Shown here: piece after piece, positions 1 through 64,000 of the stretch
Numbering within the stretch: position 1 is the first letter of the stretch
How the letters are laid out: every line of letters begins with the position of its first letter
From: Candidatus Dadabacteria bacterium
Lineage (GTDB): Bacteria > Desulfobacterota_D > UBA1144 > Nemesobacterales > Nemesobacteraceae
Reading direction: 5' to 3'
DNA: 64,000 bases
NCBI GenBank assembly: GCA_009837205.1
Contig: VXTZ01000022.1
Span: forward strand, 70,560 to 134,559
Made by a program: the position numbers and the translations under genes
The notes under the pieces: generated by a model
What the model saw: the letters and a program-made list of their open reading frames with translations, nothing else
Told to the model about the DNA's origin: nothing
Databases searched by the model: none

Positions 1-818
1 TCCAAAGAAGCATGGTTATGGTCATCGGACCCACCCCGCCGGGAACGGGGGTTATGTAAGAGGCTTTTTCCTTTACGTCCTCAAAGTCAATGTCGCCGAT
101 GATCTTTCCGCTCTCGTTCCTGTTGATTCCGACATCGATTAAAACGGCTCCGTCCTTTATCATCTCCTTTTTTATGAATTGCGGATCTCCTATTGCGACT
201 ATCAGTATGTCCGCCATGGTGGTTATAGACGAGAGGTTTTGAGTTTCGATATGGGCTATGGTGACGGTGGCGTCCCTGTTGAGCATCAAGGCCGCCGCGG
301 GTTTTCCAACTATGTTGCTTTTTCCCACGACCACTACGTGCTTGCCCAATATCTCTATGCCGTAGTAATCGAGAATTTTTTCTATTCCGTACGGGGTGCA
401 GGAGATAGCGCTAGGATTTTCCTGGAACAGTTTTCCGATGTTCTCGGGATGAAATCCGTCGACATCTTTGTCAGGAGACACCGTTCTTATCACTTTTGCT
501 TGGTTCATATGGATCGGAAGGGGAAGCTGTACCAGTATGCCGTGAATCTTTTCATCCGAGTTGAGGCGCTCGATCAGCGAAAGAAGCTCCTCTTCAGTGG
601 TTTCCTCCGGAAGATTGTATTCTTCTGAAAGCATTCCACATCTTCCGCACGCCCTTCTCTTGTTCCTCACGTATATTTCGGACGCGGGATCGTCGCCGAC
701 CAGAATGGAAGCAAGACCGGGCATTACTCCCGTGCGGTCTTTAAGTTCCTGGGTCCTTTGGATGATCCATTCTTTAATGTCTTGAGAGACCTTTTTGCCA
801 TCCATGATTTTAGACATG
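1..818 (-). CDS. folD: Bifunctional methylenetetrahydrofolate dehydrogenase/cyclohydrolase FolD, N-terminal about 272 aa; the C-terminus runs off the window edge
   Basis: Reverse translation from the ATG at 816-818 gives MSKIMDGKKVSQDIKEWIIQRTQELKDRTGVMPGLASILVGDDPASEIYV..., the canonical FolD N-terminus. The ORF is absent from the track because its stop lies outside the window. Confidence 0.85.
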
Positions 819-990
819 TTCAGTTTCCTTTTTTTCGAAAGATGGCTGGTTGGAAAGTTGTTAGTATAATCGACTCCAGCGGGTTAATCCACATTGGACC
901 GGATTTATCTGGATAGTGTCTGCCGGAGAAGTCCTTGCAGCGCCCCGGCGGGAAGTCGGCCCGATCAGAGCCGAATCTTGGGAAACGTTA

Positions 991-1827
991 TCAATAACCC
1001 AAAACGCTGTAGTCGCCGTTTATGATCAGACGAATGGAGACGTAGAGCCCCAGTAGCGCGAAAAGCACCCATGGAGAATTCATCCCCCAGATGTAGATGT
1101 ACATATCCCCTCGGCTGATTCGGGTTTGTCGATTGGCCGAGAAGAAGCTGACCCAATAAACTGAGGTCATGTACGTCAACTGCCAGAACAGTATTACTCC
1201 GACGATGCCCGCAACAGGGGCGGACAAAATATCGAAGGTGAAGGCAGCGTAGAGAATCAACGTCGGGATCGGGGTCACGAAGCCGTTGGCAACATCCACG
1301 CTGTAACCGTATGTACGCCGGTCTGCGTAGGAACCGTCGAACTGGGAATACGTCGCCCAGACATCCGCCCATACCGTTGGCGACAATACCTTCGTCAACG
1401 GAATCTTTGTGGTAAGGAATTCGGTGGATGGTTTTCGGCTCGTTTCCCGCCAGCGCTTGCGCCAATATTCGGTGCGCTGCTCGATATAGTCGCGTCTGAG
1501 AAACAGGCACACTTCCCAATAGCAGATCACCAGATTAATCGAAAGGAACAGAATCAACAGGGCATGAATAACGTTGAAATCCCCGCGGGTCCAGTAACGT
1601 GCGCCAATGCCCGCTAAGGTCAGAATCGCGATAACCAGCACTGTGAACAGCATCGCCGAAATTGCCAGCCTGACCCGGCGTGCCTTGGGTTCGGAATGCG
1701 CTCGGTCGGTTCGGTTTTGGGGCATGTGTTCTGATCCTCGCAAAAAGTCCGGCGTTACAACTCGCCACATTATACCCTTCGAAGCGTCCCACGTCTTGGA
1801 CAAATGTGCTGTGCTCCGGATGGACAC
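991..1827 (-). CDS. Hypothetical polytopic membrane protein; start uncertain (alternative in-frame Met codons at about 1770 and 1725)
   Basis: 278-aa ORF with several hydrophobic helices and Trp/Tyr-rich loops; I recognise no family. Nucleotide composition differs from the flanking folD and thiD. Confidence 0.55.
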   Translation of the reverse strand: MSIRSTAHLSKTWDASKGIMWRVVTPDFLRGSEHMPQNRTDRAHSEPKARRVRLAISAMLFTVLVIAILTLAGIGARYWTRGDFNVIHALLILFLSINLVICYWEVCLFLRRDYIEQRTEYWRKRWRETSRKPSTEFLTTKIPLTKVLSPTVWADVWATYSQFDGSYADRRTYGYSVDVANGFVTPIPTLILYAAFTFDILSAPVAGIVGVILFWQLTYMTSVYWVSFFSANRQTRISRGDMYIYIWGMNSPWVLFALLGLYVSIRLIINGDYSVLGY

Positions 1828-1904
1828 TTTCTATAGGGAAATTATATACAATAGTCAAAAAAACTTGATTTCCCTGCTGAAATTGTTCATCCAGTGAGAT
1901 TCAT

Positions 1905-2108
1905 ATGCTGAAACATTTTTTGTTAATCTGCCTGTTATGCATTCCTGCAACTGTCTGGATGCTCTACAAACCAATGCGGGTTATTGTCCCTGAATTAAAT
2001 GGAGTTTCATGTATCGGTGAGGATATTTGCACTGACAATGCGTTGCGCTACGAGGAAGCGATTGCATTATATGAGGAAGCTTATGAATTCATGGACTTAA
2101 AGATGTAA
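1905..2108 (+). CDS. Small hypothetical protein (67 aa) with a signal-peptide-like N-terminus
   Basis: Hydrophobic, Cys-containing N-terminus (LLICLLCIPATVW) in an AT-rich ORF between the membrane protein and thiD; could be spurious. Confidence 0.25.
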   Translation: MLKHFLLICLLCIPATVWMLYKPMRVIVPELNGVSCIGEDICTDNALRYEEAIALYEEAYEFMDLKM

Positions 2109-2205
2109 TTACCAATGGTTTCAATCAGTGGGAGGAGAAAATCTGTGGCAAAAGGCGGGAAAGCTGTAACGATGCGCAACAGGCAAAATCGTTTAGCCTT
2201 GTGGT

Positions 2206-3000
2206 TCAGGTTTTTCCGAGGTGATTAAGGGGCCCGTGGCCCTTTCCTATCTCCAGAGAGTTTCTTATCGCTTCCGTCACAAAGGCTTTTGAATTCTCAA
2301 GGGAAACCGGAAGAGACATTCCCTTCGCCAGAAAAGCGCACACGGCCGCCGAAAAGGTGCAGCCGGTTCCGTGGGTGTTCTTCGTCTCGATTCTCTCGCT
2401 AACCAGTTCTTTGAATGTTTCTCCGTCGAAAAAAAGATCTACCGCCGGGTGATCTTTTGCGAGATGGCCCCCTTTTACAAGAACCGCTTTCGCTCCAAAC
2501 GAGTAGATCTTCTCGGCTGCGGTCTTCATATCGCTTATGCCGCTTATGCTAACAGAACTCAGTATTTCTGCCTCGGGTATGTTCGGAGTCACTATGAGCG
2601 CCCTTGGGATAATCTCTTTTTTTAGAAGTTCCGTTGAGTCTTTTAAAAGAGTGGTTCCGCCTTTTGAACTCATCACGGGATCGACAACGAGCTTTTCAAT
2701 TCCATAGAGGTCTATTTTTTCCGCCACGATCTCAATGATTTTTTCATTGGAAAGCATTCCGAGCTTCGCCGCGTCGCAGCCTATATCGCTCATCACGGCG
2801 TCAAACTGCAGTCCCACAAACTGCTCGGGAAGATCATGGATCGCGCTTACCTCCAGGGTGTTCTGGGCGGTAACGGAGGTGAGCACGGAAAGTCCGTACA
2901 CTCCCAAAGCAGTGAAAGTTTTAAGGTCAGCCTGGATCCCTGCCCCTCCTCCTGAATCGGACCCGGCAACGGTAAGCGCTCTTGGGATTTTTTCCGCCAC
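2206..3000 (-). CDS. thiD: Hydroxymethylpyrimidine/phosphomethylpyrimidine kinase
   Basis: [20 protein letters not shown]...GTGCTFSAA motifs typical of ThiD/PdxK-family ribokinase-like kinases. Confidence 0.9.
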
Positions 3001-3075
3001 GTAAGGATTCTACAAATTCACCTGTTTTTTTACAAACCCGGACAAGGGCTTCTCTGCCAAGGGTCTTTACTGGAA

Positions 3076-3104
3076 TTGAAAACTGTTTTCAGTTGTATAT
3101 AATT
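3076..3104 (+). promoter_or_regulatory. Putative sigma70-type promoter (TTGAAA, 16-nt spacer, TATAAT) upstream of the 3143 CDS
   Basis: ttgaaa actgttttcagttgta tataat, about 40 bp upstream of the ATG at 3143. Confidence 0.3.
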
Positions 3105-3142
3105 TCCCTTCACGCTAAACGATCGTTTAAGGAGATAGAGTC

Positions 3143-3550
3143 ATGAGCGAAGATATTTTCAGACCGGATTTGTTTACAACCGACGATGAGGGCAGAGTGA
3201 GGCTGATTGCGGGTTACTGCAAGGAATCCGACAACTGGACCTTCCCTAGGTACCTTGCGGACCCAGTGAGTTTTTCAGATGACGTGGAAGAGAGACTTCT
3301 CAGCCCAACAGGCATTCTGCATTCCTTTACAGTTGTAAGAAGAAGCATGCCGGAATTCACGGTGCCCTATGTTCTAGCTCTTGTTGATTTTCCGGAAGGC
3401 GTGAGGGTCATGGCGCAGGTTGAAACCGAAGATCCTGATTCTCTTGAGTTCGGAGAGGAGATGGGCATTACGGTAGGGGTGATAAAGAAAGCGCCAGACG
3501 GAACGGATGTCAGTTCCTACAAGTTTATCCCGGTAAGGGAGAGCTCCTGA
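3143..3550 (+). CDS. DUF35-type Zn-ribbon/OB-fold protein (thiolase/acyl-CoA-associated family), stand-alone
   Basis: 135 aa with a conserved OB-fold C-terminal region (FPEGVRVMAQVET...) characteristic of DUF35/ChsH2-like proteins. Confidence 0.6.
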   Translation: MSEDIFRPDLFTTDDEGRVRLIAGYCKESDNWTFPRYLADPVSFSDDVEERLLSPTGILHSFTVVRRSMPEFTVPYVLALVDFPEGVRVMAQVETEDPDSLEFGEEMGITVGVIKKAPDGTDVSSYKFIPVRESS

Positions 3551-4912
3551 TCAGCCGATCTCATTGATCGTTTCCCTAAGGGTTTTTTCCACGGTTTCCC
3601 TTATTTCCGCGAGTCTTGATTCCGTCTGAGCTTCAAAACGAAGCACCAGGGCTGGCTGGGTGTTGGATGCCCGGAGAAGGCCCCATCCGTCCGGATACTC
3701 AACCCTGACTCCATCTATGTCAACCACTTCGTTTTGCTCCCCGAGTTTTTTCTTTACCGCTTCCGTTACCTGAAACTTGATTTCATCGGGACAATCCACT
3801 CTTATCTCCGGGGTTGCGAAGGTCTTAGGTAGTCCTGTAAGCAGTTCCGAGGCCTTCTTTCCCGTTTTCGAGAGAATTTCAAGAAACCGAAGTCCAGCGT
3901 AAAGAGCGTCGTCGTATCCGAAAAACCTGTTTTTAAAGAAGATGTGGCCACTCATTTCTCCACCGAGTTCGGCACCCTCCTTTTTCATCTTGTCCTTGAT
4001 TACCGAGTGGCCGGTTTTCCACATGATGGGATTTCCGCCGGCTTCCCGTATCTTGGAGAAAAGATTTCCTGAACACTTAACGTCCCCTATTATGGTCGCT
4101 CCCGGGTTCGTTTCGAGAAGATCGAGCGAATAGACAAGTAGCAGCATGTCTCCGCTCATTGAGTTTCCCTGCTCATCGACGATTCCTATCCTGTCCGCGT
4201 CCCCGTCAAACGCCAAGCCCACGTCGAGACCGGCTTCCACGATCTTTTTCTTTATGTCGGAGAGGTTCTCCTCGACCGTGGGGTCGGGGTGGTGGTTCGG
4301 AAAATCCCCGTCGGGGTCCATGTATAGCTCATGAACTTCGCAGCCGAATCTTCTGAGTATCTGCGGGCAGGCCACTCCGGCGGTTCCGTTGCCGCCGTCG
4401 GCCGCGACTTTTATCCCCGGTTCTATATGAAGATTCTCCTCGAAAAATTCAAGGTAGCTCTCAATTATATCTGCCTGTTTCTTTCTGCCCTTCCCTGTTT
4501 TGAACTTTCCCTCTTCGACCGATTCTCTTATTTTCTGTATGCCTTCGCCGAAAAGGGAGTTCTGCCCGACGCACATTTTAAGCCCGTTGTACTCAGAGGG
4601 ATTGTGGCTGGCGGTTACCATCACCCCGCCGTCAACGCCTGAGGTAAAGGTGGAGAAATAAACCATCGGGGTCGTTACCATTCCTATGTCGACCACGCTA
4701 ACGCCGGTTGACGTTATTCCTTCGCAGAGCGCGTCCCGAAATGCCGGGGAAGACTTCCTGCAGTCGTATCCAACGGAAACCTCCGATCCCCCGTCCTCGG
4801 CCACCATGGTTCCGTAGGCTTTTCCGATTCTCTCGACGACCTCTTCTGTGATGCTCTCCCCCGCTATGCCCCTTATGTCGTATTCTCTGAATATAGCTTT
4901 GTCGGGAATCAA
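3551..4912 (-). CDS. Phosphomannomutase/phosphoglucomutase (alpha-D-phosphohexomutase family)
   Basis: Active-site TASHNPSEYNGLK and metal-binding DGDADR motifs; 453 aa. Confidence 0.9.
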   Translation of the reverse strand: MIPDKAIFREYDIRGIAGESITEEVVERIGKAYGTMVAEDGGSEVSVGYDCRKSSPAFRDALCEGITSTGVSVVDIGMVTTPMVYFSTFTSGVDGGVMVTASHNPSEYNGLKMCVGQNSLFGEGIQKIRESVEEGKFKTGKGRKKQADIIESYLEFFEENLHIEPGIKVAADGGNGTAGVACPQILRRFGCEVHELYMDPDGDFPNHHPDPTVEENLSDIKKKIVEAGLDVGLAFDGDADRIGIVDEQGNSMSGDMLLLVYSLDLLETNPGATIIGDVKCSGNLFSKIREAGGNPIMWKTGHSVIKDKMKKEGAELGGEMSGHIFFKNRFFGYDDALYAGLRFLEILSKTGKKASELLTGLPKTFATPEIRVDCPDEIKFQVTEAVKKKLGEQNEVVDIDGVRVEYPDGWGLLRASNTQPALVLRFEAQTESRLAEIRETVEKTLRETINEIG

Positions 4913-5020
4913 CGTTAACGTAACTCCTTTATTTTTTAAGCCCTTAATTATAATATCCCCGGGGATTTATAAAAGGCGTTCTTCTTGACTTTAGTTTTTC
5001 GAGTCTTATCATTTCCTTCC

Positions 5021-6508
5021 ATGGTTTCTCCCTCCTATGAACAGTTCCTAGAGAACCTCGAACACGGGAATCTCGTACCCGTATGGGAGGAAGTTCTGGC
5101 CGATTACGACACTCCGGTTTCGGTTTTCAGGAAGATAGACTCGCCCGGTTACTCCTTTCTATTCGAAAGCGTGGAGGGCGGAGACAAGTGGGCGCGCTAC
5201 AGCTTTCTGGGCACGGAACCCTCGGTGGTATTCCGCTCGAAGGGCCAAAGCATCGAGATAATGTACTCGGACGGGGAAACCGAAACGTTCACGGGCGACC
5301 CGATTCTGGCGTTGCGGGACCTGCTTTCACGATACAGGCCGGTTTCTTCGGAGGAACTTCCGAGATTTCACGGTGGGGCAGTCGGTTACTTCGGTTACGA
5401 CATAATCAGATTTATAGAGGATATTCCCGATACCTCTCCTGATGAGCTCAAGGTCTGGGACTCCGTTTACATGGTAATGGATACCGTTTTGGCATTTGAT
5501 AACGTTACGAGCAAGATAAAGATCATCTCAAATGCCTATGTTCCCGACATTAAAAATGCGAGGGAGGAGTACGAAAAATCCCTTACGAAAATAGCCGAGC
5601 TTAAAAGCAGGCTTAGAAATTCGCTTAGCGAAAGGTTTACCAACGGTATTCCTCAAGATGTTGGCGAGGAAAAATTCAAGATCGAATCCAATTTCGAACC
5701 CGCACACTTCAAAGATGCGGTTCTCAGAACCAAGGAGTACATAAAATCAGGGGACATAATACAGGCAGTGATCTCCCAGAGATGGAAGACGGACCTGAGG
5801 GTCGATCCTTTCGATCTCTACAGGGCGCTCAGGATACTAAACCCTTCTCCGTACATGTTTTTTCTGAGGATGGGTGACGAGATACTCACAGGATCTTCTC
5901 CGGAGGTGATGGTAAGGGTCGAGGGGGAAAGAATCGCAAGCCGTCCGATAGCCGGGACGCGGCCGAGAGGAAAAACCGTCTCCGAGGACGAAAGCCTCGC
6001 GGCCGAACTCATTGCGGACCCCAAGGAGAGGGCCGAGCACATAATGCTCGTTGATCTCGCGAGAAACGATCTGGGAAGAGTTTCCAACACGGGCTCGGTC
6101 AAAGTGGACGATTTCATGATCGTGGAGAGATATTCCCACGTGATGCATATAGTTTCGAACGTGACGGCTCTGATTGCCGAGGGAGTGGATGCCTTTGACG
6201 TCATAAAGGCGACTTTTCCCGCGGGCACTCTTTCCGGAGCGCCGAAGGTAAGGGCAATGGAGATAATCGAGGAAACCGAGCCGACGACGAGAGGAGCATA
6301 CGGGGGATGCGTCTGCTACTTCAGTTTTTCGGGCAACATGGACAGTTGCATAACCATAAGAACGTTCGTGATAAAAGACGGCAAAATCTACATACAGGCG
6401 GGGGCTGGCATAGTGGCAGATTCGGATCCTGAAACCGAGTACCAGGAAACGGTTAACAAGGTAAAGGCCTTGGTGAATTCGGTTGAGCTTGCGGAGGAGG
6501 GACTCTGA
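5021..6508 (+). CDS. trpE: Anthranilate synthase component I; the track ORF begins at a TTG at 4985 and the ATG at 5021 is the alternative start
   Basis: Chorismate-binding-enzyme motifs (LVDLARNDLGRV, GTLSGAPKVRAMEII); about 500 aa. Confidence 0.9.
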   Translation: MVSPSYEQFLENLEHGNLVPVWEEVLADYDTPVSVFRKIDSPGYSFLFESVEGGDKWARYSFLGTEPSVVFRSKGQSIEIMYSDGETETFTGDPILALRDLLSRYRPVSSEELPRFHGGAVGYFGYDIIRFIEDIPDTSPDELKVWDSVYMVMDTVLAFDNVTSKIKIISNAYVPDIKNAREEYEKSLTKIAELKSRLRNSLSERFTNGIPQDVGEEKFKIESNFEPAHFKDAVLRTKEYIKSGDIIQAVISQRWKTDLRVDPFDLYRALRILNPSPYMFFLRMGDEILTGSSPEVMVRVEGERIASRPIAGTRPRGKTVSEDESLAAELIADPKERAEHIMLVDLARNDLGRVSNTGSVKVDDFMIVERYSHVMHIVSNVTALIAEGVDAFDVIKATFPAGTLSGAPKVRAMEIIEETEPTTRGAYGGCVCYFSFSGNMDSCITIRTFVIKDGKIYIQAGAGIVADSDPETEYQETVNKVKALVNSVELAEEGL

Positions 6509-7098
6509 TGACCGGGAACAAAAGGAAAGTGATTCTGATGATTGATAATTACGATTCCTTTACCTACAACTTGGTCCACTATCTGGGGGAACTCGGTCAG
6601 CAGATCGAGGTGAGGAGAAACGACAGTCTTGATTTGGGTTTCGTGGATGATCTTGACCCCGACATAATCGTAATCTCTCCCGGGCCCTGCACTCCCAAAG
6701 AGGCCGGGCTTTCGGTCGACATAATAAAAAGGTATGTCGGGGAAAAACCCATTCTCGGCGTCTGCCTGGGTCACCAGGCGGTGGGCTATGCATACGGGGC
6801 GAACATAATCCGGGCAGAGAGGCTTCTGCACGGAAAAACTTCCCCGATCCTTCACGACGGAAAAACCATCTATAAGGATCTTCCAAATCCCTTTGAAGCT
6901 ACGAGATACCATTCACTTCTGGTGGAAGAGGCATCCCTTCCGTCCGACTTCGAAATTTCCGCTTGGACCAAGGAGGGTGAAATCATGGGGATAAGGCACA
7001 GAGAACTTCCTGTTGAGGGCGTTCAGTTCCACCCCGAGTCCATCCTTACGGAGTGCGGGAAGGATCTTCTAAGAAACTTTATCGATTGCTATGGGTAA
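6508..7098 (+). CDS. trpG: Anthranilate synthase component II (class I glutamine amidotransferase)
   Basis: GVCLGHQ catalytic Cys motif and HPES; start overlaps the trpE stop (TGATG). Confidence 0.9.
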   Translation: MTGNKRKVILMIDNYDSFTYNLVHYLGELGQQIEVRRNDSLDLGFVDDLDPDIIVISPGPCTPKEAGLSVDIIKRYVGEKPILGVCLGHQAVGYAYGANIIRAERLLHGKTSPILHDGKTIYKDLPNPFEATRYHSLLVEEASLPSDFEISAWTKEGEIMGIRHRELPVEGVQFHPESILTECGKDLLRNFIDCYG

Positions 7099-7100
7099 AG

Positions 7101-7128
7101 CCGATACGGCTTTCCCTTTTTTCCCTGC
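7101..7128 (+). terminator. Rho-independent terminator after trpG
   Basis: GCCGatacGGC hairpin followed by tttcccttttttcc. Confidence 0.5.
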
Positions 7129-7366
7129 TTGAGAACCCCTTTCGACTTATTAACATATTTAGAGCATAAGACTGCATTTTGACCAGCTTTTTCCCCAAAT
7201 GCGGTCCTGAACCGAAAAAGCGGTTTACGGTCTGTTTTTACTTGACCACATTTCAGTGTGAGCGCAAAGTTCTGAAGGAGTTAAGTCTGTTAAGCCATGT
7301 CTGAGTTGGTTAAACAAAGAGAAGTTTTAAGAGAGCGGGATTCGAGTCCGTTTCGCAGGAGGTCAG

Positions 7367-9142
7367 ATGGGCCTTCTGGTTGAAGCTTTCATTTTTCTGC
7401 TGGCGACGATTGTTGTTGTTCCTGTCTGCCGTAAGTTCGGATTGAGCAGCGTGCTTGGCTACCTGCTTGTTGGATTGCTGATCGGTCCAGGCGTGTTCGG
7501 GCTTGTGGGCAATGCAACGGAAGTTCTGCACTTCGCTGAGTTTGGAATCGTTCTGTTGATGTTTCTCATCGGTCTCGAACTTCGTCCGCATCGTCTCTGG
7601 ACCATGCGGAGATTTCTCTTCGGGCTGGGTACAACCCAGATCCTTATCACCTCAGTCGTCATTGCGGTGTTCTGTTTCATGTTGCTGGGGATGGGGACGC
7701 CTGCGTCAATACTGATCGGGTTCTCTCTTGCTCTTTCAAGTACGGCATTTGTCGTGCAGTGGCTCGGGGAGCACAGGGAATTCAACAGGCCCCATGGACG
7801 TGCGGCTTTCGGCACGCTGCTTATGCAGGATGTCGCCGTTATCCCTGCAATAGCCTTAATAGGCATCTTGTCTTCTAAGCCCGGGGATTCGGCGTCGTTG
7901 AACTTGCTGCTTCTTATCGCTGTTGTGGCTGGATTCGTGGTTGCTCGGTTTACGCTTCGCCCCGCCCTGCGTTTTGTTGCCTCCACGGGAATCCATGAAC
8001 TTTTCACGGCCGCCGCGCTTACGCTTGTGACAGGCGCCGCCTTGGCGATGCATAGCATCGGTTTTTCAATGGGGCTCGGGGCTTTCGTGGCGGGCGTTAT
8101 GGTTGCCGATTCTGAGTATCGCCACCAGCTTGAAGCGGACGTAATGCCCTTTAAGGGGCTGCTTGTGGGTCTTTTCTTCATTGCGGTCGGCATGTCGGCC
8201 AACCTGGGTTTGTTGATCAGCAAGCCGCTTTTGATCGTCGGACTGACTGCGGTTCTCATGGTCGTAAAGTCGCTCGTTATATACCCGCTTGCCAGATTGC
8301 AGGGTCTTAGGCACGATGAAGCGGTAAGGACAGGACTTGTGCTTTCCCAGGGCGGGGAGTTTGCCTTTATTCTGTTTACAATAGGCGTTTCGGCGCAGCT
8401 TGTAGATCAATTCGTGGTCGATATTGCCGTTTTGGTGGTAACGTTGTCAATGGCGGCAACACCTTTTCTCGTTGCGCTCGGTTCCCGGTTCGGTGCCGAA
8501 AAGGACAGTGCACCCGCTCCTTTAGAGGAAACCCATGGATCGCAAAATTCCGTTATCATCGTAGGGTTTGGTCCGTTCGGCCAGACCGTAGCTCGGATAC
8601 TGACCATACTTGAAATTCCATTCACGGTGATTGAACTCGATCCCAAGAGGGTTGACTTCGTTCGTCAGTTTGCAAGCGAAACATACTATGGCAACGCGTC
8701 GAGCCTGCGGGTTCTGCTATCTGCTCATATTGACCGAGCTCCTGCGATCGTCGTGGCGATCGACGATGTCGAATCGTCTCTGAAAATAGTCAGTCAGGTA
8801 TCTAATTCCTTTCCGAACCTTAAAATTATGGCGCGCGCTAGGAATCGTTTTCACGAAATAAAGCTCCGCGAGCTTGGAGTGACCTCCGTGATTCGCGAGA
8901 CTCTGCTTTCAAGCCTTGCTCTTTCAACCCAACTGCTTGAGCATCTGGGGTTACCCCAGTCCGATGCGGCGGAGATAATCCAAGCTTTTCGGGAACACGA
9001 TGCCCAAGCTCTGGATAATCAGATGGCGGTTTACCACGATAAAACCGGGTTTCCTGAAGATGTGTTTGATACGACGCAGGAACTAAAGGAATTGTTCAAG
9101 GAAGATAAAAAAACCAGTCTGCGCGTCGAAAAGAAAACTTGA
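7367..9142 (+). CDS. KefB/KefC-family (CPA2) K+/H+ antiporter with a C-terminal RCK/TrkA-N domain
   Basis: N-terminal Na+/H+ exchanger helices and a GFGPFGQ Rossmann motif of the RCK domain; about 45 percent similar to E. coli KefC by eye; codon usage (CTG-rich Leu) differs from its neighbours. Confidence 0.85.
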   Translation: MGLLVEAFIFLLATIVVVPVCRKFGLSSVLGYLLVGLLIGPGVFGLVGNATEVLHFAEFGIVLLMFLIGLELRPHRLWTMRRFLFGLGTTQILITSVVIAVFCFMLLGMGTPASILIGFSLALSSTAFVVQWLGEHREFNRPHGRAAFGTLLMQDVAVIPAIALIGILSSKPGDSASLNLLLLIAVVAGFVVARFTLRPALRFVASTGIHELFTAAALTLVTGAALAMHSIGFSMGLGAFVAGVMVADSEYRHQLEADVMPFKGLLVGLFFIAVGMSANLGLLISKPLLIVGLTAVLMVVKSLVIYPLARLQGLRHDEAVRTGLVLSQGGEFAFILFTIGVSAQLVDQFVVDIAVLVVTLSMAATPFLVALGSRFGAEKDSAPAPLEETHGSQNSVIIVGFGPFGQTVARILTILEIPFTVIELDPKRVDFVRQFASETYYGNASSLRVLLSAHIDRAPAIVVAIDDVESSLKIVSQVSNSFPNLKIMARARNRFHEIKLRELGVTSVIRETLLSSLALSTQLLEHLGLPQSDAAEIIQAFREHDAQALDNQMAVYHDKTGFPEDVFDTTQELKELFKEDKKTSLRVEKKT

Positions 9143-9185
9143 TTAGTTTTTTACAAACTTGGGTGTTAGGCACCTACCAGAGTTT

Positions 9186-9545
9186 GCATATGTTGCTTCA
9201 GTTTTTCGGGCAACATGGACAGCTGCATAATCATAAGAGCGTTAGTTATAAAAGACGGTAAAATCTACATATAGGCAGGAGCCGGTATAGTGGCAGATTC
9301 GAATCCAGAAACCGAGTACCAAGAAACGGTTAACAAGGTAAAGGCCTTGGTGAAGTTGGTTGAACTTGCGGAGAACGGACTCTGATGACCGGGAGCAAAA
9401 AAGGGGATAATTTTGAGTTCTTGGATGATCTTGCCTCTGACATAATCGTGATCCCCCCTCCCCGGCCCTTGCATCCTCAAAGAAGCTGGCTTTCGGTCGA
9501 CATAATAAAAAGGTACGTCGGGGAAAAACCCATTCTCGGTGTTAA
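9186..9545 (+). pseudogene. Degenerate duplicate of the trpE 3' end plus the trpG 5' end (trpE'-trpG' fragments)
   Basis: 9190-9385 is about 88 percent identical to 6310-6505 and contains an in-frame TAG; the following trpG' part (MTGSKKGDNF...SVDIIKRYVGEKPILGV) lacks about 40 codons relative to the intact trpG and is then fused to unrelated sequence. Confidence 0.85.
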
Positions 9546-9741
9546 TCTATACTTTCATCACATAGTTTTTGAGAATAGCCAGGATGCAAGTTTCCAAGGT
9601 GTTGTGGGCAAACATCCTGTTACGAGCGCTAAGGGCACAATAGAGTTCGTGACCTCACCGGAAGTGACAATTCTTGAGTTTTCAGCCCGGTCTTGTATCC
9701 TAATCGCTTCAACTTCTTGTATATATTTGAGGAAGATATCA

Positions 9742-10386
9742 ATGGCTTCTAAGTTGCCCTATATGGTGTCAGTAGGATTGATTCCGAAGATACTAGAAAA
9801 AGTTCAAAATGCAAAGCGCCCTGAAAGGTTTACTCAAGATTTTCTGGAGACGAAACTCGGACACAGTGGGGGTAGTGCACGACCTATTATTCCGTTACTA
9901 AAACGTATGGGGCTTCTCGGTGCAGACGGAGTTCCAACGGTTCTATACGACCAATTTCGTAATCCTGAGACCCAAGGCTTCGCCGTTGCCAAAGGGATAA
10001 AGAATGCATTTACCGAACTTTTTGACCGGAATGAATATGTCTACGAATTGTCTCGTGAAAAGTTGACAGGACAGGTAATCGAGATCACAGGTGGAACAAA
10101 GGAAGACAGTCGCACCAGAGCCATTGTTGGCACCTTTTTGGCGCTGAAAGAGTTAGCGGACTTCGAGGCGGAGGATCCCCAAAATCTAGTCTCTGAACAA
10201 AAATCGGAAGCAACTTCTTTGGCACAGCCTTCGAGTGACGCTGAAAATGTATCTCCGATTACCGATAAAGACAACATTGAGTTGAGAGTAGGATACACAA
10301 TCAATCTCAACCTCCCAGAGACCAAAGATCCCGAGGTCTTCAATGCTATTTTCAGAGCTCTTAGGGAGAATCTATTGAAAAACTGA
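9742..10386 (+). CDS. Hypothetical protein, 214 aa, first gene of a coupled two-gene module
   Basis: Good RBS (GAGGAAG, 7 nt, ATG); the track merges it with the trpG' fragment as a 333-aa ORF; it has an acidic Ser/Glu-rich linker and a conserved-looking C-terminal segment; no family recognised. Confidence 0.55.
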   Translation: MASKLPYMVSVGLIPKILEKVQNAKRPERFTQDFLETKLGHSGGSARPIIPLLKRMGLLGADGVPTVLYDQFRNPETQGFAVAKGIKNAFTELFDRNEYVYELSREKLTGQVIEITGGTKEDSRTRAIVGTFLALKELADFEAEDPQNLVSEQKSEATSLAQPSSDAENVSPITDKDNIELRVGYTINLNLPETKDPEVFNAIFRALRENLLKN

Positions 10387-10967
10387 TGCGCGCAGAAGAA
10401 GCAATCAAATTATTTGGGTTAAACAACCTAACTATCGAGTCGGATATTCGACAGATAGAAAGGGAGTATGATATTGATCTTGGCCACAAGAAAGACCAAG
10501 AACAAAGCATAGATCAGACTTATTACCCTCAGTTCACTGAACGGCTTCGAACCGAGGCATCTCGTATGTCAACGAATTATGCAATCTTTTACTGTCTTGA
10601 GAATAGTATACGAGAAGTGATTGTCCAGCGTCTTGAGGAAGAGCACGGTACCAACTGGTGGAGTACTGCTGTACCGGAAATCGTTCGTAAGAACGCTGAG
10701 CGAAACCGAAAGAAAGAACTATCATCGGGAGTCACCCCCCGATCAGTAGAGCTAATAGATTTCACAACCTTTGGGGAGCTAGGCGAAATCATTAAGGCTA
10801 ATTGGGATATCTTCGGTGATATGTTTTGCGATGTTCAGGCAGTCGAAAGGGTCCTAGCGACGCTTAATACATTGCGTGCGCCGATAGCACACTGCAAAGC
10901 ACTCGCGGAGGACGAAGAATTGCGACTACATCTAAGTCTACGCGACTGGTTCCGGCAGATGGAATAA
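10386..10967 (+). CDS. HEPN-like alpha-helical protein (Rx4H motif), second gene of the module
   Basis: The start ATG overlaps the upstream stop (TGATG). The protein is 193 aa, predicted all-helical, with a C-terminal LRAPIAHCKAL motif that fits the Rx4-6H HEPN catalytic signature, resembling Swt1/Abi-type HEPN domains. Confidence 0.55.
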   Translation: MRAEEAIKLFGLNNLTIESDIRQIEREYDIDLGHKKDQEQSIDQTYYPQFTERLRTEASRMSTNYAIFYCLENSIREVIVQRLEEEHGTNWWSTAVPEIVRKNAERNRKKELSSGVTPRSVELIDFTTFGELGEIIKANWDIFGDMFCDVQAVERVLATLNTLRAPIAHCKALAEDEELRLHLSLRDWFRQME

Positions 10968-11381
10968 TATATTGGACATCCGGTTCTATACATTCCCAGC
11001 ACGCAAACTCCAGCGAATTTTATTCTCTAGGCTATTGCCGCATTTGAGTACCATACAGATGAGATAGATACAGCCCACCTGAAAGAAGATTTGTTGAGTA
11101 ATCAGGTTTCTGGTTCCGGAGATTTTCTCTAGAGTAGTCATTTACGGAGAAGCGATCCATCAATCCCGTAGCACGGGTGAATTTGTTTCGTCTTTATAGG
11201 TTATGTGACGTGCTTGAACTCTTCGAAGCAAAGATAAATCGGCGAGAACTGAGCAGATAAACACTCTGCCTAAGCCATTTGCTTTTTTCAGGTAGACTAG
11301 GGCGGTCAGAATAAGCAAGAGCTTGAAACCGTCAAAGGCGGTGATTTATATTCTGAGACTAAAATACGCAAGAGGAGAAAA

Positions 11382-13100
11382 ATGAAACTGCCTTTACGTC
11401 CGAGAGACGAAAAATACATAGGGAAAGGGACTCTTCCAAACGGCCCCTTAGACGATACCGACAAGTGGCTTCCGATAACCAGATACCTTGAAGCTGGGGC
11501 TGAGTCATACCCAGAAAAAACGATGTTCAGCCTCGGGGATTCAGACGGCAACGTGGCTGAAAGCTACAGTTACGGGGAAACCAACGCCTGGGCGAACAGG
11601 GTGGCAAACGGTCTTGTCGGGGAGTTCGGAATAAAAAAAGGGGACAAGGTCGGTATGTACATGCTCAACTGTTCAGAGTACGTCATATCGATTATCGCCG
11701 CGCACAAATCAGGCGCCGTTCAGGTCCCGATAAACAAGGATGAAAAAGGCGACAGGCTGGCTTACGTAATAAACTACTCCGAGATGCGGGTGCTCGTGGT
11801 CGACACCCAGAGCCTTCCCTACATAACTGAAATAGCGGACAAGCTCGAGAATCTCGAGGCGGTTTTTCTTGTCTCGGAGGATGCTCCGGCGGATATAGGG
11901 GGCATAAGAGCGCTTCCTTTTTCCACTTTTGATCAATACTCATCCGAAAACCCGGGAGTCGACGTGACGATTGCCGACAAGGAAAGGTGCATGTTCACTT
12001 CCGGCACCACGGGTATGCCCAAAGGTGTTATCCGCGATCACGGAGGGGTGATCATGACTGTACGCTCCTTCATACAGCAGCAAGGGCTAAGAAGCGAGGA
12101 CGTCTTGATGACGGTTCTTTCCCTAGGACACGCAAACGCCCAGGTGATGTGCCTTTTTGTCTCAATAGCCGTTGGAGGTTCAGCCGTTTTCTTCCCGAGG
12201 TTCTCCGCCTCCAATTTCTGGAAGTGGGCGGCGGGCTGCGGTGCGACCGGGGCGAACATGCTGGGAGCGGTGCCAGAATACATATGGGCTTCTCCGCTGT
12301 CAGAGTGGGATTCAAAGCATGGGATAAGGATGATGCTCTCGGGGCCCGCGCCTAAAAAGCTTCGCGAGTTCGAGGAAAGATTCAACACGAAGATAGTTGA
12401 AGGCTACGGATCTACTGAGATGGGGATGCCGCTCTGGAAGGACCCCGAGGATGAAAACCCGGGTTCATGCGGATTTCCCGTCGAGGGGTACCACCTTGAG
12501 ATAAGAGATCCCCTGAACACAGACGAGATCATAGACAAACTATGGGACGTGGACAAGAATCCCGCTCCCGCCGAGGAGGAAAAAGGACTTCTTTTCATAA
12601 AGCCCCTAGTTCCGCACACTACCCTCGATGAATATTTCAAGGACGAGAGAAGAACGAAAAACGCTTTTGACGACCAGGGATTTTTCAATTCGGATGACCT
12701 GTTTGCCGCGGGAACCGACGGGAGATACTACTTCATGGGCCGCTACAGCAGGATACGCGTGTCGGGAGAGAACGTTGATCCTGTAGCGGTAGCCGATGTC
12801 TCCGAGGAACATCCTTCAGTTCGGGAGGGGGTGGCCGTAGGCATTAGACTGCCCGACATATCGGATGACGAAATCAAACTCAACCTGATACTTAAGGAAG
12901 GGGCGAATTTCGATCCTGTGGAATTCTGCGAGTGGATGGCCGAGAAGGTGATGGTGGCCATGGTTCCAAGGTTCATTGAAGTCTACGAGGAGTTTCCGCT
13001 TACCTCAACCCAGAAAATCGCGGTTTCGGAACTAAAGGGCATATCCGGTTCCACATGGGACAGGCACGAAAGCGGACTCAAGCTAAGGTCAAGGAAGTGA
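11382..13100 (+). CDS. AMP-dependent synthetase/ligase (acyl-CoA synthetase family)
   Basis: FTSGTTGMPKGV adenylate-forming motif, GYGSTE, and a C-terminal Lys region; 572 aa. Confidence 0.85.
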   Translation: MKLPLRPRDEKYIGKGTLPNGPLDDTDKWLPITRYLEAGAESYPEKTMFSLGDSDGNVAESYSYGETNAWANRVANGLVGEFGIKKGDKVGMYMLNCSEYVISIIAAHKSGAVQVPINKDEKGDRLAYVINYSEMRVLVVDTQSLPYITEIADKLENLEAVFLVSEDAPADIGGIRALPFSTFDQYSSENPGVDVTIADKERCMFTSGTTGMPKGVIRDHGGVIMTVRSFIQQQGLRSEDVLMTVLSLGHANAQVMCLFVSIAVGGSAVFFPRFSASNFWKWAAGCGATGANMLGAVPEYIWASPLSEWDSKHGIRMMLSGPAPKKLREFEERFNTKIVEGYGSTEMGMPLWKDPEDENPGSCGFPVEGYHLEIRDPLNTDEIIDKLWDVDKNPAPAEEEKGLLFIKPLVPHTTLDEYFKDERRTKNAFDDQGFFNSDDLFAAGTDGRYYFMGRYSRIRVSGENVDPVAVADVSEEHPSVREGVAVGIRLPDISDDEIKLNLILKEGANFDPVEFCEWMAEKVMVAMVPRFIEVYEEFPLTSTQKIAVSELKGISGSTWDRHESGLKLRSRK

Positions 13101-14051
13101 GCTTGAGATAAAGTAGAGAAACGCTACGTAAATTATAAGCAGAAGAACCCCTTTCTTTTTTCCGACCCTGTTTTTACCAATCTGGGTTTTCCCGATTAGT
13201 AACACGAAAAGAACTGTAAGCAGGATAAGAAATGCGAATTCGGACGCGTATCCGAACATATCCCGGTTTACCTCTATGGGTCGGATAACCGCGACGAGAC
13301 CCAGATACCCGAGATTAAAGAAATTGCTCCCTATTATGTTGCCAACGACTATGTTCTGCTCTTTTCTCCACGCGGCCACGAGCGAAGCGGCAAGTTCCGG
13401 AAGTGAAGTTCCGAAGGCAACTGCCACGACCCCTATGAAAAGTTCGCTTATTCCGAGCTGTTCGGCGATATCTATTGCGCTGCTAACCAAAAGATGGGCG
13501 CTGACAGCCAGAAGCACTGAACCCGAGACTACGTAAAGAAGGATCTTCCACCCGCCGTCATCTGGCGATACGGAAAAAGCCTCGTTTTCTTCTGTGGATT
13601 TTCCGTAGGGGATGACCAAAAGGACGCCGAGCAGGAGAAACAGCAGCACTCCTTCACCTCTTTCGAGAGAGAATTCCGTGAGGCTGAGGCCGAAAGCGGC
13701 AAAAGTCATAAGCCCCATAAAAACAAGCGGAAGCCACTGCTCTTTCCACGCTTCTCTGCTTATCACTATTGGACTTATAAGAACCGTCAGGCCAAAAATA
13801 AGCCCGGTGTTGGCGATATTGCTTCCGACCATGTTTCCGACTGCTATGTCGCTTGAGCCCTCTATGACCGCCACCAAGGAAACCATGAATTCGGGAACGG
13901 ATGTTCCAAACGCAACCACGATAAGTCCCGCAAAAAAGGTGCCCATGCCGGTGAACGCAGCAACCCCGGAGGCGCCTCTAACGAGAAGACGGGCTCCCTT
14001 CCACAGAAGAGCGAAACTCACGGCAAAAATCAGCAGATTCAAAATTCCCAT
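13089..14051 (-). CDS. CaCA-family Na+/Ca2+ exchanger (YrbG-like)
   Basis: Two alpha-repeat motifs, GTSVPE and GTSLPE, in a 10-TM protein; its 3' end overlaps the acyl-CoA synthetase stop by 12 nt. Confidence 0.85.
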   Translation of the reverse strand: MGILNLLIFAVSFALLWKGARLLVRGASGVAAFTGMGTFFAGLIVVAFGTSVPEFMVSLVAVIEGSSDIAVGNMVGSNIANTGLIFGLTVLISPIVISREAWKEQWLPLVFMGLMTFAAFGLSLTEFSLERGEGVLLFLLLGVLLVIPYGKSTEENEAFSVSPDDGGWKILLYVVSGSVLLAVSAHLLVSSAIDIAEQLGISELFIGVVAVAFGTSLPELAASLVAAWRKEQNIVVGNIIGSNFFNLGYLGLVAVIRPIEVNRDMFGYASEFAFLILLTVLFVLLIGKTQIGKNRVGKKKGVLLLIIYVAFLYFISSSLP

Positions 14052-14210
14052 ATATCAGAAGCGGATTTCAGGCCGTATGCGGTCGGCCAGAGATTTTTTT
14101 CAGGAACCGGAAAAAAACGGGGTTTGCAATGAGACACCGATTAACCTATAATAGTCCGGGTGTTTTTTTCATTTCCAAATGTTATAAGACTGTTCAGGAG
14201 GTTACAGTAA

Positions 14211-15932
14211 ATGCAATTATTATTCAAACCGCGCGATGGCGTATATCTGGGAAGCGGAGATCTTCCCTTCGGTAAATTTGAAGACACTTCACTTTGGCAG
14301 CCGATAACCACAAATCTTGAGAAGGGTGCCGAGATGTTTCCCGACAAGGCAATGTTCAAGGTCGGAGACAGAGACGGAAACATCGTGGAGAGCTACACTT
14401 ATGCGGAAACCAACGCGTGGGCCAACAGGGTGGCAAACGGTCTTGCCCAAGGGTTCGGAATAAATAAAGGGGACAAGGTCGGCATGTACATGCTCAATTG
14501 TTCTGAGCACGTGATATCTATTATCGCCATACACAAGTGCGGCGGCGTGCAGGTTCCGGTAAACAAGGACGAGAAGGGGGAAAGACTCGCTTACGTAATC
14601 AACTACTCGGACATGAGAGCCCTCATTATTGACGAGGGGAGCATTCCTTTCATAGAGGAAATCGGCGACAGTCTGGAGCATCTTGAAGCAGTTTTCGTGA
14701 CGGTTGACAATCCACCTGAAAAAATCGGAGGCATAAAGACGCTTCCTTTCTCAGAATTTGACAGTTATGACGATACTAATCCCGGGGTGGACGTTACCAC
14801 TGCAGACATGGAGAGATGTATGTTTACGTCCGGTACCACGGGGATGCCAAAAGGGGTTGCCAGAGACCACGGAGGAGTGATCATGACGGTCCGTTCTTAT
14901 CTGCAGCAGCAGGGAATAAGGAACGACGACGTGCTCATGAGCATACTTTCACTCGGTCACGCCAACGCGCAGGTAATGTGCCTTTTCAGCGCCATGGCGT
15001 CCGGTGGGACTGCCGTGTTTTTCCCCAGATTCTCGGCTTCCAATTTCTGGAAATGGGCGGCCGGGTGCGGCGCGACATGCGTTAACATGCTGGGAGCGGT
15101 AGCCGAGTACCTCTGGGCCGCGCCTGAGAGCGAGTGGGATCAGAAGCACAACATAAGGATAATGCTGGGCTCCCCGGCTCCGAGGAACTTGAAGGAATTC
15201 CAGGAGAGGTTCGGAGTCAGGGTAATAGACGGATACGGTTCGACCGAGATGGGCATGGTTCTCTGGAAAGACCCCGAGGATCACCGCCCGGGTTCATCCG
15301 GTTTCCCCATGGAGGGATATTACGTCGAGCTCAGAAATCCCGAAGACATCGATACGGTGGTAAGACCGTTCTGGGATTCTACCGACGACATTACTCCTCC
15401 CGACGATGCCAAGGGGCTTCTTTTCGTAAAGCCGCTTGTTCCGCATACGACCCTGAATGAATATTTCAAGGATGAGAGAAGAACCAGAGAGGCTTTTGAC
15501 GATGACGGCTTCTTCAATTCGGACGATCTCTTCGCCAGAGGTATCGATGGGAGATACTATTTTGTCGGAAGGTTCAGCCGCATCAGGGTTTCAGGCGAAA
15601 ACGTGGATCCGGTAGCCGTCGGGGACGAGGCGATGCAATATCCCGCGATTCAGGAAGCCATTGCGGTCGGTATAAGGCTCCCGAACGTTTCGGATGACGA
15701 GATCAAGCTCTGCGTTACGCTCAAGGTGGGCGAAGAATTCGATCCGATTGAGTTTTCCAAATGGATGGCCGAAAGGGTTATAGTGGCCATGGTGCCCAGG
15801 TTCATAGAGGTTTACGAGGATGGATTCCCGGTAACCGCGACCCAGAAGGTCAAGGTCGCCGAAATAAAGGAAATCACCGAGAATACCTGGGACAGAAACG
15901 AGACGGGCCTCAAGTTCAGCGCCAGAAAGTAG
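14211..15932 (+). CDS. AMP-dependent synthetase/ligase, close paralog of the 11382 gene
   Basis: About 75-80 percent amino-acid identity with the 11382-13100 product over the full length and the same motifs. Confidence 0.85.
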   Translation: MQLLFKPRDGVYLGSGDLPFGKFEDTSLWQPITTNLEKGAEMFPDKAMFKVGDRDGNIVESYTYAETNAWANRVANGLAQGFGINKGDKVGMYMLNCSEHVISIIAIHKCGGVQVPVNKDEKGERLAYVINYSDMRALIIDEGSIPFIEEIGDSLEHLEAVFVTVDNPPEKIGGIKTLPFSEFDSYDDTNPGVDVTTADMERCMFTSGTTGMPKGVARDHGGVIMTVRSYLQQQGIRNDDVLMSILSLGHANAQVMCLFSAMASGGTAVFFPRFSASNFWKWAAGCGATCVNMLGAVAEYLWAAPESEWDQKHNIRIMLGSPAPRNLKEFQERFGVRVIDGYGSTEMGMVLWKDPEDHRPGSSGFPMEGYYVELRNPEDIDTVVRPFWDSTDDITPPDDAKGLLFVKPLVPHTTLNEYFKDERRTREAFDDDGFFNSDDLFARGIDGRYYFVGRFSRIRVSGENVDPVAVGDEAMQYPAIQEAIAVGIRLPNVSDDEIKLCVTLKVGEEFDPIEFSKWMAERVIVAMVPRFIEVYEDGFPVTATQKVKVAEIKEITENTWDRNETGLKFSARK

Positions 15933-15979
15933 ATCAGATTTTTCTTTTATCCGTGACGGGGCAGTCCGATGAAATCATT

Positions 15980-16417
15980 ATGGCCTTGGCTATCAGGGAG
16001 GCCGAGCGGGCCGCTTCGGCAGGTGAGGTTCCGGTAGGGGCGGTCATAGTTGACGGGGGAGGCACCGTAATTTCAGCCGCCCATAACCTGAGGGAATCAG
16101 CTTCGGACGCTACCGCCCACGCCGAAATTCTGGCTATACGCCGCGCATGCGAAGTTATCGGAAACTGGAGACTTTCCGGCACTTCTATCTACGTTACTCT
16201 TGAGCCCTGCGCCATGTGCATGGGAGCCATAATCAACGCGAGAATAGACAGGGTCGTGTTCGGCGCTCCCGATCCCAAGGGCGGGGCGCTTGTAAGCAAC
16301 TTCGGAATCGGCGCGGGAAGGGAACTCAATCACTGTGTGGAATTCTCGGGGGGAGTCTGCGGCGAGCGGTGCGCGCGCATTCTTGAGGATTTTTTCAGGA
16401 CGCTTCGGGATTCCTGA
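15980..16417 (+). CDS. tadA: tRNA-specific adenosine deaminase
   Basis: CMP/dCMP deaminase zinc motifs HAEILAIR and TLEPCAMC; the track ORF is extended upstream into the preceding gene. Confidence 0.85.
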   Translation: MALAIREAERAASAGEVPVGAVIVDGGGTVISAAHNLRESASDATAHAEILAIRRACEVIGNWRLSGTSIYVTLEPCAMCMGAIINARIDRVVFGAPDPKGGALVSNFGIGAGRELNHCVEFSGGVCGERCARILEDFFRTLRDS

Positions 16418-16419
16418 AC

Positions 16420-17070
16420 TCAGGCCTGAGGGCTGACGACGATTTTTTTCGAGTTGCCCTTGCTTGGAACCGTCTCGTATTTTATGTCCTCTTGCTTCTT
16501 GAGTTCTATGTAGGCCATTTTCCTTTCGTAGGATGAAAGCCGCTCGATTGAGTGAGAATTTCCGCTCTCCTTTACTTTCTGTACGGTCTCCGCGACTTTT
16601 CTCGGCACATCGGTGTCCTTTTTCTTTCCGTCATGCCCGCCGATGTTTATGGCAACCCTTTTGTTTTTCCCCTCGTTGCTGTTTCTTGAAGCTATCTTCC
16701 CCACTATGTACTCAAGGGACTTTATTACTTCCCCGTTTCTCCCTATGAGGAATTTCTTGTCTTTAACGGGCCAAACCTCAAGTATTATCCTGTTTTCAGT
16801 CTCTTCGGCCTTTACGCTCTGCGGGGATGGAAACAGAAAACCCAAGAGGGTCTCAAGAGTTTTTTTCGCCCGAAACGCCTTTTCGCTCAATCCGCCAGTT
16901 TTTATTTCCACCCTCACTATGGCGTTTTTGCTTCCTATGCCCAGAACCCCTTTGGAGTCTTCTCTTATAACTTCGATTTCCACTTCGTCTTTTGAGACTC
17001 CGAGTTCTTCACAGGCGTTCACTACGGCTTCGGAAATTGTTTTTCCTTCCTTTTCTATTACGGTAGCCAT
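16420..17070 (-). CDS. jag: Jag/KhpB RNA-binding protein (KH plus R3H domains)
   Basis: MATVIEKEGKTISEAV... with a C-terminal R3H-like region, immediately downstream of yidC; the track ORF is extended upstream. Confidence 0.8.
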   Translation of the reverse strand: MATVIEKEGKTISEAVVNACEELGVSKDEVEIEVIREDSKGVLGIGSKNAIVRVEIKTGGLSEKAFRAKKTLETLLGFLFPSPQSVKAEETENRIILEVWPVKDKKFLIGRNGEVIKSLEYIVGKIASRNSNEGKNKRVAINIGGHDGKKKDTDVPRKVAETVQKVKESGNSHSIERLSSYERKMAYIELKKQEDIKYETVPSKGNSKKIVVSPQA

Positions 17071-17072
17071 TG

Positions 17073-18740
17073 CTATCCTCCTTCTGGCTCCGGGACCTGT
17101 CGATTGATGTATAGTTGCTGACCGACGGAGAGAATGTTGCTTACGGTCCAGTAAAGTATAAGACCGGAAGGCAGGCCCCAGAACATTACGGTAAAAATTA
17201 TAGGCATAAACTGCATGAGCTTCATCTGCAGTTCCATCGTCTCGCTTCCTGGAGCAGTCATGGGGGTGAGTCTCTGCGAGAGAAACCACGAGACACCCAT
17301 CAAAAGGGGCAGCACCCGAAACGGTATTCCCAGCACGTCAAATAGGTGTTCGGGCTGGGAGAGGTCGTTTACCCAGAGAAACGAGCTGTGTCTTAGATCT
17401 ATCGAATACAGAAGCGCGAAATAAAGAGCTATGAAAACGGGAAGCTGTATGAGCAGGGGAAGACATCCCCCGAGACTGCTGAGCGGGTTTATGTCGTTAC
17501 TTGTGTAAAGCTTCATCATCTCTGCCTGCTGAGTCGATTTGTCGTCCTTGTATTTTTCTTTGAGAGCGTCGATTTCAGGCTTCAGACTCTTCATCTTGTT
17601 CTGTATGGCTTTCATCGACTTCATGCTTTTCACGGTAAGGGGGAAGAATATCACCCTGAGAGCGATCGTAAGCACTATTATGGAGATTCCGAAGTTGCTG
17701 AAAAAGTCGTTGACGAACTTAAGAAGCACGACGGCAATCTTGGTAAGTACTCCTGCGTAGCCGTAGTCAATCGATTTCTCAAGGCTGTACCCGGCTTCCT
17801 TGAGGTCCGGTTCATTTTTCGGACCGAAATACGATTTCCACCCGACTTTGTAGCTTTTCCCCGCAGCTATTTTTTGCTCTGGATAGGAAAAACCCGCCCC
17901 GGCAAGACCTTTTTCATCAAGGGGCTGCAGGTAAACTCCCCGGTCTCCCCCTATTTCCGGCAGAAATGCGCTGAGAAAGTACTTGTCACCGAAACCGAAC
18001 CAGTTTGTCTCTCCATTGTACGCCTTGGTTTCCTTAAGGGGTTTCTTGGTCCGTTTGACCTCGCCGCCGACCATTGAGATAAACTCGTAGAGACTATTTG
18101 AACCGCTCTCGTATACCGTATTTTCCCAGCCGACGTAAACTTTCTGGTTTATCTGTCTCCGCGTTCCGTTAAGAATCTCCAGATTTTCCTTGATAAAGTA
18201 TTTCCCGGGATAAAAGGAGATGGTTTTACGTACCGTAAGTCCATCGGGTTTTCTCCAGACCAGATTGACATCAAGTCCCTCGGGACCCACGACCAGATTC
18301 GTACCTCCCTTGTAGGAAAACGGGATAAGTTCCGGCATTTTTTCGTTTTTGACTCTCAGTATGGTGTCAAACGACTTTTTCTCTTCACCTATTACCGCCA
18401 CAGGCACCGAGTCCGTCTCGACCGTCTTTTTGTATTCCGAAAGATCCCAGCCGACAACTTTTCCTCCGAGGGTGTCTATCTCGGCAACATAAAGGTCGGA
18501 TCTGACTTTTATGATCTTGGAAGCGTAGGAAGATTTTATCGGTTCAAATTCCGTGGGAAGTTCCTGTGGGGAACCCGGTTCTTCGGAAAGATTCCCTGCG
18601 GCGGGCGCCGATGCGGGCCGATCTATTTTTGCGGGCTGTTTTTCCTTGGGGGCTTCTGCAAAAAACGCCGAGTAACCGACGATTACCAGTACCGACAATA
18701 CCAGAAATAAAATGTAGTTTCTCTTGAGGTCGCTGTTCAT
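17073..18740 (-). CDS. yidC: Membrane protein insertase YidC
   Basis: N-terminal TM helix, a large periplasmic domain and the C-terminal 60-kDa inner-membrane insertase core; 555 aa. Confidence 0.9.
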   Translation of the reverse strand: MNSDLKRNYILFLVLSVLVIVGYSAFFAEAPKEKQPAKIDRPASAPAAGNLSEEPGSPQELPTEFEPIKSSYASKIIKVRSDLYVAEIDTLGGKVVGWDLSEYKKTVETDSVPVAVIGEEKKSFDTILRVKNEKMPELIPFSYKGGTNLVVGPEGLDVNLVWRKPDGLTVRKTISFYPGKYFIKENLEILNGTRRQINQKVYVGWENTVYESGSNSLYEFISMVGGEVKRTKKPLKETKAYNGETNWFGFGDKYFLSAFLPEIGGDRGVYLQPLDEKGLAGAGFSYPEQKIAAGKSYKVGWKSYFGPKNEPDLKEAGYSLEKSIDYGYAGVLTKIAVVLLKFVNDFFSNFGISIIVLTIALRVIFFPLTVKSMKSMKAIQNKMKSLKPEIDALKEKYKDDKSTQQAEMMKLYTSNDINPLSSLGGCLPLLIQLPVFIALYFALLYSIDLRHSSFLWVNDLSQPEHLFDVLGIPFRVLPLLMGVSWFLSQRLTPMTAPGSETMELQMKLMQFMPIIFTVMFWGLPSGLILYWTVSNILSVGQQLYINRQVPEPEGG

Positions 18741-18918
18741 GTGTTGTTTCTTAGGGCTTTATTGAGGATGTGGGGCGCTATCGTGATTTCTGCGAGACAC
18801 CTGTGAGACTGCTCCCGTTTTCTGTGCGTAGTTCTAGCATGTAGCAGGAAACCAAAGAGTAAGAATTCATGAAAGCAATGATACACGATAAGTTTTAATA
18901 GGAATAGGGAAGTCTTAT

Positions 18919-19170
18919 TCACCCCTTCGCCCGTTTATCGCTTTTTTTCTTTACGGGGTCATATCCTCCTGCGCTTAACGGATGACATCGCAGTATTCTC
19001 CTGAGAGTCATCCAGATTCCTCTGAAAGCTCCGTGTTCCCGCAGGGCTTCAATTGAATACGCGGAGCAACTGGGGTGGAACCTGCAGGTTTGGGGAAGCA
19101 GGGGAGAAATGGTTCTCTGGTAGGTCCTTACCAGTAAAACAAGGAATCTGACTGCGGGATTTTCTTTCAT
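18919..19170 (-). CDS. yidD: Membrane protein insertion efficiency factor YidD
   Basis: [14 protein letters not shown]...HPL motif; start overlaps the rnpA stop. Confidence 0.85.
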
Positions 19171-19526
19171 TTGATACGGCCTGCGAGTTTTTTTATCTCT
19201 AGGTAAAGTTCAGAGAATTTCTTACCCGATACGTCGTTCTTTATTACGAACACCACGTCGTTTGAGGAAAACACGGGCTTGTTCCTCCTGAAAACTTCCC
19301 TCAGCACCCTTTTCATCCTGTTTCTTCTGACTGCGCTTGCCGACGCTTTTTTGCCCACGGACACCCCTAGGCGGGGAAACCCAAGAGAGTTGGGCTTTGC
19401 GTAGAGTATGAAGTTTTCCGAGTGGGTTTTAGTGCCTTCTGAGAGTGTGTTGCGAAAGTCGCGGGATGTTTTTATCTTGAATTTTGCGGGAAACGAGCTG
19501 TCGGACTCAAACGCTACTTTTTCCAT
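19167..19526 (-). CDS. rnpA: RNase P protein component
   Basis: RLGVSVGKK...RNRMKR RNR motif; the true start is the ATG at 19526 (MEKVAFE...), so the track ORF is over-extended. Confidence 0.8.
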
Positions 19527-19663
19527 CTCCCAACCGTGAGAACGTATCTTCCCTTGGCAGTCCTTCTCCTCAGTATGCTCCTGCCTCCCCTTGTGCTCAG
19601 CCTGGCGCGGAAGCCGTGTGTTCTGAGCCTCTTTTTTACGTGCGGTTGATAAGTCCTTTTCAT
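19514..19663 (-). CDS. rpmH: 50S ribosomal protein L34
   Basis: Reverse translation gives [31 protein letters not shown]..., 49 aa; missing from the track because it is under 60 aa; its stop overlaps the rnpA start. Confidence 0.85.
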
Positions 19664-19839
19664 AGTGGGGGGTCAGAATAACACGTAAGGATTTGAAGGT
19701 CAAGGGAAAACGGGGAACTCAGAAATCCGCGGCGTGCGCATGGCACCAGGGGTTTCGCCGCAGATTGACAATAAACGAGTTCTTGTAAATAATTGATACC
19801 CATTAAATTCAAACAGTTTTTGAGATTCTTCGTCCATAT

Positions 19840-20064
19840 ATGATCCTTGAAGGCGTAAAACTCATGGTCATTGGTATGGCCATAGTATATATTTTTCTGC
19901 TTGTATTGATGGTAAGCGTGATGCTGTCTGCGAAGCTTTTTAAAGACAGCGACGTGCGTGCGCCCTCGGGTCCCGGGGCGTCCAAAAAATCCGGAAGGGA
20001 CGTCATTCCGGTTATAGCCGCGGCAGTTGCGGCCTACAAGGCGAAGCATGCCGGCGACGGCTAG
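19840..20064 (+). CDS. oadG: Na+-translocating decarboxylase gamma subunit (OadG-like)
   Basis: Single N-terminal TM helix (MILEGVKLMVIGMAIVYIFLLVLM) and an Ala/Pro-rich tail, upstream of the alpha and beta subunits. Confidence 0.7.
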   Translation: MILEGVKLMVIGMAIVYIFLLVLMVSVMLSAKLFKDSDVRAPSGPGASKKSGRDVIPVIAAAVAAYKAKHAGDG

Positions 20065-20089
20065 ATCTTGAAAACTTCAGGGTCTTGTC

Positions 20090-21907
20090 ATGAAAAAAAT
20101 CTTATTTCAGGATACATCCTTTCGCGACGGGTTTCAGTCCGTTTTCGGCGCGAGGGTGCTTACAGAAGACTTCATCCCGGCGGTTGAAGCCGCTAGGGAA
20201 GCCGGGATAACCCACTTCGAGGCTGGCGGGGGGGCCAGGTTCCAGAGTCTGTTTCTTTACTGCGGGGAGTCCGCTTTTGATATGATGGACCGCTTCCGCG
20301 AGGCAGCTGGACCGGATGCTAACCTGCAGACGCTTGCAAGAGGGATCAATGTTGTTGCCCTGTCCCAGCAGCCCAAGGACATGATAGATCTCCACGCCAG
20401 GATGTTCAAGAAACATGGCATAACTCACATAAGAAACTTCGACGCCTTAAATGACGTAAGAAACCTCGAGTACTCGGGTCAGTGCATAAAGAATGCGGGT
20501 CTGCACCACCAGGCGGTGGTAACACTGATGGAGCTTCCTCCGGGATGCGAAGGAGCCCACGATGTGGATTTCTATATAGACAGGCTGAGGAAAATACTTG
20601 ATTCGGGGCTCCCCTATGATTCCATATGCTTCAAGGACGCTTCCGGAACCTCGAATCCCCAAAAGATTTACGAGACCGTGAAGGCCGCGAGAAAGCTCGT
20701 CGGAGAGAACGTCATTCTCTGGGTGCACACCCACGAGACGGCTGCCCAGGGAGTCAATCAGTACATGGCCGGCATAAACGGCGGGTGCGACGGGATCTGC
20801 GTCGCGAGAGCCCCGGTTTCCGGGGGAACTTCTCAGCCCGACCTTATATCCATGTGGAACGCCCTTAAGGGGACGGAGTACACCTTGGACGTGGACATAA
20901 CCAAGGTTCTCGAGGCGAATTCCGTGTTCAAGGAATGCATGTCCGGCTATTATTTCCCGCCCGAAGCCCTTCGGGTCTCCTCGGAGGTTCTTCTCTCTCC
21001 GATGCCCGGCGGAGCACTTACCGCAAACACCATGATGATGAGAGACACGGGCACCCTTGATCTTTACCCGCAGGTGATCGAGGCGATGAGCGAATGTGTT
21101 GCGAAGGGTGGATTCGGAACATCGGTTACCCCGGTTTCCCAGTTCTATTTCCAGCAGGCCTACGCCAATGTCACTCAGGGAACTTGGAAGAAGATCACCG
21201 ACGGTTACGGGAACATGGTACTAGGCTACTTCGGGCGTACGCCCGTTGAGCCCGACCCGGAAGTCGTGGCGATAGCGGAAGAGCAGATGGGCAAGCCCCG
21301 CTTTGAAGGCGACCCGCTCGATATACTTGAGCCCGGCATTCCGAAGGCGACCGAGATTCTCGAAAAAGAAGGACTTCCTGTCACCGAGGAAAACATATTC
21401 ATAGTCGGGGCGCTTCAAACCCAGGGCGGAAACAAAGGACTTGACTTTCTCAAGGGGAATTTCAGCGTCAACGTAAGAAAAAACAAGCCTGAAGAGCAAC
21501 CTCAGCAGAGACAAGGTCTCGGCACGAGCGTAGCATCGAAGGTGTCTGGTACCGGGGAGAACTTCGTTATTACGGTTGACGGGAGAAGCTACAATGTAAC
21601 TGTAAAGGAAGGGACTTCGGAAGTTGCTTCAGTAACCGAAGCTCCAGCCCCGAAAACATCCTCTGCGATGGATGAAGATTCTCCCGATGTTGTGGCCGTT
21701 ACGGCGAGCGTACCCGGCAACGTGTACAGGGTTCAGGTCGGCGTGGGGGACAAGATAAAGGAAAATCAGACGCTGATCATGCTTGAAGCCATGAAAATGG
21801 AAACTCCAGTTGCCTCTCCGTGCGACGGGGAAGTGGTGTCCATAGAGGTTGAACAGGGACAGGTAGTAGAGACGGGTCAGCTTATCCTGACCATTCTTCC
21901 CTCTTGA
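20090..21907 (+). CDS. oadA: Oxaloacetate decarboxylase alpha subunit / pyruvate carboxylase subunit B (5S carboxyltransferase plus C-terminal biotinyl domain)
   Basis: [17 protein letters not shown] and HTHETAAQG carboxyltransferase motifs with the C-terminal EAMKMET biotinylation site. Confidence 0.8.
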
Positions 21908-21911
21908 GCGC

Positions 21912-23210
21912 ATGAAAAAATTCATACTTATTTTCGCAGTTCTTGCGGTTTCCCTTGGAATATTCGCTACCACTCCAGACTGTCTCGGGGAGACGGTAAG
22001 CGACGTGGCAGCCTCTGCGGAGCAAACCAAGGAGCTCGCATCTTTTTCCCAGCTTTTGAAAAACGTGGCTACCAGTACCGGCATCTACGGATTTATTGCG
22101 GGCAACGCAATTTCCTGGGTTAACGGATTCGGGATGTTTTTGATGATCCTGGTAGGATTCCTTCTTCTCTACCTGGGGATTGCGAAGAAATTCGAACCTC
22201 TTCTTCTGGTTACGATAGCTTTCGGGTGCATATTGGCCAACATTCCGCTTGCGGGGATAAATGACCCCGGCGGGGTACTTTACTACGTGTACGATGTCGG
22301 CATAAAGACCGGTATTTTTCCCCTTCTGATATTCATGGGAGTGGGGGCGCTTACCGATTTCGGTCCGCTTCTGGCCAACCCCAAGACGGTTCTTCTGGGA
22401 GGCGCTGCGCAGTTCGGTATTTTCTCGACGTTGCTCGGTGCGCTCGCGCTTTCCCAGTACGTGCCCGGGATCGATTTTTCCCTAAAAGACGCGGCGTCGA
22501 TAGGAATAATAGGGTCAGCGGACGGACCGACCTCTATTTATATTTCTTCACAGCTCTCCCCGAGGCTTCTCGGTGCAGTCTCGGTCGCCGCGTATTCCTA
22601 CATGGCTCTCGTGCCGATAATCCAGCCCCCGATAATGAAAGCTCTTACTTCCCCTGAAGAGAGAAAAATAAGGATGAACCAGCTTCGTCCGGTGGCGAAA
22701 AGAGAAAGAATAATGTTTCCGTTGATTGCTCTTACTCTCTGCCTTCTTTTTCTTCCATCTGCCGCGCCCCTAATAGGCTTTTTTGCTTTCGGCAATCTGA
22801 TGAGGGAATGCGGAGTGGTCGACCGGCTCTCGGATACGACGAGAAACGCGCTTATCAACATCGTTACGATATTCCTCGGCCTCGGAGTCGGCTCGCAGCT
22901 TCTGGCCTCCGAATTTCTCTCCCTTGAGACTCTTGGCATACTTCTTCTGGGAATTGTGGCTTTCTGCATAGGCACGGCCTCTGGGGTGTTGATGGCCAAG
23001 CTTATGAATGTTTTCTCCGAAACCAAGATCAACCCCCTGATCGGTTCGGCAGGGGTTTCGGCGGTTCCAATGGCCGCTCGCGTCTCTCAGGATATGGGGG
23101 CCAGGGAAGATCCCCAGAATGTGCTTTTGATGCACGCTATGGGTCCGAACGTGGCCGGGGTTGTGGGTTCGGCCGTAGCGGCAGGAGTGCTGCTTGCGGT
23201 TTTTGCGTAA
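21912..23210 (+). CDS. oadB: Na+-pumping decarboxylase beta subunit (OadB/MmdB family)
   Basis: 432-aa polytopic membrane protein with conserved [13 protein letters not shown] and [14 protein letters not shown] regions. Confidence 0.8.
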
Positions 23211-23251
23211 GTTTCTGATCTGTTACAAAGGATGTTTTTGCGGAGTCTTCT

Positions 23252-24013
23252 ATGAGATTTAAAGGACGCTCAGCGATCATTACCGGTGGAGGAACGGGAA
23301 TCGGTGAAGCGACGGCACTTTTGCTGGCGCGAAACGGAGCCAAGGTTCTGATTGTCGGAAGAAGGGAAGATAAGCTAAAAGAGCTATGCGGCAGGGCAGG
23401 GGAAGAAGGATTTTCTATAGAGTACAAGGTCTGTGACGTTTCAGTCGAGAGCGACTGCGCAGCCACCGTGGAGACCGCTTTTCGCGAGCACGGAAAGATC
23501 GACATTCTTTTTAACAACGCCGGTATCATTTTTTCCGGCCCCCTTCACGAAGTCGAGATCTCAAGGTTTCAGGAGATCTTCGATATAAACGTGAAGGGAG
23601 CGTTCATGATGTGCAAATATGCCATTCCTCATATGCTTTCTGCGGGCAGAGGTTTTATCGTCAATAACTCTTCTGTTATCGGGTTAAAGGGTTTTGCGGG
23701 GCTTTCAGCCTACTCGGCGTCCAAGGGAGCCCTTGTTCAGCTCACAAGAAGCATGGCCCTTGAGTATGCGGACAAGGGACTCAGAATAAATGCTGTTTGT
23801 CCTGGAGGGGTCTGGACACCGATGTTCGATTCCTATCTTGAGAGAGCCGAAGATGCCGAAGCGGCCCAAGCTTTTATGGAGTCGCTTCACCCCATGGGAC
23901 GGCTGGCCGACCCGTACGAAATAGCTGAAGCGGTTCTGTTTCTCTGCGATGATAAGGTCATGTTCAACACGGGCTCAATGCTTTCAATCGACGGCGGCAT
24001 TATAGCCAAGTGA
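23252..24013 (+). CDS. SDR-family oxidoreductase
   Basis: TGGGTGIGEA cofactor motif, NNAG, and a YSASK catalytic triad. Confidence 0.85.
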   Translation: MRFKGRSAIITGGGTGIGEATALLLARNGAKVLIVGRREDKLKELCGRAGEEGFSIEYKVCDVSVESDCAATVETAFREHGKIDILFNNAGIIFSGPLHEVEISRFQEIFDINVKGAFMMCKYAIPHMLSAGRGFIVNNSSVIGLKGFAGLSAYSASKGALVQLTRSMALEYADKGLRINAVCPGGVWTPMFDSYLERAEDAEAAQAFMESLHPMGRLADPYEIAEAVLFLCDDKVMFNTGSMLSIDGGIIAK

Positions 24014-24062
24014 TTGCAGGGGAACGGTCTCGAAAAACAGCTTTTCTGCGTTCCTCGAAAAT

Positions 24063-25373
24063 TTACGGAGTCTCGCTAGACGTTATTTCTTTTAAGCTTG
24101 GAACTTCGAAGATCTGCTTCATGCGCCCGCCCACGGCATCGTATGTGTAGACGGAATAGCACCCCGCTCCTATGTCTCCGTTCTGGTCAAACTCGATTGG
24201 TCCTGAAACTCCCTCGTAGTCGATGTCGTCGTTAGCTGCGGTCTCATCAGTAATGGCTGCGGCGCATTCCGCGTAGCTTAAGCACCGGTTTCCTCCTCCC
24301 GTAACACCTGCCATTTCGGAGACGTATTCGGAAGGGTCGTTGCTTCCGGCGCTCAAGGCCGCGAGTGCTATTGCTACCACTGCGTCATAGGCATGGACGG
24401 CGAATCGAAGGGAAGGGAACATCTCTCGGTCAAATCGTTTTTCAAACTCGTCTTTTCTCTCGGGAGGGTCCGGCAGGGAGCACGGAGTCGTGCTTTTGAA
24501 GCCATCAACCGCGGCCGGGTTGTCCGGGTCCACGCGTTCATACAGGTTCTCAACTGCGAATGAGTCGGAGATGTAGTATCTCGCGGCGGACGAAACGACC
24601 GTGGAGTCAATCATGCCCTTTATTATCTTTCCTCCTTCGTCTATCGACAGGATTAGTATTATGGAACCTATGTTGCCGATTCCGCCTACCGCCTCGATAT
24701 CGTCAAGTACGGCCTGGGTTTTCTCCTCGAACATTGGGTCGTCAGAATAGTATCGCTCGTACCAGACGACCTTGGCAGCGGGACGGTTTCGGGAAAGGAA
24801 TTCCCTGTTGATCAGTTCCGTGAGCTTCACTCCGTAGTTGTCGTTTCGATGGACTATCAGCACCTCGTCCCCGTTTCGGACTTCGGTCGCCAGAATTTTC
24901 GCCTGGAACGAATCCGTCGGAACGGTTCTGAAGAAAAAGTGCGCTTTCCCGGCTTGGGAAATTTCCCTGTTTTTTTCGGTCAGGGTAACGGAAGTTGCGG
25001 AGGGTGAAACCGCGACTAGGCCGTTCTCAACTAGGAAATCAAAAATTTCAACGGAACTCTGTGAAGTTCCAGGTCCGATTATCGCCTTCACGCCCATTTC
25101 CAGAAGTTCCATGGTCGAGGCAAGAGGAGTGGCACCGTCTCCGGCGATAAGCTTTATGTTTCCGCCGGCTTCGTTAATGTCATCCCTTGCGAGTTCCGCG
25201 GCCTTTATTACCGAGGAAGGAGAATCGGTTGTCCGGAAAAGTGTTCCTATGCAGAAGGCATCTTCGCAGCCAGCGTCGACTTGCTCGTCGGTTCCATCGT
25301 CACATCCTGTGGAAAGAAGAAAGGAGGCAAAGACAAGAAACGCAATCGAAAGTGCTCCTCTCAGAATTCTCAT
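24063..25373 (-). CDS. Periplasmic solute-binding lipoprotein, type 1 PBP (LivK/HAAT-like)
   Basis: Lipobox LSTGC followed by a type-1 periplasmic-binding fold; no permease or ATPase genes adjacent. Confidence 0.7.
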   Translation of the reverse strand: MRILRGALSIAFLVFASFLLSTGCDDGTDEQVDAGCEDAFCIGTLFRTTDSPSSVIKAAELARDDINEAGGNIKLIAGDGATPLASTMELLEMGVKAIIGPGTSQSSVEIFDFLVENGLVAVSPSATSVTLTEKNREISQAGKAHFFFRTVPTDSFQAKILATEVRNGDEVLIVHRNDNYGVKLTELINREFLSRNRPAAKVVWYERYYSDDPMFEEKTQAVLDDIEAVGGIGNIGSIILILSIDEGGKIIKGMIDSTVVSSAARYYISDSFAVENLYERVDPDNPAAVDGFKSTTPCSLPDPPERKDEFEKRFDREMFPSLRFAVHAYDAVVAIALAALSAGSNDPSEYVSEMAGVTGGGNRCLSYAECAAAITDETAANDDIDYEGVSGPIEFDQNGDIGAGCYSVYTYDAVGGRMKQIFEVPSLKEITSSETP

Positions 25374-25619
25374 GATGAACCTAACTGCCTCCTGCGCATG
25401 TCAAATTGAAATCACTTTTCTGGAAATGGAAACCCGAATCCATCTTTATTCCGATGAGAGTATAACCCTGAATACTTATGGGAACAAACGCTGAATGCCC
25501 TTATTCACATGGATTTTCCGGTATGCAATCACCTCGCAAATAGGCTCCTTGTTTTCCGCGGTTGCGTCTTTTTAATTTCGGTTTTTGTTCTTGACGGTTC
25601 GTAACAAGCGATTTAGAAT

Positions 25620-25650
25620 AAGAGCTAATTGAAAATCATTCTCATTTAAT
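25620..25650 (+). promoter_or_regulatory. Fur-box-like operator upstream of the Fur-family gene
   Basis: gaaaATCATTcTCATTtaATaATTctc resembles the GATAATGATAATCATTATC consensus. Confidence 0.35.
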
Positions 25651-25657
25651 AATTCTC

Positions 25658-26104
25658 ATGACGAAAGATTTTGAATGCACTCAGGAATCGTATGCCAGAG
25701 AAGTTCTGCGGGAAAAGGGACTCAAGTCCACAGCGCAGCGTCTAGCCGTCGTTCATGTTCTTCACACGAGCGGGAAATCGCTTTCGGTCGGCGAAATACA
25801 CGACAGGGTGAAGGATATGCTCGGCACCACGGGGCTTGCCACCATCTACAGAACCCTTGAGATGTTCGAGGACTTGGGTATCGTGAACCGCCTTCATTTT
25901 CCCGACGGCCGTCACGGTTACGTGTTCTCCCAAGGCGAGCACGTTCATCATATGGTGTGCGTTGACTGCGGAGGGGTTTTCGATTTTCCAGAGTGTCCGG
26001 TGGAGAGCTTTGATTACGCTTCGATTGAAAAGCAGGGATTCAGAGTGAAGAATCATTTCGTACAGCTTTTCGGCCAGTGCTTAAAGTGTGCGGAGGCGGC
26101 TTAA
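25658..26104 (+). CDS. Fur-family metalloregulator (Fur/Zur/PerR)
   Basis: Winged-helix N-terminus and HHMVCVDCG...C metal site; 148 aa. Confidence 0.85.
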   Translation: MTKDFECTQESYAREVLREKGLKSTAQRLAVVHVLHTSGKSLSVGEIHDRVKDMLGTTGLATIYRTLEMFEDLGIVNRLHFPDGRHGYVFSQGEHVHHMVCVDCGGVFDFPECPVESFDYASIEKQGFRVKNHFVQLFGQCLKCAEAA

Positions 26105-26498
26105 CGATACAATGAACCAGGTAAGAATTCAGAGGCTCACCGATTACACCTCGATATCCCTTGCGGGCATCTGCGCCATCCACTGTTTTTTTACGCCGGT
26201 GGCTCTCATACTGTTCCCGGTCGTGGGTTCGACATTTGTGTTTGAAGATATTTTCCACGAGTTGATGCTTTTTATGGTCATTCCCGCAAGCGTGGTCGCC
26301 ATATTTCTCGGCTGCAGACGTCATAAGGATTTCAGCGTGATCATGCTGGGGGGCGTGGGACTCTATTTTCTCCTAGTCGGAGCTTTCGCCGCTACGGGCT
26401 ACGTAGAATCGATTCTTACTCTTATCGGCGCTTTTATCATGATTTCCGGTCACCTGCGCAATTTCAGGCTTTGCAGGAAAGATGGCTGCGATCACTGA
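26088..26498 (+). CDS. MerC-like small metal-binding membrane protein (4 TM, CxxHC motif)
   Basis: AGICAIHCFF in the first TM helix and a C-terminal Cys/His cluster (CRKDGCDH); overlaps the regulator gene 3' end. Confidence 0.5.
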   Translation: MRRRLNDTMNQVRIQRLTDYTSISLAGICAIHCFFTPVALILFPVVGSTFVFEDIFHELMLFMVIPASVVAIFLGCRRHKDFSVIMLGGVGLYFLLVGAFAATGYVESILTLIGAFIMISGHLRNFRLCRKDGCDH

Positions 26499-26577
26499 TT
26501 CCCAAAGAAATTTAAATTTTTTCTTGAAAACAGTTTTTTTTCGTGGATAATAACCATTCACTTTTTCGGGGGTTGCA

Positions 26578-26739
26578 ATGGGAAAGTCGTTAAACAGAGT
26601 ACTTGTCAAGATGAAAAGCACCGAGAGTCCTTACATCTATTACACGAAGAAAAACAAGATGAATACTCCGGACCGTCTTGAACTGAAAAAGTACGACCCG
26701 GTGATAAGAAAGCACGTCGTCTTTAAGGAGACCAAGTAG
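26578..26739 (+). CDS. rpmG: 50S ribosomal protein L33, Cys-less (C-) form
   Basis: [53 protein letters not shown], with no Cys; missing from the track because it is under 60 aa. Confidence 0.8.
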
Positions 26740-26754
26740 TCAGAGGATATACCC

Positions 26755-26997
26755 ATGGCACGTCGCTGCGCTATAACAGGAAAAAAACCCCTTTTCGGAA
26801 ACAACGTCTCCCACGCGAACAACCACGTTAAAAGACGCCAGAATCCGAACCTGCACTGGAAGAGAATCTACGTTCCCGAGCTAGACAGGTACGTGAGAAT
26901 AAGGATTTCTGCCCGCGCGCTGAGAACGATCACCAAAAAAGGCCTTATGCCTTACCTTAGGGACGAGGGTCTTACCCTCAGAGACATAACCCGCTGA
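26755..26997 (+). CDS. rpmB: 50S ribosomal protein L28
   Basis: MARRCAITGKKPLFGNNVSHANNHVKRRQNPNL... is a typical L28. Confidence 0.85.
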   Translation: MARRCAITGKKPLFGNNVSHANNHVKRRQNPNLHWKRIYVPELDRYVRIRISARALRTITKKGLMPYLRDEGLTLRDITR

Positions 26998-27001
26998 CCT
27001 C

Positions 27002-27895
27002 TCACTGATTTACCAGATACGAAATAACGAACGGAAGAACCAATAGGGAAACTGCCGTTCCGGCCACTATTATTGATGCGACCGTCTCGGAGTCCCTGCC
27101 GTATTTCTCCGCGAGCACGAAGTTAAAAACCGCGGGAGGCATTGCGCACTCCAAGATAACCACTTTTGCCTCCACTCCCTTCAGGCCGAATGCGTTTACG
27201 AACAGCGCTCCGAGAATTACGCCGAGAAATATTCTGGCGGAGCCGAAGAAAAAGGAAAGCCAAAGTCTGGAGACCTTCATTTCGGAGAGTTTGTACCCGA
27301 GCGAGAAGAGCATCGCGGGTATGGTGATATCCCCGAGAAGGGCTACGGGCCTCTCGATAACTACCGGGATCTGAAAGCCGACCGAGTTTATGATTATTCC
27401 GGCTACGGTGGCGTATATCAGGGGAAGCCTGAATATCTCGCGCAGATGATTCTTTCCGGACCCGAGGATCATAATTCCCACCGTGTAGTGAAGCAGCATG
27501 GTCGAAACGACACAGAGTATCGCGATGTTGAACCCATACTGTCCGAACGCGAAAAGACAAAGGGGAAGTCCCAGGTTTCCCGTGTTTGCGAAAACCACGG
27601 GAGGCAGATATACCCTCGAGTCAAGCCGGAGTGCTTTCGTAAGTGCCCCGCCGATTATTATGGTAGAGAAAATGACCGCCGATATCGAGAGAAACAGCTT
27701 CGCCGTCACAGACGGGTCCATTGTAAAATCAGAGAGGGACGAGATTATTAGACACGGCGTGGTCACGTAGACCACAAGATCGTTAATCGAGGATATGTCT
27801 ATTTTTTTCGTCCTGCTGAAGAGAAAGCCCGCGGCGATTACAAGAAACGCCGGCAGGACGATGTTTGCAAGCTCTGGGATTGAGGAAAGAGTCAT
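27002..27895 (-). CDS. AEC-family (auxin efflux carrier-like) transporter
   Basis: 297-aa, 8-10 TM protein with the AEC repeat organisation. Confidence 0.7.
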   Translation of the reverse strand: MTLSSIPELANIVLPAFLVIAAGFLFSRTKKIDISSINDLVVYVTTPCLIISSLSDFTMDPSVTAKLFLSISAVIFSTIIIGGALTKALRLDSRVYLPPVVFANTGNLGLPLCLFAFGQYGFNIAILCVVSTMLLHYTVGIMILGSGKNHLREIFRLPLIYATVAGIIINSVGFQIPVVIERPVALLGDITIPAMLFSLGYKLSEMKVSRLWLSFFFGSARIFLGVILGALFVNAFGLKGVEAKVVILECAMPPAVFNFVLAEKYGRDSETVASIIVAGTAVSLLVLPFVISYLVNQ

Positions 27896-27965
27896 GTTCT
27901 GCGTTTTGCTGCGAAGAAAGCGAGCCGCATTCTTGACAAGCCCGATGCGGCGCCATGGAAAGTGC

Positions 27966-28943
27966 TCAGAATCTTACCACCGAAGCGGCCCAGGTGAAGC
28001 CGGCTCCGAAGGCTGCGAACAGCACAAGGCTTCCTTCTCCTACGCTTCCCTGGCGAACCGCCTCGTCAAGGGCGAGTGGAATGGATGCCCCAGAGGTGTT
28101 CCCGTATTTGTCGAGGTTCGCGAACACTTTTTCCTCCGGAAAATCAAGCCTTTTCCTTACGGCTTCCAAAATCCTGTAGTTTGCCTGGTGCGGAACGAAG
28201 AGATCAATGTCCTTGGGAGAGACGTTTGCCTTGGCTATGGCGTCCACGGTTGCTGACTCCATGCTCTTGACCGCGACTTTGAAAACGTCGTTTCCCTCCA
28301 TCTTTATGTACTGCTCTCTGGTCTTAAGCACTTCCTCGTCAATCGGAGTTCTCGATCCTCCAGCCGGGACGTAGAGAAGGTCCCAGTGGCTTCCGTCCGA
28401 ACTGAGAATGGATGAGAGAATTCCAGGTTCGTCAGAGGCAGTGAGGACAGCTGCGCCCGCCCCGTCACCGAAAAGTATGCAGGTTGAGCGGTCCTCGAAA
28501 TCGGTGACTTTCGAGAGAACGTCCACTCCTATGGCGAGAATTTTCTCCGCGCCACCCGACTTTATTATTCCCTCGGCAACGTGAAGCGTGTAGAGAAATC
28601 CCGAGCAGCCGGCCATAAGATCGAAGGCATAAGCCTTCTTCGCTCCGAGGCGGTTCTGGAGAATGCAGCCGGTTGAGGGGAAGATGAAATCCGGGGTTAT
28701 GGTTCCGACTATGATCACGTCGAGTTGCTGCGGGCTTACGCCGGCGGCCCTCAGCGCTTTTTCGGCGGCTCCATAGGCGACATCGGAGGAGGCGGTGTTT
28801 TTATCCGCGATTCTGCGTTCCTTTATTCCTGTTCTGGATGTGATCCATTCGTCAGAGGTTTCTACCATCTTTTCCAGATCTGAATTGGAAAGTACGGTTT
28901 CGGGAACCGAAGAACCGGTTCCTATGATCTTTGCGTATTTCAA
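27966..28943 (-). CDS. fabH: 3-oxoacyl-ACP synthase III
   Basis: AGCSGF active-site Cys, HQAN and a GNTSGAS Asn region. Confidence 0.9.
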   Translation of the reverse strand: MKYAKIIGTGSSVPETVLSNSDLEKMVETSDEWITSRTGIKERRIADKNTASSDVAYGAAEKALRAAGVSPQQLDVIIVGTITPDFIFPSTGCILQNRLGAKKAYAFDLMAGCSGFLYTLHVAEGIIKSGGAEKILAIGVDVLSKVTDFEDRSTCILFGDGAGAAVLTASDEPGILSSILSSDGSHWDLLYVPAGGSRTPIDEEVLKTREQYIKMEGNDVFKVAVKSMESATVDAIAKANVSPKDIDLFVPHQANYRILEAVRKRLDFPEEKVFANLDKYGNTSGASIPLALDEAVRQGSVGEGSLVLFAAFGAGFTWAASVVRF

Positions 28944-28999
28944 CTTGGAATCTCTCTCCGAAGCGGTAAGCGCAATAATAGTTTAAAGCCCTAATTTTG

Positions 29000-29458
29000 T
29001 CAACCAGTCTGTATTTGCGCGGCAACGATCTTTTTAAGCGGTTCTATCTCCGTCTCGGTCATCTCCGCCGTAATCGCACAATGCGTATCGTCGCAGAGAA
29101 AAATAAGGGAGAACATCCCGAGTCTCGCCAAGGTGGAGAGGAAAAAGGTCTCCTCCGAAGACTCGGTGAGGAAGAAGTACTCATACTTCAGCCTGAGATT
29201 TTTGCCCGTCGTTATTCTTATTTCCATGGCGACCGAGGGAAATTCCTCTTTCTCGACCGCAAAAAACCGAGTTGATATTTTCCGGATATCAGCAAGCGTG
29301 GCGATTTTTTCCGGGCTTTCCTTGAAAATCATCAAACATTCCTCTTCCGTTGCGTGCGGTACGCAGCCGTAGAGGATTTGGGAGAGCGCTATCTGCAGTT
29401 CTATATCCTGCTCAAGCGCATCATATGTTGTTTGAGGCGTTGAAAAGATGCTTGACAT
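29000..29458 (-). CDS. Hypothetical protein (152 aa)
   Basis: ORF of unknown function, divergent from the DPF-peptide genes. Confidence 0.4.
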   Translation of the reverse strand: MSSIFSTPQTTYDALEQDIELQIALSQILYGCVPHATEEECLMIFKESPEKIATLADIRKISTRFFAVEKEEFPSVAMEIRITTGKNLRLKYEYFFLTESSEETFFLSTLARLGMFSLIFLCDDTHCAITAEMTETEIEPLKKIVAAQIQTG

Positions 29459-29567
29459 ATTGTTTCATGAATCAGTATCATTAAAAGTAGGATTAGGGTT
29501 TTTGCGGGCTTTAGATTAGTGGGCCTGGCATAGTAGTATAAAGAGTATCAGGAGGATAGATAGTCTC

Positions 29568-29816
29568 ATGACAATACAAGGCAATGAGTTAGTGCTGTTA
29601 GCTATCGTAATTCTTATCATAGGGATAGTCCTTATGTTAAATGAAGGAGGAGGAGGTGGGCAGCAGGCTGCCGAACCACCCGCTCCGCCTGAACCCCAAG
29701 AGGCCCAGAGCGATGTGGATCCTTTTCAGTCCGCACAGGGGGCGCCTCAGGAGGCGAGTGCCGCAGCTCCCGCAGCTCCCTCAGGAGACGCGGATCCCTT
29801 TCAGGCCCCGCAATAA
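29568..29816 (+). CDS. Small membrane-anchored peptide with two DxDPFQ motifs (82 aa)
   Basis: Strong RBS (AGGAGG); N-terminal TM helix, Gly5 linker, Pro/Ala/Gln-rich tail with DVDPFQSA and DADPFQAP. Confidence 0.5.
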   Translation: MTIQGNELVLLAIVILIIGIVLMLNEGGGGGQQAAEPPAPPEPQEAQSDVDPFQSAQGAPQEASAAAPAAPSGDADPFQAPQ

Positions 29817-29905
29817 CCGAAAAAGTCTGCAGGTGGAAATGATTTTTCACGCTTAGAACCGAGTTGGCCTTCGGTCATTGCGTGAATATATGTGGGTGGG
29901 TGACA
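29817..29905 (+). repeat. Conserved 3' element, copy 1 (hairpin CCGAG-ttggcc-TTCGG inside a CACGC...GCGTG outer pairing)
   Basis: About 85 percent identical to 30071-30155. Confidence 0.6.
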
Positions 29906-29947
29906 CTCCCCAGTAGTTCAGTATTTTTAATCACAGGAGTGTTTGTT

Positions 29948-30070
29948 ATGTCAAATGGAGGAGACGTAGATCCTTTTCGGTCTGCGGTAGCATCCGGAAG
30001 TGCTGAAGTTTCTTCAGATTCCGAGGCTGCCCCGGTTGAAATAGATCCTTTTCAGGCTCCGAAATCTTAA
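29948..30070 (+). CDS. Small soluble peptide with two DPF motifs (41 aa), paralog of the C-terminal half of the 29568 product
   Basis: RBS AGGAG; MSNGGDVDPFRSAVASGSAEVSSDSEAAPVEIDPFQAPKS; the track ORF is extended upstream. Confidence 0.45.
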   Translation: MSNGGDVDPFRSAVASGSAEVSSDSEAAPVEIDPFQAPKS

Positions 30071-40890: not shown

Positions 40891-41445
40891 TTAATCAATA
40901 ACACCTATCCTTAAGGTTACCTTTTTCGTATTTCTTGCGACCAGTTTTGCTATCATTAGTCCTGCCAGAAACCAGGCAATGAGACTGTCAATGACGATGA
41001 CCGCTACGTAGAGAGTAGGAAAACCAAACCAGTTCCAGTAAGGAAAATGGCTTATAAGCCCTATTGCCGCCCCGATAGAGGCAACAAACCCCACCCGTCC
41101 CCAGTAACCCAGGCCAGCTGTCTGGGAGAGCAGATAGATAACGATCAGAACGCTTACGAGGTCGCCGAGGAACTGGGTCAGAAGCTGATTTGCCATGCTG
41201 GGGGGGTAGGCCTGAGGGAGGGCGTTTACGAAGGCAGCAGTTTCCCCCGCCTCGTGATCCTTATGGGAAAACGGCAGATAGTAAATGCCCGGTTTCGGGG
41301 CATTTGCCTCTATGACTTTGGCAACCTCGGGTTCGTTTGTAAATTTATTAGCTACCATCTGGTGCCATGGAAGAACCATCCATGACACTGAGCCCCAGGC
41401 CAAAAGAATTATTGCGGAAACTATAACAGCGGCCGTTTTCTTCAA
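40891..41445 (-). CDS. Hypothetical membrane protein (184 aa)
   Basis: N-terminal signal/TM and three or four C-terminal TM helices; no family recognised. Confidence 0.45.
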   Translation of the reverse strand: MKKTAAVIVSAIILLAWGSVSWMVLPWHQMVANKFTNEPEVAKVIEANAPKPGIYYLPFSHKDHEAGETAAFVNALPQAYPPSMANQLLTQFLGDLVSVLIVIYLLSQTAGLGYWGRVGFVASIGAAIGLISHFPYWNWFGFPTLYVAVIVIDSLIAWFLAGLMIAKLVARNTKKVTLRIGVID

Positions 41446-41761
41446 AAGCGCTTTCCCTCCGGAGTTTTTAAACCCGGCTATTCCACCAACCGCACATTTC
41501 TATACTAACTAGGAGCTTTGACGATTGTCAATAAATTGAGGGAAATCGGGGAATTAGCAACTGTTCCTTCCTAGTCCGCTTAAGCCGTTATTATTACAGC
41601 TATAGCATCAAAACGAGATTCAAACACCTCAATGATTTTGTCAAAATCTGCGATCTTGAGGATTTTTTACGGAATCAGGCAAGCAACACAACACGAATCT
41701 CGTATTTCTACCTTGGAGAGTTTTTGCGGCAATCAGAATTGAACGCAATCCCGCTGAGAGC

Positions 41762-42817
41762 TTATTTGAAGTAAGGAATTATCTCTTTTGAGTAAGTTTC
41801 AAGAGCCAAGTCCGGATCGGGGCTGAACCTGTAGAACAACACGAAATTCCTTACCCCCGCATCTATGAACTTCTCGATTTTCTCTATGCAGTCCTTTTTC
41901 GATCCCGTAATGGTGAAGTCAAGTATGGCTTCTCTCGGGAAAAGCTGCCCGAGCTGCCTGAACCTCTGCCTTCCCTCTTCATCAGTCGGCACTATGTTGA
42001 AGTAGTTAAGACCGTGATATTCTTCGGGTATCTCGACGTCGTAGCCGGCTTTCAGCAACTGGTCTTGCATGACCAGCACGTACTTGAAAGGTTCTAGAGT
42101 CTCGTAGGCGGCGTCAACGCTTTCTCCAAGAGAGGTGAATACCCACAGGGCTGGGTCAAAACCGTCGTCAAGTGATCTTCCCACGTTATCCGCTGCGGCC
42201 TTTATCTCCCCGAGGTAGCCGGAATAGAGATCGGGATTCAGGTCTATCGGCAGCCATCCGTCGCCTTTTTCTCCCGTCAACTGAAGCCCCTTGGGCGTGT
42301 GGGTGGCCATGTAAAACGGCATCTTGTTTCTCTCGTAGGGCTTTATCTGCAAAAATGCGTTCTCAAGGTTGTAGAACTTTCCGTCAAAATCTACGGGTTC
42401 GTCGGTTTCCCAAAGAAGCTCCATGACTTCTATGGACTCTCTGAGTTTCGAAAGGGGTTTTCCCCAGTCGATTCCGAACGCGTCAAGATTCATCGATTCC
42501 CCGACTCCTAGGGAAAGCACTACCCTGCCCTTTGAAAGCTGATCAACGGTTGCGAGTCTCTGGGCGAAAACGGCGGGATGCATCCTGTGAGGATCGGAAA
42601 CCGTTCCCAAAGCTATGTTTTCCGTTTTCATTGCCGCAGCCGCAGCCACGGTCCACGCCTCGGGAGCAATTGCTCCCGGCGCCACGAAAAGCAGATGGTC
42701 GGGGTACCATATGGTGTCGAATCCAAGCTGGTCGGCTTTTATCGAGAAATTTACGAGTCCGTCAACGTCAGCTCCTGGCATCGGAGCGGAAAGTCCAAAT
42801 TTTATTTCTTTTCCCAT
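41762..42817 (-). CDS. Luciferase-like monooxygenase / LLM-class flavin oxidoreductase
   Basis: TIM-barrel LLM signature (FDTIWYPDHL..., LSKGRVVLSLGVGE). Confidence 0.8.
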   Translation of the reverse strand: MGKEIKFGLSAPMPGADVDGLVNFSIKADQLGFDTIWYPDHLLFVAPGAIAPEAWTVAAAAAMKTENIALGTVSDPHRMHPAVFAQRLATVDQLSKGRVVLSLGVGESMNLDAFGIDWGKPLSKLRESIEVMELLWETDEPVDFDGKFYNLENAFLQIKPYERNKMPFYMATHTPKGLQLTGEKGDGWLPIDLNPDLYSGYLGEIKAAADNVGRSLDDGFDPALWVFTSLGESVDAAYETLEPFKYVLVMQDQLLKAGYDVEIPEEYHGLNYFNIVPTDEEGRQRFRQLGQLFPREAILDFTITGSKKDCIEKIEKFIDAGVRNFVLFYRFSPDPDLALETYSKEIIPYFK

Positions 42818-42926
42818 TATATGGCACCTCGATTATGGTTTTGGAAGTAGATAGCGACCACGGTAGAATTATGGTTAATTTACGGTTTAAAGGCAAATAA
42901 TTCAGTAAATATCCTGGAGGTGTGAA

Positions 42927-43952
42927 ATGAAATTCGGAGTCGGACTCTTCAGCATGCAGACCCACAAGGATCTTGATTACCGCCATGTGGATCTTTACAG
43001 AAATTCCCTAGAGCACGTGAGACTTGCCGAAGCGGTGAATTTCGATTCGGTCTGGCTTTCCGAGCATCATTTTCTTGAGGATGGTTACTGCTCTTCACCC
43101 CTTGGGATGGCCGCCGCGATGGCCGCTGTGACTGAGAGGGTGAGAATAGGTACCGGAGCCTTTATACTCACGCTTCATAACCCCGTGAGGGTGGCCGAAG
43201 ACGCTGCTACGGTCGATCTCATTTCCGGCGGAAGATTCGATCTGGGAGTTGCAATAGGATACAGAAAAGAAGAGTTCGAAGGGTTCGGAATTCCGGTGGC
43301 GCAAAGACCCTCGAGGATTGAAGAAGGCATAGAGATAATCGAGAAATGCTGGGAGGACGGCCCCTTTTCCTATGAAGGCAAGAGGTTCAGCTTCTCAAAC
43401 ATAGATGTTACTCCCAAGCCCGTGCAGAGACCCATACCTATATACATAGGAGCTTTCGAGGAACCCGCCGTACGGCGAGCCGGGCGCCTCGGGTACCCGC
43501 TTCTTATCGGCCCCGGCAGGACGGTTCCCATGATAATGGATACTCTAGGGTGGTATAACGATGAGGCTGAGAAAGCCGGTCGCGATCCGTCCGAAGCGGA
43601 GCACATACTGCTTCGGGAAACTTACGTGCGTGAGAGTACGGAAGAGGCCATTGCAGGTGGAACCGAGTACGTAATAAACATGTACAAGTTTTACCTAAGC
43701 CTAGGGGTCAAGATAGTGATAAGAGGGAAAACCATAACTGACCCTGATGATCCTTTCTTCGAATACATGGCGGAAGACCGCTTTATGATCGGCACCCCTG
43801 AGCACTGCGTTCAGGAGGTAAAGAAGTACGCAGAGAAAGCGGGAATCCGCAACATAATGTGCAGAATGGTGTTTCCCCAGGCTCCTGCCGAAGTCATAGC
43901 GCACTCGATTGAGCTTTTTGGAAAAGAGGTTATTCCCGAATTTAAACCTTAA
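42927..43952 (+). CDS. Luciferase-like monooxygenase / LLM-class flavin oxidoreductase (second, distant paralog)
   Basis: FDSVWLSEHHF..., ISGGRFDLGVAIGY. Confidence 0.8.
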   Translation: MKFGVGLFSMQTHKDLDYRHVDLYRNSLEHVRLAEAVNFDSVWLSEHHFLEDGYCSSPLGMAAAMAAVTERVRIGTGAFILTLHNPVRVAEDAATVDLISGGRFDLGVAIGYRKEEFEGFGIPVAQRPSRIEEGIEIIEKCWEDGPFSYEGKRFSFSNIDVTPKPVQRPIPIYIGAFEEPAVRRAGRLGYPLLIGPGRTVPMIMDTLGWYNDEAEKAGRDPSEAEHILLRETYVRESTEEAIAGGTEYVINMYKFYLSLGVKIVIRGKTITDPDDPFFEYMAEDRFMIGTPEHCVQEVKKYAEKAGIRNIMCRMVFPQAPAEVIAHSIELFGKEVIPEFKP

Positions 43953-44119
43953 CCCGTAAAGACCTAAAAAGACGGTGGATGCGGACGCATCCGGGAAGCT
44001 GTCTTGCGGACTTTGCGTCTTGCACGGTTTCTTGACAGCCTCAACTCAAGCCACCACCCCGGCCAGTTGAGATCAGCCTCGATTTTTCTCCGCCAAGACA
44101 GCTTCTCGAACCCGCTTCG

Positions 44120-46057
44120 CTACCGGACTATTGAAACTCCGGAAATCATGCTGAACCCCGGGGATGAAAAACCGAAAACATTTTCATAATCTTCGTTGAA
44201 CAAGTTATTGATTCTTGAAAACAGCTTGATTTTGTCAACAAATCTTTTCACGCTGATTTCGTAGGAAGTCGCTACGTCAACGAGAAAAAAAGAATCGTTT
44301 TTAACTCTGGTGCTTGGAAACCCGCTCCAGTCCACATCATCTCTACTGCCTACGTAATTTCCCGAAAGGCTAAAGTCAAAAGCATTTTTTGAATAACCTG
44401 TATTAAATGAGAACGAATGCTCAGGGATCCGTACGAGCCTTTCTCCCTTAGAGAAGGACGGAGACCCGAGGCCGCCGTCATCGTTTACTTCGGTTTTAAC
44501 ATACGTGTAGGCTGCGCTTAAGGTTAAAACGCTGCTCGGGTAAAAACGGATTGCAGCTTCTGCCCCCTCCGACTTCGCGCGGCTTATGTTCTCGTAATTG
44601 GTGCCGTTTTCAAACGGCGTGAAGCTGTATGCGATAATGTTTTTGAATTTGTTTTGGAAGAAACTCAAGTCAAGTTCGACTGTGTTATCAAACAGCGGCT
44701 GGTTAAAGCCTACTTCCGCAGTCAGGGCTTCTTCGGGTTTCAGATCCGGGTTGGGTATTGTTCCGAAAGCCGTGCTGAAATTTTCAAAAAAATTCGCTTC
44801 CTTGATTCCTCTGCTAATTCCTCCTCTTATCTCGGTTCCGGATTCTTTGATCTTCCACTTAGCAAAGACACTCGGACTCCACTCGCCCCCGAATGCCTCA
44901 TTGTCGTCATATCTTATGCCCGCTGTTACGAAGAACATATTAAGCAACCCAAAGTTGTTCTGGGCGTAGAAGGCGTAGTTTTTTCTTGATTCATCCAGAG
45001 AGTCCGTCTCGAAACTTTCTTTTTCGTACTCGAAACCCGTTGAAGTTACGCTTGAGATCTGATCGAAGTCGACAAAAAAACTTGACCCGTACTCAAGCGA
45101 TATTCTTTTATCAAGAGTATCAAACTCTGATTCGGACCCGTCCAGTTCAATGGGCTCGGGACCGTCATAGCTTTCCCGGTCAAGTTTCATATATCCGATC
45201 TTAAAAGAGTTCTCCCACCACTGCGTCGGGGAAAAAACAATGTCCGAGCCCGTGACGAGCGATTTTTCTTTCGTCTGGCTGTCGGGGTCAGCAAACGCAT
45301 CAAGCCTGTCTCCCGCTCCCGCGGTCGGGAATTCGAACTTTGAATCTCTGTATATGGAGAAAAATGAGAGATTTAAATTGTCGCTTGCTTCCAAGCTCAG
45401 GTTCGCCGTGAAGTTATTGTTTTTGTAATCGTTATTGATTTCTAAGATGCCCTCATCGATGATTCTCTGGTGAGAAATAAAATAGCCCAGCTTCTCAAAA
45501 CTGCCCGAGATGCTTGAGGAATGCTCAAGGATCATGGCGTCTTCGGCACGGAATCCTAAGGCCACGGAGCTTGCTTTTTTCATTTTTCCGCTTCCGCGTT
45601 TCGTTATTATGTTTATAACGGAAGATGCCGCGTCGGAACCGTAAAGAGATGAGTGTGCGCCCTTTATTATCTCTATTCTCTCTATGTTCTCAGTGGTAAG
45701 GGAAGAGATGTCAAAACCTCCTCCAGCTTGGTTTATCTGAACGCCGTTTATCATCACAAGGTTATAGTCCGACTGGCCTCCCCTTACAAAAATCGATGAG
45801 TTCCCTCCACGACTTCCCGTGCCGACCACGTTGAATCCTGCAACTCTCGAAAGTATCGATGAGATGTCTTTTTCCCCGCTCTTCTCGATTTCTTCTCTGT
45901 CAATGACGGTAACCGTAGATCCGAGACGCTCGGCGTCAATCCAGGTTTTTGTTCCCGTCACTACAATCTTTTCTGCTCTGTTTTCTTCCGAAAAACCCGC
46001 GGACGGAAACAAAGCTAGGATCAAAATAAAGGCGAAAAATATTTTAAGTCTGTTCAT
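44120..46057 (-). CDS. TonB-dependent outer-membrane receptor, probably BtuB-like for cobalamin
   Basis: Signal peptide, a TonB-box/plug domain (IVVTGTKT...) and a C-terminal beta-barrel; preceded by a cobalamin riboswitch. Confidence 0.8.
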   Translation of the reverse strand: MNRLKIFFAFILILALFPSAGFSEENRAEKIVVTGTKTWIDAERLGSTVTVIDREEIEKSGEKDISSILSRVAGFNVVGTGSRGGNSSIFVRGGQSDYNLVMINGVQINQAGGGFDISSLTTENIERIEIIKGAHSSLYGSDAASSVINIITKRGSGKMKKASSVALGFRAEDAMILEHSSSISGSFEKLGYFISHQRIIDEGILEINNDYKNNNFTANLSLEASDNLNLSFFSIYRDSKFEFPTAGAGDRLDAFADPDSQTKEKSLVTGSDIVFSPTQWWENSFKIGYMKLDRESYDGPEPIELDGSESEFDTLDKRISLEYGSSFFVDFDQISSVTSTGFEYEKESFETDSLDESRKNYAFYAQNNFGLLNMFFVTAGIRYDDNEAFGGEWSPSVFAKWKIKESGTEIRGGISRGIKEANFFENFSTAFGTIPNPDLKPEEALTAEVGFNQPLFDNTVELDLSFFQNKFKNIIAYSFTPFENGTNYENISRAKSEGAEAAIRFYPSSVLTLSAAYTYVKTEVNDDGGLGSPSFSKGERLVRIPEHSFSFNTGYSKNAFDFSLSGNYVGSRDDVDWSGFPSTRVKNDSFFLVDVATSYEISVKRFVDKIKLFSRINNLFNEDYENVFGFSSPGFSMISGVSIVR

Positions 46058-46269
46058 TCTTGACTCCTCCAGGTGCTGGTAGATAGCTTTCCCCGGAAGA
46101 GCGGCTAAATGAATGAACACATAGGGCGGAAATAAGAAAATGCGCGAATGCGCCGGAAATAAAAAATGTGTTTTTAATCGCCATACGCCTAACTCCCGAG
46201 GCAGAGCCACTAGATTGACTCAGGCAGGTCTTCCGACTTAAAGGGCCGCCTGTTATCAAAACAGAGCAA

Positions 46270-46415
46270 CTTTTCCAGATACGGCCTTCCCGGCTGTATT
46301 AAAGCCAGTGACCCGAAGCGCAAGCACGCTTCGCATGGGCTGGAAAAAACCCTTATTACGGCTACGGGAACAGTTCGGGACTTTCACCCGATTCCCTTAA
46401 CCTGAATCTAAATAC
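46270..46415 (-). promoter_or_regulatory. Cobalamin (B12) riboswitch in the 5' leader of the TonB-dependent receptor
   Basis: The minus strand reads AAGGGAATCGGGTGAAAGTCCCGAACTGTTCCCGTAGCCGTAA ... GTCACTGGC ... AGCCGGGAAGGCC, matching the conserved cobalamin-riboswitch core and B12 box. Confidence 0.7.
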
Positions 46416-46490
46416 AATGGTACAGGCTGGCTGTGGAGATGTCAAAGGCTCCCAGTCGACGGGAAGGCGTAATCAGGAATCGCCTTGTGT

Positions 46491-46745
46491 TTAGGAAGCA
46501 AGCATGCGGTCAAGTTCCCCTGAACGCTCAAGGGCCGCAAGGTCGTCATAACCGCCTATGAACTGCTCATTTACGAAGATCATGGGTACGGTTCTCCAGT
46601 TAAGGCTCTCAACGAGTTCCTTTCTTTTTTCTATGTCTTCATCAAGCCTTATCTCTTCGTAGTCCACTTGTTTTTTGTCAAGGAGCCTTTTTGCCCTTCT
46701 GCAGTAAATGCAATAAAAACTTGTGTATATGGTTACGGAACTCAA
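46491..46745 (-). CDS. Glutaredoxin
   Basis: YCIYC active site, TVPMIFV and GGYDD motifs; 84 aa. Confidence 0.85.
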   Translation of the reverse strand: MSSVTIYTSFYCIYCRRAKRLLDKKQVDYEEIRLDEDIEKRKELVESLNWRTVPMIFVNEQFIGGYDDLAALERSGELDRMLAS

Positions 46746-46852
46746 TATAGCACCTCGGTTTGTTTTTGGGTCCTATGATGCTTGGTTTTTAGTATATATT
46801 CAAGTACGTTAAGCACTTACGTGTCCTTACTGGGCGATGGAGTTTTTGCACT

Positions 46853-47404
46853 ATGCGGGAAAAGGTCTTTTTTTTCTTGGGGCTTTCGCTGATTTTCCTT
46901 ATGAGTTCGTGCTCTGCCACGAAGTTTCTGGTGAACTATGCCTCGGGTGATGACAGGAAGTCTGGAAAGATGAAGGACTGGGTCTACACCACGGAACTAA
47001 ACAGTTACCGTGTCGCACCTCTTTCGCAGAACTGGGAAAGAGTGTCGATAGAAGGTGGGGATATAGCTTTTTACAATCCGGCGAGTGACCTCGTCCTAAC
47101 GGTAAGTTCGCTCTGCACGGACCGGGATTATAATCTTCAGACGCTCTCGGATTCCTTGGTGGTTGGCTTGAGCAAGAAGCGGATTAAACTGCGAGAGGAT
47201 ATAGAAGTCGACGGTGCCGCGGGGCTATACACAGAATACGAGGCGTCGCTTGACGATGAGAGTTTCATGCTTGCGACGGTAGTGCATAAGTCCGGCAAGT
47301 GCGATTATGACTTCAGTTATTCTGCAGGCTCGGCCGACTTCAAAGCGAATCTTGGGAAGTTCATTGATTTCGTTTCAGGTTTCGAGGAGATCTGGGCTAA
47401 ATGA
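46853..47404 (+). CDS. Hypothetical lipoprotein upstream of mlaE
   Basis: Signal plus lipobox MSSC; 183 aa. Confidence 0.5.
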   Translation: MREKVFFFLGLSLIFLMSSCSATKFLVNYASGDDRKSGKMKDWVYTTELNSYRVAPLSQNWERVSIEGGDIAFYNPASDLVLTVSSLCTDRDYNLQTLSDSLVVGLSKKRIKLREDIEVDGAAGLYTEYEASLDDESFMLATVVHKSGKCDYDFSYSAGSADFKANLGKFIDFVSGFEEIWAK

Positions 47405-48189
47405 GCAGGTTTGTATCCGAGGTTTTCAACAGTTTTCTTAACTTTGTTCTCGGTGTTGGAGAGGTCTGTTTTTTCTTCTGGAATTCAATCGTAGCTACTG
47501 TTACTCCCCCATATGATTACGGTCTTCTGATGGCCCAGATATACGATATAGGTTATCGTTCCATCTCAATAGTAGTGGTTTCCGCCATGGCGATCGGAAT
47601 GGTGATGGTGGTGCAGCTGGCGTGGGGATTCGCGTGGTTCGGGGCGAAGGGGCTTGTAGGTCCCGTGGTTACTCTCTCGTTCGTGAGGGAGCTCGGTCCC
47701 ATAATAACCTCTCTTCTTGTGGGCGGTAGGGTTGGTTCCGGTATCACGGCCGAGATAAGCTCGATGAAGGTAACGGAGCAGATAGACGCCATAAAGACCC
47801 TTGGAGCCGATCCGATCAGAAAACTTGTCTCTCCGAGGCTTATGGCATGCATCATATCTTTTCCACTGCTTGCGGTAATATCTAACCTCGCGGGCATAGG
47901 AGGGGCGATGATCATCTCTCAGATGGAACTTAACGTGAAACCCACTCTTTTCATCGAAAGCATAAGAGGCTGGGTTTCTCTTGAAGACCTGATGACCGGT
48001 ATTTCCAAGACGCTGTTTTTCGGAATCATAGTGGCGATCACGGGCTGCTATGTGGGAATGAAGGCCGAGGGGGGAACACGCGGGGTCGGAAACGCCACCA
48101 CTAAAACTGTTGTGATCTCGCTTTTCCTGATAATACTTTTCGACTTCATTCTCTCGAAAATATTCGTCATTGCTTTTTATGACTTCTAA
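47401..48189 (+). CDS. mlaE: MlaE/YrbE-family ABC transporter permease
   Basis: Conserved MlaE region (QIDAIKTLGADPIRKLVSPRL...). Confidence 0.8.
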   Translation: MSRFVSEVFNSFLNFVLGVGEVCFFFWNSIVATVTPPYDYGLLMAQIYDIGYRSISIVVVSAMAIGMVMVVQLAWGFAWFGAKGLVGPVVTLSFVRELGPIITSLLVGGRVGSGITAEISSMKVTEQIDAIKTLGADPIRKLVSPRLMACIISFPLLAVISNLAGIGGAMIISQMELNVKPTLFIESIRGWVSLEDLMTGISKTLFFGIIVAITGCYVGMKAEGGTRGVGNATTKTVVISLFLIILFDFILSKIFVIAFYDF

Positions 48190-48278
48190 ATCTTTTGTCC
48201 GACCCGCTTAAATTTCTTTGACTTTGAGCTTACATTCGGTAGAATCGATACCCTTAATTTATCCGAAGAGAGAATACT

Positions 48279-48707
48279 ATGAAGTCATACATGGCCAGAA
48301 ACGACGATTTTGAAAAGAAGTGGTACCTGATCGACGCTCGGGGAAAACCCGTCGGAAGGCTTGCAACCAAGGTGGTTTCGATTCTTAGGGGCAAGGGCAA
48401 ACCGCAGTTTGCTCCTCATTCGGATATCGGAGATTTCGTCGTTATAGTCAACGCCGATAAAGCCACATTCTCTGGCAGGAAGTGGGAGCAGAAAACCTAC
48501 TACAGCCATTCCCACTATCCCGGGGGACTTAAATCCGTTACTGCGCAAGAACTGGCCGAGAAAAAGCCGGGAGAGATAATCCGCAAGGCCGTCTGGGGGA
48601 TGCTTCCCAAAAACAGGTGGCAGAAGAAACTCATACAGCGGATGAAAGTCTATGTCGGAGACAAGCATCCGCACATGGCCCAAAATCCCGAGGTTCTGGA
48701 GGTCTGA
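48279..48707 (+). CDS. rplM: 50S ribosomal protein L13
   Basis: Typical L13 sequence. Confidence 0.9.
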   Translation: MKSYMARNDDFEKKWYLIDARGKPVGRLATKVVSILRGKGKPQFAPHSDIGDFVVIVNADKATFSGRKWEQKTYYSHSHYPGGLKSVTAQELAEKKPGEIIRKAVWGMLPKNRWQKKLIQRMKVYVGDKHPHMAQNPEVLEV

Positions 48708-48713
48708 TTCATT

Positions 48714-49109
48714 ATGCCTGAAACCGTTATTTACAATGGCACGGGGAGAAGAAAAACGTCAATCGCAAGAGTCTGGCTTAGGAGAGGTAGCGGTTCCATT
48801 ACCGTGAACAAAAAATCCGTGGAAGAGTACTTTCCCAGAGAAGTATGGCAGATAAAGGCCCGCGAACCACTTAGCGTCACCGATACTTCTATGGAGTATG
48901 ACGTGATGGTCAGGGTGAAGGGAGGAGGACTTACCGGCCAGGCGGGAGCCATGAGCCACGGACTTGCCAGAGCCCTTCTCAAGGCCAACGAGTCGCTTCG
49001 CAAGAAACTCAAGGTTTCCGGACTGCTGAAACGCGATCCCAGGATGGTTGAGAGCAAAAAGTATGGGAAACGCAAGGCGAGAAGGGGACAGCAGTTCTCC
49101 AAAAGGTAA
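48714..49109 (+). CDS. rpsI: 30S ribosomal protein S9
   Basis: C-terminal ...KYGKRKARRGQQFSKR. Confidence 0.9.
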   Translation: MPETVIYNGTGRRKTSIARVWLRRGSGSITVNKKSVEEYFPREVWQIKAREPLSVTDTSMEYDVMVRVKGGGLTGQAGAMSHGLARALLKANESLRKKLKVSGLLKRDPRMVESKKYGKRKARRGQQFSKR

Positions 49110-49182
49110 TTCATACTTGACCGATCCAAACCAGAAGTTCCAGAGAAAATTCGACATCCGCCCGGCCAAGGGAAAGCTTGGG

Positions 49183-50460
49183 GTGCTGATCCCTGGGATG
49201 AGCGGGGCGGTAAGCACAACTTTCATAGCGGGCGTAAAGGCGGTGGTAAAGGGAGTGGGAAGGCCCATCGGCTCCCTGACGCAGATGGGGAAAATCAGGC
49301 TCGGCAAAAGAACCGAGAAGAACTTTCCTCTCATAAAAGATTTGGTTCCGCTGGCCGAAATCCAGGACATGGTGTTTGCCGGATGGGACATACACGATGA
49401 AGACTGCCACGCCTCGGCGCTTCGGGCCGGAGTGCTCAGTCCCGAACTTCTCGGGAAAATAAGACGGGATCTTGAAAAAGAGTCACCTATGCGGGCTGTT
49501 TTCGATAACAGGTACGTCCGTAATCTCAAGGGTTCCTACGTAAAAAGGGGCAAGACGAAGATGCATCTTGCCGAGGCCCTGATCAGGGACATAAAGAGAT
49601 TCCAGAGGGAAAACGATATCGAAAGGTTGGTAATGCTCTGGTGCGGGAGTACCGAGGTATATCTTGAGCCGTCGGAAGTTCATGAAACCATAGAGAGTTT
49701 CGAGAAGGGGCTAAGGGAAAATCACGACGATATTCCCCCGAGCATGATCTACGCCTACGCGGCCATAAAATGCGGCGCCTCCTACGGGAACGGGGCCCCT
49801 AATCTATCCGTGGACATCCCCGCGCTTCAGCAGCTCGCGATTGAAAACGAGGTTCCAATAGCCGGCAAAGACTTCAAAACCGGCCAGACACTCATGAAGA
49901 CTATTCTGGCTCCGGGTCTTAAAAGCAGGATGCTCGGGCTCAACGGGTGGTTTTCAACCAATATACTGGGTAACCGGGACGGAGAGGTGCTTGATGATCC
50001 CGGTTCTTTCAAAACCAAGGAAGAAAGCAAGCTGGGTGCACTTGAGTACATATTTCAGCCCGAGATAAATCCTGAGCTTTACTCGGATTACTACCACAAG
50101 GTAAGAATAAACTACTACCCGCCGCGCGGAGACGAAAAAGAGGCGTGGGACAATATAGATGTTTTCGGATGGCTTGATTATCCCATGCAGATAAAGATCA
50201 ATTTTCTCTGCCGTGACAGTATACTCGCCGCACCGGTGGTTCTTGATCTCGTGCTGTTCCTAGATCTTGCGCATCGCGCCGGTATCTACGGGGTCCAGGA
50301 GTGGCTTTCCTTTTATTTCAAAAGTCCCATGGTCGATAAGAGGCTCTACCCAGAGCACGATCTTTTCGTTCAGTTCACCAAGCTGCAGAACACGCTTCGC
50401 TACCTGCAGGGCGAGGAACTGATAAGCCATCTGGGGATTGATTACTACGGTTTCGGCTAA
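49183..50460 (+). CDS. myo-Inositol-1-phosphate synthase, archaeal/bacterial type; start ambiguous between TTG 49117 and GTG 49183
   Basis: Rossmann N-terminus (VLIPGMSGAVSTTFIAG) and conserved MIPS core motifs (SYGNGAPN, NGWFSTNILGNRDG). Confidence 0.75.
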   Translation: MLIPGMSGAVSTTFIAGVKAVVKGVGRPIGSLTQMGKIRLGKRTEKNFPLIKDLVPLAEIQDMVFAGWDIHDEDCHASALRAGVLSPELLGKIRRDLEKESPMRAVFDNRYVRNLKGSYVKRGKTKMHLAEALIRDIKRFQRENDIERLVMLWCGSTEVYLEPSEVHETIESFEKGLRENHDDIPPSMIYAYAAIKCGASYGNGAPNLSVDIPALQQLAIENEVPIAGKDFKTGQTLMKTILAPGLKSRMLGLNGWFSTNILGNRDGEVLDDPGSFKTKEESKLGALEYIFQPEINPELYSDYYHKVRINYYPPRGDEKEAWDNIDVFGWLDYPMQIKINFLCRDSILAAPVVLDLVLFLDLAHRAGIYGVQEWLSFYFKSPMVDKRLYPEHDLFVQFTKLQNTLRYLQGEELISHLGIDYYGFG

Positions 50461-50478
50461 GCGGGCCGCGGTTCTGCT

Positions 50479-51624
50479 CTACTGCTTGAGGAAGCTTTCT
50501 AGGTCTTTTCTCACGCCGGAACTTGCGAGTTTCCCGAGGGCGGCTTTTTCTATTTGTCTTATCCTTTCCCTGGTCAGATTGAATCTCTTGCCGATCTCAT
50601 CGAGAGTGTAGGTGCTCTGGCGTCCTATGCCGAAGCGAAGCCTGATGATCTCCTCTTCTCTTTGATTCAGAAGGGTAAGAGCTTCCTTCAGTTTTTCCGC
50701 AAGGGACATCTTCGCTATTATCGTGTCGGGGATTTTAGCTTCCTTATCCGCGACCGAATCAAGAAGCGTGGTCTTCTCCCCGTCGAGAACCGGCGTGTCG
50801 AGGCTTATGGCGTCGTTTGTGGAATTGAGAATCCTGTTTATAACCTCTGCTGAGATTCCCGAAGCCTCGGCTATTTCCTTGGGCGTCGGCTTTCTTCCCA
50901 TTTCCTTGCTAAGCTTTGCACTCGTCTTGTAAACCCTGTTTGCCTGCTCAAGCAAGTAGACAGGGACCTTTATGGTCCTGGTCTGTCCCTGCAGGGCCCT
51001 GAGTATGGCCTGGTGTATCCACCATGAGGCGTAGGTGGAGAACTTGTAGCCTTTTGTGTAATCAAATCTTTCGACCGCGCGCATTAGACCTAGGTTTCCT
51101 TCCTGGATGAGATCCGGAAGCGGCAGGCCTCTGCTCATGTACCTTCTCGAAATCGTTATTACGAGTCTCAGGTTGGCCTTTACGAACTTCTGCTTGAGTT
51201 TGAGTGCCCAGTCGACGTAAATTCTCTCCATAGCGCGCAGGACCGCTATTCTGTGTGCTATCGCACGCGCCTTGGCCGAGTTTTTTCTTGTGCGGATTTT
51301 CTCGTATTTTTCAATGCTCTTGGGAACCTTGGCCATCCTGATTTCGCACATCTTGATTCTCGCGGATATCTCGACTTCCTGTTTCGCGGCGAAAAGAGGC
51401 TCAACGGCCATGTCCTTAAAGTAGACGTAAAGAAGCCGGAGCTGTTCATCGGGGATCCATTTGTCCTTCTCTTTGTCCTTCCCCCTGGGTTTCAGTTCCT
51501 CTTCGTCCGAGCTGTCAAAACTCTCTTCGGTTTCGTTTTCCTCGATGTCGTCGTCAACATCATAGGATTCAAACCCAGAGTCGTGTTCCGCATTATCCTG
51601 AAAATCCTTGTATTTAATGTCCAC
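50479..51624 (-). CDS. Sigma-70 family RNA polymerase sigma factor (RpoD/SigA-like)
   Basis: Acidic N-terminus and regions 2-4 (DLIQEGNLGLMRAVERFD..., TLDEIGKRFNLTRERIRQIE). Confidence 0.85.
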   Translation of the reverse strand: MDIKYKDFQDNAEHDSGFESYDVDDDIEENETEESFDSSDEEELKPRGKDKEKDKWIPDEQLRLLYVYFKDMAVEPLFAAKQEVEISARIKMCEIRMAKVPKSIEKYEKIRTRKNSAKARAIAHRIAVLRAMERIYVDWALKLKQKFVKANLRLVITISRRYMSRGLPLPDLIQEGNLGLMRAVERFDYTKGYKFSTYASWWIHQAILRALQGQTRTIKVPVYLLEQANRVYKTSAKLSKEMGRKPTPKEIAEASGISAEVINRILNSTNDAISLDTPVLDGEKTTLLDSVADKEAKIPDTIIAKMSLAEKLKEALTLLNQREEEIIRLRFGIGRQSTYTLDEIGKRFNLTRERIRQIEKAALGKLASSGVRKDLESFLKQ

Positions 51625-51789
51625 CTTACTCTCTCACCAATTCCCTGATTGAAAAACGGAGGTAACAAAAAAGGTTTTCAAAGCCCGAGCGGGCAATGAA
51701 AATTAGCACCTTCCATCCCTATTAGGGAATTATAAGATTTTTCGTGCTAAAATGTAAGCGTTTTTTTTCCAAGTACGGTTTCGCGGGAA

Positions 51790-52401
51790 TTACTTCGCCT
51801 CGGCGAAGTTCTCCGAAACCTGTTCCCAGTTCACCACATTCCACCACGCCTTCACGTAGTCGGGCCTTCTGTTCTGGTAGTTCAGATAATATGCATGCTC
51901 CCAGACGTCGAGGCCCAGAATGGGTTTCAGTCCCTCGGAAACCGGGTTATCCTGGTTTGGGGTGGATGTTACCACGAGCCCTCCGCCCTCGTCCACGCAA
52001 AGCCACGCCCAGCCGCTTCCGAATCTGGTGGCGGCTGCTTTGGAGAATGTCTCGGCGAAAGCGTCGAAGCTTCCGAACGCGGAATCTATGGCATCGGCAA
52101 GCTCACCCGAAGGCGTTCCTCCGGAACCGGGAGCCATGCACGGCCAGAAAAGGCTGTGATTCGCGTGCCCTCCGCCGTTGTTTCTTACCGCGGTTCTTAT
52201 GTCTTCGGGAACGGAGTCAAGATCGCCGAGCAGTTCCTCAAGCGATTTGTCCGCCAACTCCGGATGTTTCTCCAGCGCTGCGTTTAAGTTGTTTACGTAC
52301 CCTTGATGATGCTTTGAGTGATGTATTCTCATTGTTTCCGCGTCTATATGCGGTTCCAAAGCGTCATGATCATAAGGAAGATCAGGTAATTCGTGCGCCA
52401 T
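51790..52401 (-). CDS. Fe/Mn superoxide dismutase
   Basis: HHSKHH, and a DVWEHAYY metal-ligand motif. Confidence 0.9.
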
Positions 52402-53041
52402 TTTCCTCTCCTTTTAATCTCTCGAAATAAAAAGCCGAATTTGGGATTATATATACAACTGCGGACAGTTGCAAGTAGATTATACCAGAATGTCAGGGGA
52501 ATCCTATGCTTGTTAGCGAATTCCGAAGCATACCAAGCCGGGGAGTCCACAGACCCTGGACACGGGCAGTTTCTACCGAAAGGCTGCTCTTTTTGCCTGT
52601 TTCGTCAGTACGTGCGACCCTCACGACAACCTCCCGCGCATTGAACTGCGGAAACCCAGCCTTTGAGGCTGACAGTACGAAACCCATGTCTACTGTTTAT
52701 ACCAGCTTCGGAGGGAAAAAGTCAGCGATTCTTTTTAACTTCCTGTGAATTTACGATTAAATCACTGACCAAGCATAGCGTGGAATCGCCCTGACCAGAA
52801 GGGTACTGGAAGTAAATTGAATTAACCGCCGTTTTGCAATGAATATAGATACGTTTCCATTCAGCCTGACTCAGACTCTCCCAGCAACCCTGCACTTGTC
52901 TCTATGTACGTAAAAATGGTGGCAACATGTCTTCGACCGTAAGCCAAGAAGCGGTCGAAAAGATGGAACAGATAAAATGGGACCGCCGGAATTAACCGTC
53001 TTTCTTACGGAATCAGAGAGACTCTAGCCGGAAAATTCGCT

Positions 53042-54286
53042 TTACTTCTTTGACCGGTCTCTCCACCAAAACGCAATACAGATTGAGAACACTACCAAAA
53101 ACAGGTTAAAAACAGCACTCCAAGGCTTGCTGTCCGTCCCCGCAATGGCGCATCCGTCATCACCATCACTATCCATGTCGCCAGCGCCATCCGGCTCGAA
53201 CGGTTCATAAGTTCCGGAACCAAAAATGAAAACTGTTCGCGGCCGGTGGTCGAATGTCACCGCTTCAACATAACTGGTCTTAAGCGATCTTCCGGGTGAT
53301 CTCCCCTCCATATCAACATCGTCTTCCTCTATAGTCGGATTGTCCCATTTATACTTGACAAAACCCGACTCCCCGTGCTCTCCCGCAACTTTAAGAATCT
53401 CGGCACCGATGTCAACTTCATCCTCGTCAAGGATATTCTCAAAAGGACTCCCCGTAAACTCCGGATTGTTTCCGTTAAGGATCACAAAAGGAGCTCTATT
53501 CCCTATTTTAGCCATGATAAAGAGGTATATGGAGCCTTCCTTCCAATGTCCTCTTCCCAGACATGACGCCTTATTAAGGGCATCTTGGAGCCCCTGCGTA
53601 CCTTGTGGTGTCTGCTCTAGCTTTAGCAAACCATCAATTCTCTTGATCGCCTCCTTTACAAAGTCCCTCAAGTCTTCGTCTGCTCCACTCTCGTTTACCT
53701 GTTGGGCCGTTACAGCAGGTTCATAATCTGGACAGTCAGGGGGTGTTATAGCCGGGTCGTCCTTTGCATGATTAAAACCACCGATTAAGATGCCCTTTAA
53801 CTCTCGGTTGATAGAGTCATATTGAACTGCGCAACTCCACCTATCCATATCTCCGTACTGGACACAAGCTGCTTCCCCCGGAGCGACTTGTTCAAGCTTG
53901 GCAAGGAGCTCTCGTACAGTCTCAAGACCGGCTATGGAGTTTCCAAACAAGTCTTTGGTATAGATTCCATGATTTATTATGGTTCCACCACTTTTGCTAA
54001 TTGTAATCAGGTATACAGAATCACTGTTCCATGTTTCCTGCGTTCTCATTTGCCTGTTGAAAGCCGAAAGCTCGGCACGTCCTCCCGCAACGGCCTCATC
54101 CATGTGCCGTTTTGCGTGCAATACAAAGCTTTTCATTGTAGGTTCATCGCTAGCAGAAGCCGCCTCGCTAGCCGTTGTTTGAGGATCGTCATGGGATCCA
54201 TCGGCAAAAGCGGAAATGCCCGGGAAAAAAGTTATCATAGCAAACATCACGCCTAATGTGATTACAAAACCTCGAAAGCTCTTCAT
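53042..54286 (-). CDS. Secreted protein with two Cache/PAS-like periplasmic repeats and a C-terminal tripartite sorting signal
   Basis: Signal peptide; two repeated modules (SVYLITISKSGGTIINHG and GSIYLFIMAKIGNRAPFVILNG); C-terminus is DGCAIAG followed by a TM helix and RDRSKK. Confidence 0.5.
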   Translation of the reverse strand: MKSFRGFVITLGVMFAMITFFPGISAFADGSHDDPQTTASEAASASDEPTMKSFVLHAKRHMDEAVAGGRAELSAFNRQMRTQETWNSDSVYLITISKSGGTIINHGIYTKDLFGNSIAGLETVRELLAKLEQVAPGEAACVQYGDMDRWSCAVQYDSINRELKGILIGGFNHAKDDPAITPPDCPDYEPAVTAQQVNESGADEDLRDFVKEAIKRIDGLLKLEQTPQGTQGLQDALNKASCLGRGHWKEGSIYLFIMAKIGNRAPFVILNGNNPEFTGSPFENILDEDEVDIGAEILKVAGEHGESGFVKYKWDNPTIEEDDVDMEGRSPGRSLKTSYVEAVTFDHRPRTVFIFGSGTYEPFEPDGAGDMDSDGDDGCAIAGTDSKPWSAVFNLFLVVFSICIAFWWRDRSKK

Positions 54287-54380
54287 AATACCCCCTCCTG
54301 AATTACAATTCTGAAATAGGTTGCACCTTTATAAAAACAATTGAGGCTGTAAAAGAACGGAATGTTTAACTTAAGGGCTT

Positions 54381-55109
54381 TTAAATCTTGTAATTCGTAA
54401 TTTTTTTCTCATCAAAAAGCCCTAGAAACCTCGTTATATCCAGCTTGATTTGTACATCGTTCCCGGGATGTTTTGGATCCGTCTTTGCCAGCTTAACCCG
54501 TTGTCCGTTTCCGCCCTTCCTCTGAAACACGATACAACCGCCTATCATGATATTTCCGCCTCGGCTTGTAAACTGGATGTCCGAGCCTATCAGCTTGAGA
54601 ACATCCTTCATTTTCCATATCCGCATGACGCTCTCACACGCATCATAAAGCACAAGGATTTCTCTTGAGGGGTTAGCGGAGAAAGCATTAGAAACTATCC
54701 GCTTTGCCCGCACTTCAAAAATCTGTTTCCATCTCTGTCTTGTCTCTTGAGGAAACAAAAGCGATTTTGTGTTGGCGCTCTTGGACAATACCAAGTCCTT
54801 AAGTTCGCTTCTCTCCGCTTGCGACAGGTCAAACCTCTCGGCAAAGGTATCAATAGGCATTCGAGTTACCTGATTGTATCCCTTGCCCTTGTAAGCCTTC
54901 ACATTGGCGTCCATAGTCCGGTCTCCGGCAAAGCTCATTTTCACATCGCACTTTGCCGTTTCTCCGCCTGTCTGCATTGATATCAGATACCTTCCCTCAA
55001 TGCCGAAAGCGTCTTGTATAGTCTTAATCACGCGGGGATGGTCGCCTACACTGTTCTTGAACAGTATCTCCACATTGCTTCCCCTGTATGCGTTTCTGTT
55101 CCCTCTCAT
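54381..55109 (-). CDS. Putative type II restriction endonuclease (passenger; inferred from context)
   Basis: 242-aa protein whose start overlaps the MTase stop (ATGA) and whose stop abuts the left IR; no motif assigned. Confidence 0.35.
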   Translation of the reverse strand: MRGNRNAYRGSNVEILFKNSVGDHPRVIKTIQDAFGIEGRYLISMQTGGETAKCDVKMSFAGDRTMDANVKAYKGKGYNQVTRMPIDTFAERFDLSQAERSELKDLVLSKSANTKSLLFPQETRQRWKQIFEVRAKRIVSNAFSANPSREILVLYDACESVMRIWKMKDVLKLIGSDIQFTSRGGNIMIGGCIVFQRKGGNGQRVKLAKTDPKHPGNDVQIKLDITRFLGLFDEKKITNYKI

Positions 55110-56029
55110 ATCACTATGCTATCATAAGCCCTTGTTACCATGTCGGGAATAACGGCGTTGCCAAGTTGCCTGTAGCCTCTCGCTCCAACATCGGTAACAT
55201 GATTAACATCAAAACCCATAAGCCTCTTACACTCGGAAATAGACAACCGCCTTACCACGCCGTCAACCAGATATAAGCCTGTTCTAGACCCTACGCCGCC
55301 ACTATCCGCCGCAAGCGTAATGGCGTGTCCGTTAGGATGGTATATTCTCTCACCTTGCCCACCCTTGTTAAGATGTCCTATTCTGATCGGCTTGTGTGCA
55401 GGTTCGGGTTCACCATCTTTTTCAATCGTGATGTCATCCCTTCGGATTATCAAACGCTCATCCACAAAATCATCAAGCACATCCTTTAGAAATATATCTT
55501 TGCGGTCGGGTTTCGGTTCTTTATACCGCAACCCAGTACCTTTTCTCACACAAGCGAAATAGACCCTTTCTCTTTTCTGGGGAATGCCGTAATCGCTTGC
55601 GTCAAGTAGGGAATAGTGAACGGAATAACCCGCCTCGTCCAGCCTTGCTTCAATCGTTTTCATTACATCTCCGCCGTCCACTGTAAGGATGTTTCGTACA
55701 TTCTCAAGCAGAAGCACTAACGGCTTGTGATATTCCACTACACGCAAGATTTCATAAAAGAGCCTCCCCCTGCGGTCATCCATACCGCCTTTTTTTCCGG
55801 CTATGCTGAAACTCTGACAGGGGAAACCGGCACAGAGAATATCATGCTTAGGTATCTCCCGGGCATTGATTTCACAAATATCGCCCCTGGGATTGTCATT
55901 GAAATTTCTTTGGTAAACCATCCGAGCGTGTTCGTCTATCTCTGAAGAAAAAACACACTTCATTCCCAGCCTTTCCATTGACACCCGGAAACCGCCTATG
56001 CCCGCAAACAGGTCTATGAAGTTATACAC
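55106..56029 (-). CDS. DNA (cytosine-5)-methyltransferase
   Basis: Motif I FIDLFAGIGGF, motif IV GFPCQ, ENV, QKRERV; proposed GTG start at 56029 lies only 7 bp from the transposase stop, so the track ORF is over-extended. Confidence 0.85.
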   Translation of the reverse strand: MYNFIDLFAGIGGFRVSMERLGMKCVFSSEIDEHARMVYQRNFNDNPRGDICEINAREIPKHDILCAGFPCQSFSIAGKKGGMDDRRGRLFYEILRVVEYHKPLVLLLENVRNILTVDGGDVMKTIEARLDEAGYSVHYSLLDASDYGIPQKRERVYFACVRKGTGLRYKEPKPDRKDIFLKDVLDDFVDERLIIRRDDITIEKDGEPEPAHKPIRIGHLNKGGQGERIYHPNGHAITLAADSGGVGSRTGLYLVDGVVRRLSISECKRLMGFDVNHVTDVGARGYRQLGNAVIPDMVTRAYDSIVI

Positions 56030-56954
56030 GCCCCGCCACCGCTCCGAGCATCGCATCAAAAACAACTTCCGGCTTTTCTTCTCGGGCATTGTACTTAAAC
56101 ACCGATTCCGCAATGTAGAGGGGAAGATACTTGACTGTGTAGTTATGGTGCGTTCCATACCAAGCCCGCTTTACAAGAGACCAGTAGCCTTCCACGCTGT
56201 TAGTGTGAACAGTCTTGTTTTTCACATATTCCTTAGCCGAGTGATTAACCCTCTTGTGCGGGGCAAGAGCTCCGATCCTGTTATAGATCGGGTATTCGTC
56301 AGTGTGTATTTCACTGTCTCCGAGCTTTACATTCTCAAGTATCATGTTTCTTACGAAACCTTGCCTGTATTGCCCTTTGGCAACCGGCTTGGCTATCACC
56401 CTGCCTTTCCGTTCAACCATGCCTACAACCATCGCCTTGTCCGTCCCTCTGCCCCTCTTGCGGATGTTTTCGGGGCCTTGATGACGGGGTTTTCCGCCGA
56501 TATAGGTTTCGTCTATTTCTACGATTCCCTGAAGTATCGGAGAACGCATACCGAGTAAGCCTTTTCTTATCCTTTGTGAGAGCCTGTAAGCCGAAGGAAC
56601 GCTTATTCCAAGATGTCGTGATAACTGACGGCTTGAGATTGATTTCTTTGCTTCGGCAAGCAGGGATATTGCCAAAAACCATTTCCAAAGCGGAATTTTG
56701 GTTTTGTGCATTATTGTGTTTACGGTCGGAGAGAAGGAATTACCGCAATCGTAGCAAGCAAGCCTTCTGCGTCTCCCTTTTTCCTTTGCCTTTATGCCCG
56801 TCTTGATGCTTCCGCAGTAGGGGCAGGCAGGTTCCTTGTCCCAGCGGAGCTTGCATAGGTAGTCCGTGCAGGCATCATCGTTATTGGCAAAGTGTTCTAT
56901 AACCTTTATACTGTTTACTGTGTTTAACCTCCTAAGATGGTATAAGAATAACAC
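56022..56954 (-). CDS. IS1595-family transposase (N-terminal zinc ribbon plus DDE domain)
   Basis: CPYCGS...CYDCG zinc ribbon, then the DDE_Tnp_IS1595 region (IVEIDETYIGGK...). Confidence 0.8.
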   Translation of the reverse strand: MLFLYHLRRLNTVNSIKVIEHFANNDDACTDYLCKLRWDKEPACPYCGSIKTGIKAKEKGRRRRLACYDCGNSFSPTVNTIMHKTKIPLWKWFLAISLLAEAKKSISSRQLSRHLGISVPSAYRLSQRIRKGLLGMRSPILQGIVEIDETYIGGKPRHQGPENIRKRGRGTDKAMVVGMVERKGRVIAKPVAKGQYRQGFVRNMILENVKLGDSEIHTDEYPIYNRIGALAPHKRVNHSAKEYVKNKTVHTNSVEGYWSLVKRAWYGTHHNYTVKYLPLYIAESVFKYNAREEKPEVVFDAMLGAVAGRV

Positions 56955-57214
56955 AGTTTCAGTAAAATGTCAAGCCCTTAAGTTAAACATTCCGTAAAAG
57001 AATAATCTGGAATCTCTTTGGGCAAGTCCAGCGAAACCAGTTCTCGCATTCCCCCACTGCCTTCTTGGGTCTGGAAGCTTCGCCGGATAATGCAAAACCC
57101 CAAAATATCTTCACAGTCTTATATAATTTACTCTCTGCAGTAGATTATGCCAAAAATTGTCCCCCGTTTTTACATATAGTTACGATAAAGTAAATTTAAA
57201 CTCCTGAGGTTTCC

Positions 57215-57952
57215 ATGTCGGAAAACATAATCGAAATGACGGACGTGTGTAAGTCCTTTGACGGAAAGGTTGTTCACAGGGGAATAAATCTTTCCGTAAG
57301 AAGCGGAGAGATCATTACCGTCTTGGGGGAGAGTGGAGTCGGGAAAAGCGTTTTGCTAAAGGAGATAAACGGTCTCGTTAAACCCGACAGCGGAAAGGTC
57401 GTGGTTCTGGGAGAGGATACTGTGCAGATGGACGAGAAGCAGCTTGTGAAAATAAGAAAGGAAACGGGTATGCTGTTTCAGGGTTCCGCCCTTTTTGACT
57501 CGCTTAGCGTGGAGGAGAATATAGCTTATCCCCTGATTGAAAACTCGGATCTTCCCCCTGAGGAGATAAAAGAAGCAGTTGCCCGAAACCTCGAACTGGT
57601 CGATCTTCCGGGAATCGAAGACAAGTACCCCGGGGAACTGAGCGGAGGGATGAAAAAAAGAGTGGCTCTTGCAAGAGCAATCGCCACCCGTCCGAAGATT
57701 CTTCTCTACGACGAGCCCACGACCGGTCTTGATCCTCCCAATATAAAAAGGATTGCCAAGCTGATAAAGAGCATGAGAGACCGGCTCAGGATAACCGGGG
57801 TCGTCATTACCCACGACATAGGCACCGCCTACGAGGTTTCTGACAGGATAGCGTTTCTTTACGAGGGAGAAATTGTGTTCACGGGAACTGTGCCCGAGGC
57901 CCGCGAGAGCAACATTTCCACATTCAGGAATTTTCTCGATAGCAAGATGTAG
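57215..57952 (+). CDS. MlaF/MkL-like ABC transporter ATP-binding protein
   Basis: Walker A GESGVGKS, LSGGMKKRVALARA signature and the MlaF-like C-terminal extension. Confidence 0.8.
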   Translation: MSENIIEMTDVCKSFDGKVVHRGINLSVRSGEIITVLGESGVGKSVLLKEINGLVKPDSGKVVVLGEDTVQMDEKQLVKIRKETGMLFQGSALFDSLSVEENIAYPLIENSDLPPEEIKEAVARNLELVDLPGIEDKYPGELSGGMKKRVALARAIATRPKILLYDEPTTGLDPPNIKRIAKLIKSMRDRLRITGVVITHDIGTAYEVSDRIAFLYEGEIVFTGTVPEARESNISTFRNFLDSKM

Positions 57953-58032
57953 AGGCATTAAAACCTGATTTTTGTCGGAGAATCTGCACCAACTCTTGAG
58001 TTGCAAGAGCGGAAAGGAGCTTTTCCAAAGAA

Positions 58033-58521
58033 TTATGGTTTCGGTGGATCCGGGCTTAGGCACGCTGAAGCCATGGCTGCTATACCTTCTTTTCTTCCTG
58101 TAAAACCCAGGCCTTCGGCTGAAGTTCCCTTTACGTTTACGGCGTCGCTCGAAATTCCTAGGGCATCGGCGATTTTCTCCTCCATAGCGGATGAGTGAGG
58201 AGAAATTCTTGGCTCCTCGCACACCACCGTGCAATCAATATTTTCTATACGGTAGCCCTTGCCTGCCATCATCCGGGCGACCCGGGAGAGAATTGAGAGG
58301 CTTGAAGCATCCTTGTATTTTGGGTCGTTCGGCGGAAAGTGTTTTCCCAGGTCTCCCTCGCCGATAGCTCCCAAAATAGCGTCGGCAACCGCGTGGGAAA
58401 GCACGTCAGCGTCGGAATGACCGGCAAGCCCCCGGTAGCCCTGAATCTCAACGCCGCCCAGTATGAGCGCTCTTTCCTCGCAAAACGCGTGCGCGTCAAA
58501 CCCCGTTCCTATTCTGTACAT
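58033..58521 (-). CDS. ispF: 2-C-methyl-D-erythritol 2,4-cyclodiphosphate synthase
   Basis: FDAHAF, SDADVLSHA and GHSDAD motifs. Confidence 0.9.
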   Translation of the reverse strand: MYRIGTGFDAHAFCEERALILGGVEIQGYRGLAGHSDADVLSHAVADAILGAIGEGDLGKHFPPNDPKYKDASSLSILSRVARMMAGKGYRIENIDCTVVCEEPRISPHSSAMEEKIADALGISSDAVNVKGTSAEGLGFTGRKEGIAAMASACLSPDPPKP

Positions 58522-59224
58522 TGACCACTTCTCCTTTGCTTACGATAAGCTGAGCTATTTTGAAGTCGGCTGCGGTTGTGATTTTTATGTTAAGGTCGTC
58601 TCCCGCTACCACGCTTACCCTTATTCCCTTCGCTTCGGCAAGCGCCGATTCGTCGGTCGCGTCAAGATCCGCGATGCCGTCTGAGCAATAGATTTCCGCG
58701 AGTATCTCCCGGCGAAAAGCCTGCGGAGTCTGGGCTCTCCAGAGTTTCTCCCTTGGAACCGTTTCCGAAATAAACGGTCCGGGCTCATGTGCCCGCTTCA
58801 ACGTGTCCGTAACGGGAACGGCGCATATGCAAGCGCCTGTGCGGGCGCATCCCTCTATGACTCTTTTGATCGTGTCGTTATCAACGAAAGGTCTCGCAGC
58901 ATCGTGAATTAGCACCATGTCACTGTCCGGTGGTGTGGCGCGAAAACCGTTTCTTACGGATACATGCCTTTTTTCGCCCCCGGCGACTATCGAGGTGATT
59001 TTTTCAAACCCGAAGCTCTCGAGCAGTTCCCTTGAGCGCGAAATTTCGTCCTCGGGCACTACGACCACTACGCTTGTTATGAGTCCGCTCGACTCGAAAG
59101 TCGAAAGGCAGTAGGTAAAAAGAGGTTTTCCGCCGAGTGCGGCGAACTGCTTTTTCCCATGAGTGGAGAATCTTTTAGAAAGACCGGCGGCCGCCACTAC
59201 GGCTGAGACTTTTGGGGTACTCAC
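58496..59224 (-). CDS. ispD: 2-C-methyl-D-erythritol 4-phosphate cytidylyltransferase
   Basis: AVVAAAGLSKRF, and the 3' overlap with ispF. Confidence 0.9.
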   Translation of the reverse strand: MSTPKVSAVVAAAGLSKRFSTHGKKQFAALGGKPLFTYCLSTFESSGLITSVVVVVPEDEISRSRELLESFGFEKITSIVAGGEKRHVSVRNGFRATPPDSDMVLIHDAARPFVDNDTIKRVIEGCARTGACICAVPVTDTLKRAHEPGPFISETVPREKLWRAQTPQAFRREILAEIYCSDGIADLDATDESALAEAKGIRVSVVAGDDLNIKITTAADFKIAQLIVSKGEVVNVQNRNGV

Positions 59225-59228
59225 AGGG

Positions 59229-64000: not shown

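Follow-up and report, generated by a model that had tools for sequence, protein, structure and literature searches.

The sequence at about nt 9168–9545 is a pseudogene relic composed of the 3' end of trpE and the 5' part of trpG. It has no function of its own and forms the left edge of an accessory segment in a sponge-associated Candidatus Dadabacteria genome, within an interval that is a recombination hot spot. We consider it likely that an allele of foreign derivation was captured behind kefC and then exchanged by homologous recombination, and that the relic is its left end in decayed form. Coordinates refer to the window, i.e. the entire 64,000 nt stretch of DNA that was analysed, unless a contig is named; contigs and loci of relatives are given as L numbers.

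The resident genes to which the relic corresponds are intact and lie on the plus strand, to the right of a phosphoglucomutase gene on the minus strand. The trpE gene (anthranilate synthase component I, nt 5021–6508) carries the Pfam domains Chorismate_bind and Anth_synt_I_N, and its final ~220 nt are the stretch to which the relic corresponds. It is followed by trpG (glutamine amidotransferase, nt 6508–7098; Pfam GATase, E = 3.5e-60), the protein product of which is identical on 14 contigs, and by a kefC-like K+/H+ antiporter gene (nt 7367–9142; Pfam Na_H_Exchanger and TrkA_N). Across nt 6000–6999 there are no mismatches to L003, a strain in which the site behind kefC is empty. The next 25 nt (nt 9143–9167, plus strand) begin as native kefC-downstream sequence and pass through a decayed junction into trpE-derived DNA; when aligned to native sequence from behind kefC and to the contig L102 and L014 junctions, the native part can be followed to ~9160.

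A decayed duplicate of the end of trpE and the start of trpG had been described at this position by the first-pass annotation, and aligning the two copies at the nucleotide level confirmed the repeat, at a level far above chance. Nucleotides 9185–9400 match nt 6308–6523 over 216 nt without gaps at 89% identity (BLAST E ~1e-77), and nt 9410–9542 match nt 6632–6761 at about 82–84% identity over ~134 nt. Comparison with other junction alleles suggests that the trpE-derived part begins at ~9168, to the left of the 9186/9190 originally given. This part (nt 9168–9385, plus strand, ~71 codons) carries a CAG to TAG change at nt 9272–9274 and ends with the trpE stop codon, TGA (nt 9383–9385), and the TGATG overlap of trpE stop and trpG start is preserved (nt 9383–9387). 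The trpG-derived part (nt 9385–9545, plus strand) comprises codons 1–7 and about 41–85. It has a 99-bp in-frame deletion between nt 9406 and 9407, a 4-nt insertion (nt 9456–9459) and a 1-nt deletion after nt 9487, the last two of which jointly restore the frame. Homology stops abruptly at nt 9545, after ...EKPILGV and immediately ahead of the catalytic Cys motif in trpG. The relic is truncated on both sides, at the 5' side of trpE and the 3' side of trpG. The in-frame TAG and the abrupt end agree with the initial reading of the lesions, while the deletion had been estimated at ~120 bp. The relic displays homology to functional genes elsewhere in the genome (the resident trpE-trpG), disabling lesions and relaxed selection relative to orthologues, as expected of a pseudogene. 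Searches for tRNA genes found none, Rfam families gave no match within nt 8900–11500, and promoter and terminator signals included nothing specific to the relic.

It had also been considered that the similarity might be an assembly artefact such as a collapsed repeat, and this is ruled out. The relic occurs at 99–100% identity, with the same junctions, in at least eight assemblies that were produced from different samples with different assemblers (L010, L012, L014, L015, L016, L017 and L018, and the Logan contigs L002/L013). Logan unitigs end precisely within the longest run common to the relic and the resident copy (28–32 nt), which is where a real but diverged repeat should make them break. 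The reproduction of the junctions across assemblies, together with these break points, excludes a collapsed repeat or chimera. An apparent additional deletion in L015 was found to be a run of 10 Ns.

The relic is considerably diverged from the resident genes, with synonymous differences as numerous as those between species. For the trpE part, dN is 0.105 and dS 0.43 (dN/dS 0.25), and for the trpG part dN is 0.127 and dS 0.56, with an overall dN/dS of 0.2–0.3. Intact copies compared among themselves at similar dS gave dN values of 0.01–0.07 and dN/dS of 0.03–0.13. In the trpE part, 13 of the 19 differences from the resident fall at third codon positions. The relic is ~86.6% identical to the resident and equally similar to sister species L047, L024 and L023; it agrees with most relatives at several third positions at which the resident departs from them, and also has changes at otherwise invariant sites. 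Over 383 alignment columns, rare states number 36 in the relic, compared with nine in an intact second copy on L102 (see below), and the relic branches basally to the clade with kefC, its branch being long. Because dS is 0.43–0.56, the distances to sister species are equal and dN/dS is relaxed, the relic is probably derived from functional trpEG of another lineage, with ~8–10% neutral decay added, and did not arise by a recent duplication of trpEG in the resident genome. No further copies of the relic were present in 80 genome loci of relatives, each of which carried the resident trpEG only.

Two origins had been put forward in the first-pass annotation, and one of them, an island that was acquired from a relative and brought adjoining trp DNA with it, agrees with these data. 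The other was a tandem duplication of the resident genes. In its fuller form, an in-situ duplication of the unit trpE 3' end–trpG–kefC would have been followed by deletion of most of the second unit, or its replacement by the cassette, with neutral decay of the rest. The junction has the geometry that such an event would produce, as sequence downstream of kefC is joined head to tail to trpE at about nt 6288–6292 of the resident copy. A duplicate made in place should nevertheless be closest to the resident and differ from it evenly across codon positions, and neither is the case: synonymous divergence is high, differences are mostly at third positions and the relic is about equidistant from several species. 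In addition, strains with a background divergence of 0–0.5% are without the relic. An origin by tandem duplication is accordingly quite unlikely.

The relic is the leftmost part of an accessory segment of ~2.2 kb (about nt 9160–11380), the left boundary of which was placed correctly at the relic from the start. The segment starts ~20 nt past the kefC stop codon, and the remainder of it carries the genes for a DUF5343 protein and a HEPN_Swt1 protein. A non-coding tail (nt 10,968–11,283, plus strand) travels with these genes; it is ~70% identical to L102 nt 9233–9558 and is missing from empty-site strains. The right end of the segment proper is at ~11,283, but a strongly diverged, cassette-linked allele of the region upstream of the acyl-CoA synthetase gene AMP1 (nt 11,382–13,100) continues to nt 11,381. 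This upstream region (nt 11,284–11,381, plus strand) is 100% identical among carriers and 76–79% identical to those empty-site alleles that aligned. Among strains with a TrpG protein identical to that of the window, the relic and the cassette are present in the window, L012, L014, L015, L016, L017 and L018, whereas L003, L005 and L006 have the order trpG-kefC-AMP1 with neither relic nor cassette.

This last arrangement shows that kefC is native to the clade and not cargo of an island. It had been read as the inserted part of an A-B-A' arrangement, but it lies between trpG and AMP1 in every close relative (all those in which TrpE is at least 88% identical), whether or not these carry the fragment. 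It is missing in deeper relatives; across at least 30 Dadabacteria species the deep gene order is trpE-trpG-AMP1, and kefC was gained in the closer clade. The comparison of synteny proposed at the outset, as a check of whether kefC and nt 9545–11380 are absent from relatives, showed absence for the latter interval, which is missing at empty sites, and not for kefC. Similarly, the absence of trpD/C/B/A downstream had been taken as a sign of rearrangement; none of these genes occurs downstream of trpG in any Dadabacteria relative examined.

The interval between kefC and AMP1 is a recombination hot spot, with cargo that varies with the Dadabacteria species. Loci showing different cargo before AMP1 (L026, L031–L038, L043 and L051) carry an AAA_14/DUF4143 ATPase, an AbiEii pair, an FRG-pentapeptide protein, an MTase-HNH arrangement, DDE transposases or a DruA-like/DDE fusion. 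Several other variable sites were seen in the neighbourhood. L003 and L005 (nt 12,625–12,640) are without ~112 bp downstream of kefC that are found in L006 (nt 13,965–14,075); a 10-bp repeat (AAAGAAAACG) borders this gap, which alters the KefC C-terminus (595 versus 591 aa). L006 and L007 have a second variable site between trpG and kefC (nt 9865–12,193) that carries DUF5131 and glyoxalase-like genes on the minus strand, with an IS1595 transposase farther upstream. Insertions also occur in L150 (nt 1322–2545, a TnpB/OrfB_IS605 gene), L157 (nt 3383–3978, a pair of HigB-like toxin and HTH antitoxin) and L144 (nt 565–1678, a SocA/Panacea-domain pair).

The two genes of the cassette had been described as a novel module, but both correspond to a candidate system in PADLOC, PDC-M34. 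The DUF5343 gene (nt 9742–10,386, plus strand; Pfam DUF5343, E = 6e-46) matches the PDC-M34A profile (PDLC04589, E = 3e-52) and the Swt1-like HEPN gene (nt 10,386–10,967, plus strand; Pfam HEPN_Swt1) that of PDC-M34B (PDLC04592, E = 5e-41). Both matches are full-length, and the genes are adjacent with a one-base overlap at nt 10,386. The pair is thus a candidate defence system by profile similarity. Compared with L102 and L103, dN/dS is 0.12–0.14 for the DUF5343 gene and 0.05–0.08 for the HEPN gene, and values for the cassette genes of 0.05–0.16 overall indicate purifying selection. In ~30 unrelated metagenome contigs the HEPN gene always adjoins a DUF5343 gene, and trpG is never a neighbour. 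A scan of JGI metagenome contigs with the HEPN protein returned 40 loci, none of them from Dadabacteria and none with trpG beside the pair. A literature search for DUF5343 found no mention of it in the library searched.

Public annotations give the DUF5343 gene a different extent, an ORF of 333 aa (nt 9385–10,386) that starts at the ATG of the dead trpG. The frame is open from this ATG into DUF5343, the 4-nt insertion and 1-nt deletion compensating each other, and it could be argued from this and from the public calls that the relic is functional, either as the N-terminus of a fused protein or as a leader or promoter that the cassette requires. Among the best DUF5343 homologues listed, however, nearly all are about 207–219 aa (~214 aa) in length, and both the Pfam and the PADLOC profiles begin at the ATG at nt 9742, which is preceded by a Shine-Dalgarno-like GAGGAAG within the cassette spacer/leader (nt 9546–9741, plus strand). 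In L102 and L103 the trpG that precedes the cassette is complete and separate from it, having a stop codon of its own, and elsewhere the pair does not adjoin trpG at all. A function for the relic is extremely improbable. Given the length of the homologues and the start codon and Shine-Dalgarno-like site of the cassette itself, the 333-aa call appears to be a chimeric, open-frame artefact, and the real DUF5343 protein is predicted to be 214 aa, starting at nt 9742.

Comparison of strains showed that the whole allele was recently exchanged between strains ~3% apart. The window and L012 differ by ~3.3% in the flanks (about 10 mismatches per 300 bp), but by only six mismatches in total across nt 8840–11,650, a recombination tract that is common to these diverged carriers and extends from the 3' end of kefC through relic and cassette into the 5' end of AMP1. 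Relative to the empty-site strain L003, the background divergence of 0–0.5% rises slightly in the final 200 bp of kefC and reaches 5–14% at nt 11,284–13,083. The boundaries of exchange fall within kefC and AMP1. Presence or absence among close strains, varied cargo and tracts that end in flanking genes are the features of a hot-spot allele; its spread proceeds through homologous recombination within the genes on either side, for which an integrase is not needed. The lack of an integrase, which had left the mechanism unclear in the first-pass annotation, is therefore no obstacle.

A duplicated gene 3' end beside acquired genes is also the classic signature of site-specific integration, in which a prophage or island enters the 3' end of a gene and supplies a replacement 3' end. 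No integrase or recombinase ORF was found in nt 9143–11,381, where DUF5343 and HEPN_Swt1 are the only genes encoded. A search for att-like direct or inverted repeats at the ends of the segment, which had been suggested as a check, gave short chance matches only, none of them pairing nt 9143–9170 with nt 11,250–11,300, and no direct repeats bound the segment. The duplicated piece is moreover interior to trpE-trpG, ending in the middle of trpG, and the exchange tracts end inside flanking genes, which makes the scar of an integrative element very improbable.

Allelic differences were also seen to the right of the cassette. AMP1 and a paralogous acyl-CoA synthetase gene, AMP2 (nt 14,211–15,932), share 70–77% nucleotide identity and flank a Na/Ca exchanger gene (nt 13,306–14,205, minus strand). 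The AMP1/AMP2 pair is conserved in those Dadabacteria loci that are long enough to include both genes, and the duplication is therefore old. The exchanger gene shows ~20% divergence between the window and L012, with ~3% in its flanks, and protein identity across species is bimodal (72–80% versus 95–98%), which suggests two old allele classes that are swapped by recombination. Farther along the window there is a 100-nt direct repeat (nt 29,821–29,920 and 30,076–30,175; 82% identity, 255 nt spacing).

The closest non-identical DUF5343 protein (84% amino acid identity) is encoded on L102, a 391-kb contig that carries what appears to be an intact counterpart of the relic. The gene order is trpE-trpG-kefC, an interval of 243 bp, then a full-length second trpG (trpG2, 196 aa) followed by DUF5343-HEPN-AMP1. 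L102 is conspecific with L026 (98.7–98.9% identity in both flanks), which has an ATPase gene at this site instead. The 243 bp consist of ~22 nt of kefC-downstream sequence and the last ~71 codons of trpE, the frame of which is undamaged (dN/dS 0.02–0.05). This second trpE end is 97% identical to trpE of the co-occurring L144 type, but trpG2 is distant from that type (dS 0.31), and the L102 copy is on this evidence a mosaic that recently recombined with functional genes. An arrangement of this kind with full-length genes had been foreseen as pointing to an ancient, stable duplication. The arrangement itself is indeed present in L102, but it does not represent an ancient stable paralogue, as the copy is foreign-derived and mosaic. 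The relic and the L102 second copy do not group together and have a single rare or derived state in common across the 383 columns, and a single paralogue lineage comprising the two was rejected.

Both L102 trpG2 and L103 trpG end with a TGA stop codon and have a ~35-nt 3' flank that is homologous to that of the kefC-less L156/L157/L040/L043 type and shows no homology to the trpG-kefC intergenic region, the sequence that tandem duplication would predict. L103 trpG is 93.9% identical to trpG of the kefC-less L157, and its closest relatives are resident genes in genomes that have neither kefC nor the cassette. For L102 trpG2, the nearest full relatives (93% nucleotide identity) are residents of genomes with kefC that likewise do not carry the cassette. 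L103 is a possible donor-type locus, the contig of which begins inside trpG.

Alignment with L103 also accounts for the right end of the relic. Nucleotides 9410–9542 of the window align to L103 nt 79–208, and nt 9534–10,979 to L103 nt 852–2299; the spacer (nt 9546–9741) is homologous to L103 nt 864–1082 and, from nt 9621 onward, to L102 from nt 7884. Relative to the L103 type, the window allele is missing ~645 bp between the 9-bp repeats TCTCGGcGT and TCTCGGaGT. The junction (nt 9534–9545, plus strand; 9-bp repeat TCTCGGNGT) fuses codon 85 of trpG with the spacer that precedes DUF5343. The alignments show a deletion between these repeats, by which the 3' part of trpG2 was lost and from which the abrupt end after ...EKPILGV results.

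The left junctions can be aligned in a single register across the window, L102 and L014, although 20–30 nt of the window junction are too decayed to prove identity with the other two. L014 (GCA_026706695.1, JAPOYE010000044.1) starts, at nt 1–150, with a kefC 3' end that is joined without decay to trpE at the same join point as in the window. Its full order is kefC 3' end, junction, trpE', trpG, kefC, decayed junction, relic and cassette, and the Logan unitig L155 starts and ends exactly where the alternative contexts diverge. L014 may be either a real two-unit tandem array or a chimera of strains. The two units, and the bounding of L155 exactly at the unit ends, are what the tandem duplication discussed above would give.

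The history that we prefer, capture of a foreign allele followed by exchange, would have begun in a kefC-less genome of the trpE-trpG-(hot spot)-AMP1 type, in which a block consisting of the trpE 3' end, trpG, its flank, PDC-M34 and the AMP1 upstream region was contiguous. This block would have been captured once behind kefC, its right end joined via homologous recombination in AMP1 and its left end by an illegitimate join ~20–25 nt past the kefC stop codon, i.e. by homology-facilitated illegitimate recombination. Later spread among lineages would have occurred by ordinary homologous recombination. In the window allele the extra trpG, presumably redundant because a resident trpG was already present, would then have decayed. 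The geometry and the kefC-less type of flank behind trpG2 fit such a capture, though the junction is decayed and no genome with the donor order trpE-trpG-PDC-M34-AMP1 without kefC was recovered in the collections searched. Descent of the relic and the L102 copy from a single capture would rely on the register that their junctions share and on recombination with functional trpEG that is assumed to have followed, for which L102 only provides support. Two further observations count against capture: L014 has a second, undecayed junction with a whole trpE'-trpG-kefC, as tandem duplication or insertion-duplication would give, and trpG2 of L102 has its nearest full relatives in kefC-containing genomes.

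The same end structure would arise if kefC, rather than the cassette, was the incoming DNA. A circularised or repeat-flanked unit of trpE 3' end–trpG–kefC would have entered trpE-trpG of a kefC-less, cassette-bearing genome; insertion-duplication would leave trpE'-trpG of the host behind kefC, and the junction would travel with the kefC unit. This would explain the identical junction register beside very different second copies, the kefC-less type of flank behind trpG2 and the two-unit order of L014, and kefC is itself a gain within Dadabacteria. The backbones of the window and L102, however, match kefC-containing strains without a second copy on both sides, so that the odd-one-out DNA is the second copy and cassette and not kefC, and a circular or repeat-flanked kefC unit was seen nowhere but in L014. 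Entry of kefC in this manner is unlikely.

It is a speculative and rather unlikely idea that the truncated trpE end and trpG2 serve as a portable homology arm, making the allele a recombinase-free mobile unit with a slice of a housekeeping operon as its 'attachment site'. If true, the match to trpE-trpG, genes that are universally present, would let the cassette (or kefC) recombine into Dadabacteria with different gene orders, and the mosaic, refreshed copy of L102 and the two-unit order of L014 would be traces of such traffic.

Several known systems resemble the locus in part. In E. coli K-12, a duplicate of the icd 3' end is reportedly found beside the e14 element, and the likeness is that acquired DNA is bordered by a short duplicate of a gene end, which comes from another lineage and so differs from the resident in mainly synonymous ways. 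Unlike icd/e14, the relic is without integrase or att sites and is separated from the resident genes by the native kefC; it spans a junction of two genes, is truncated on both sides and owes its transfer to homologous recombination. In transformable bacteria, homology-facilitated illegitimate recombination combines one homologous anchor with one microhomology join. Here too, the diverged tract of the segment runs into AMP1, the other side is abrupt and free of homology, and part of the recipient's intergenic DNA is replaced, but in this case the event would be an old one, the junction in the window being decayed. As at other defence or accessory hot spots between core genes, cargo varies and alleles are swapped via recombination in the flanks; the site differs from these in being very small (one to three genes), in belonging to uncultured sponge symbionts and in having one allele that brings along a copy of a neighbouring biosynthetic gene. 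The likeness to PDC-M34, with two proteins matching the profiles full-length from adjacent, overlapping genes as in ~30 other contigs, is that of the neighbouring cassette and not of the relic, and concerns a candidate defence system only.

The locus resolves well a scar of a kind already known, in which the remnant of a gene borders horizontally exchanged DNA in a hot spot. Its analysis corrects the public annotation, in which the 333-aa 'DUF5343' protein is a probable chimeric gene call, but the worth of the relic is as a dated marker of gene exchange. Together with its L102 counterpart and the empty sites, it provides a base-by-base record of a candidate defence cassette moving among Dadabacteria without an integrase, by recombination in conserved flanking genes after what would have been one illegitimate capture.

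Follow-up and report, generated by a model that had tools for sequence, protein, structure and literature searches.

Gene Organization of the Locus

The locus considered here lies in a metagenome-assembled genome (MAG) of Candidatus Dadabacteria, within a window of 64,000 nucleotides (the whole stretch of DNA that was analysed). It comprises two adjacent genes, ORF1 and ORF2, and the following features (positions are those of the window):

9185–9542, + strand: decayed copy of the 3' end of trpE and the 5' end of trpG (context, outside the module)
9659–9741, + strand: upstream leader of the cassette, conserved with the nearest copies (L001, L002)
9730–9735, + strand: Shine–Dalgarno-like AGGAAG, 6 nt 5' of the ORF1 start
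9742–10386, + strand: ORF1, DUF5343 protein (PDC-M34A), HEPN partner; 214 aa, ATG start
9742–10176, + strand: ORF1 N-terminal domain, aa 1–145; winged-helix-like module, then a helical bundle
10177–10290, + strand: ORF1 linker, aa 146–183; Ser/Glu/Pro-rich, hypervariable in sequence and length (alignment), predicted to be disordered
10291–10383, + strand: ORF1 C-terminal tail, aa 184–214 (31 aa); GYTINLNLPETxDPEVFNAIFxALRxNLL
10384–10388, + strand: TGATG stop/start overlap of ORF1 and ORF2, seen in the sequence and read as translational coupling
10386–10967, + strand: ORF2, Swt1-family HEPN protein (PDC-M34B), predicted RNase effector/toxin; 193 aa, ATG start
10590–10616, + strand: HEPN helix-1 motif of ORF2, Y69-C-L-E-N-S-I-R-E77 (alignment)
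10875–10892, + strand: Rx4H motif of ORF2, R164-A-P-I-A-H169 (predicted catalytic), invariant in alignments
10968–11071, + strand: downstream conserved stretch, which ends sharply at CAGATGAGATAGATAC

The stop codon of ORF1 (TGA, 10384–10386) and the start codon of ORF2 (ATG, 10386–10388) have one base in common (1-nt overlap). The coupling of the two genes through TGATG, claimed in the original prediction, is confirmed by the sequence, and in 154 of 155 loci the DUF5343 and HEPN genes either overlap or are separated by 0–12 nt. ORF1 also possesses, as claimed, a putative ribosome-binding site of its own (the AGGAAG listed above). ORF2 has no Shine–Dalgarno-like site of its own upon sequence inspection, the nearest one being AGGGAG, 18 nt upstream. 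Homologues of ORF1 begin at the same Met in the alignment. The deposited annotation of ORF1 is 333 aa long and represents a chimera with the trpG remnant.

Reading of the leader (9659–9741) by eye gives a possible promoter (TTGAGT ... TATCCT) and TCTTG(T/A)(A/G)T repeats at 9672, 9691 and 9715. No such promoter or repeat motif is common to the more distant loci.

ORF2, a Predicted HEPN Ribonuclease

In a profile search of both proteins against Pfam, residues 68–192 of ORF2 match HEPN_Swt1 (PF18731; 50.7 bits vs. a gathering score of 27.5), and ORF1 matches DUF5343 (PF17278; E 6e-46). The terminal region of ORF2 reads ...LNTLRAPIAHCKAL... and contains the Rx4H motif, R164 being encoded by 10875–10877 and H169 by 10890–10892. 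Both residues are invariant in 35 close ORF2 sequences and in 30 diverse pairs; Y69, C70, L71, E72, N73, R76 and E77 of the helix-1 motif are invariant as well (n = 35 sequences). Judged by its sequence, ORF2 can be placed in the Swt1/Abi2 clade of HEPN proteins, its Rx4H being conserved, as was originally predicted.

PF18731 also includes the HEPN domain of eukaryotic Swt1 (PIN + HEPN). In Swt1, this domain is fused to PIN and considered catalytically inactive (PMC3710099), whereas ORF2 is a stand-alone protein, and its Rx4H is intact. In the structural comparison, PbAbiF in complex with its ncRNA (PDB 8vz6) ranks first for ORF2. A PDB sequence search with the ORF1 and ORF2 profiles gave nothing meaningful.

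ORF1, a DUF5343 Partner Protein

DUF5343 is the sole Pfam match of ORF1: no nucleotidyltransferase family is found at E up to 1, and the GS...DxD nucleotidyltransferase motif is not found in it. The earlier statement that ORF1 is not an MNT nucleotidyltransferase is therefore correct. The HEPN-MNT system (HepT-MntA, type VII TA) is also a widespread and mobile two-gene operon with a small HEPN RNase effector carrying Rx4-6H. However, its partner is a minimal nucleotidyltransferase (GSx10DxD), whereas ORF1 is a DUF5343 protein, and its HEPN belongs to the MNT-associated clade, in contrast to the Swt1/Abi2 clade of ORF2. Since ORF1 is not a minimal nucleotidyltransferase, AMPylation-type neutralisation cannot apply.

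The layout that had been described for ORF1 (a conserved N-domain, a Ser/Glu-rich linker and a short C-terminal part) is recovered at aa 1–145, 146–183 and 184–214. The predicted fold is winged-helix/helical; for the N-domain, the structure model gives a confident winged-helix-like prediction, and the recognition helix predicted in ORF1 does not vary between phyla. In the predicted structure, pLDDT is <50 across residues 149–183. The C-terminal tail is the most conserved stretch of ORF1 in the alignment, with Y185, T186, I187, L189, L191, P192, V199, F200, I203 and F204 being invariant (30 pairs, 47–80% identity), and a helix is predicted in it at residues 197–211. It is proposed that this tail is a HEPN-binding, neutralising element. 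Such a build, in which a disordered linker joins the winged-helix-like N-domain to a conserved tail, would be, as modelled, the classic antitoxin layout.

A weak structural resemblance of the ORF1 N-domain to BrxA (DUF1819; BREX DNA-binding protein) was obtained with weak scores. It was not recovered by Foldseek, BrxA has no sequence similarity to ORF1, and the linker and tail of ORF1 are lacking in BrxA; the modelled likeness may serve as a lead and does not indicate membership. Among proteins in which DUF5343 is fused to another effector, a kinase fusion (P0305) and a coiled-coil/TM fusion (P0323) were encountered. When the P0305 N-domain served as the seed of a search, just ordinary proteins came back, mostly of ~200–230 aa. 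Both fusions are singletons and possibly gene-call artefacts.

Flanking DNA and Edges of the Cassette

The segment 9185–9542 is a direct copy of 6308–6761 with 80–89% identity and a ~96-nt deletion. In a syntenic sister Dadabacteria genome (L088), an intact 196-aa GATase gene occupies the scar position, and the same cassette lies at the same place. The claim of a foreign insertion marked by pseudogene scars can be retained in part: the scar is real and transfer across phyla is evident (see below), but the scar is a decayed remnant of a second trpG paralogue, and the cassette is an old resident of this Dadabacteria lineage, because the sister genome has both an intact trpG paralogue and the cassette at the same place.

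DNA homology to the nearest copies is confined to 9659–11071 and starts at 9659 in L001 and at 9736, just before ORF1, in L002. The transferred unit has its right edge at the end of the stretch 10968–11071. The ~410 bp of AT-rich non-coding DNA noted 3' of the pair correspond to a 414-bp spacer (10968–11381), the GC content of which is ~0.42–0.45 vs. 0.50–0.56 in the flanks. The fold of the stretch 10968–11071 does not stand out from that of shuffled sequence (z 0.42), and this value lends no support to a terminator-like or integron attC-like structure 3' of the pair. An Rfam scan of 9000–11500 (both strands, E up to 1) gave no match, a tRNA scan gave nothing, and no enriched k-mer indicative of a shared upstream operator or downstream element was found among 75 loci.

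These data bear on an AbiF-like type III arrangement, in which the HEPN would be restrained by an ncRNA, not by ORF1. It could be suggested by the PbAbiF–ncRNA complex as the top structural match of ORF2 and by the short conserved non-coding stretches that flank the cassette in its closest copies. However, these flanks are conserved just in L001, L002 and the sister genome, the downstream stretch shows no preferred fold, and the empty Rfam scan includes the AbiF ncRNA (RF03085). A protein partner is present in essentially every locus, and ORF2 differs from AbiF/AbiD (Abi_2) in being shorter and in having such a dedicated partner. An ncRNA-restrained HEPN is thus very improbable here.

Pairing, Distribution and Spread

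In 75 of 76 DUF5343-anchored loci, the HEPN gene follows directly 3' of the DUF5343 gene and on its strand, and DUF5343 is found upstream of HEPN in all 79 HEPN-anchored loci with room for it. The pairing is far from chance, because it recurs in about 160 independent loci, and the two proteins are obligate partners. The architecture of toxin–antitoxin (TA) or abortive-infection loci, which had been ascribed to the pair, is borne out by this co-occurrence of two coupled genes. Co-occurrence is essentially constant across genomes, and the neighbours are not conserved: all-against-all clustering of 540 neighbour ORFs revealed no conserved third gene.

With 2,058 clusters at 50% identity for the DUF5343 partner alone, this is a large family, and 304 loci occur among 185,579 species-representative genomes. 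Homologues are present in Pseudomonas and Citrobacter, too (L039, L060, L062, L038). Its distribution is patchy and extends over >10 phyla, and the genomic position of the module is not conserved across taxa. Copies from Dadabacteria, Alphaproteobacteria and Thermodesulfobacteriota share 70–96% amino-acid identity, and the nucleotide identity of the window cassette to copies in other phyla is ~80%; from these values, cross-phylum transfer of a 1.4-kb unit is evident. Such transfer, together with frequent loss or pseudogenisation and the variable genomic position, speaks against a housekeeping regulatory or RNA-processing pair, in which the HEPN fold would be catalytically irrelevant (as in MtlR) and no conflict role would exist. 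The invariance of Rx4H and of the helix-1 polar residues, unlike inactive HEPN domains, does not agree with it either, and this explanation deserves next to no credence.

Most sampled flanking genes are of housekeeping type. One copy is located in an island rich in TA systems and mobile elements (VapBC, ParDE, Fic, integrase and relaxase fragments), some copies are on prophage-like contigs, and the L087 copy adjoins HsdM of a type I restriction-modification (RM) system. Some copies are thus found in defence or mobile contexts, but the enrichment of the sampled loci in defence islands is weak (~8–10 defence proteins out of 148 sampled neighbours). No copy of the pair is carried by 72,556 plasmids, of which just 3 encode Swt1 HEPN proteins, all of them distant; cultured phages and E. 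coli likewise lack the pair in the collections searched, and there is no PHROG family for it. Neither a mobility gene nor conserved ends could be detected for the cassette.

A pure addiction/stabilisation module, or a selfish cassette without an anti-phage role, could be maintained by post-segregational killing and horizontal transfer. Patchy cross-phylum distribution with very high sequence conservation would be expected of it, and the copy in the VapBC- and ParDE-containing island and the predominance of housekeeping over defence neighbours are in agreement. Nevertheless, the pair is missing from plasmids, the usual home of addiction modules, and the lack of mobility genes and defined ends does not favour self-maintenance by transfer. 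Many TA modules prove to be anti-phage, so this explanation, unlikely as it is when taken alone, is not exclusive of the TA-like or abortive-infection module preferred below.

Loci with Disrupted ORF1

A stop codon, a frameshift or an IS element disrupts the ORF1 N-domain or linker in 9 loci, all with an intact HEPN. The tail ORF is kept beside the intact HEPN in all of them (9/9); in L178, ORF1 is reduced to a 43-aa tail ORF. ORF1 pseudogenes beside an intact HEPN argue against full-length ORF1 as an essential antitoxin.

Such alleles would be tolerable if the HEPN needed activation. In a sensor–effector type of abortive infection, different from TA, the HEPN would be off by default, and the winged-helix/BrxA-like domain of ORF1 would sense phage nucleic acid or protein and activate or recruit the HEPN via the tail. 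An invariant predicted recognition helix without conserved upstream DNA fits a classical operator-specific autorepressor poorly and suggests a ligand other than the own promoter of the module. The weak likeness to BrxA, the HsdM neighbour in L087 and the embedding of the family in RM/BREX-type systems are also compatible with sensing. On the other hand, hallmarks of type II antitoxins are seen in the gene order (antitoxin, then toxin), in the stop/start overlap and in the combination of a disordered linker with a C-terminal tail, and the sampled loci are weakly enriched in defence islands. The loci with broken ORF1 are few and partly derived from MAGs, and in them ORF2 could be silenced by lost translational coupling. 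Activation by ORF1 is consequently a possible but rather doubtful alternative to neutralisation by ORF1.

Relation to Known and Predicted Systems

ORF1 matches PADLOC PDC-M34A over residues 1–211 of 214 (E 3e-52), and ORF2 matches PDC-M34B over residues 5–192 of 193 (E 5e-41). PDC-M34 is one of 145 phage-defence candidates predicted by "guilt-by-embedding"; its source cassette is CAS_00130 (FAM_01148>>FAM_01657), it has 97 RefSeq occurrences, and members of the family were seen embedded within systems of the RM/BREX type (Payne et al. 2024, bioRxiv 10.1101/2024.01.29.577857). The pair described here has the same A-then-B order of adjacent genes on one strand, with near-full-length matches of both proteins. 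There is no structural difference, the window providing a new copy from Candidatus Dadabacteria, although most copies sampled in this work lie outside RM and BREX systems. The pair therefore is a further copy of the catalogued candidate PDC-M34, not a new kind of system. The original prediction of a previously undescribed system cannot be upheld, both proteins belonging to Pfam families and the pair matching a PADLOC candidate over its full length. A literature search for PDC-M34, DUF5343, PF17278, PF18731 and HEPN_Swt1 revealed nothing beyond a HEPN survey of 2013 and the PADLOC preprint of 2024.

RnlA-RnlB and LsoA-LsoB also combine a HEPN-domain RNase toxin with a protein partner gene. In these systems, a small labile antitoxin binds the toxin directly, and activation occurs on phage infection. 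RnlA, in contrast to ORF2, is large and multidomain, the gene order is toxin followed by antitoxin, and neither ORF1 nor ORF2 has any sequence relationship to these proteins.

Proposed Function and Significance

The locus is probably a self-contained, horizontally mobile two-gene conflict module of the PDC-M34 family, acting as a type II TA-like or abortive-infection system. By analogy with other HEPN toxins, the predicted HEPN endoribonuclease ORF2 would dimerize, and two Rx4H motifs would form a metal-independent RNA-cleaving site. ORF1 would be its dedicated controller, composed of a winged-helix-type N-domain capable of nucleic-acid binding, a disordered variable linker and a conserved strand-plus-helix tail, which would dock on the HEPN and hold ORF2 inactive. 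Both genes could be read from a single transcript, with ORF2 being translated by termination/re-initiation at TGATG; since translation of ORF2 would depend on this re-initiation, the effector would always be accompanied by its partner. Loss, degradation, titration or diversion of ORF1 (e.g., by phage infection or loss of the element) could free the HEPN, and cleavage of cellular and/or phage RNA could then stop growth. The analysis establishes the family membership, the conservation of the catalytic residues, the obligate pairing and coupling of the genes, the mobility and the domain layout of ORF1; we infer the RNase activity, the toxicity, the neutralisation by the tail, the trigger and the anti-phage effect.

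CRISPR (Cas13, Csm6), TA and abortive-infection systems all make use of HEPN RNases as effectors, and every family known so far has its own mode of restraint. As a tentative extension of the TA-like or abortive-infection reading, the module may represent a distinct, very widespread type, in which the ~35-residue tail is the minimal HEPN-neutralising element, and the invariant winged-helix/BrxA-like N-domain, not being an autorepressor, would sense an invader-derived protein or nucleic acid and thereby release the RNase. If true, HEPN toxins would here be controlled by a new logic, unlike AMPylation (MNT), ncRNA (AbiF) or RnlB-type binding. For the window itself, the value lies mainly in correct annotation. 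For the DUF5343–HEPN family, which is unusually conserved across phyla, control of an RNase by DUF5343, once established, would provide a function for this domain and would allow the PADLOC candidate to be validated or dismissed.

Gene structure and family assignment

The pair comprises two genes of the window:

9742-10386, + strand, ORF1, DUF5343 partner gene, 214 aa
10386-10967, + strand, ORF2, HEPN gene, 193 aa

Read from the sequence, both ORFs and their TGATG overlap, in which one base is common to the ORF1 stop and the ORF2 start, are exactly as originally predicted. The ribosome-binding site proposed for ORF1 was also found, as a Shine-Dalgarno-like AGGAAG 6 nt upstream of the start. 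ORF2 has no such site at the normal distance, and therefore its translation is probably coupled to that of ORF1. The deposited gene (protein P0122, annotated 'DUF5343 domain-containing') is a longer ORF of 333 aa (9385-10386). It is chimeric, a remnant of a second trpG copy being by chance in frame with ORF1. In the alignment, nearly all ORF1 homologues begin at the Met at 9742; judged by this agreement, that Met is the true start, and the 214-aa call of the original prediction is right.

ORF1 belongs to Pfam DUF5343 (PF17278; E 6e-46, residues 6-145). ORF2 matches HEPN_Swt1 (PF18731; E 2.7e-13) at 50.7 bits, above the gathering score of 27.5 bits, and its C-terminal end, LNTLRAPIAHCKAL, carries R164 and H169 of the Rx4H motif; both features support its earlier identification as a HEPN protein. 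The suggestion that the system is undescribed does not hold, since both proteins match PADLOC-DB models, namely PDC-M34A (ORF1, E 3e-52, residues 1-211) and PDC-M34B (ORF2, E 5e-41, residues 5-192). PDC-M34, listed as cassette CAS_00130 (FAM_01148>>FAM_01657) with 97 RefSeq occurrences, belongs to a set of 145 "phage defence candidates" derived from genes that lie within systems of four kinds (BREX, DISARM, type I RM and Hma); the authors themselves describe these candidates as untested (Payne et al. 2024, bioRxiv 10.1101/2024.01.29.577857). The 2013 HEPN survey covers the Abi2/Swt1 clade and does not describe a DUF5343 partner, and no mention of PDC-M34, DUF5343, PF17278 or PF18731 was found in the literature searched. 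The DUF5343-HEPN pair is therefore catalogued yet uncharacterised, and the window pair is a further member of this candidate family, not a new kind of system.

The N-terminal domain of ORF1 (residues 1-145) is predicted by AF2 mostly with confidence (per-block mean pLDDT 74-95, mostly >88) as a helical bundle preceded by a helix-turn-helix that carries a short wing. The model shows disorder at residues 149-183 and places a C-terminal helix at 197-211. The tail, GYTINLNLPETxDPEVFNAIFxALRxNLL, is the best-conserved region, even where overall identity of the pair is 47-58%. In ORF2, modelled by AF2 as entirely helical with only moderate confidence (pLDDT 72), the alignment reveals invariant Y69-C-L-E-N..R76-E77 and L163-R164..H169; an N-terminal extension of about 50 residues is likewise conserved.

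In two rare proteins the DUF5343 N-domain precedes a different C-terminal part: P0305 (457 aa) has a Ser/Thr protein kinase domain there, and P0323 (371 aa) a coiled coil with two predicted transmembrane helices. A search seeded with the P0305 N-domain returned relatives of ordinary length only, so these fusions may be singletons or gene-call artefacts.

Genomic context in Dadabacteria

Proteins identical to the window pair come from Candidatus Dadabacteria MAGs. In the window the neighbours are housekeeping genes:

5' side, in order: phosphoglucomutase, TrpE, TrpG, KefB-like antiporter, scar (9185-9542), then ORF1-ORF2
3' side, in order: AMP-binding enzyme, Na/Ca exchanger (opposite strand), second AMP-binding enzyme, YidC

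The scar, originally regarded as a pseudogene trace of a foreign insertion, is a direct copy of 6308-6761 (trpE 3' end and trpG 5' end; 80-89% identity). Gene order is shared with the sister Dadabacteria genome L088, in which an intact second TrpG paralogue (196 aa GATase, 90% identical to TrpG1) occupies the scar position and is followed by the same cassette. In both genomes the KefB-like gene lies between two copies of the trpE 3' end plus trpG (window, 6308-6761 and 9185-9542; L088, 3062-3852 and 5940-6815); the second copy in the window is decayed and lacks about 400 nt. Flanking proteins of the two genomes are mostly 93-97% identical, ORF2 93.8% and ORF1 83.8%, the ORF1 differences lying mostly within the linker. 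Read from this synteny and the intact paralogue, the scar is a decaying trpG paralogue and not an insertion footprint, and the cassette has long been present in this lineage and was inherited vertically.

The part of the insertion claim that stands concerns transfer across phyla. DNA of the nearest copies from other phyla (L001, Thermodesulfobacteriota, and L002) is about 80% identical to the window only within 9659-11071, an extent of homology that delimits the transferred unit at about 1.4 kb. GC content at 9000-11400 is lower (0.41-0.47 vs 0.50-0.56).

L001 and L002 are MAGs labelled as different phyla (Thermodesulfobacteriota, Spirochaetia), with flanking genes (PheS and others) as well as the cassette in common, a pattern pointing to an error of binning or labelling in one of the two. 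Downstream of the pair in the window, the AMP-binding genes (11382-13100 and 14211-15932; 572 and 573 aa) are acyl-CoA-synthetase-like paralogues. The exchanger between them (13089-14051) shares 12 nt with the end of the first and is only 75% identical to its L088 counterpart vs 94-97% for the surrounding genes.

Distribution and neighbourhoods

A word-indexed search gave 3,884 relatives of ORF2 and 1,084 of ORF1, and an exhaustive profile search gave 2,058 DUF5343 clusters at 50% identity. Scanning one genome per species yielded 304 loci, distributed among Alphaproteobacteria, Gammaproteobacteria, Actinomycetota, Planctomycetota, Acidobacteriota, Chloroflexota, Bacteroidota, Nitrospirota, Saccharibacteria, Peribacteria and others. 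The pair was not found in 72,556 plasmids, 50,697 phage records or 5,426 E. coli genomes.

Conservation of the pairing, when checked elsewhere, was confirmed from both sides. The HEPN gene lies directly 3' on the same strand in 75 of the 80 kept DUF5343 loci; four exceptions are at a contig edge, and L049 has an ISL3 transposase instead. In the HEPN-anchored set (5 viral and 80 metagenome loci), DUF5343 is upstream in all loci with room (79/79). The genes overlap in 87 of 155 loci and are separated by 0-12 nt in 67. No recurrent third gene was found near the pair. The ISL3-family transposase gene of L049 (6048-6848) occupies the expected HEPN site, 3' of an intact DUF5343 gene and adjoining a DNA methylase.

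Neighbourhood gene calls were crude, so the following statements are qualitative. Of 148 ORFs lying no more than two genes from the pair (42 loci), most are housekeeping (ribosomal L2/S19, PheS, SecDF, MFS, MgtE), about 8-10 are defence proteins (type IIG RM, methyltransferases, DRT, CBASS cyclase, IetA), and a few are resolvases, integrases and PIN proteins. Settings are wholly housekeeping in Aurantimonas and Labrenzia. The pair adjoins HsdM in L087, and in L083 it is on a prophage-like contig near tail genes. In L174 (1-16582 of a 5.3-Mb genome) it lies in a dense island rich in TA and mobile elements, with PIN/RHH (VapBC-like), ParDE, Fic, PDDEXK, a reverse transcriptase, TrwC relaxase fragments, an integrase and a Mu Gp27-like gene.

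Natural disruptions and proposed function

ORF1 is broken in about nine loci in which HEPN is full-length with intact Rx4H:

L005: start codon lost and TAA at codon 111
L007: TAG near codon 77
L008: TGA near codon 26
L113: 5' truncation
L150, L152, L171: frameshifts
L178/L179: 5' end cut off by an IS element

In L178/L179 a 43-aa tail ORF alone is left, with its own ATG and abutting the HEPN start; the last ~40 ORF1 codons are open in every disrupted-ORF1 locus, the tail motif having served as the search pattern in the genome scan. In L049 and L123 only HEPN is broken; in L011 both genes are. Given small counts (~10:3, p about 0.07), possible MAG errors and this search pattern, the disruptions are suggestive, not significant. 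Three readings are possible: neutralisation could reside in the tail, a tail ORF could need to be translated only to couple ORF2 translation, or ORF1 nonsense mutations could silence ORF2.

The main rival to an antitoxin role is that ORF1 could act as a sensor or activator. It is favoured by tolerated loss of the N-domain and by a predicted recognition helix that is invariant across phyla, whereas the upstream DNA is not conserved. The best-supported interpretation is a type II TA-like or abortive-infection module, in agreement with the original prediction and supported by family matches, coupling, pairing and the ORF1 layout. ORF2 would be the HEPN RNase effector, and ORF1 a partner with a classical antitoxin layout (DNA-binding-type domain, flexible linker, short conserved binding segment); co-translation would ensure that no effector is made alone. 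RNase activity, toxicity, neutralisation, a trigger and any anti-phage effect are putative attributes of the pair. DUF5343-HEPN pairs form a large and unusually conserved family that is unexplored and may follow a control logic unlike that of the known HEPN systems.

Follow-up and report, generated by a model that had tools for sequence, protein, structure and literature searches.

A long-standing argument holds that restriction-modification (R-M) systems act as selfish mobile elements, but clear autonomous mobile forms of these systems are, to our knowledge, rare. [quoted passage not shown] A preliminary description of this DNA proposed that the three genes form a mobile unit delivering a whole type II R-M pair. 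The question raised by this locus is whether these genes moved as one unit and whether the 242-aa protein is the restriction endonuclease (REase) of such a pair. The analyses described below indicate that the element is, in all likelihood, a 2,637-bp IS1595-family unit transposon ("transporter IS") with a complete type IIP R-M cargo.

Ends of the element and its empty site

The mobile element occupies positions 54358 to 56994 (2,637 bp) of the window. Its ends had been described as perfect 24-bp IRs, and all 24 bases are indeed complementary between 54357-54380 and 56972-56995. The 24th complementary base is, however, part of an 8-bp duplication of the target, and the true IR is therefore 23 bp in length. 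The copy beside the REase gene (IRR; CGGAATGTTTAACTTAAGGGCTT), located at 54358-54380 on the plus strand, forms a perfect 23-bp inverted repeat with the copy at the transposase end (IRL), located at 56972-56994 on the minus strand. A search for further copies recovered only this pair, the repeat being present at exactly two places in the 64-kb window as compared to an expectation of 0 from shuffled sequences.

A 6-bp sequence, AAAAGA, had been proposed as the target-site duplication (TSD). This was corrected by comparison with an empty site, which was reached via an exact-protein look-up of the flanking ABC ATPase; the nearest orthologues (∼60% identity) of the cache-domain protein (414 aa) encoded on the other flank were not syntenic. 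Sister strains L131 to L133 have a single TAAAAGAA at this position and flanks that are 99.8 to 99.9% identical to those of the window. Window positions 50001 to 54357 align with L131 positions 432 to 4788, while window positions 56995 to 61000 align with 4781 to 8786. These matches overlap by exactly 8 bp, which demonstrates a target duplication of TAAAAGAA with two copies in the window (54350-54357 and 56995-57002) and one in the empty site (L131 4781-4788). The empty site lacks all 2,637 bp, and not the transposase alone, while keeping one 8-bp copy of the target. Hence, the whole unit was inserted as one piece with target duplication. The insertion is recent, as it is polymorphic among near-identical strains.

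Short terminal IRs and an 8-bp TSD are a trait of the IS1595 family, and this combination was observed for the window element, while four relatives also had TSDs matching at 8/8 positions. No other insertion site of the identical element was found, as every near-identical copy was at this one locus, and there was thus no sign of multiple copies of the element in this genome. No REase homologue was found in a phage collection, and hence there was no evidence for a phage-borne element. A composite transposon, in which two IS copies would flank the cargo, was rejected as there is one transposase gene and the two IRs directly bound the unit.

Gene layout and promoter

The interval between the IRs is filled by three ORFs, all on the minus strand, in agreement with the three co-oriented genes initially reported. 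These are the transposase ORF (56022-56954; 310 aa as an open frame), the MTase gene (55106-56029) and the 242-aa ORF (54381-55109). The MTase start had been placed 7 bp past the transposase stop, but the two genes actually overlap, either by 8 nt (GTGTATAA) for the GTG at 56029 picked by gene callers, which specifies an MTase of 307 aa, or by 35 nt for an alternative ATG at 56056, which specifies 316 aa. The other junctions were as first described: the ATG of the 242-aa ORF lies within the stop of the MTase gene (ATGA), resulting in a 4-nt overlap, and its stop codon adjoins the IR.

A promoter-like site is located at the inner edge of IRL (56945-56973, minus strand) and points into the transposase, MTase and REase genes (tnp-M-R). 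This site, a consensus match only, consists of TTGACA, a 17-nt spacer and TG-TATTCT and was the top score for the region in a consensus scan, with 10/12 matches and an extended −10 element. The −35 TTGACA beside the IR is kept in relatives. These features suggest that tnp-M-R is probably a single operon whose transcription begins at this IRL-borne site, an arrangement in which the methylase would be made ahead of the nuclease.

The transposase and the present mobility of the window copy

The assignment of the first gene to the IS1595 type, with a zinc ribbon and a DDE domain, was borne out by profile searches. The protein matched Pfam PF12762 (DDE_Tnp_IS1595; 4.8e-37) over 152 of 153 profile positions, NCBIfam NF033547 (IS1595; 1.3e-51) with 175.5 bits relative to a cut-off of 75, and the zinc ribbon profile PF12760 (Zn_ribbon_IS1595) with 35.6 bits relative to a cut-off of 25.4. 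Four invariant cysteines (C44, C47, C67 and C70) and all of the invariant residues D148, D219, H250, N252, E255, K262 and R263 are present. An enzyme of this type would recognize the 23-bp terminal repeats and insert the whole unit with an 8-bp duplication. The ends of the window element, CGGAATGTT, resemble the CGGnnTT ends which we take to be typical of the ISNha5 subgroup, whose members are presumably large and always carry passengers.

The start of the transposase required reexamination. The GTG at 56954, the sole in-frame upstream start and the one adopted initially, is located inside the predicted promoter between the −35 and −10 elements. The canonical start position, found 9 nt after a Shine-Dalgarno (SD) sequence, AGGAGG (56933-56928), and hence with the correct spacing, is a GTA in the window (56918-56916) but an ATG or GTG in seven relatives. 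The transposase may, therefore, be barely translated, and the window copy may by now have lost some or all of its mobility.

It is thus conceivable, with a probability a little short of even, that the element is a fossil that transposed to this site and is now immobile, its transposase being inefficiently translated and its cargo surviving as a domesticated R-M system with relic ends. The GTA codon at the correct distance from the SD sequence and the placement of the alternative GTG within the predicted promoter both favor such a state, as do the sharing of one site by all near-identical copies found and a truncated transposase call (175 aa) in sister assembly L126. Conversely, the ORF of 310 codons is otherwise intact with every catalytic and zinc residue kept, the IRs are perfect, strains with flanks of 99.8 to 99.9% identity are polymorphic for the insertion, and weak noncanonical initiation could suffice for a transposase. 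Loss of mobility qualifies the interpretation of this element as a unit transposon rather than competing with it.

The methyltransferase and depletion of GCGC

The claim of a complete C5-MTase with canonical motifs was upheld. The protein matched the Pfam DNA_methylase profile (4.5e-75) and aligned over nearly the full length of M.HhaI (residues 13 to 311; 1.4e-87). The motifs FAGIGGF, GFPCQSFS, ENV, QKRER and GNAV were present, corresponding to FxGxG, PCQ, ENV, QxRxR and GN, respectively. Similarity extended to the target-recognition loops, KGGQGERIY being identical and TL.A..GG conserved, indicating that the specificity of this MTase is probably GCGC. The HinP1I and HhaI R-M systems of Haemophilus are specific for this sequence. 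From these alignments, the MTase is most likely an M.HhaI-type C5 enzyme that modifies GCGC.

Only 1 GCGC was observed inside the window element relative to an expected 8.1, and pooling of 9 elements gave 15 observed versus 67.4 expected. Depletion on this scale would limit self-restriction of the element upon entry into a new host. It also offers indirect support for a recognition sequence shared by the MTase and the putative REase.

The 242-aa protein is a putative restriction endonuclease

The 242-aa protein is labeled only as a "hypothetical protein" in public records. No match at threshold was obtained in Pfam, NCBIfam or PADLOC, and phmmer searches of the PDB with this protein produced nothing meaningful. 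Kinship with HinP1I and MspI was visible only with a family profile, hhalign and a fold search. The profile of the REase family detected R.HinP1I (4.5e-5) and MspI (3.3e-3) in the PDB, while hhalign gave 95.7% (E of 9e-9). An AlphaFold model (pLDDT of 93.5) was matched by Foldseek to HinP1I (2fkc_A; E of 9.5e-11, TM of 0.69 over 255 columns) and MspI (7e-5). Both hhalign and Foldseek, therefore, detected a HinP1I/MspI-type PD-(D/E)XK fold with a D...(Q/N)-x-K motif.

Residues D55, N69 and K71 are predicted to be catalytic. K53, D55 and K71 are invariant and N69 is near-invariant among the REase sequences, and these residues align with K97, D99, K119 and N117 of MspI; the equivalent motif of HinP1I contains Q81 and K83. 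We take the aligned residues of MspI and HinP1I to be catalytic in those enzymes. D55, N69-x-K71, QRKGG, FNQ and H..N..Q.K were invariant or nearly so in 43 REase sequences with 34 to 73% identity, indicative of purifying selection. The protein has in common with HinP1I the fold and the (N/Q)-x-K, FNQ and QRKGG motifs, with the N of MspI in place of the HinP1I Q.

The distance from HinP1I is nevertheless large, with an identity of only ∼16%. The Pfam R-HINP1I profile (PF11463) gave 13.9 bits with the 242-aa protein (E of 0.039), below the gathering cut-off of 25, and matched 17 of the 43 REase relatives at an E of ≤1, with a best value of 3.9e-8. On these scores the protein appears to belong to a divergent sister group outside the HinP1I family as Pfam defines it. 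The profile, hhalign and fold searches together identify it as a divergent HinP1I/MspI-type PD-(D/E)XK restriction endonuclease homologue, consistent with the role first suggested for this ORF; a non-nuclease family was not indicated by profile, hhalign or fold. Both HinP1I (G/CGC) and MspI act as monomers (PMC1874612). By analogy, the 242-aa nuclease is most likely monomeric and would most likely cut unmethylated GCGC.

Alternatively, the 242-aa protein may lack restriction activity, being instead a nickase, a DNA-binding regulator or a nuclease that has been inactivated, and the cargo would then amount to an orphan MTase with an accessory protein. The lack of a database assignment at threshold and the low identity to HinP1I are compatible with this proposal, and in loci L002 and L003 an intact REase ORF is found beside a truncated MTase, a combination that would be lethal with an active REase unless another methylase protects the genome. 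We consider this proposal improbable given that the putative catalytic residues and further motifs appear to be under purifying selection, that the fold matches HinP1I over the full length of the protein, that dozens of loci show a strict pairing of the REase with an M.HhaI-like MTase, to which Vsr is often added, and that GCGC is depleted within the elements.

A family of related elements

The IRs and TSDs of relatives were located with a mismatch-tolerant scan, as their termini differ from the window IR by a 1-nt indel and substitutions and the exact window-IR pattern matched none of them. At least 10 independent elements had both the terminus CGGAATGTTCACTTTTAGGGC and a Tnp-M-R(±Vsr) gene order. 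These elements were distributed across at least three bacterial lineages. Dadabacteria, Thermodesulfobacteriota and Gammaproteobacteria contain full elements, and remnants are present in Nitrospinales and Liberibacter. Perfect 8-bp TSDs were present in five elements and were all different, being, in addition to that of the window element, TATTTTTA in L005, AACCTGAA in L008, AAAAATAA in L051 and AAACAATA in L139. Further related elements had TSDs matching at 6 to 7 of 8 positions. L008 and L139 are located among other R-M and defense genes.

The three proteins were found to co-diverge (Mantel r of 0.72 to 0.79, 0/5,000 permutations). The MTase and REase genes are adjacent, co-oriented and co-conserved, with M preceding R and overlapping or closely spaced in essentially all loci with upstream sequence and an REase identity of ≥33%. 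The same M-R pair is present on Borreliella plasmid lp28-5. The REase family comprises at least 70 protein clusters. In numerous M-R(-Vsr) loci that are more distant members of this family, such as L012 to L020, L022 and L025, neither a transposase nor a recognizable IR is present.

These last loci demonstrate that the M-R module can exist independently, but a chance placement of an IS1595 element beside a resident chromosomal M-R pair, with IRs that are not the limits of one unit, is scarcely credible given the absence of the entire 2,637 bp from an empty site with one 8-bp target copy (which rules out chance adjacency at this locus), the REase stop adjoining the distal IR, the same layout with homologous ends and differing TSDs in at least 10 elements and the co-divergence of Tnp with M and R.

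The cargo had been regarded as unusual. The window element is, however, one of a widespread family of R-M-carrying IS1595 transposons rather than an isolated capture event. These data raise the prospect, to which we assign an even chance, of an old IS1595 transposase clade (∼46 to 100% identity) dedicated to one R-M type, namely an M.HhaI-like MTase and a divergent HinP1I-like nuclease, in some cases joined by Vsr, in which the transposase and the R-M system co-evolve as one translationally coupled operon and which would constitute a true R-M transposon family, so far neither described nor annotated as one.

Discussion

The element described here adds an R-M cargo to those of known passenger-carrying IS1595 elements. 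tISCpe8 of Clostridium perfringens and MTnSag1 of Streptococcus agalactiae are IS1595-family transporter ISs or small mobilizable transposons and have in common with the window element an IS1595-type DDE transposase, IRs of ∼25 bp, an 8-bp TSD and passengers inside the repeats (PMC5704250). The cargo of the former elements consists of lincosamide resistance and mobilization functions, whereas that of the window element is an R-M system, which overlaps tnp translationally and is the same across the whole transposase clade. Transposases in plasmid records were ≤37% identical to the window transposase.

Transposon-like R-M units were described in Neisseria gonorrhoeae NCCP11945 and Xanthomonas oryzae by Furuta, Abe and Kobayashi in 2010 (NAR 38:2428; PMC2853133). 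As for the window element, these units consist of R-M genes bounded by IRs (of 26 bp and 65 bp, respectively) with an 8-bp duplication and were recognized by comparison with an empty site. One gene of the Neisseria unit encodes a transposase motif (COG3677) but was considered to be probably an inactivated derivative, and the R-M system of this unit is a truncated type IIG enzyme with an S subunit; a transposase is absent from the Xanthomonas unit (PMC2853133). The window element, in contrast, has a transposase with complete domains and, as its R-M system, a classical type IIP pair that is complete. Both were isolated cases, the authors being undecided as to whether the transposase or the R-M system drove movement, while the window element belongs to a multilineage family with co-diverging genes. 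Tn7-like transposons also carry defense systems, including R-M systems, as cargo (Benler et al. 2021; PMC8649781). Such transposons are large and multigenic, their cargo is variable, and they possess machinery for site-specific targeting. The window element, by comparison, is minimal, with a single transposase, one fixed R-M cargo and AT-rich, nonspecific 8-bp targets. The literature searched yielded no account of an IS1595 element with R-M cargo; such an element may already be registered in ISfinder or REBASE.

The R-M cargo would serve the host as an anti-phage and anti-plasmid defense and the transposon as an addiction module penalizing its loss. The window thus provides a minimal transposon with its own transposase and a complete R-M pair, the insertion of which has been resolved to the single base by comparison with an empty site from the same population. 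Distant bacteria share the Tnp-M-R arrangement, the components of which co-diverge, and at least 70 clusters of "hypothetical proteins" gain a functional annotation. Questions are opened as to how an R-M system becomes established after transposition into an unmethylated genome, whether an R-M cargo stabilizes an IS as an addiction module and how such units seed defense islands (cf. L008 and L139). Sponge metagenomes in which filled-site strains (e.g., GCA_009841925.1, SRR9841438) and empty-site strains (GCA_009840825.1, SRR9841447) occur together represent a natural methylome experiment. This element illustrates that a self-contained transposon can be the vehicle of a bacterial defense (and addiction) system, and, if the transposase clade is truly dedicated to this cargo, its members would represent the autonomous mobile R-M form that has long been postulated.

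Results

The preliminary description placed a transposon between 24-bp inverted repeats at 54357-54380 and 56972-56995, flanked by a direct AAAAGA repeat. The repeat pair is real, with 24 of 24 bases complementary, but re-reading of the junctions detected an 8-bp direct repeat, TAAAAGAA, at 54350-54357 and 56995-57002 in place of AAAAGA. The terminal repeat is therefore 23 bp long and the element 2,637 bp (54358-56994). A search of the 64-kb window for additional copies of the 23-mer, CGGAATGTTTAACTTAAGGGCTT, tolerating up to three mismatches, returned only the two at the element ends, with none expected from shuffled sequences.

Sister contigs were found via an exact match to the flanking ABC ATPase protein. 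The element was absent from L131 (assembly GCA_009840825.1), L132 and L133, where 283 bp lie between a 414-aa cache-domain gene and the ATPase gene, and was present at the identical site in the L125-L127 and L134 assemblies. In blastn alignments of the window flanks, L131 432-4788 matched 50001-54357 (99.84% identity, gap-free) and L131 4781-8786 matched 56995-61000 (99.93% identity). These two blocks share exactly 8 bp and the empty site in L131 reads ...attgaggctgTAAAAGAAtaatctgg...; therefore, the whole 2,637-bp unit was inserted precisely, with duplication of 8 bp. The insertion is recent enough to be polymorphic within one population.

As first described, three co-oriented genes, all on the minus strand, fill the interval between the repeats: a transposase (56954-56022; 310 codons), a C5-methyltransferase (MTase) ending at 55106 and a 242-codon restriction endonuclease (REase) homologue (55109-54381). 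The ATG of the last shares ATGA with the MTase stop (4-nt overlap) and its stop directly adjoins the terminal repeat, both as originally noted. The MTase start had been put 7 bp from the transposase stop; gene-caller predictions instead place it at GTG 56029, overlapping that stop by 8 nt (GTGTATAA), with ATG 56056 as an alternative. The top-scoring promoter-like site in the region, TTGACA-17-TG-TATTCT (56973-56945, minus strand), has a −35 box spanning the inner boundary of the repeat on the transposase side, and TTGACA at the repeat edge is kept in relatives. From this arrangement, we infer that the transposase (tnp), MTase (M) and REase (R) genes form a single operon. Elsewhere in the window, a cobalamin riboswitch unrelated to the transposon was detected at 46206-46420 on the minus strand (Rfam RF00174, 71.3 bits, full-length model match), while no tRNA genes were found in the entire 64 kb.

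Assignment of the transposase to the IS1595 type, with zinc ribbon and DDE domains, was borne out by matches to DDE_Tnp_IS1595 (4.8e-37) and Zn_ribbon_IS1595 (9e-9) in Pfam and to NCBIfam IS1595 (1.3e-51). Alignment with 17 relatives indicated that the four zinc-ribbon cysteines and all the invariant residues (E146-x-D148-E149, D219, H250-x-N252-x-x-E255 and K262-R263) are intact. In seven relatives the start codon is ATG or GTG and the next codon AAC or AAT. The aligned position in the window is GTA (56918-56916), 9 nt past a strong Shine-Dalgarno sequence, AGGAGG (56928-56933), and the sole in-frame upstream start, the annotated GTG 56954, falls between the predicted −35 and −10 elements. 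With GTA at the start position and GTG 56954 inside the predicted promoter, the window transposase may be very poorly translated, and the element may be a recent arrival whose mobility is now weak or lost.

The MTase is complete, with every C5 motif present, a match to Pfam DNA_methylase (4.5e-75) and alignment to M.HhaI residues 13-311 (E value of 1.4e-87); the match to M.HaeIII was much weaker (2e-39). The recognition loop KGGQGERIY is identical to that of M.HhaI and a second loop, TL.A..GG, is conserved. With these loops retained, GCGC would be the likeliest specificity.

No above-threshold match to the 242-aa protein was detected in Pfam, NCBIfam or PADLOC, direct sequence search of PDB gave no hit, and the 72 clusters of homologues are all unnamed or labelled "hypothetical". 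A 43-sequence family profile matched R.HinP1I (4.5e-5) and MspI (3.3e-3) in PDB, and hhalign against the HinP1I sequence, identical to 1ynm_A, gave a probability of 95.7% (E value of 9e-9). Foldseek with an AlphaFold model (pLDDT 93.5, pTM 0.88) returned HinP1I as the top match (E value of 9.5e-11, TM 0.69, 255 columns), followed by MspI (7e-5). K53, D55 and K71 are invariant and N69 near-invariant in the family alignment; these positions align to K97, D99, K119 and N117 of MspI, respectively, the HinP1I counterpart of the last two being Q81-x-K83. The catalytic residues of HinP1I and MspI are D…(N/Q)-x-K, and D55, N69 and K71 are the predicted catalytic residues of the window protein. Among the 43 relatives, 17 were matched by the Pfam R-HINP1I model, the best at 3.9e-8, with the window protein below threshold. 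The profile, hhalign, fold, residue and Pfam evidence thus makes the protein a divergent sister group of HinP1I, a putative HinP1I/MspI-type nuclease, in agreement with the restriction endonuclease first proposed. Both HinP1I (G/CGC) and MspI act as monomers (PMC1874612).

Intact ORFs for an identical 245-aa REase relative (P0002) were observed in two loci, L002 (2458-3440) and L003 (81-1413), in which the upstream MTase is truncated, by an inserted IS4-type DDE_Tnp_1 transposase in L002 and by an internal deletion in L003. This combination would be unexpected for an active enzyme unless another GCGC methylase provides protection.

Context look-ups for REase homologues with 73%, 61% and 57% identity detected identical Tnp-M-R order in unrelated neighbourhoods. 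In a survey of reference genomes and metagenomes that covered ∼120 loci, an M.HhaI-like MTase lay directly upstream of the REase in nearly all loci with enough upstream sequence, and in at least 14 distinct loci M was directly preceded by a full-length IS1595 transposase. The terminus CGGAATGTTCACTTTTAGGGC is common to both ends of these Tnp-M-R elements, with 0 to 4 mismatches. Five elements are flanked by perfect 8-bp target-site duplications, AT-rich and no two alike: that of the window (TAAAAGAA) and those of loci L005 (TATTTTTA; Vsr gene inside the left end), L008 (AACCTGAA), L051 (AAAAATAA; Vsr gene inside the right end) and L139 (AAACAATA). Imperfect duplications were found for L058 (7/8) and L045 (6/8). 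In L139, from a gammaproteobacterial metagenome-assembled genome, the architecture and ends are unchanged with a transposase ∼46% and an REase ∼30% identical. Full elements in named hosts were from Dadabacteria, Thermodesulfobacteriota and Gammaproteobacteria, with remnants in Liberibacter and Nitrospinales; L036 and L086 are solo-end remnants.

Pairwise identities of Tnp, M and R among 13 elements were correlated (Mantel r: Tnp-R, 0.75; Tnp-M, 0.72; M-R, 0.79), values attained in 0 of 5,000 permutations. Such co-divergence is more compatible with the complete unit having been inherited over the long term than with capture on repeated occasions. Distant M-R(-Vsr) loci from termite-gut bacteria, Rickettsia and Borreliella plasmid lp28-5 had no transposase and no recognisable ends. 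The last of these (L136 3049-4720) corresponds to NC_017415.1 10655-12326, a linear plasmid of the cultured pathogen Borreliella burgdorferi N40, and encodes a DNA cytosine methyltransferase and a 42%-identical REase homologue labelled "hypothetical protein", a RefSeq annotation that could be improved.

Vsr mismatch endonuclease, the usual partner of m5C methylases, is a frequent addition (Pfam, 4.8e-24) and an optional fourth cargo gene. In some elements it lies in divergent orientation at the end next to the transposase and in others downstream of the REase (L005 3708-4139 and L006 3701-4132, minus strand; L051 4930-5253 and L049 2663-3019, plus strand). No Vsr homologue was detectable in the whole 64-kb window, and the window element lacks one. 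A 1.1-kb derivative (L092 515-1617), an internal-deletion form of the transposon that resembles a MITE, keeps both terminal repeats and fuses the transposase N terminus (residues 11-158) to the REase C terminus (residues 152-240). Small ORFs without a Pfam match lie between M and R in L137 (6852-7055) and L138 (6849-7052), each 67 aa, Cys-rich and with an acidic tail, and in L139 (6786-7043; 85 aa). They may encode controller-like proteins that regulate REase expression.

The terminal repeats of L139 (4925-4947 and 7785-7807) each end in ...AGGGCGC and so carry a GCGC, presumably the site modified by the methylase that this element encodes. It is thus possible that methylation influences binding of the transposase; the window repeats have no GCGC. 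In a Thermodesulfobacteriota element represented by two assemblies (L006 and L007/L011), the left terminal repeat is degenerate. The MTase of this element is intact in L006 (5069-6004; 311 aa) and split into 52 and 274 aa in L007/L011 (2.39-Mb chromosome; L007 5065-6004), which reflects a frameshift or else an error in assembly. The L008 (1-12738) and L139 (1-10897) elements are located within dense defence and restriction-modification (R-M) islands, with Mrr-like, ApeA/HEPN and HinfI-like genes and a second C5-MTase with Vsr in the former and NgoFVII-like, EcoRII and N6/N4-MTase genes in the latter.

A single GCGC is present in the window element against 8.1 expected, and nine elements pooled contain 15 against 67.4 (ratio, 0.22). 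GGCC (0.20) and GCGC were the most depleted 4-bp palindromes in this pool; GATC (0.44), TCGA (0.47) and CCGG (0.47) were also below expectation. No avoidance of GCGC was observed in the host flanks (212 versus 211), consistent with recent arrival of the element. In our interpretation, depletion of the presumed target would fit a unit that arrives time and again in unmethylated hosts. The general palindrome depletion suggests selection against the restriction sites of many hosts.

Discussion

It is highly probable that an IS1595-family transposon delivered this M.HhaI-like/HinP1I-like R-M pair, in support of the preliminary interpretation; our statements on what the enzymes recognise, on operon structure and on whether the window copy is still mobile are inferences. 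IS1595 elements with passenger genes are already known (tISCpe8 and MTnSag1), having 25-bp inverted repeats, 8-bp duplications and a cargo of resistance and mobilisation genes (PMC5704250). Transposon-like R-M units bounded by inverted repeats and 8-bp duplications were reported as isolated cases by Furuta et al. (2010); in the Neisseria gonorrhoeae unit, a truncated type IIG R-M is accompanied by a transposase-motif gene, which those authors judged to be a likely inactivated derivative, and what drives movement of the unit was left open (PMC2853133). A clade of IS1595 elements in which a complete type IIP R-M system is the conserved cargo was not described in the literature searched, and we regard the chances that the R-M-carrying family as such is undescribed as about evenly balanced.

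By analogy with the IS1595 family, the DDE transposase would bind the 23-bp ends and integrate the unit via an 8-bp staggered cut. The end-proximal promoter would drive tnp, then M and then R, so that protection would come before restriction. Judging from their homologues, M would methylate GCGC and R, probably monomeric like HinP1I, would cut unmodified GCGC. Where present, Vsr would repair T:G mismatches arising from m5C deamination, a role established for Dcm/Vsr. The R-M cargo would act as a defence for the host and as an addiction module for the transposon.
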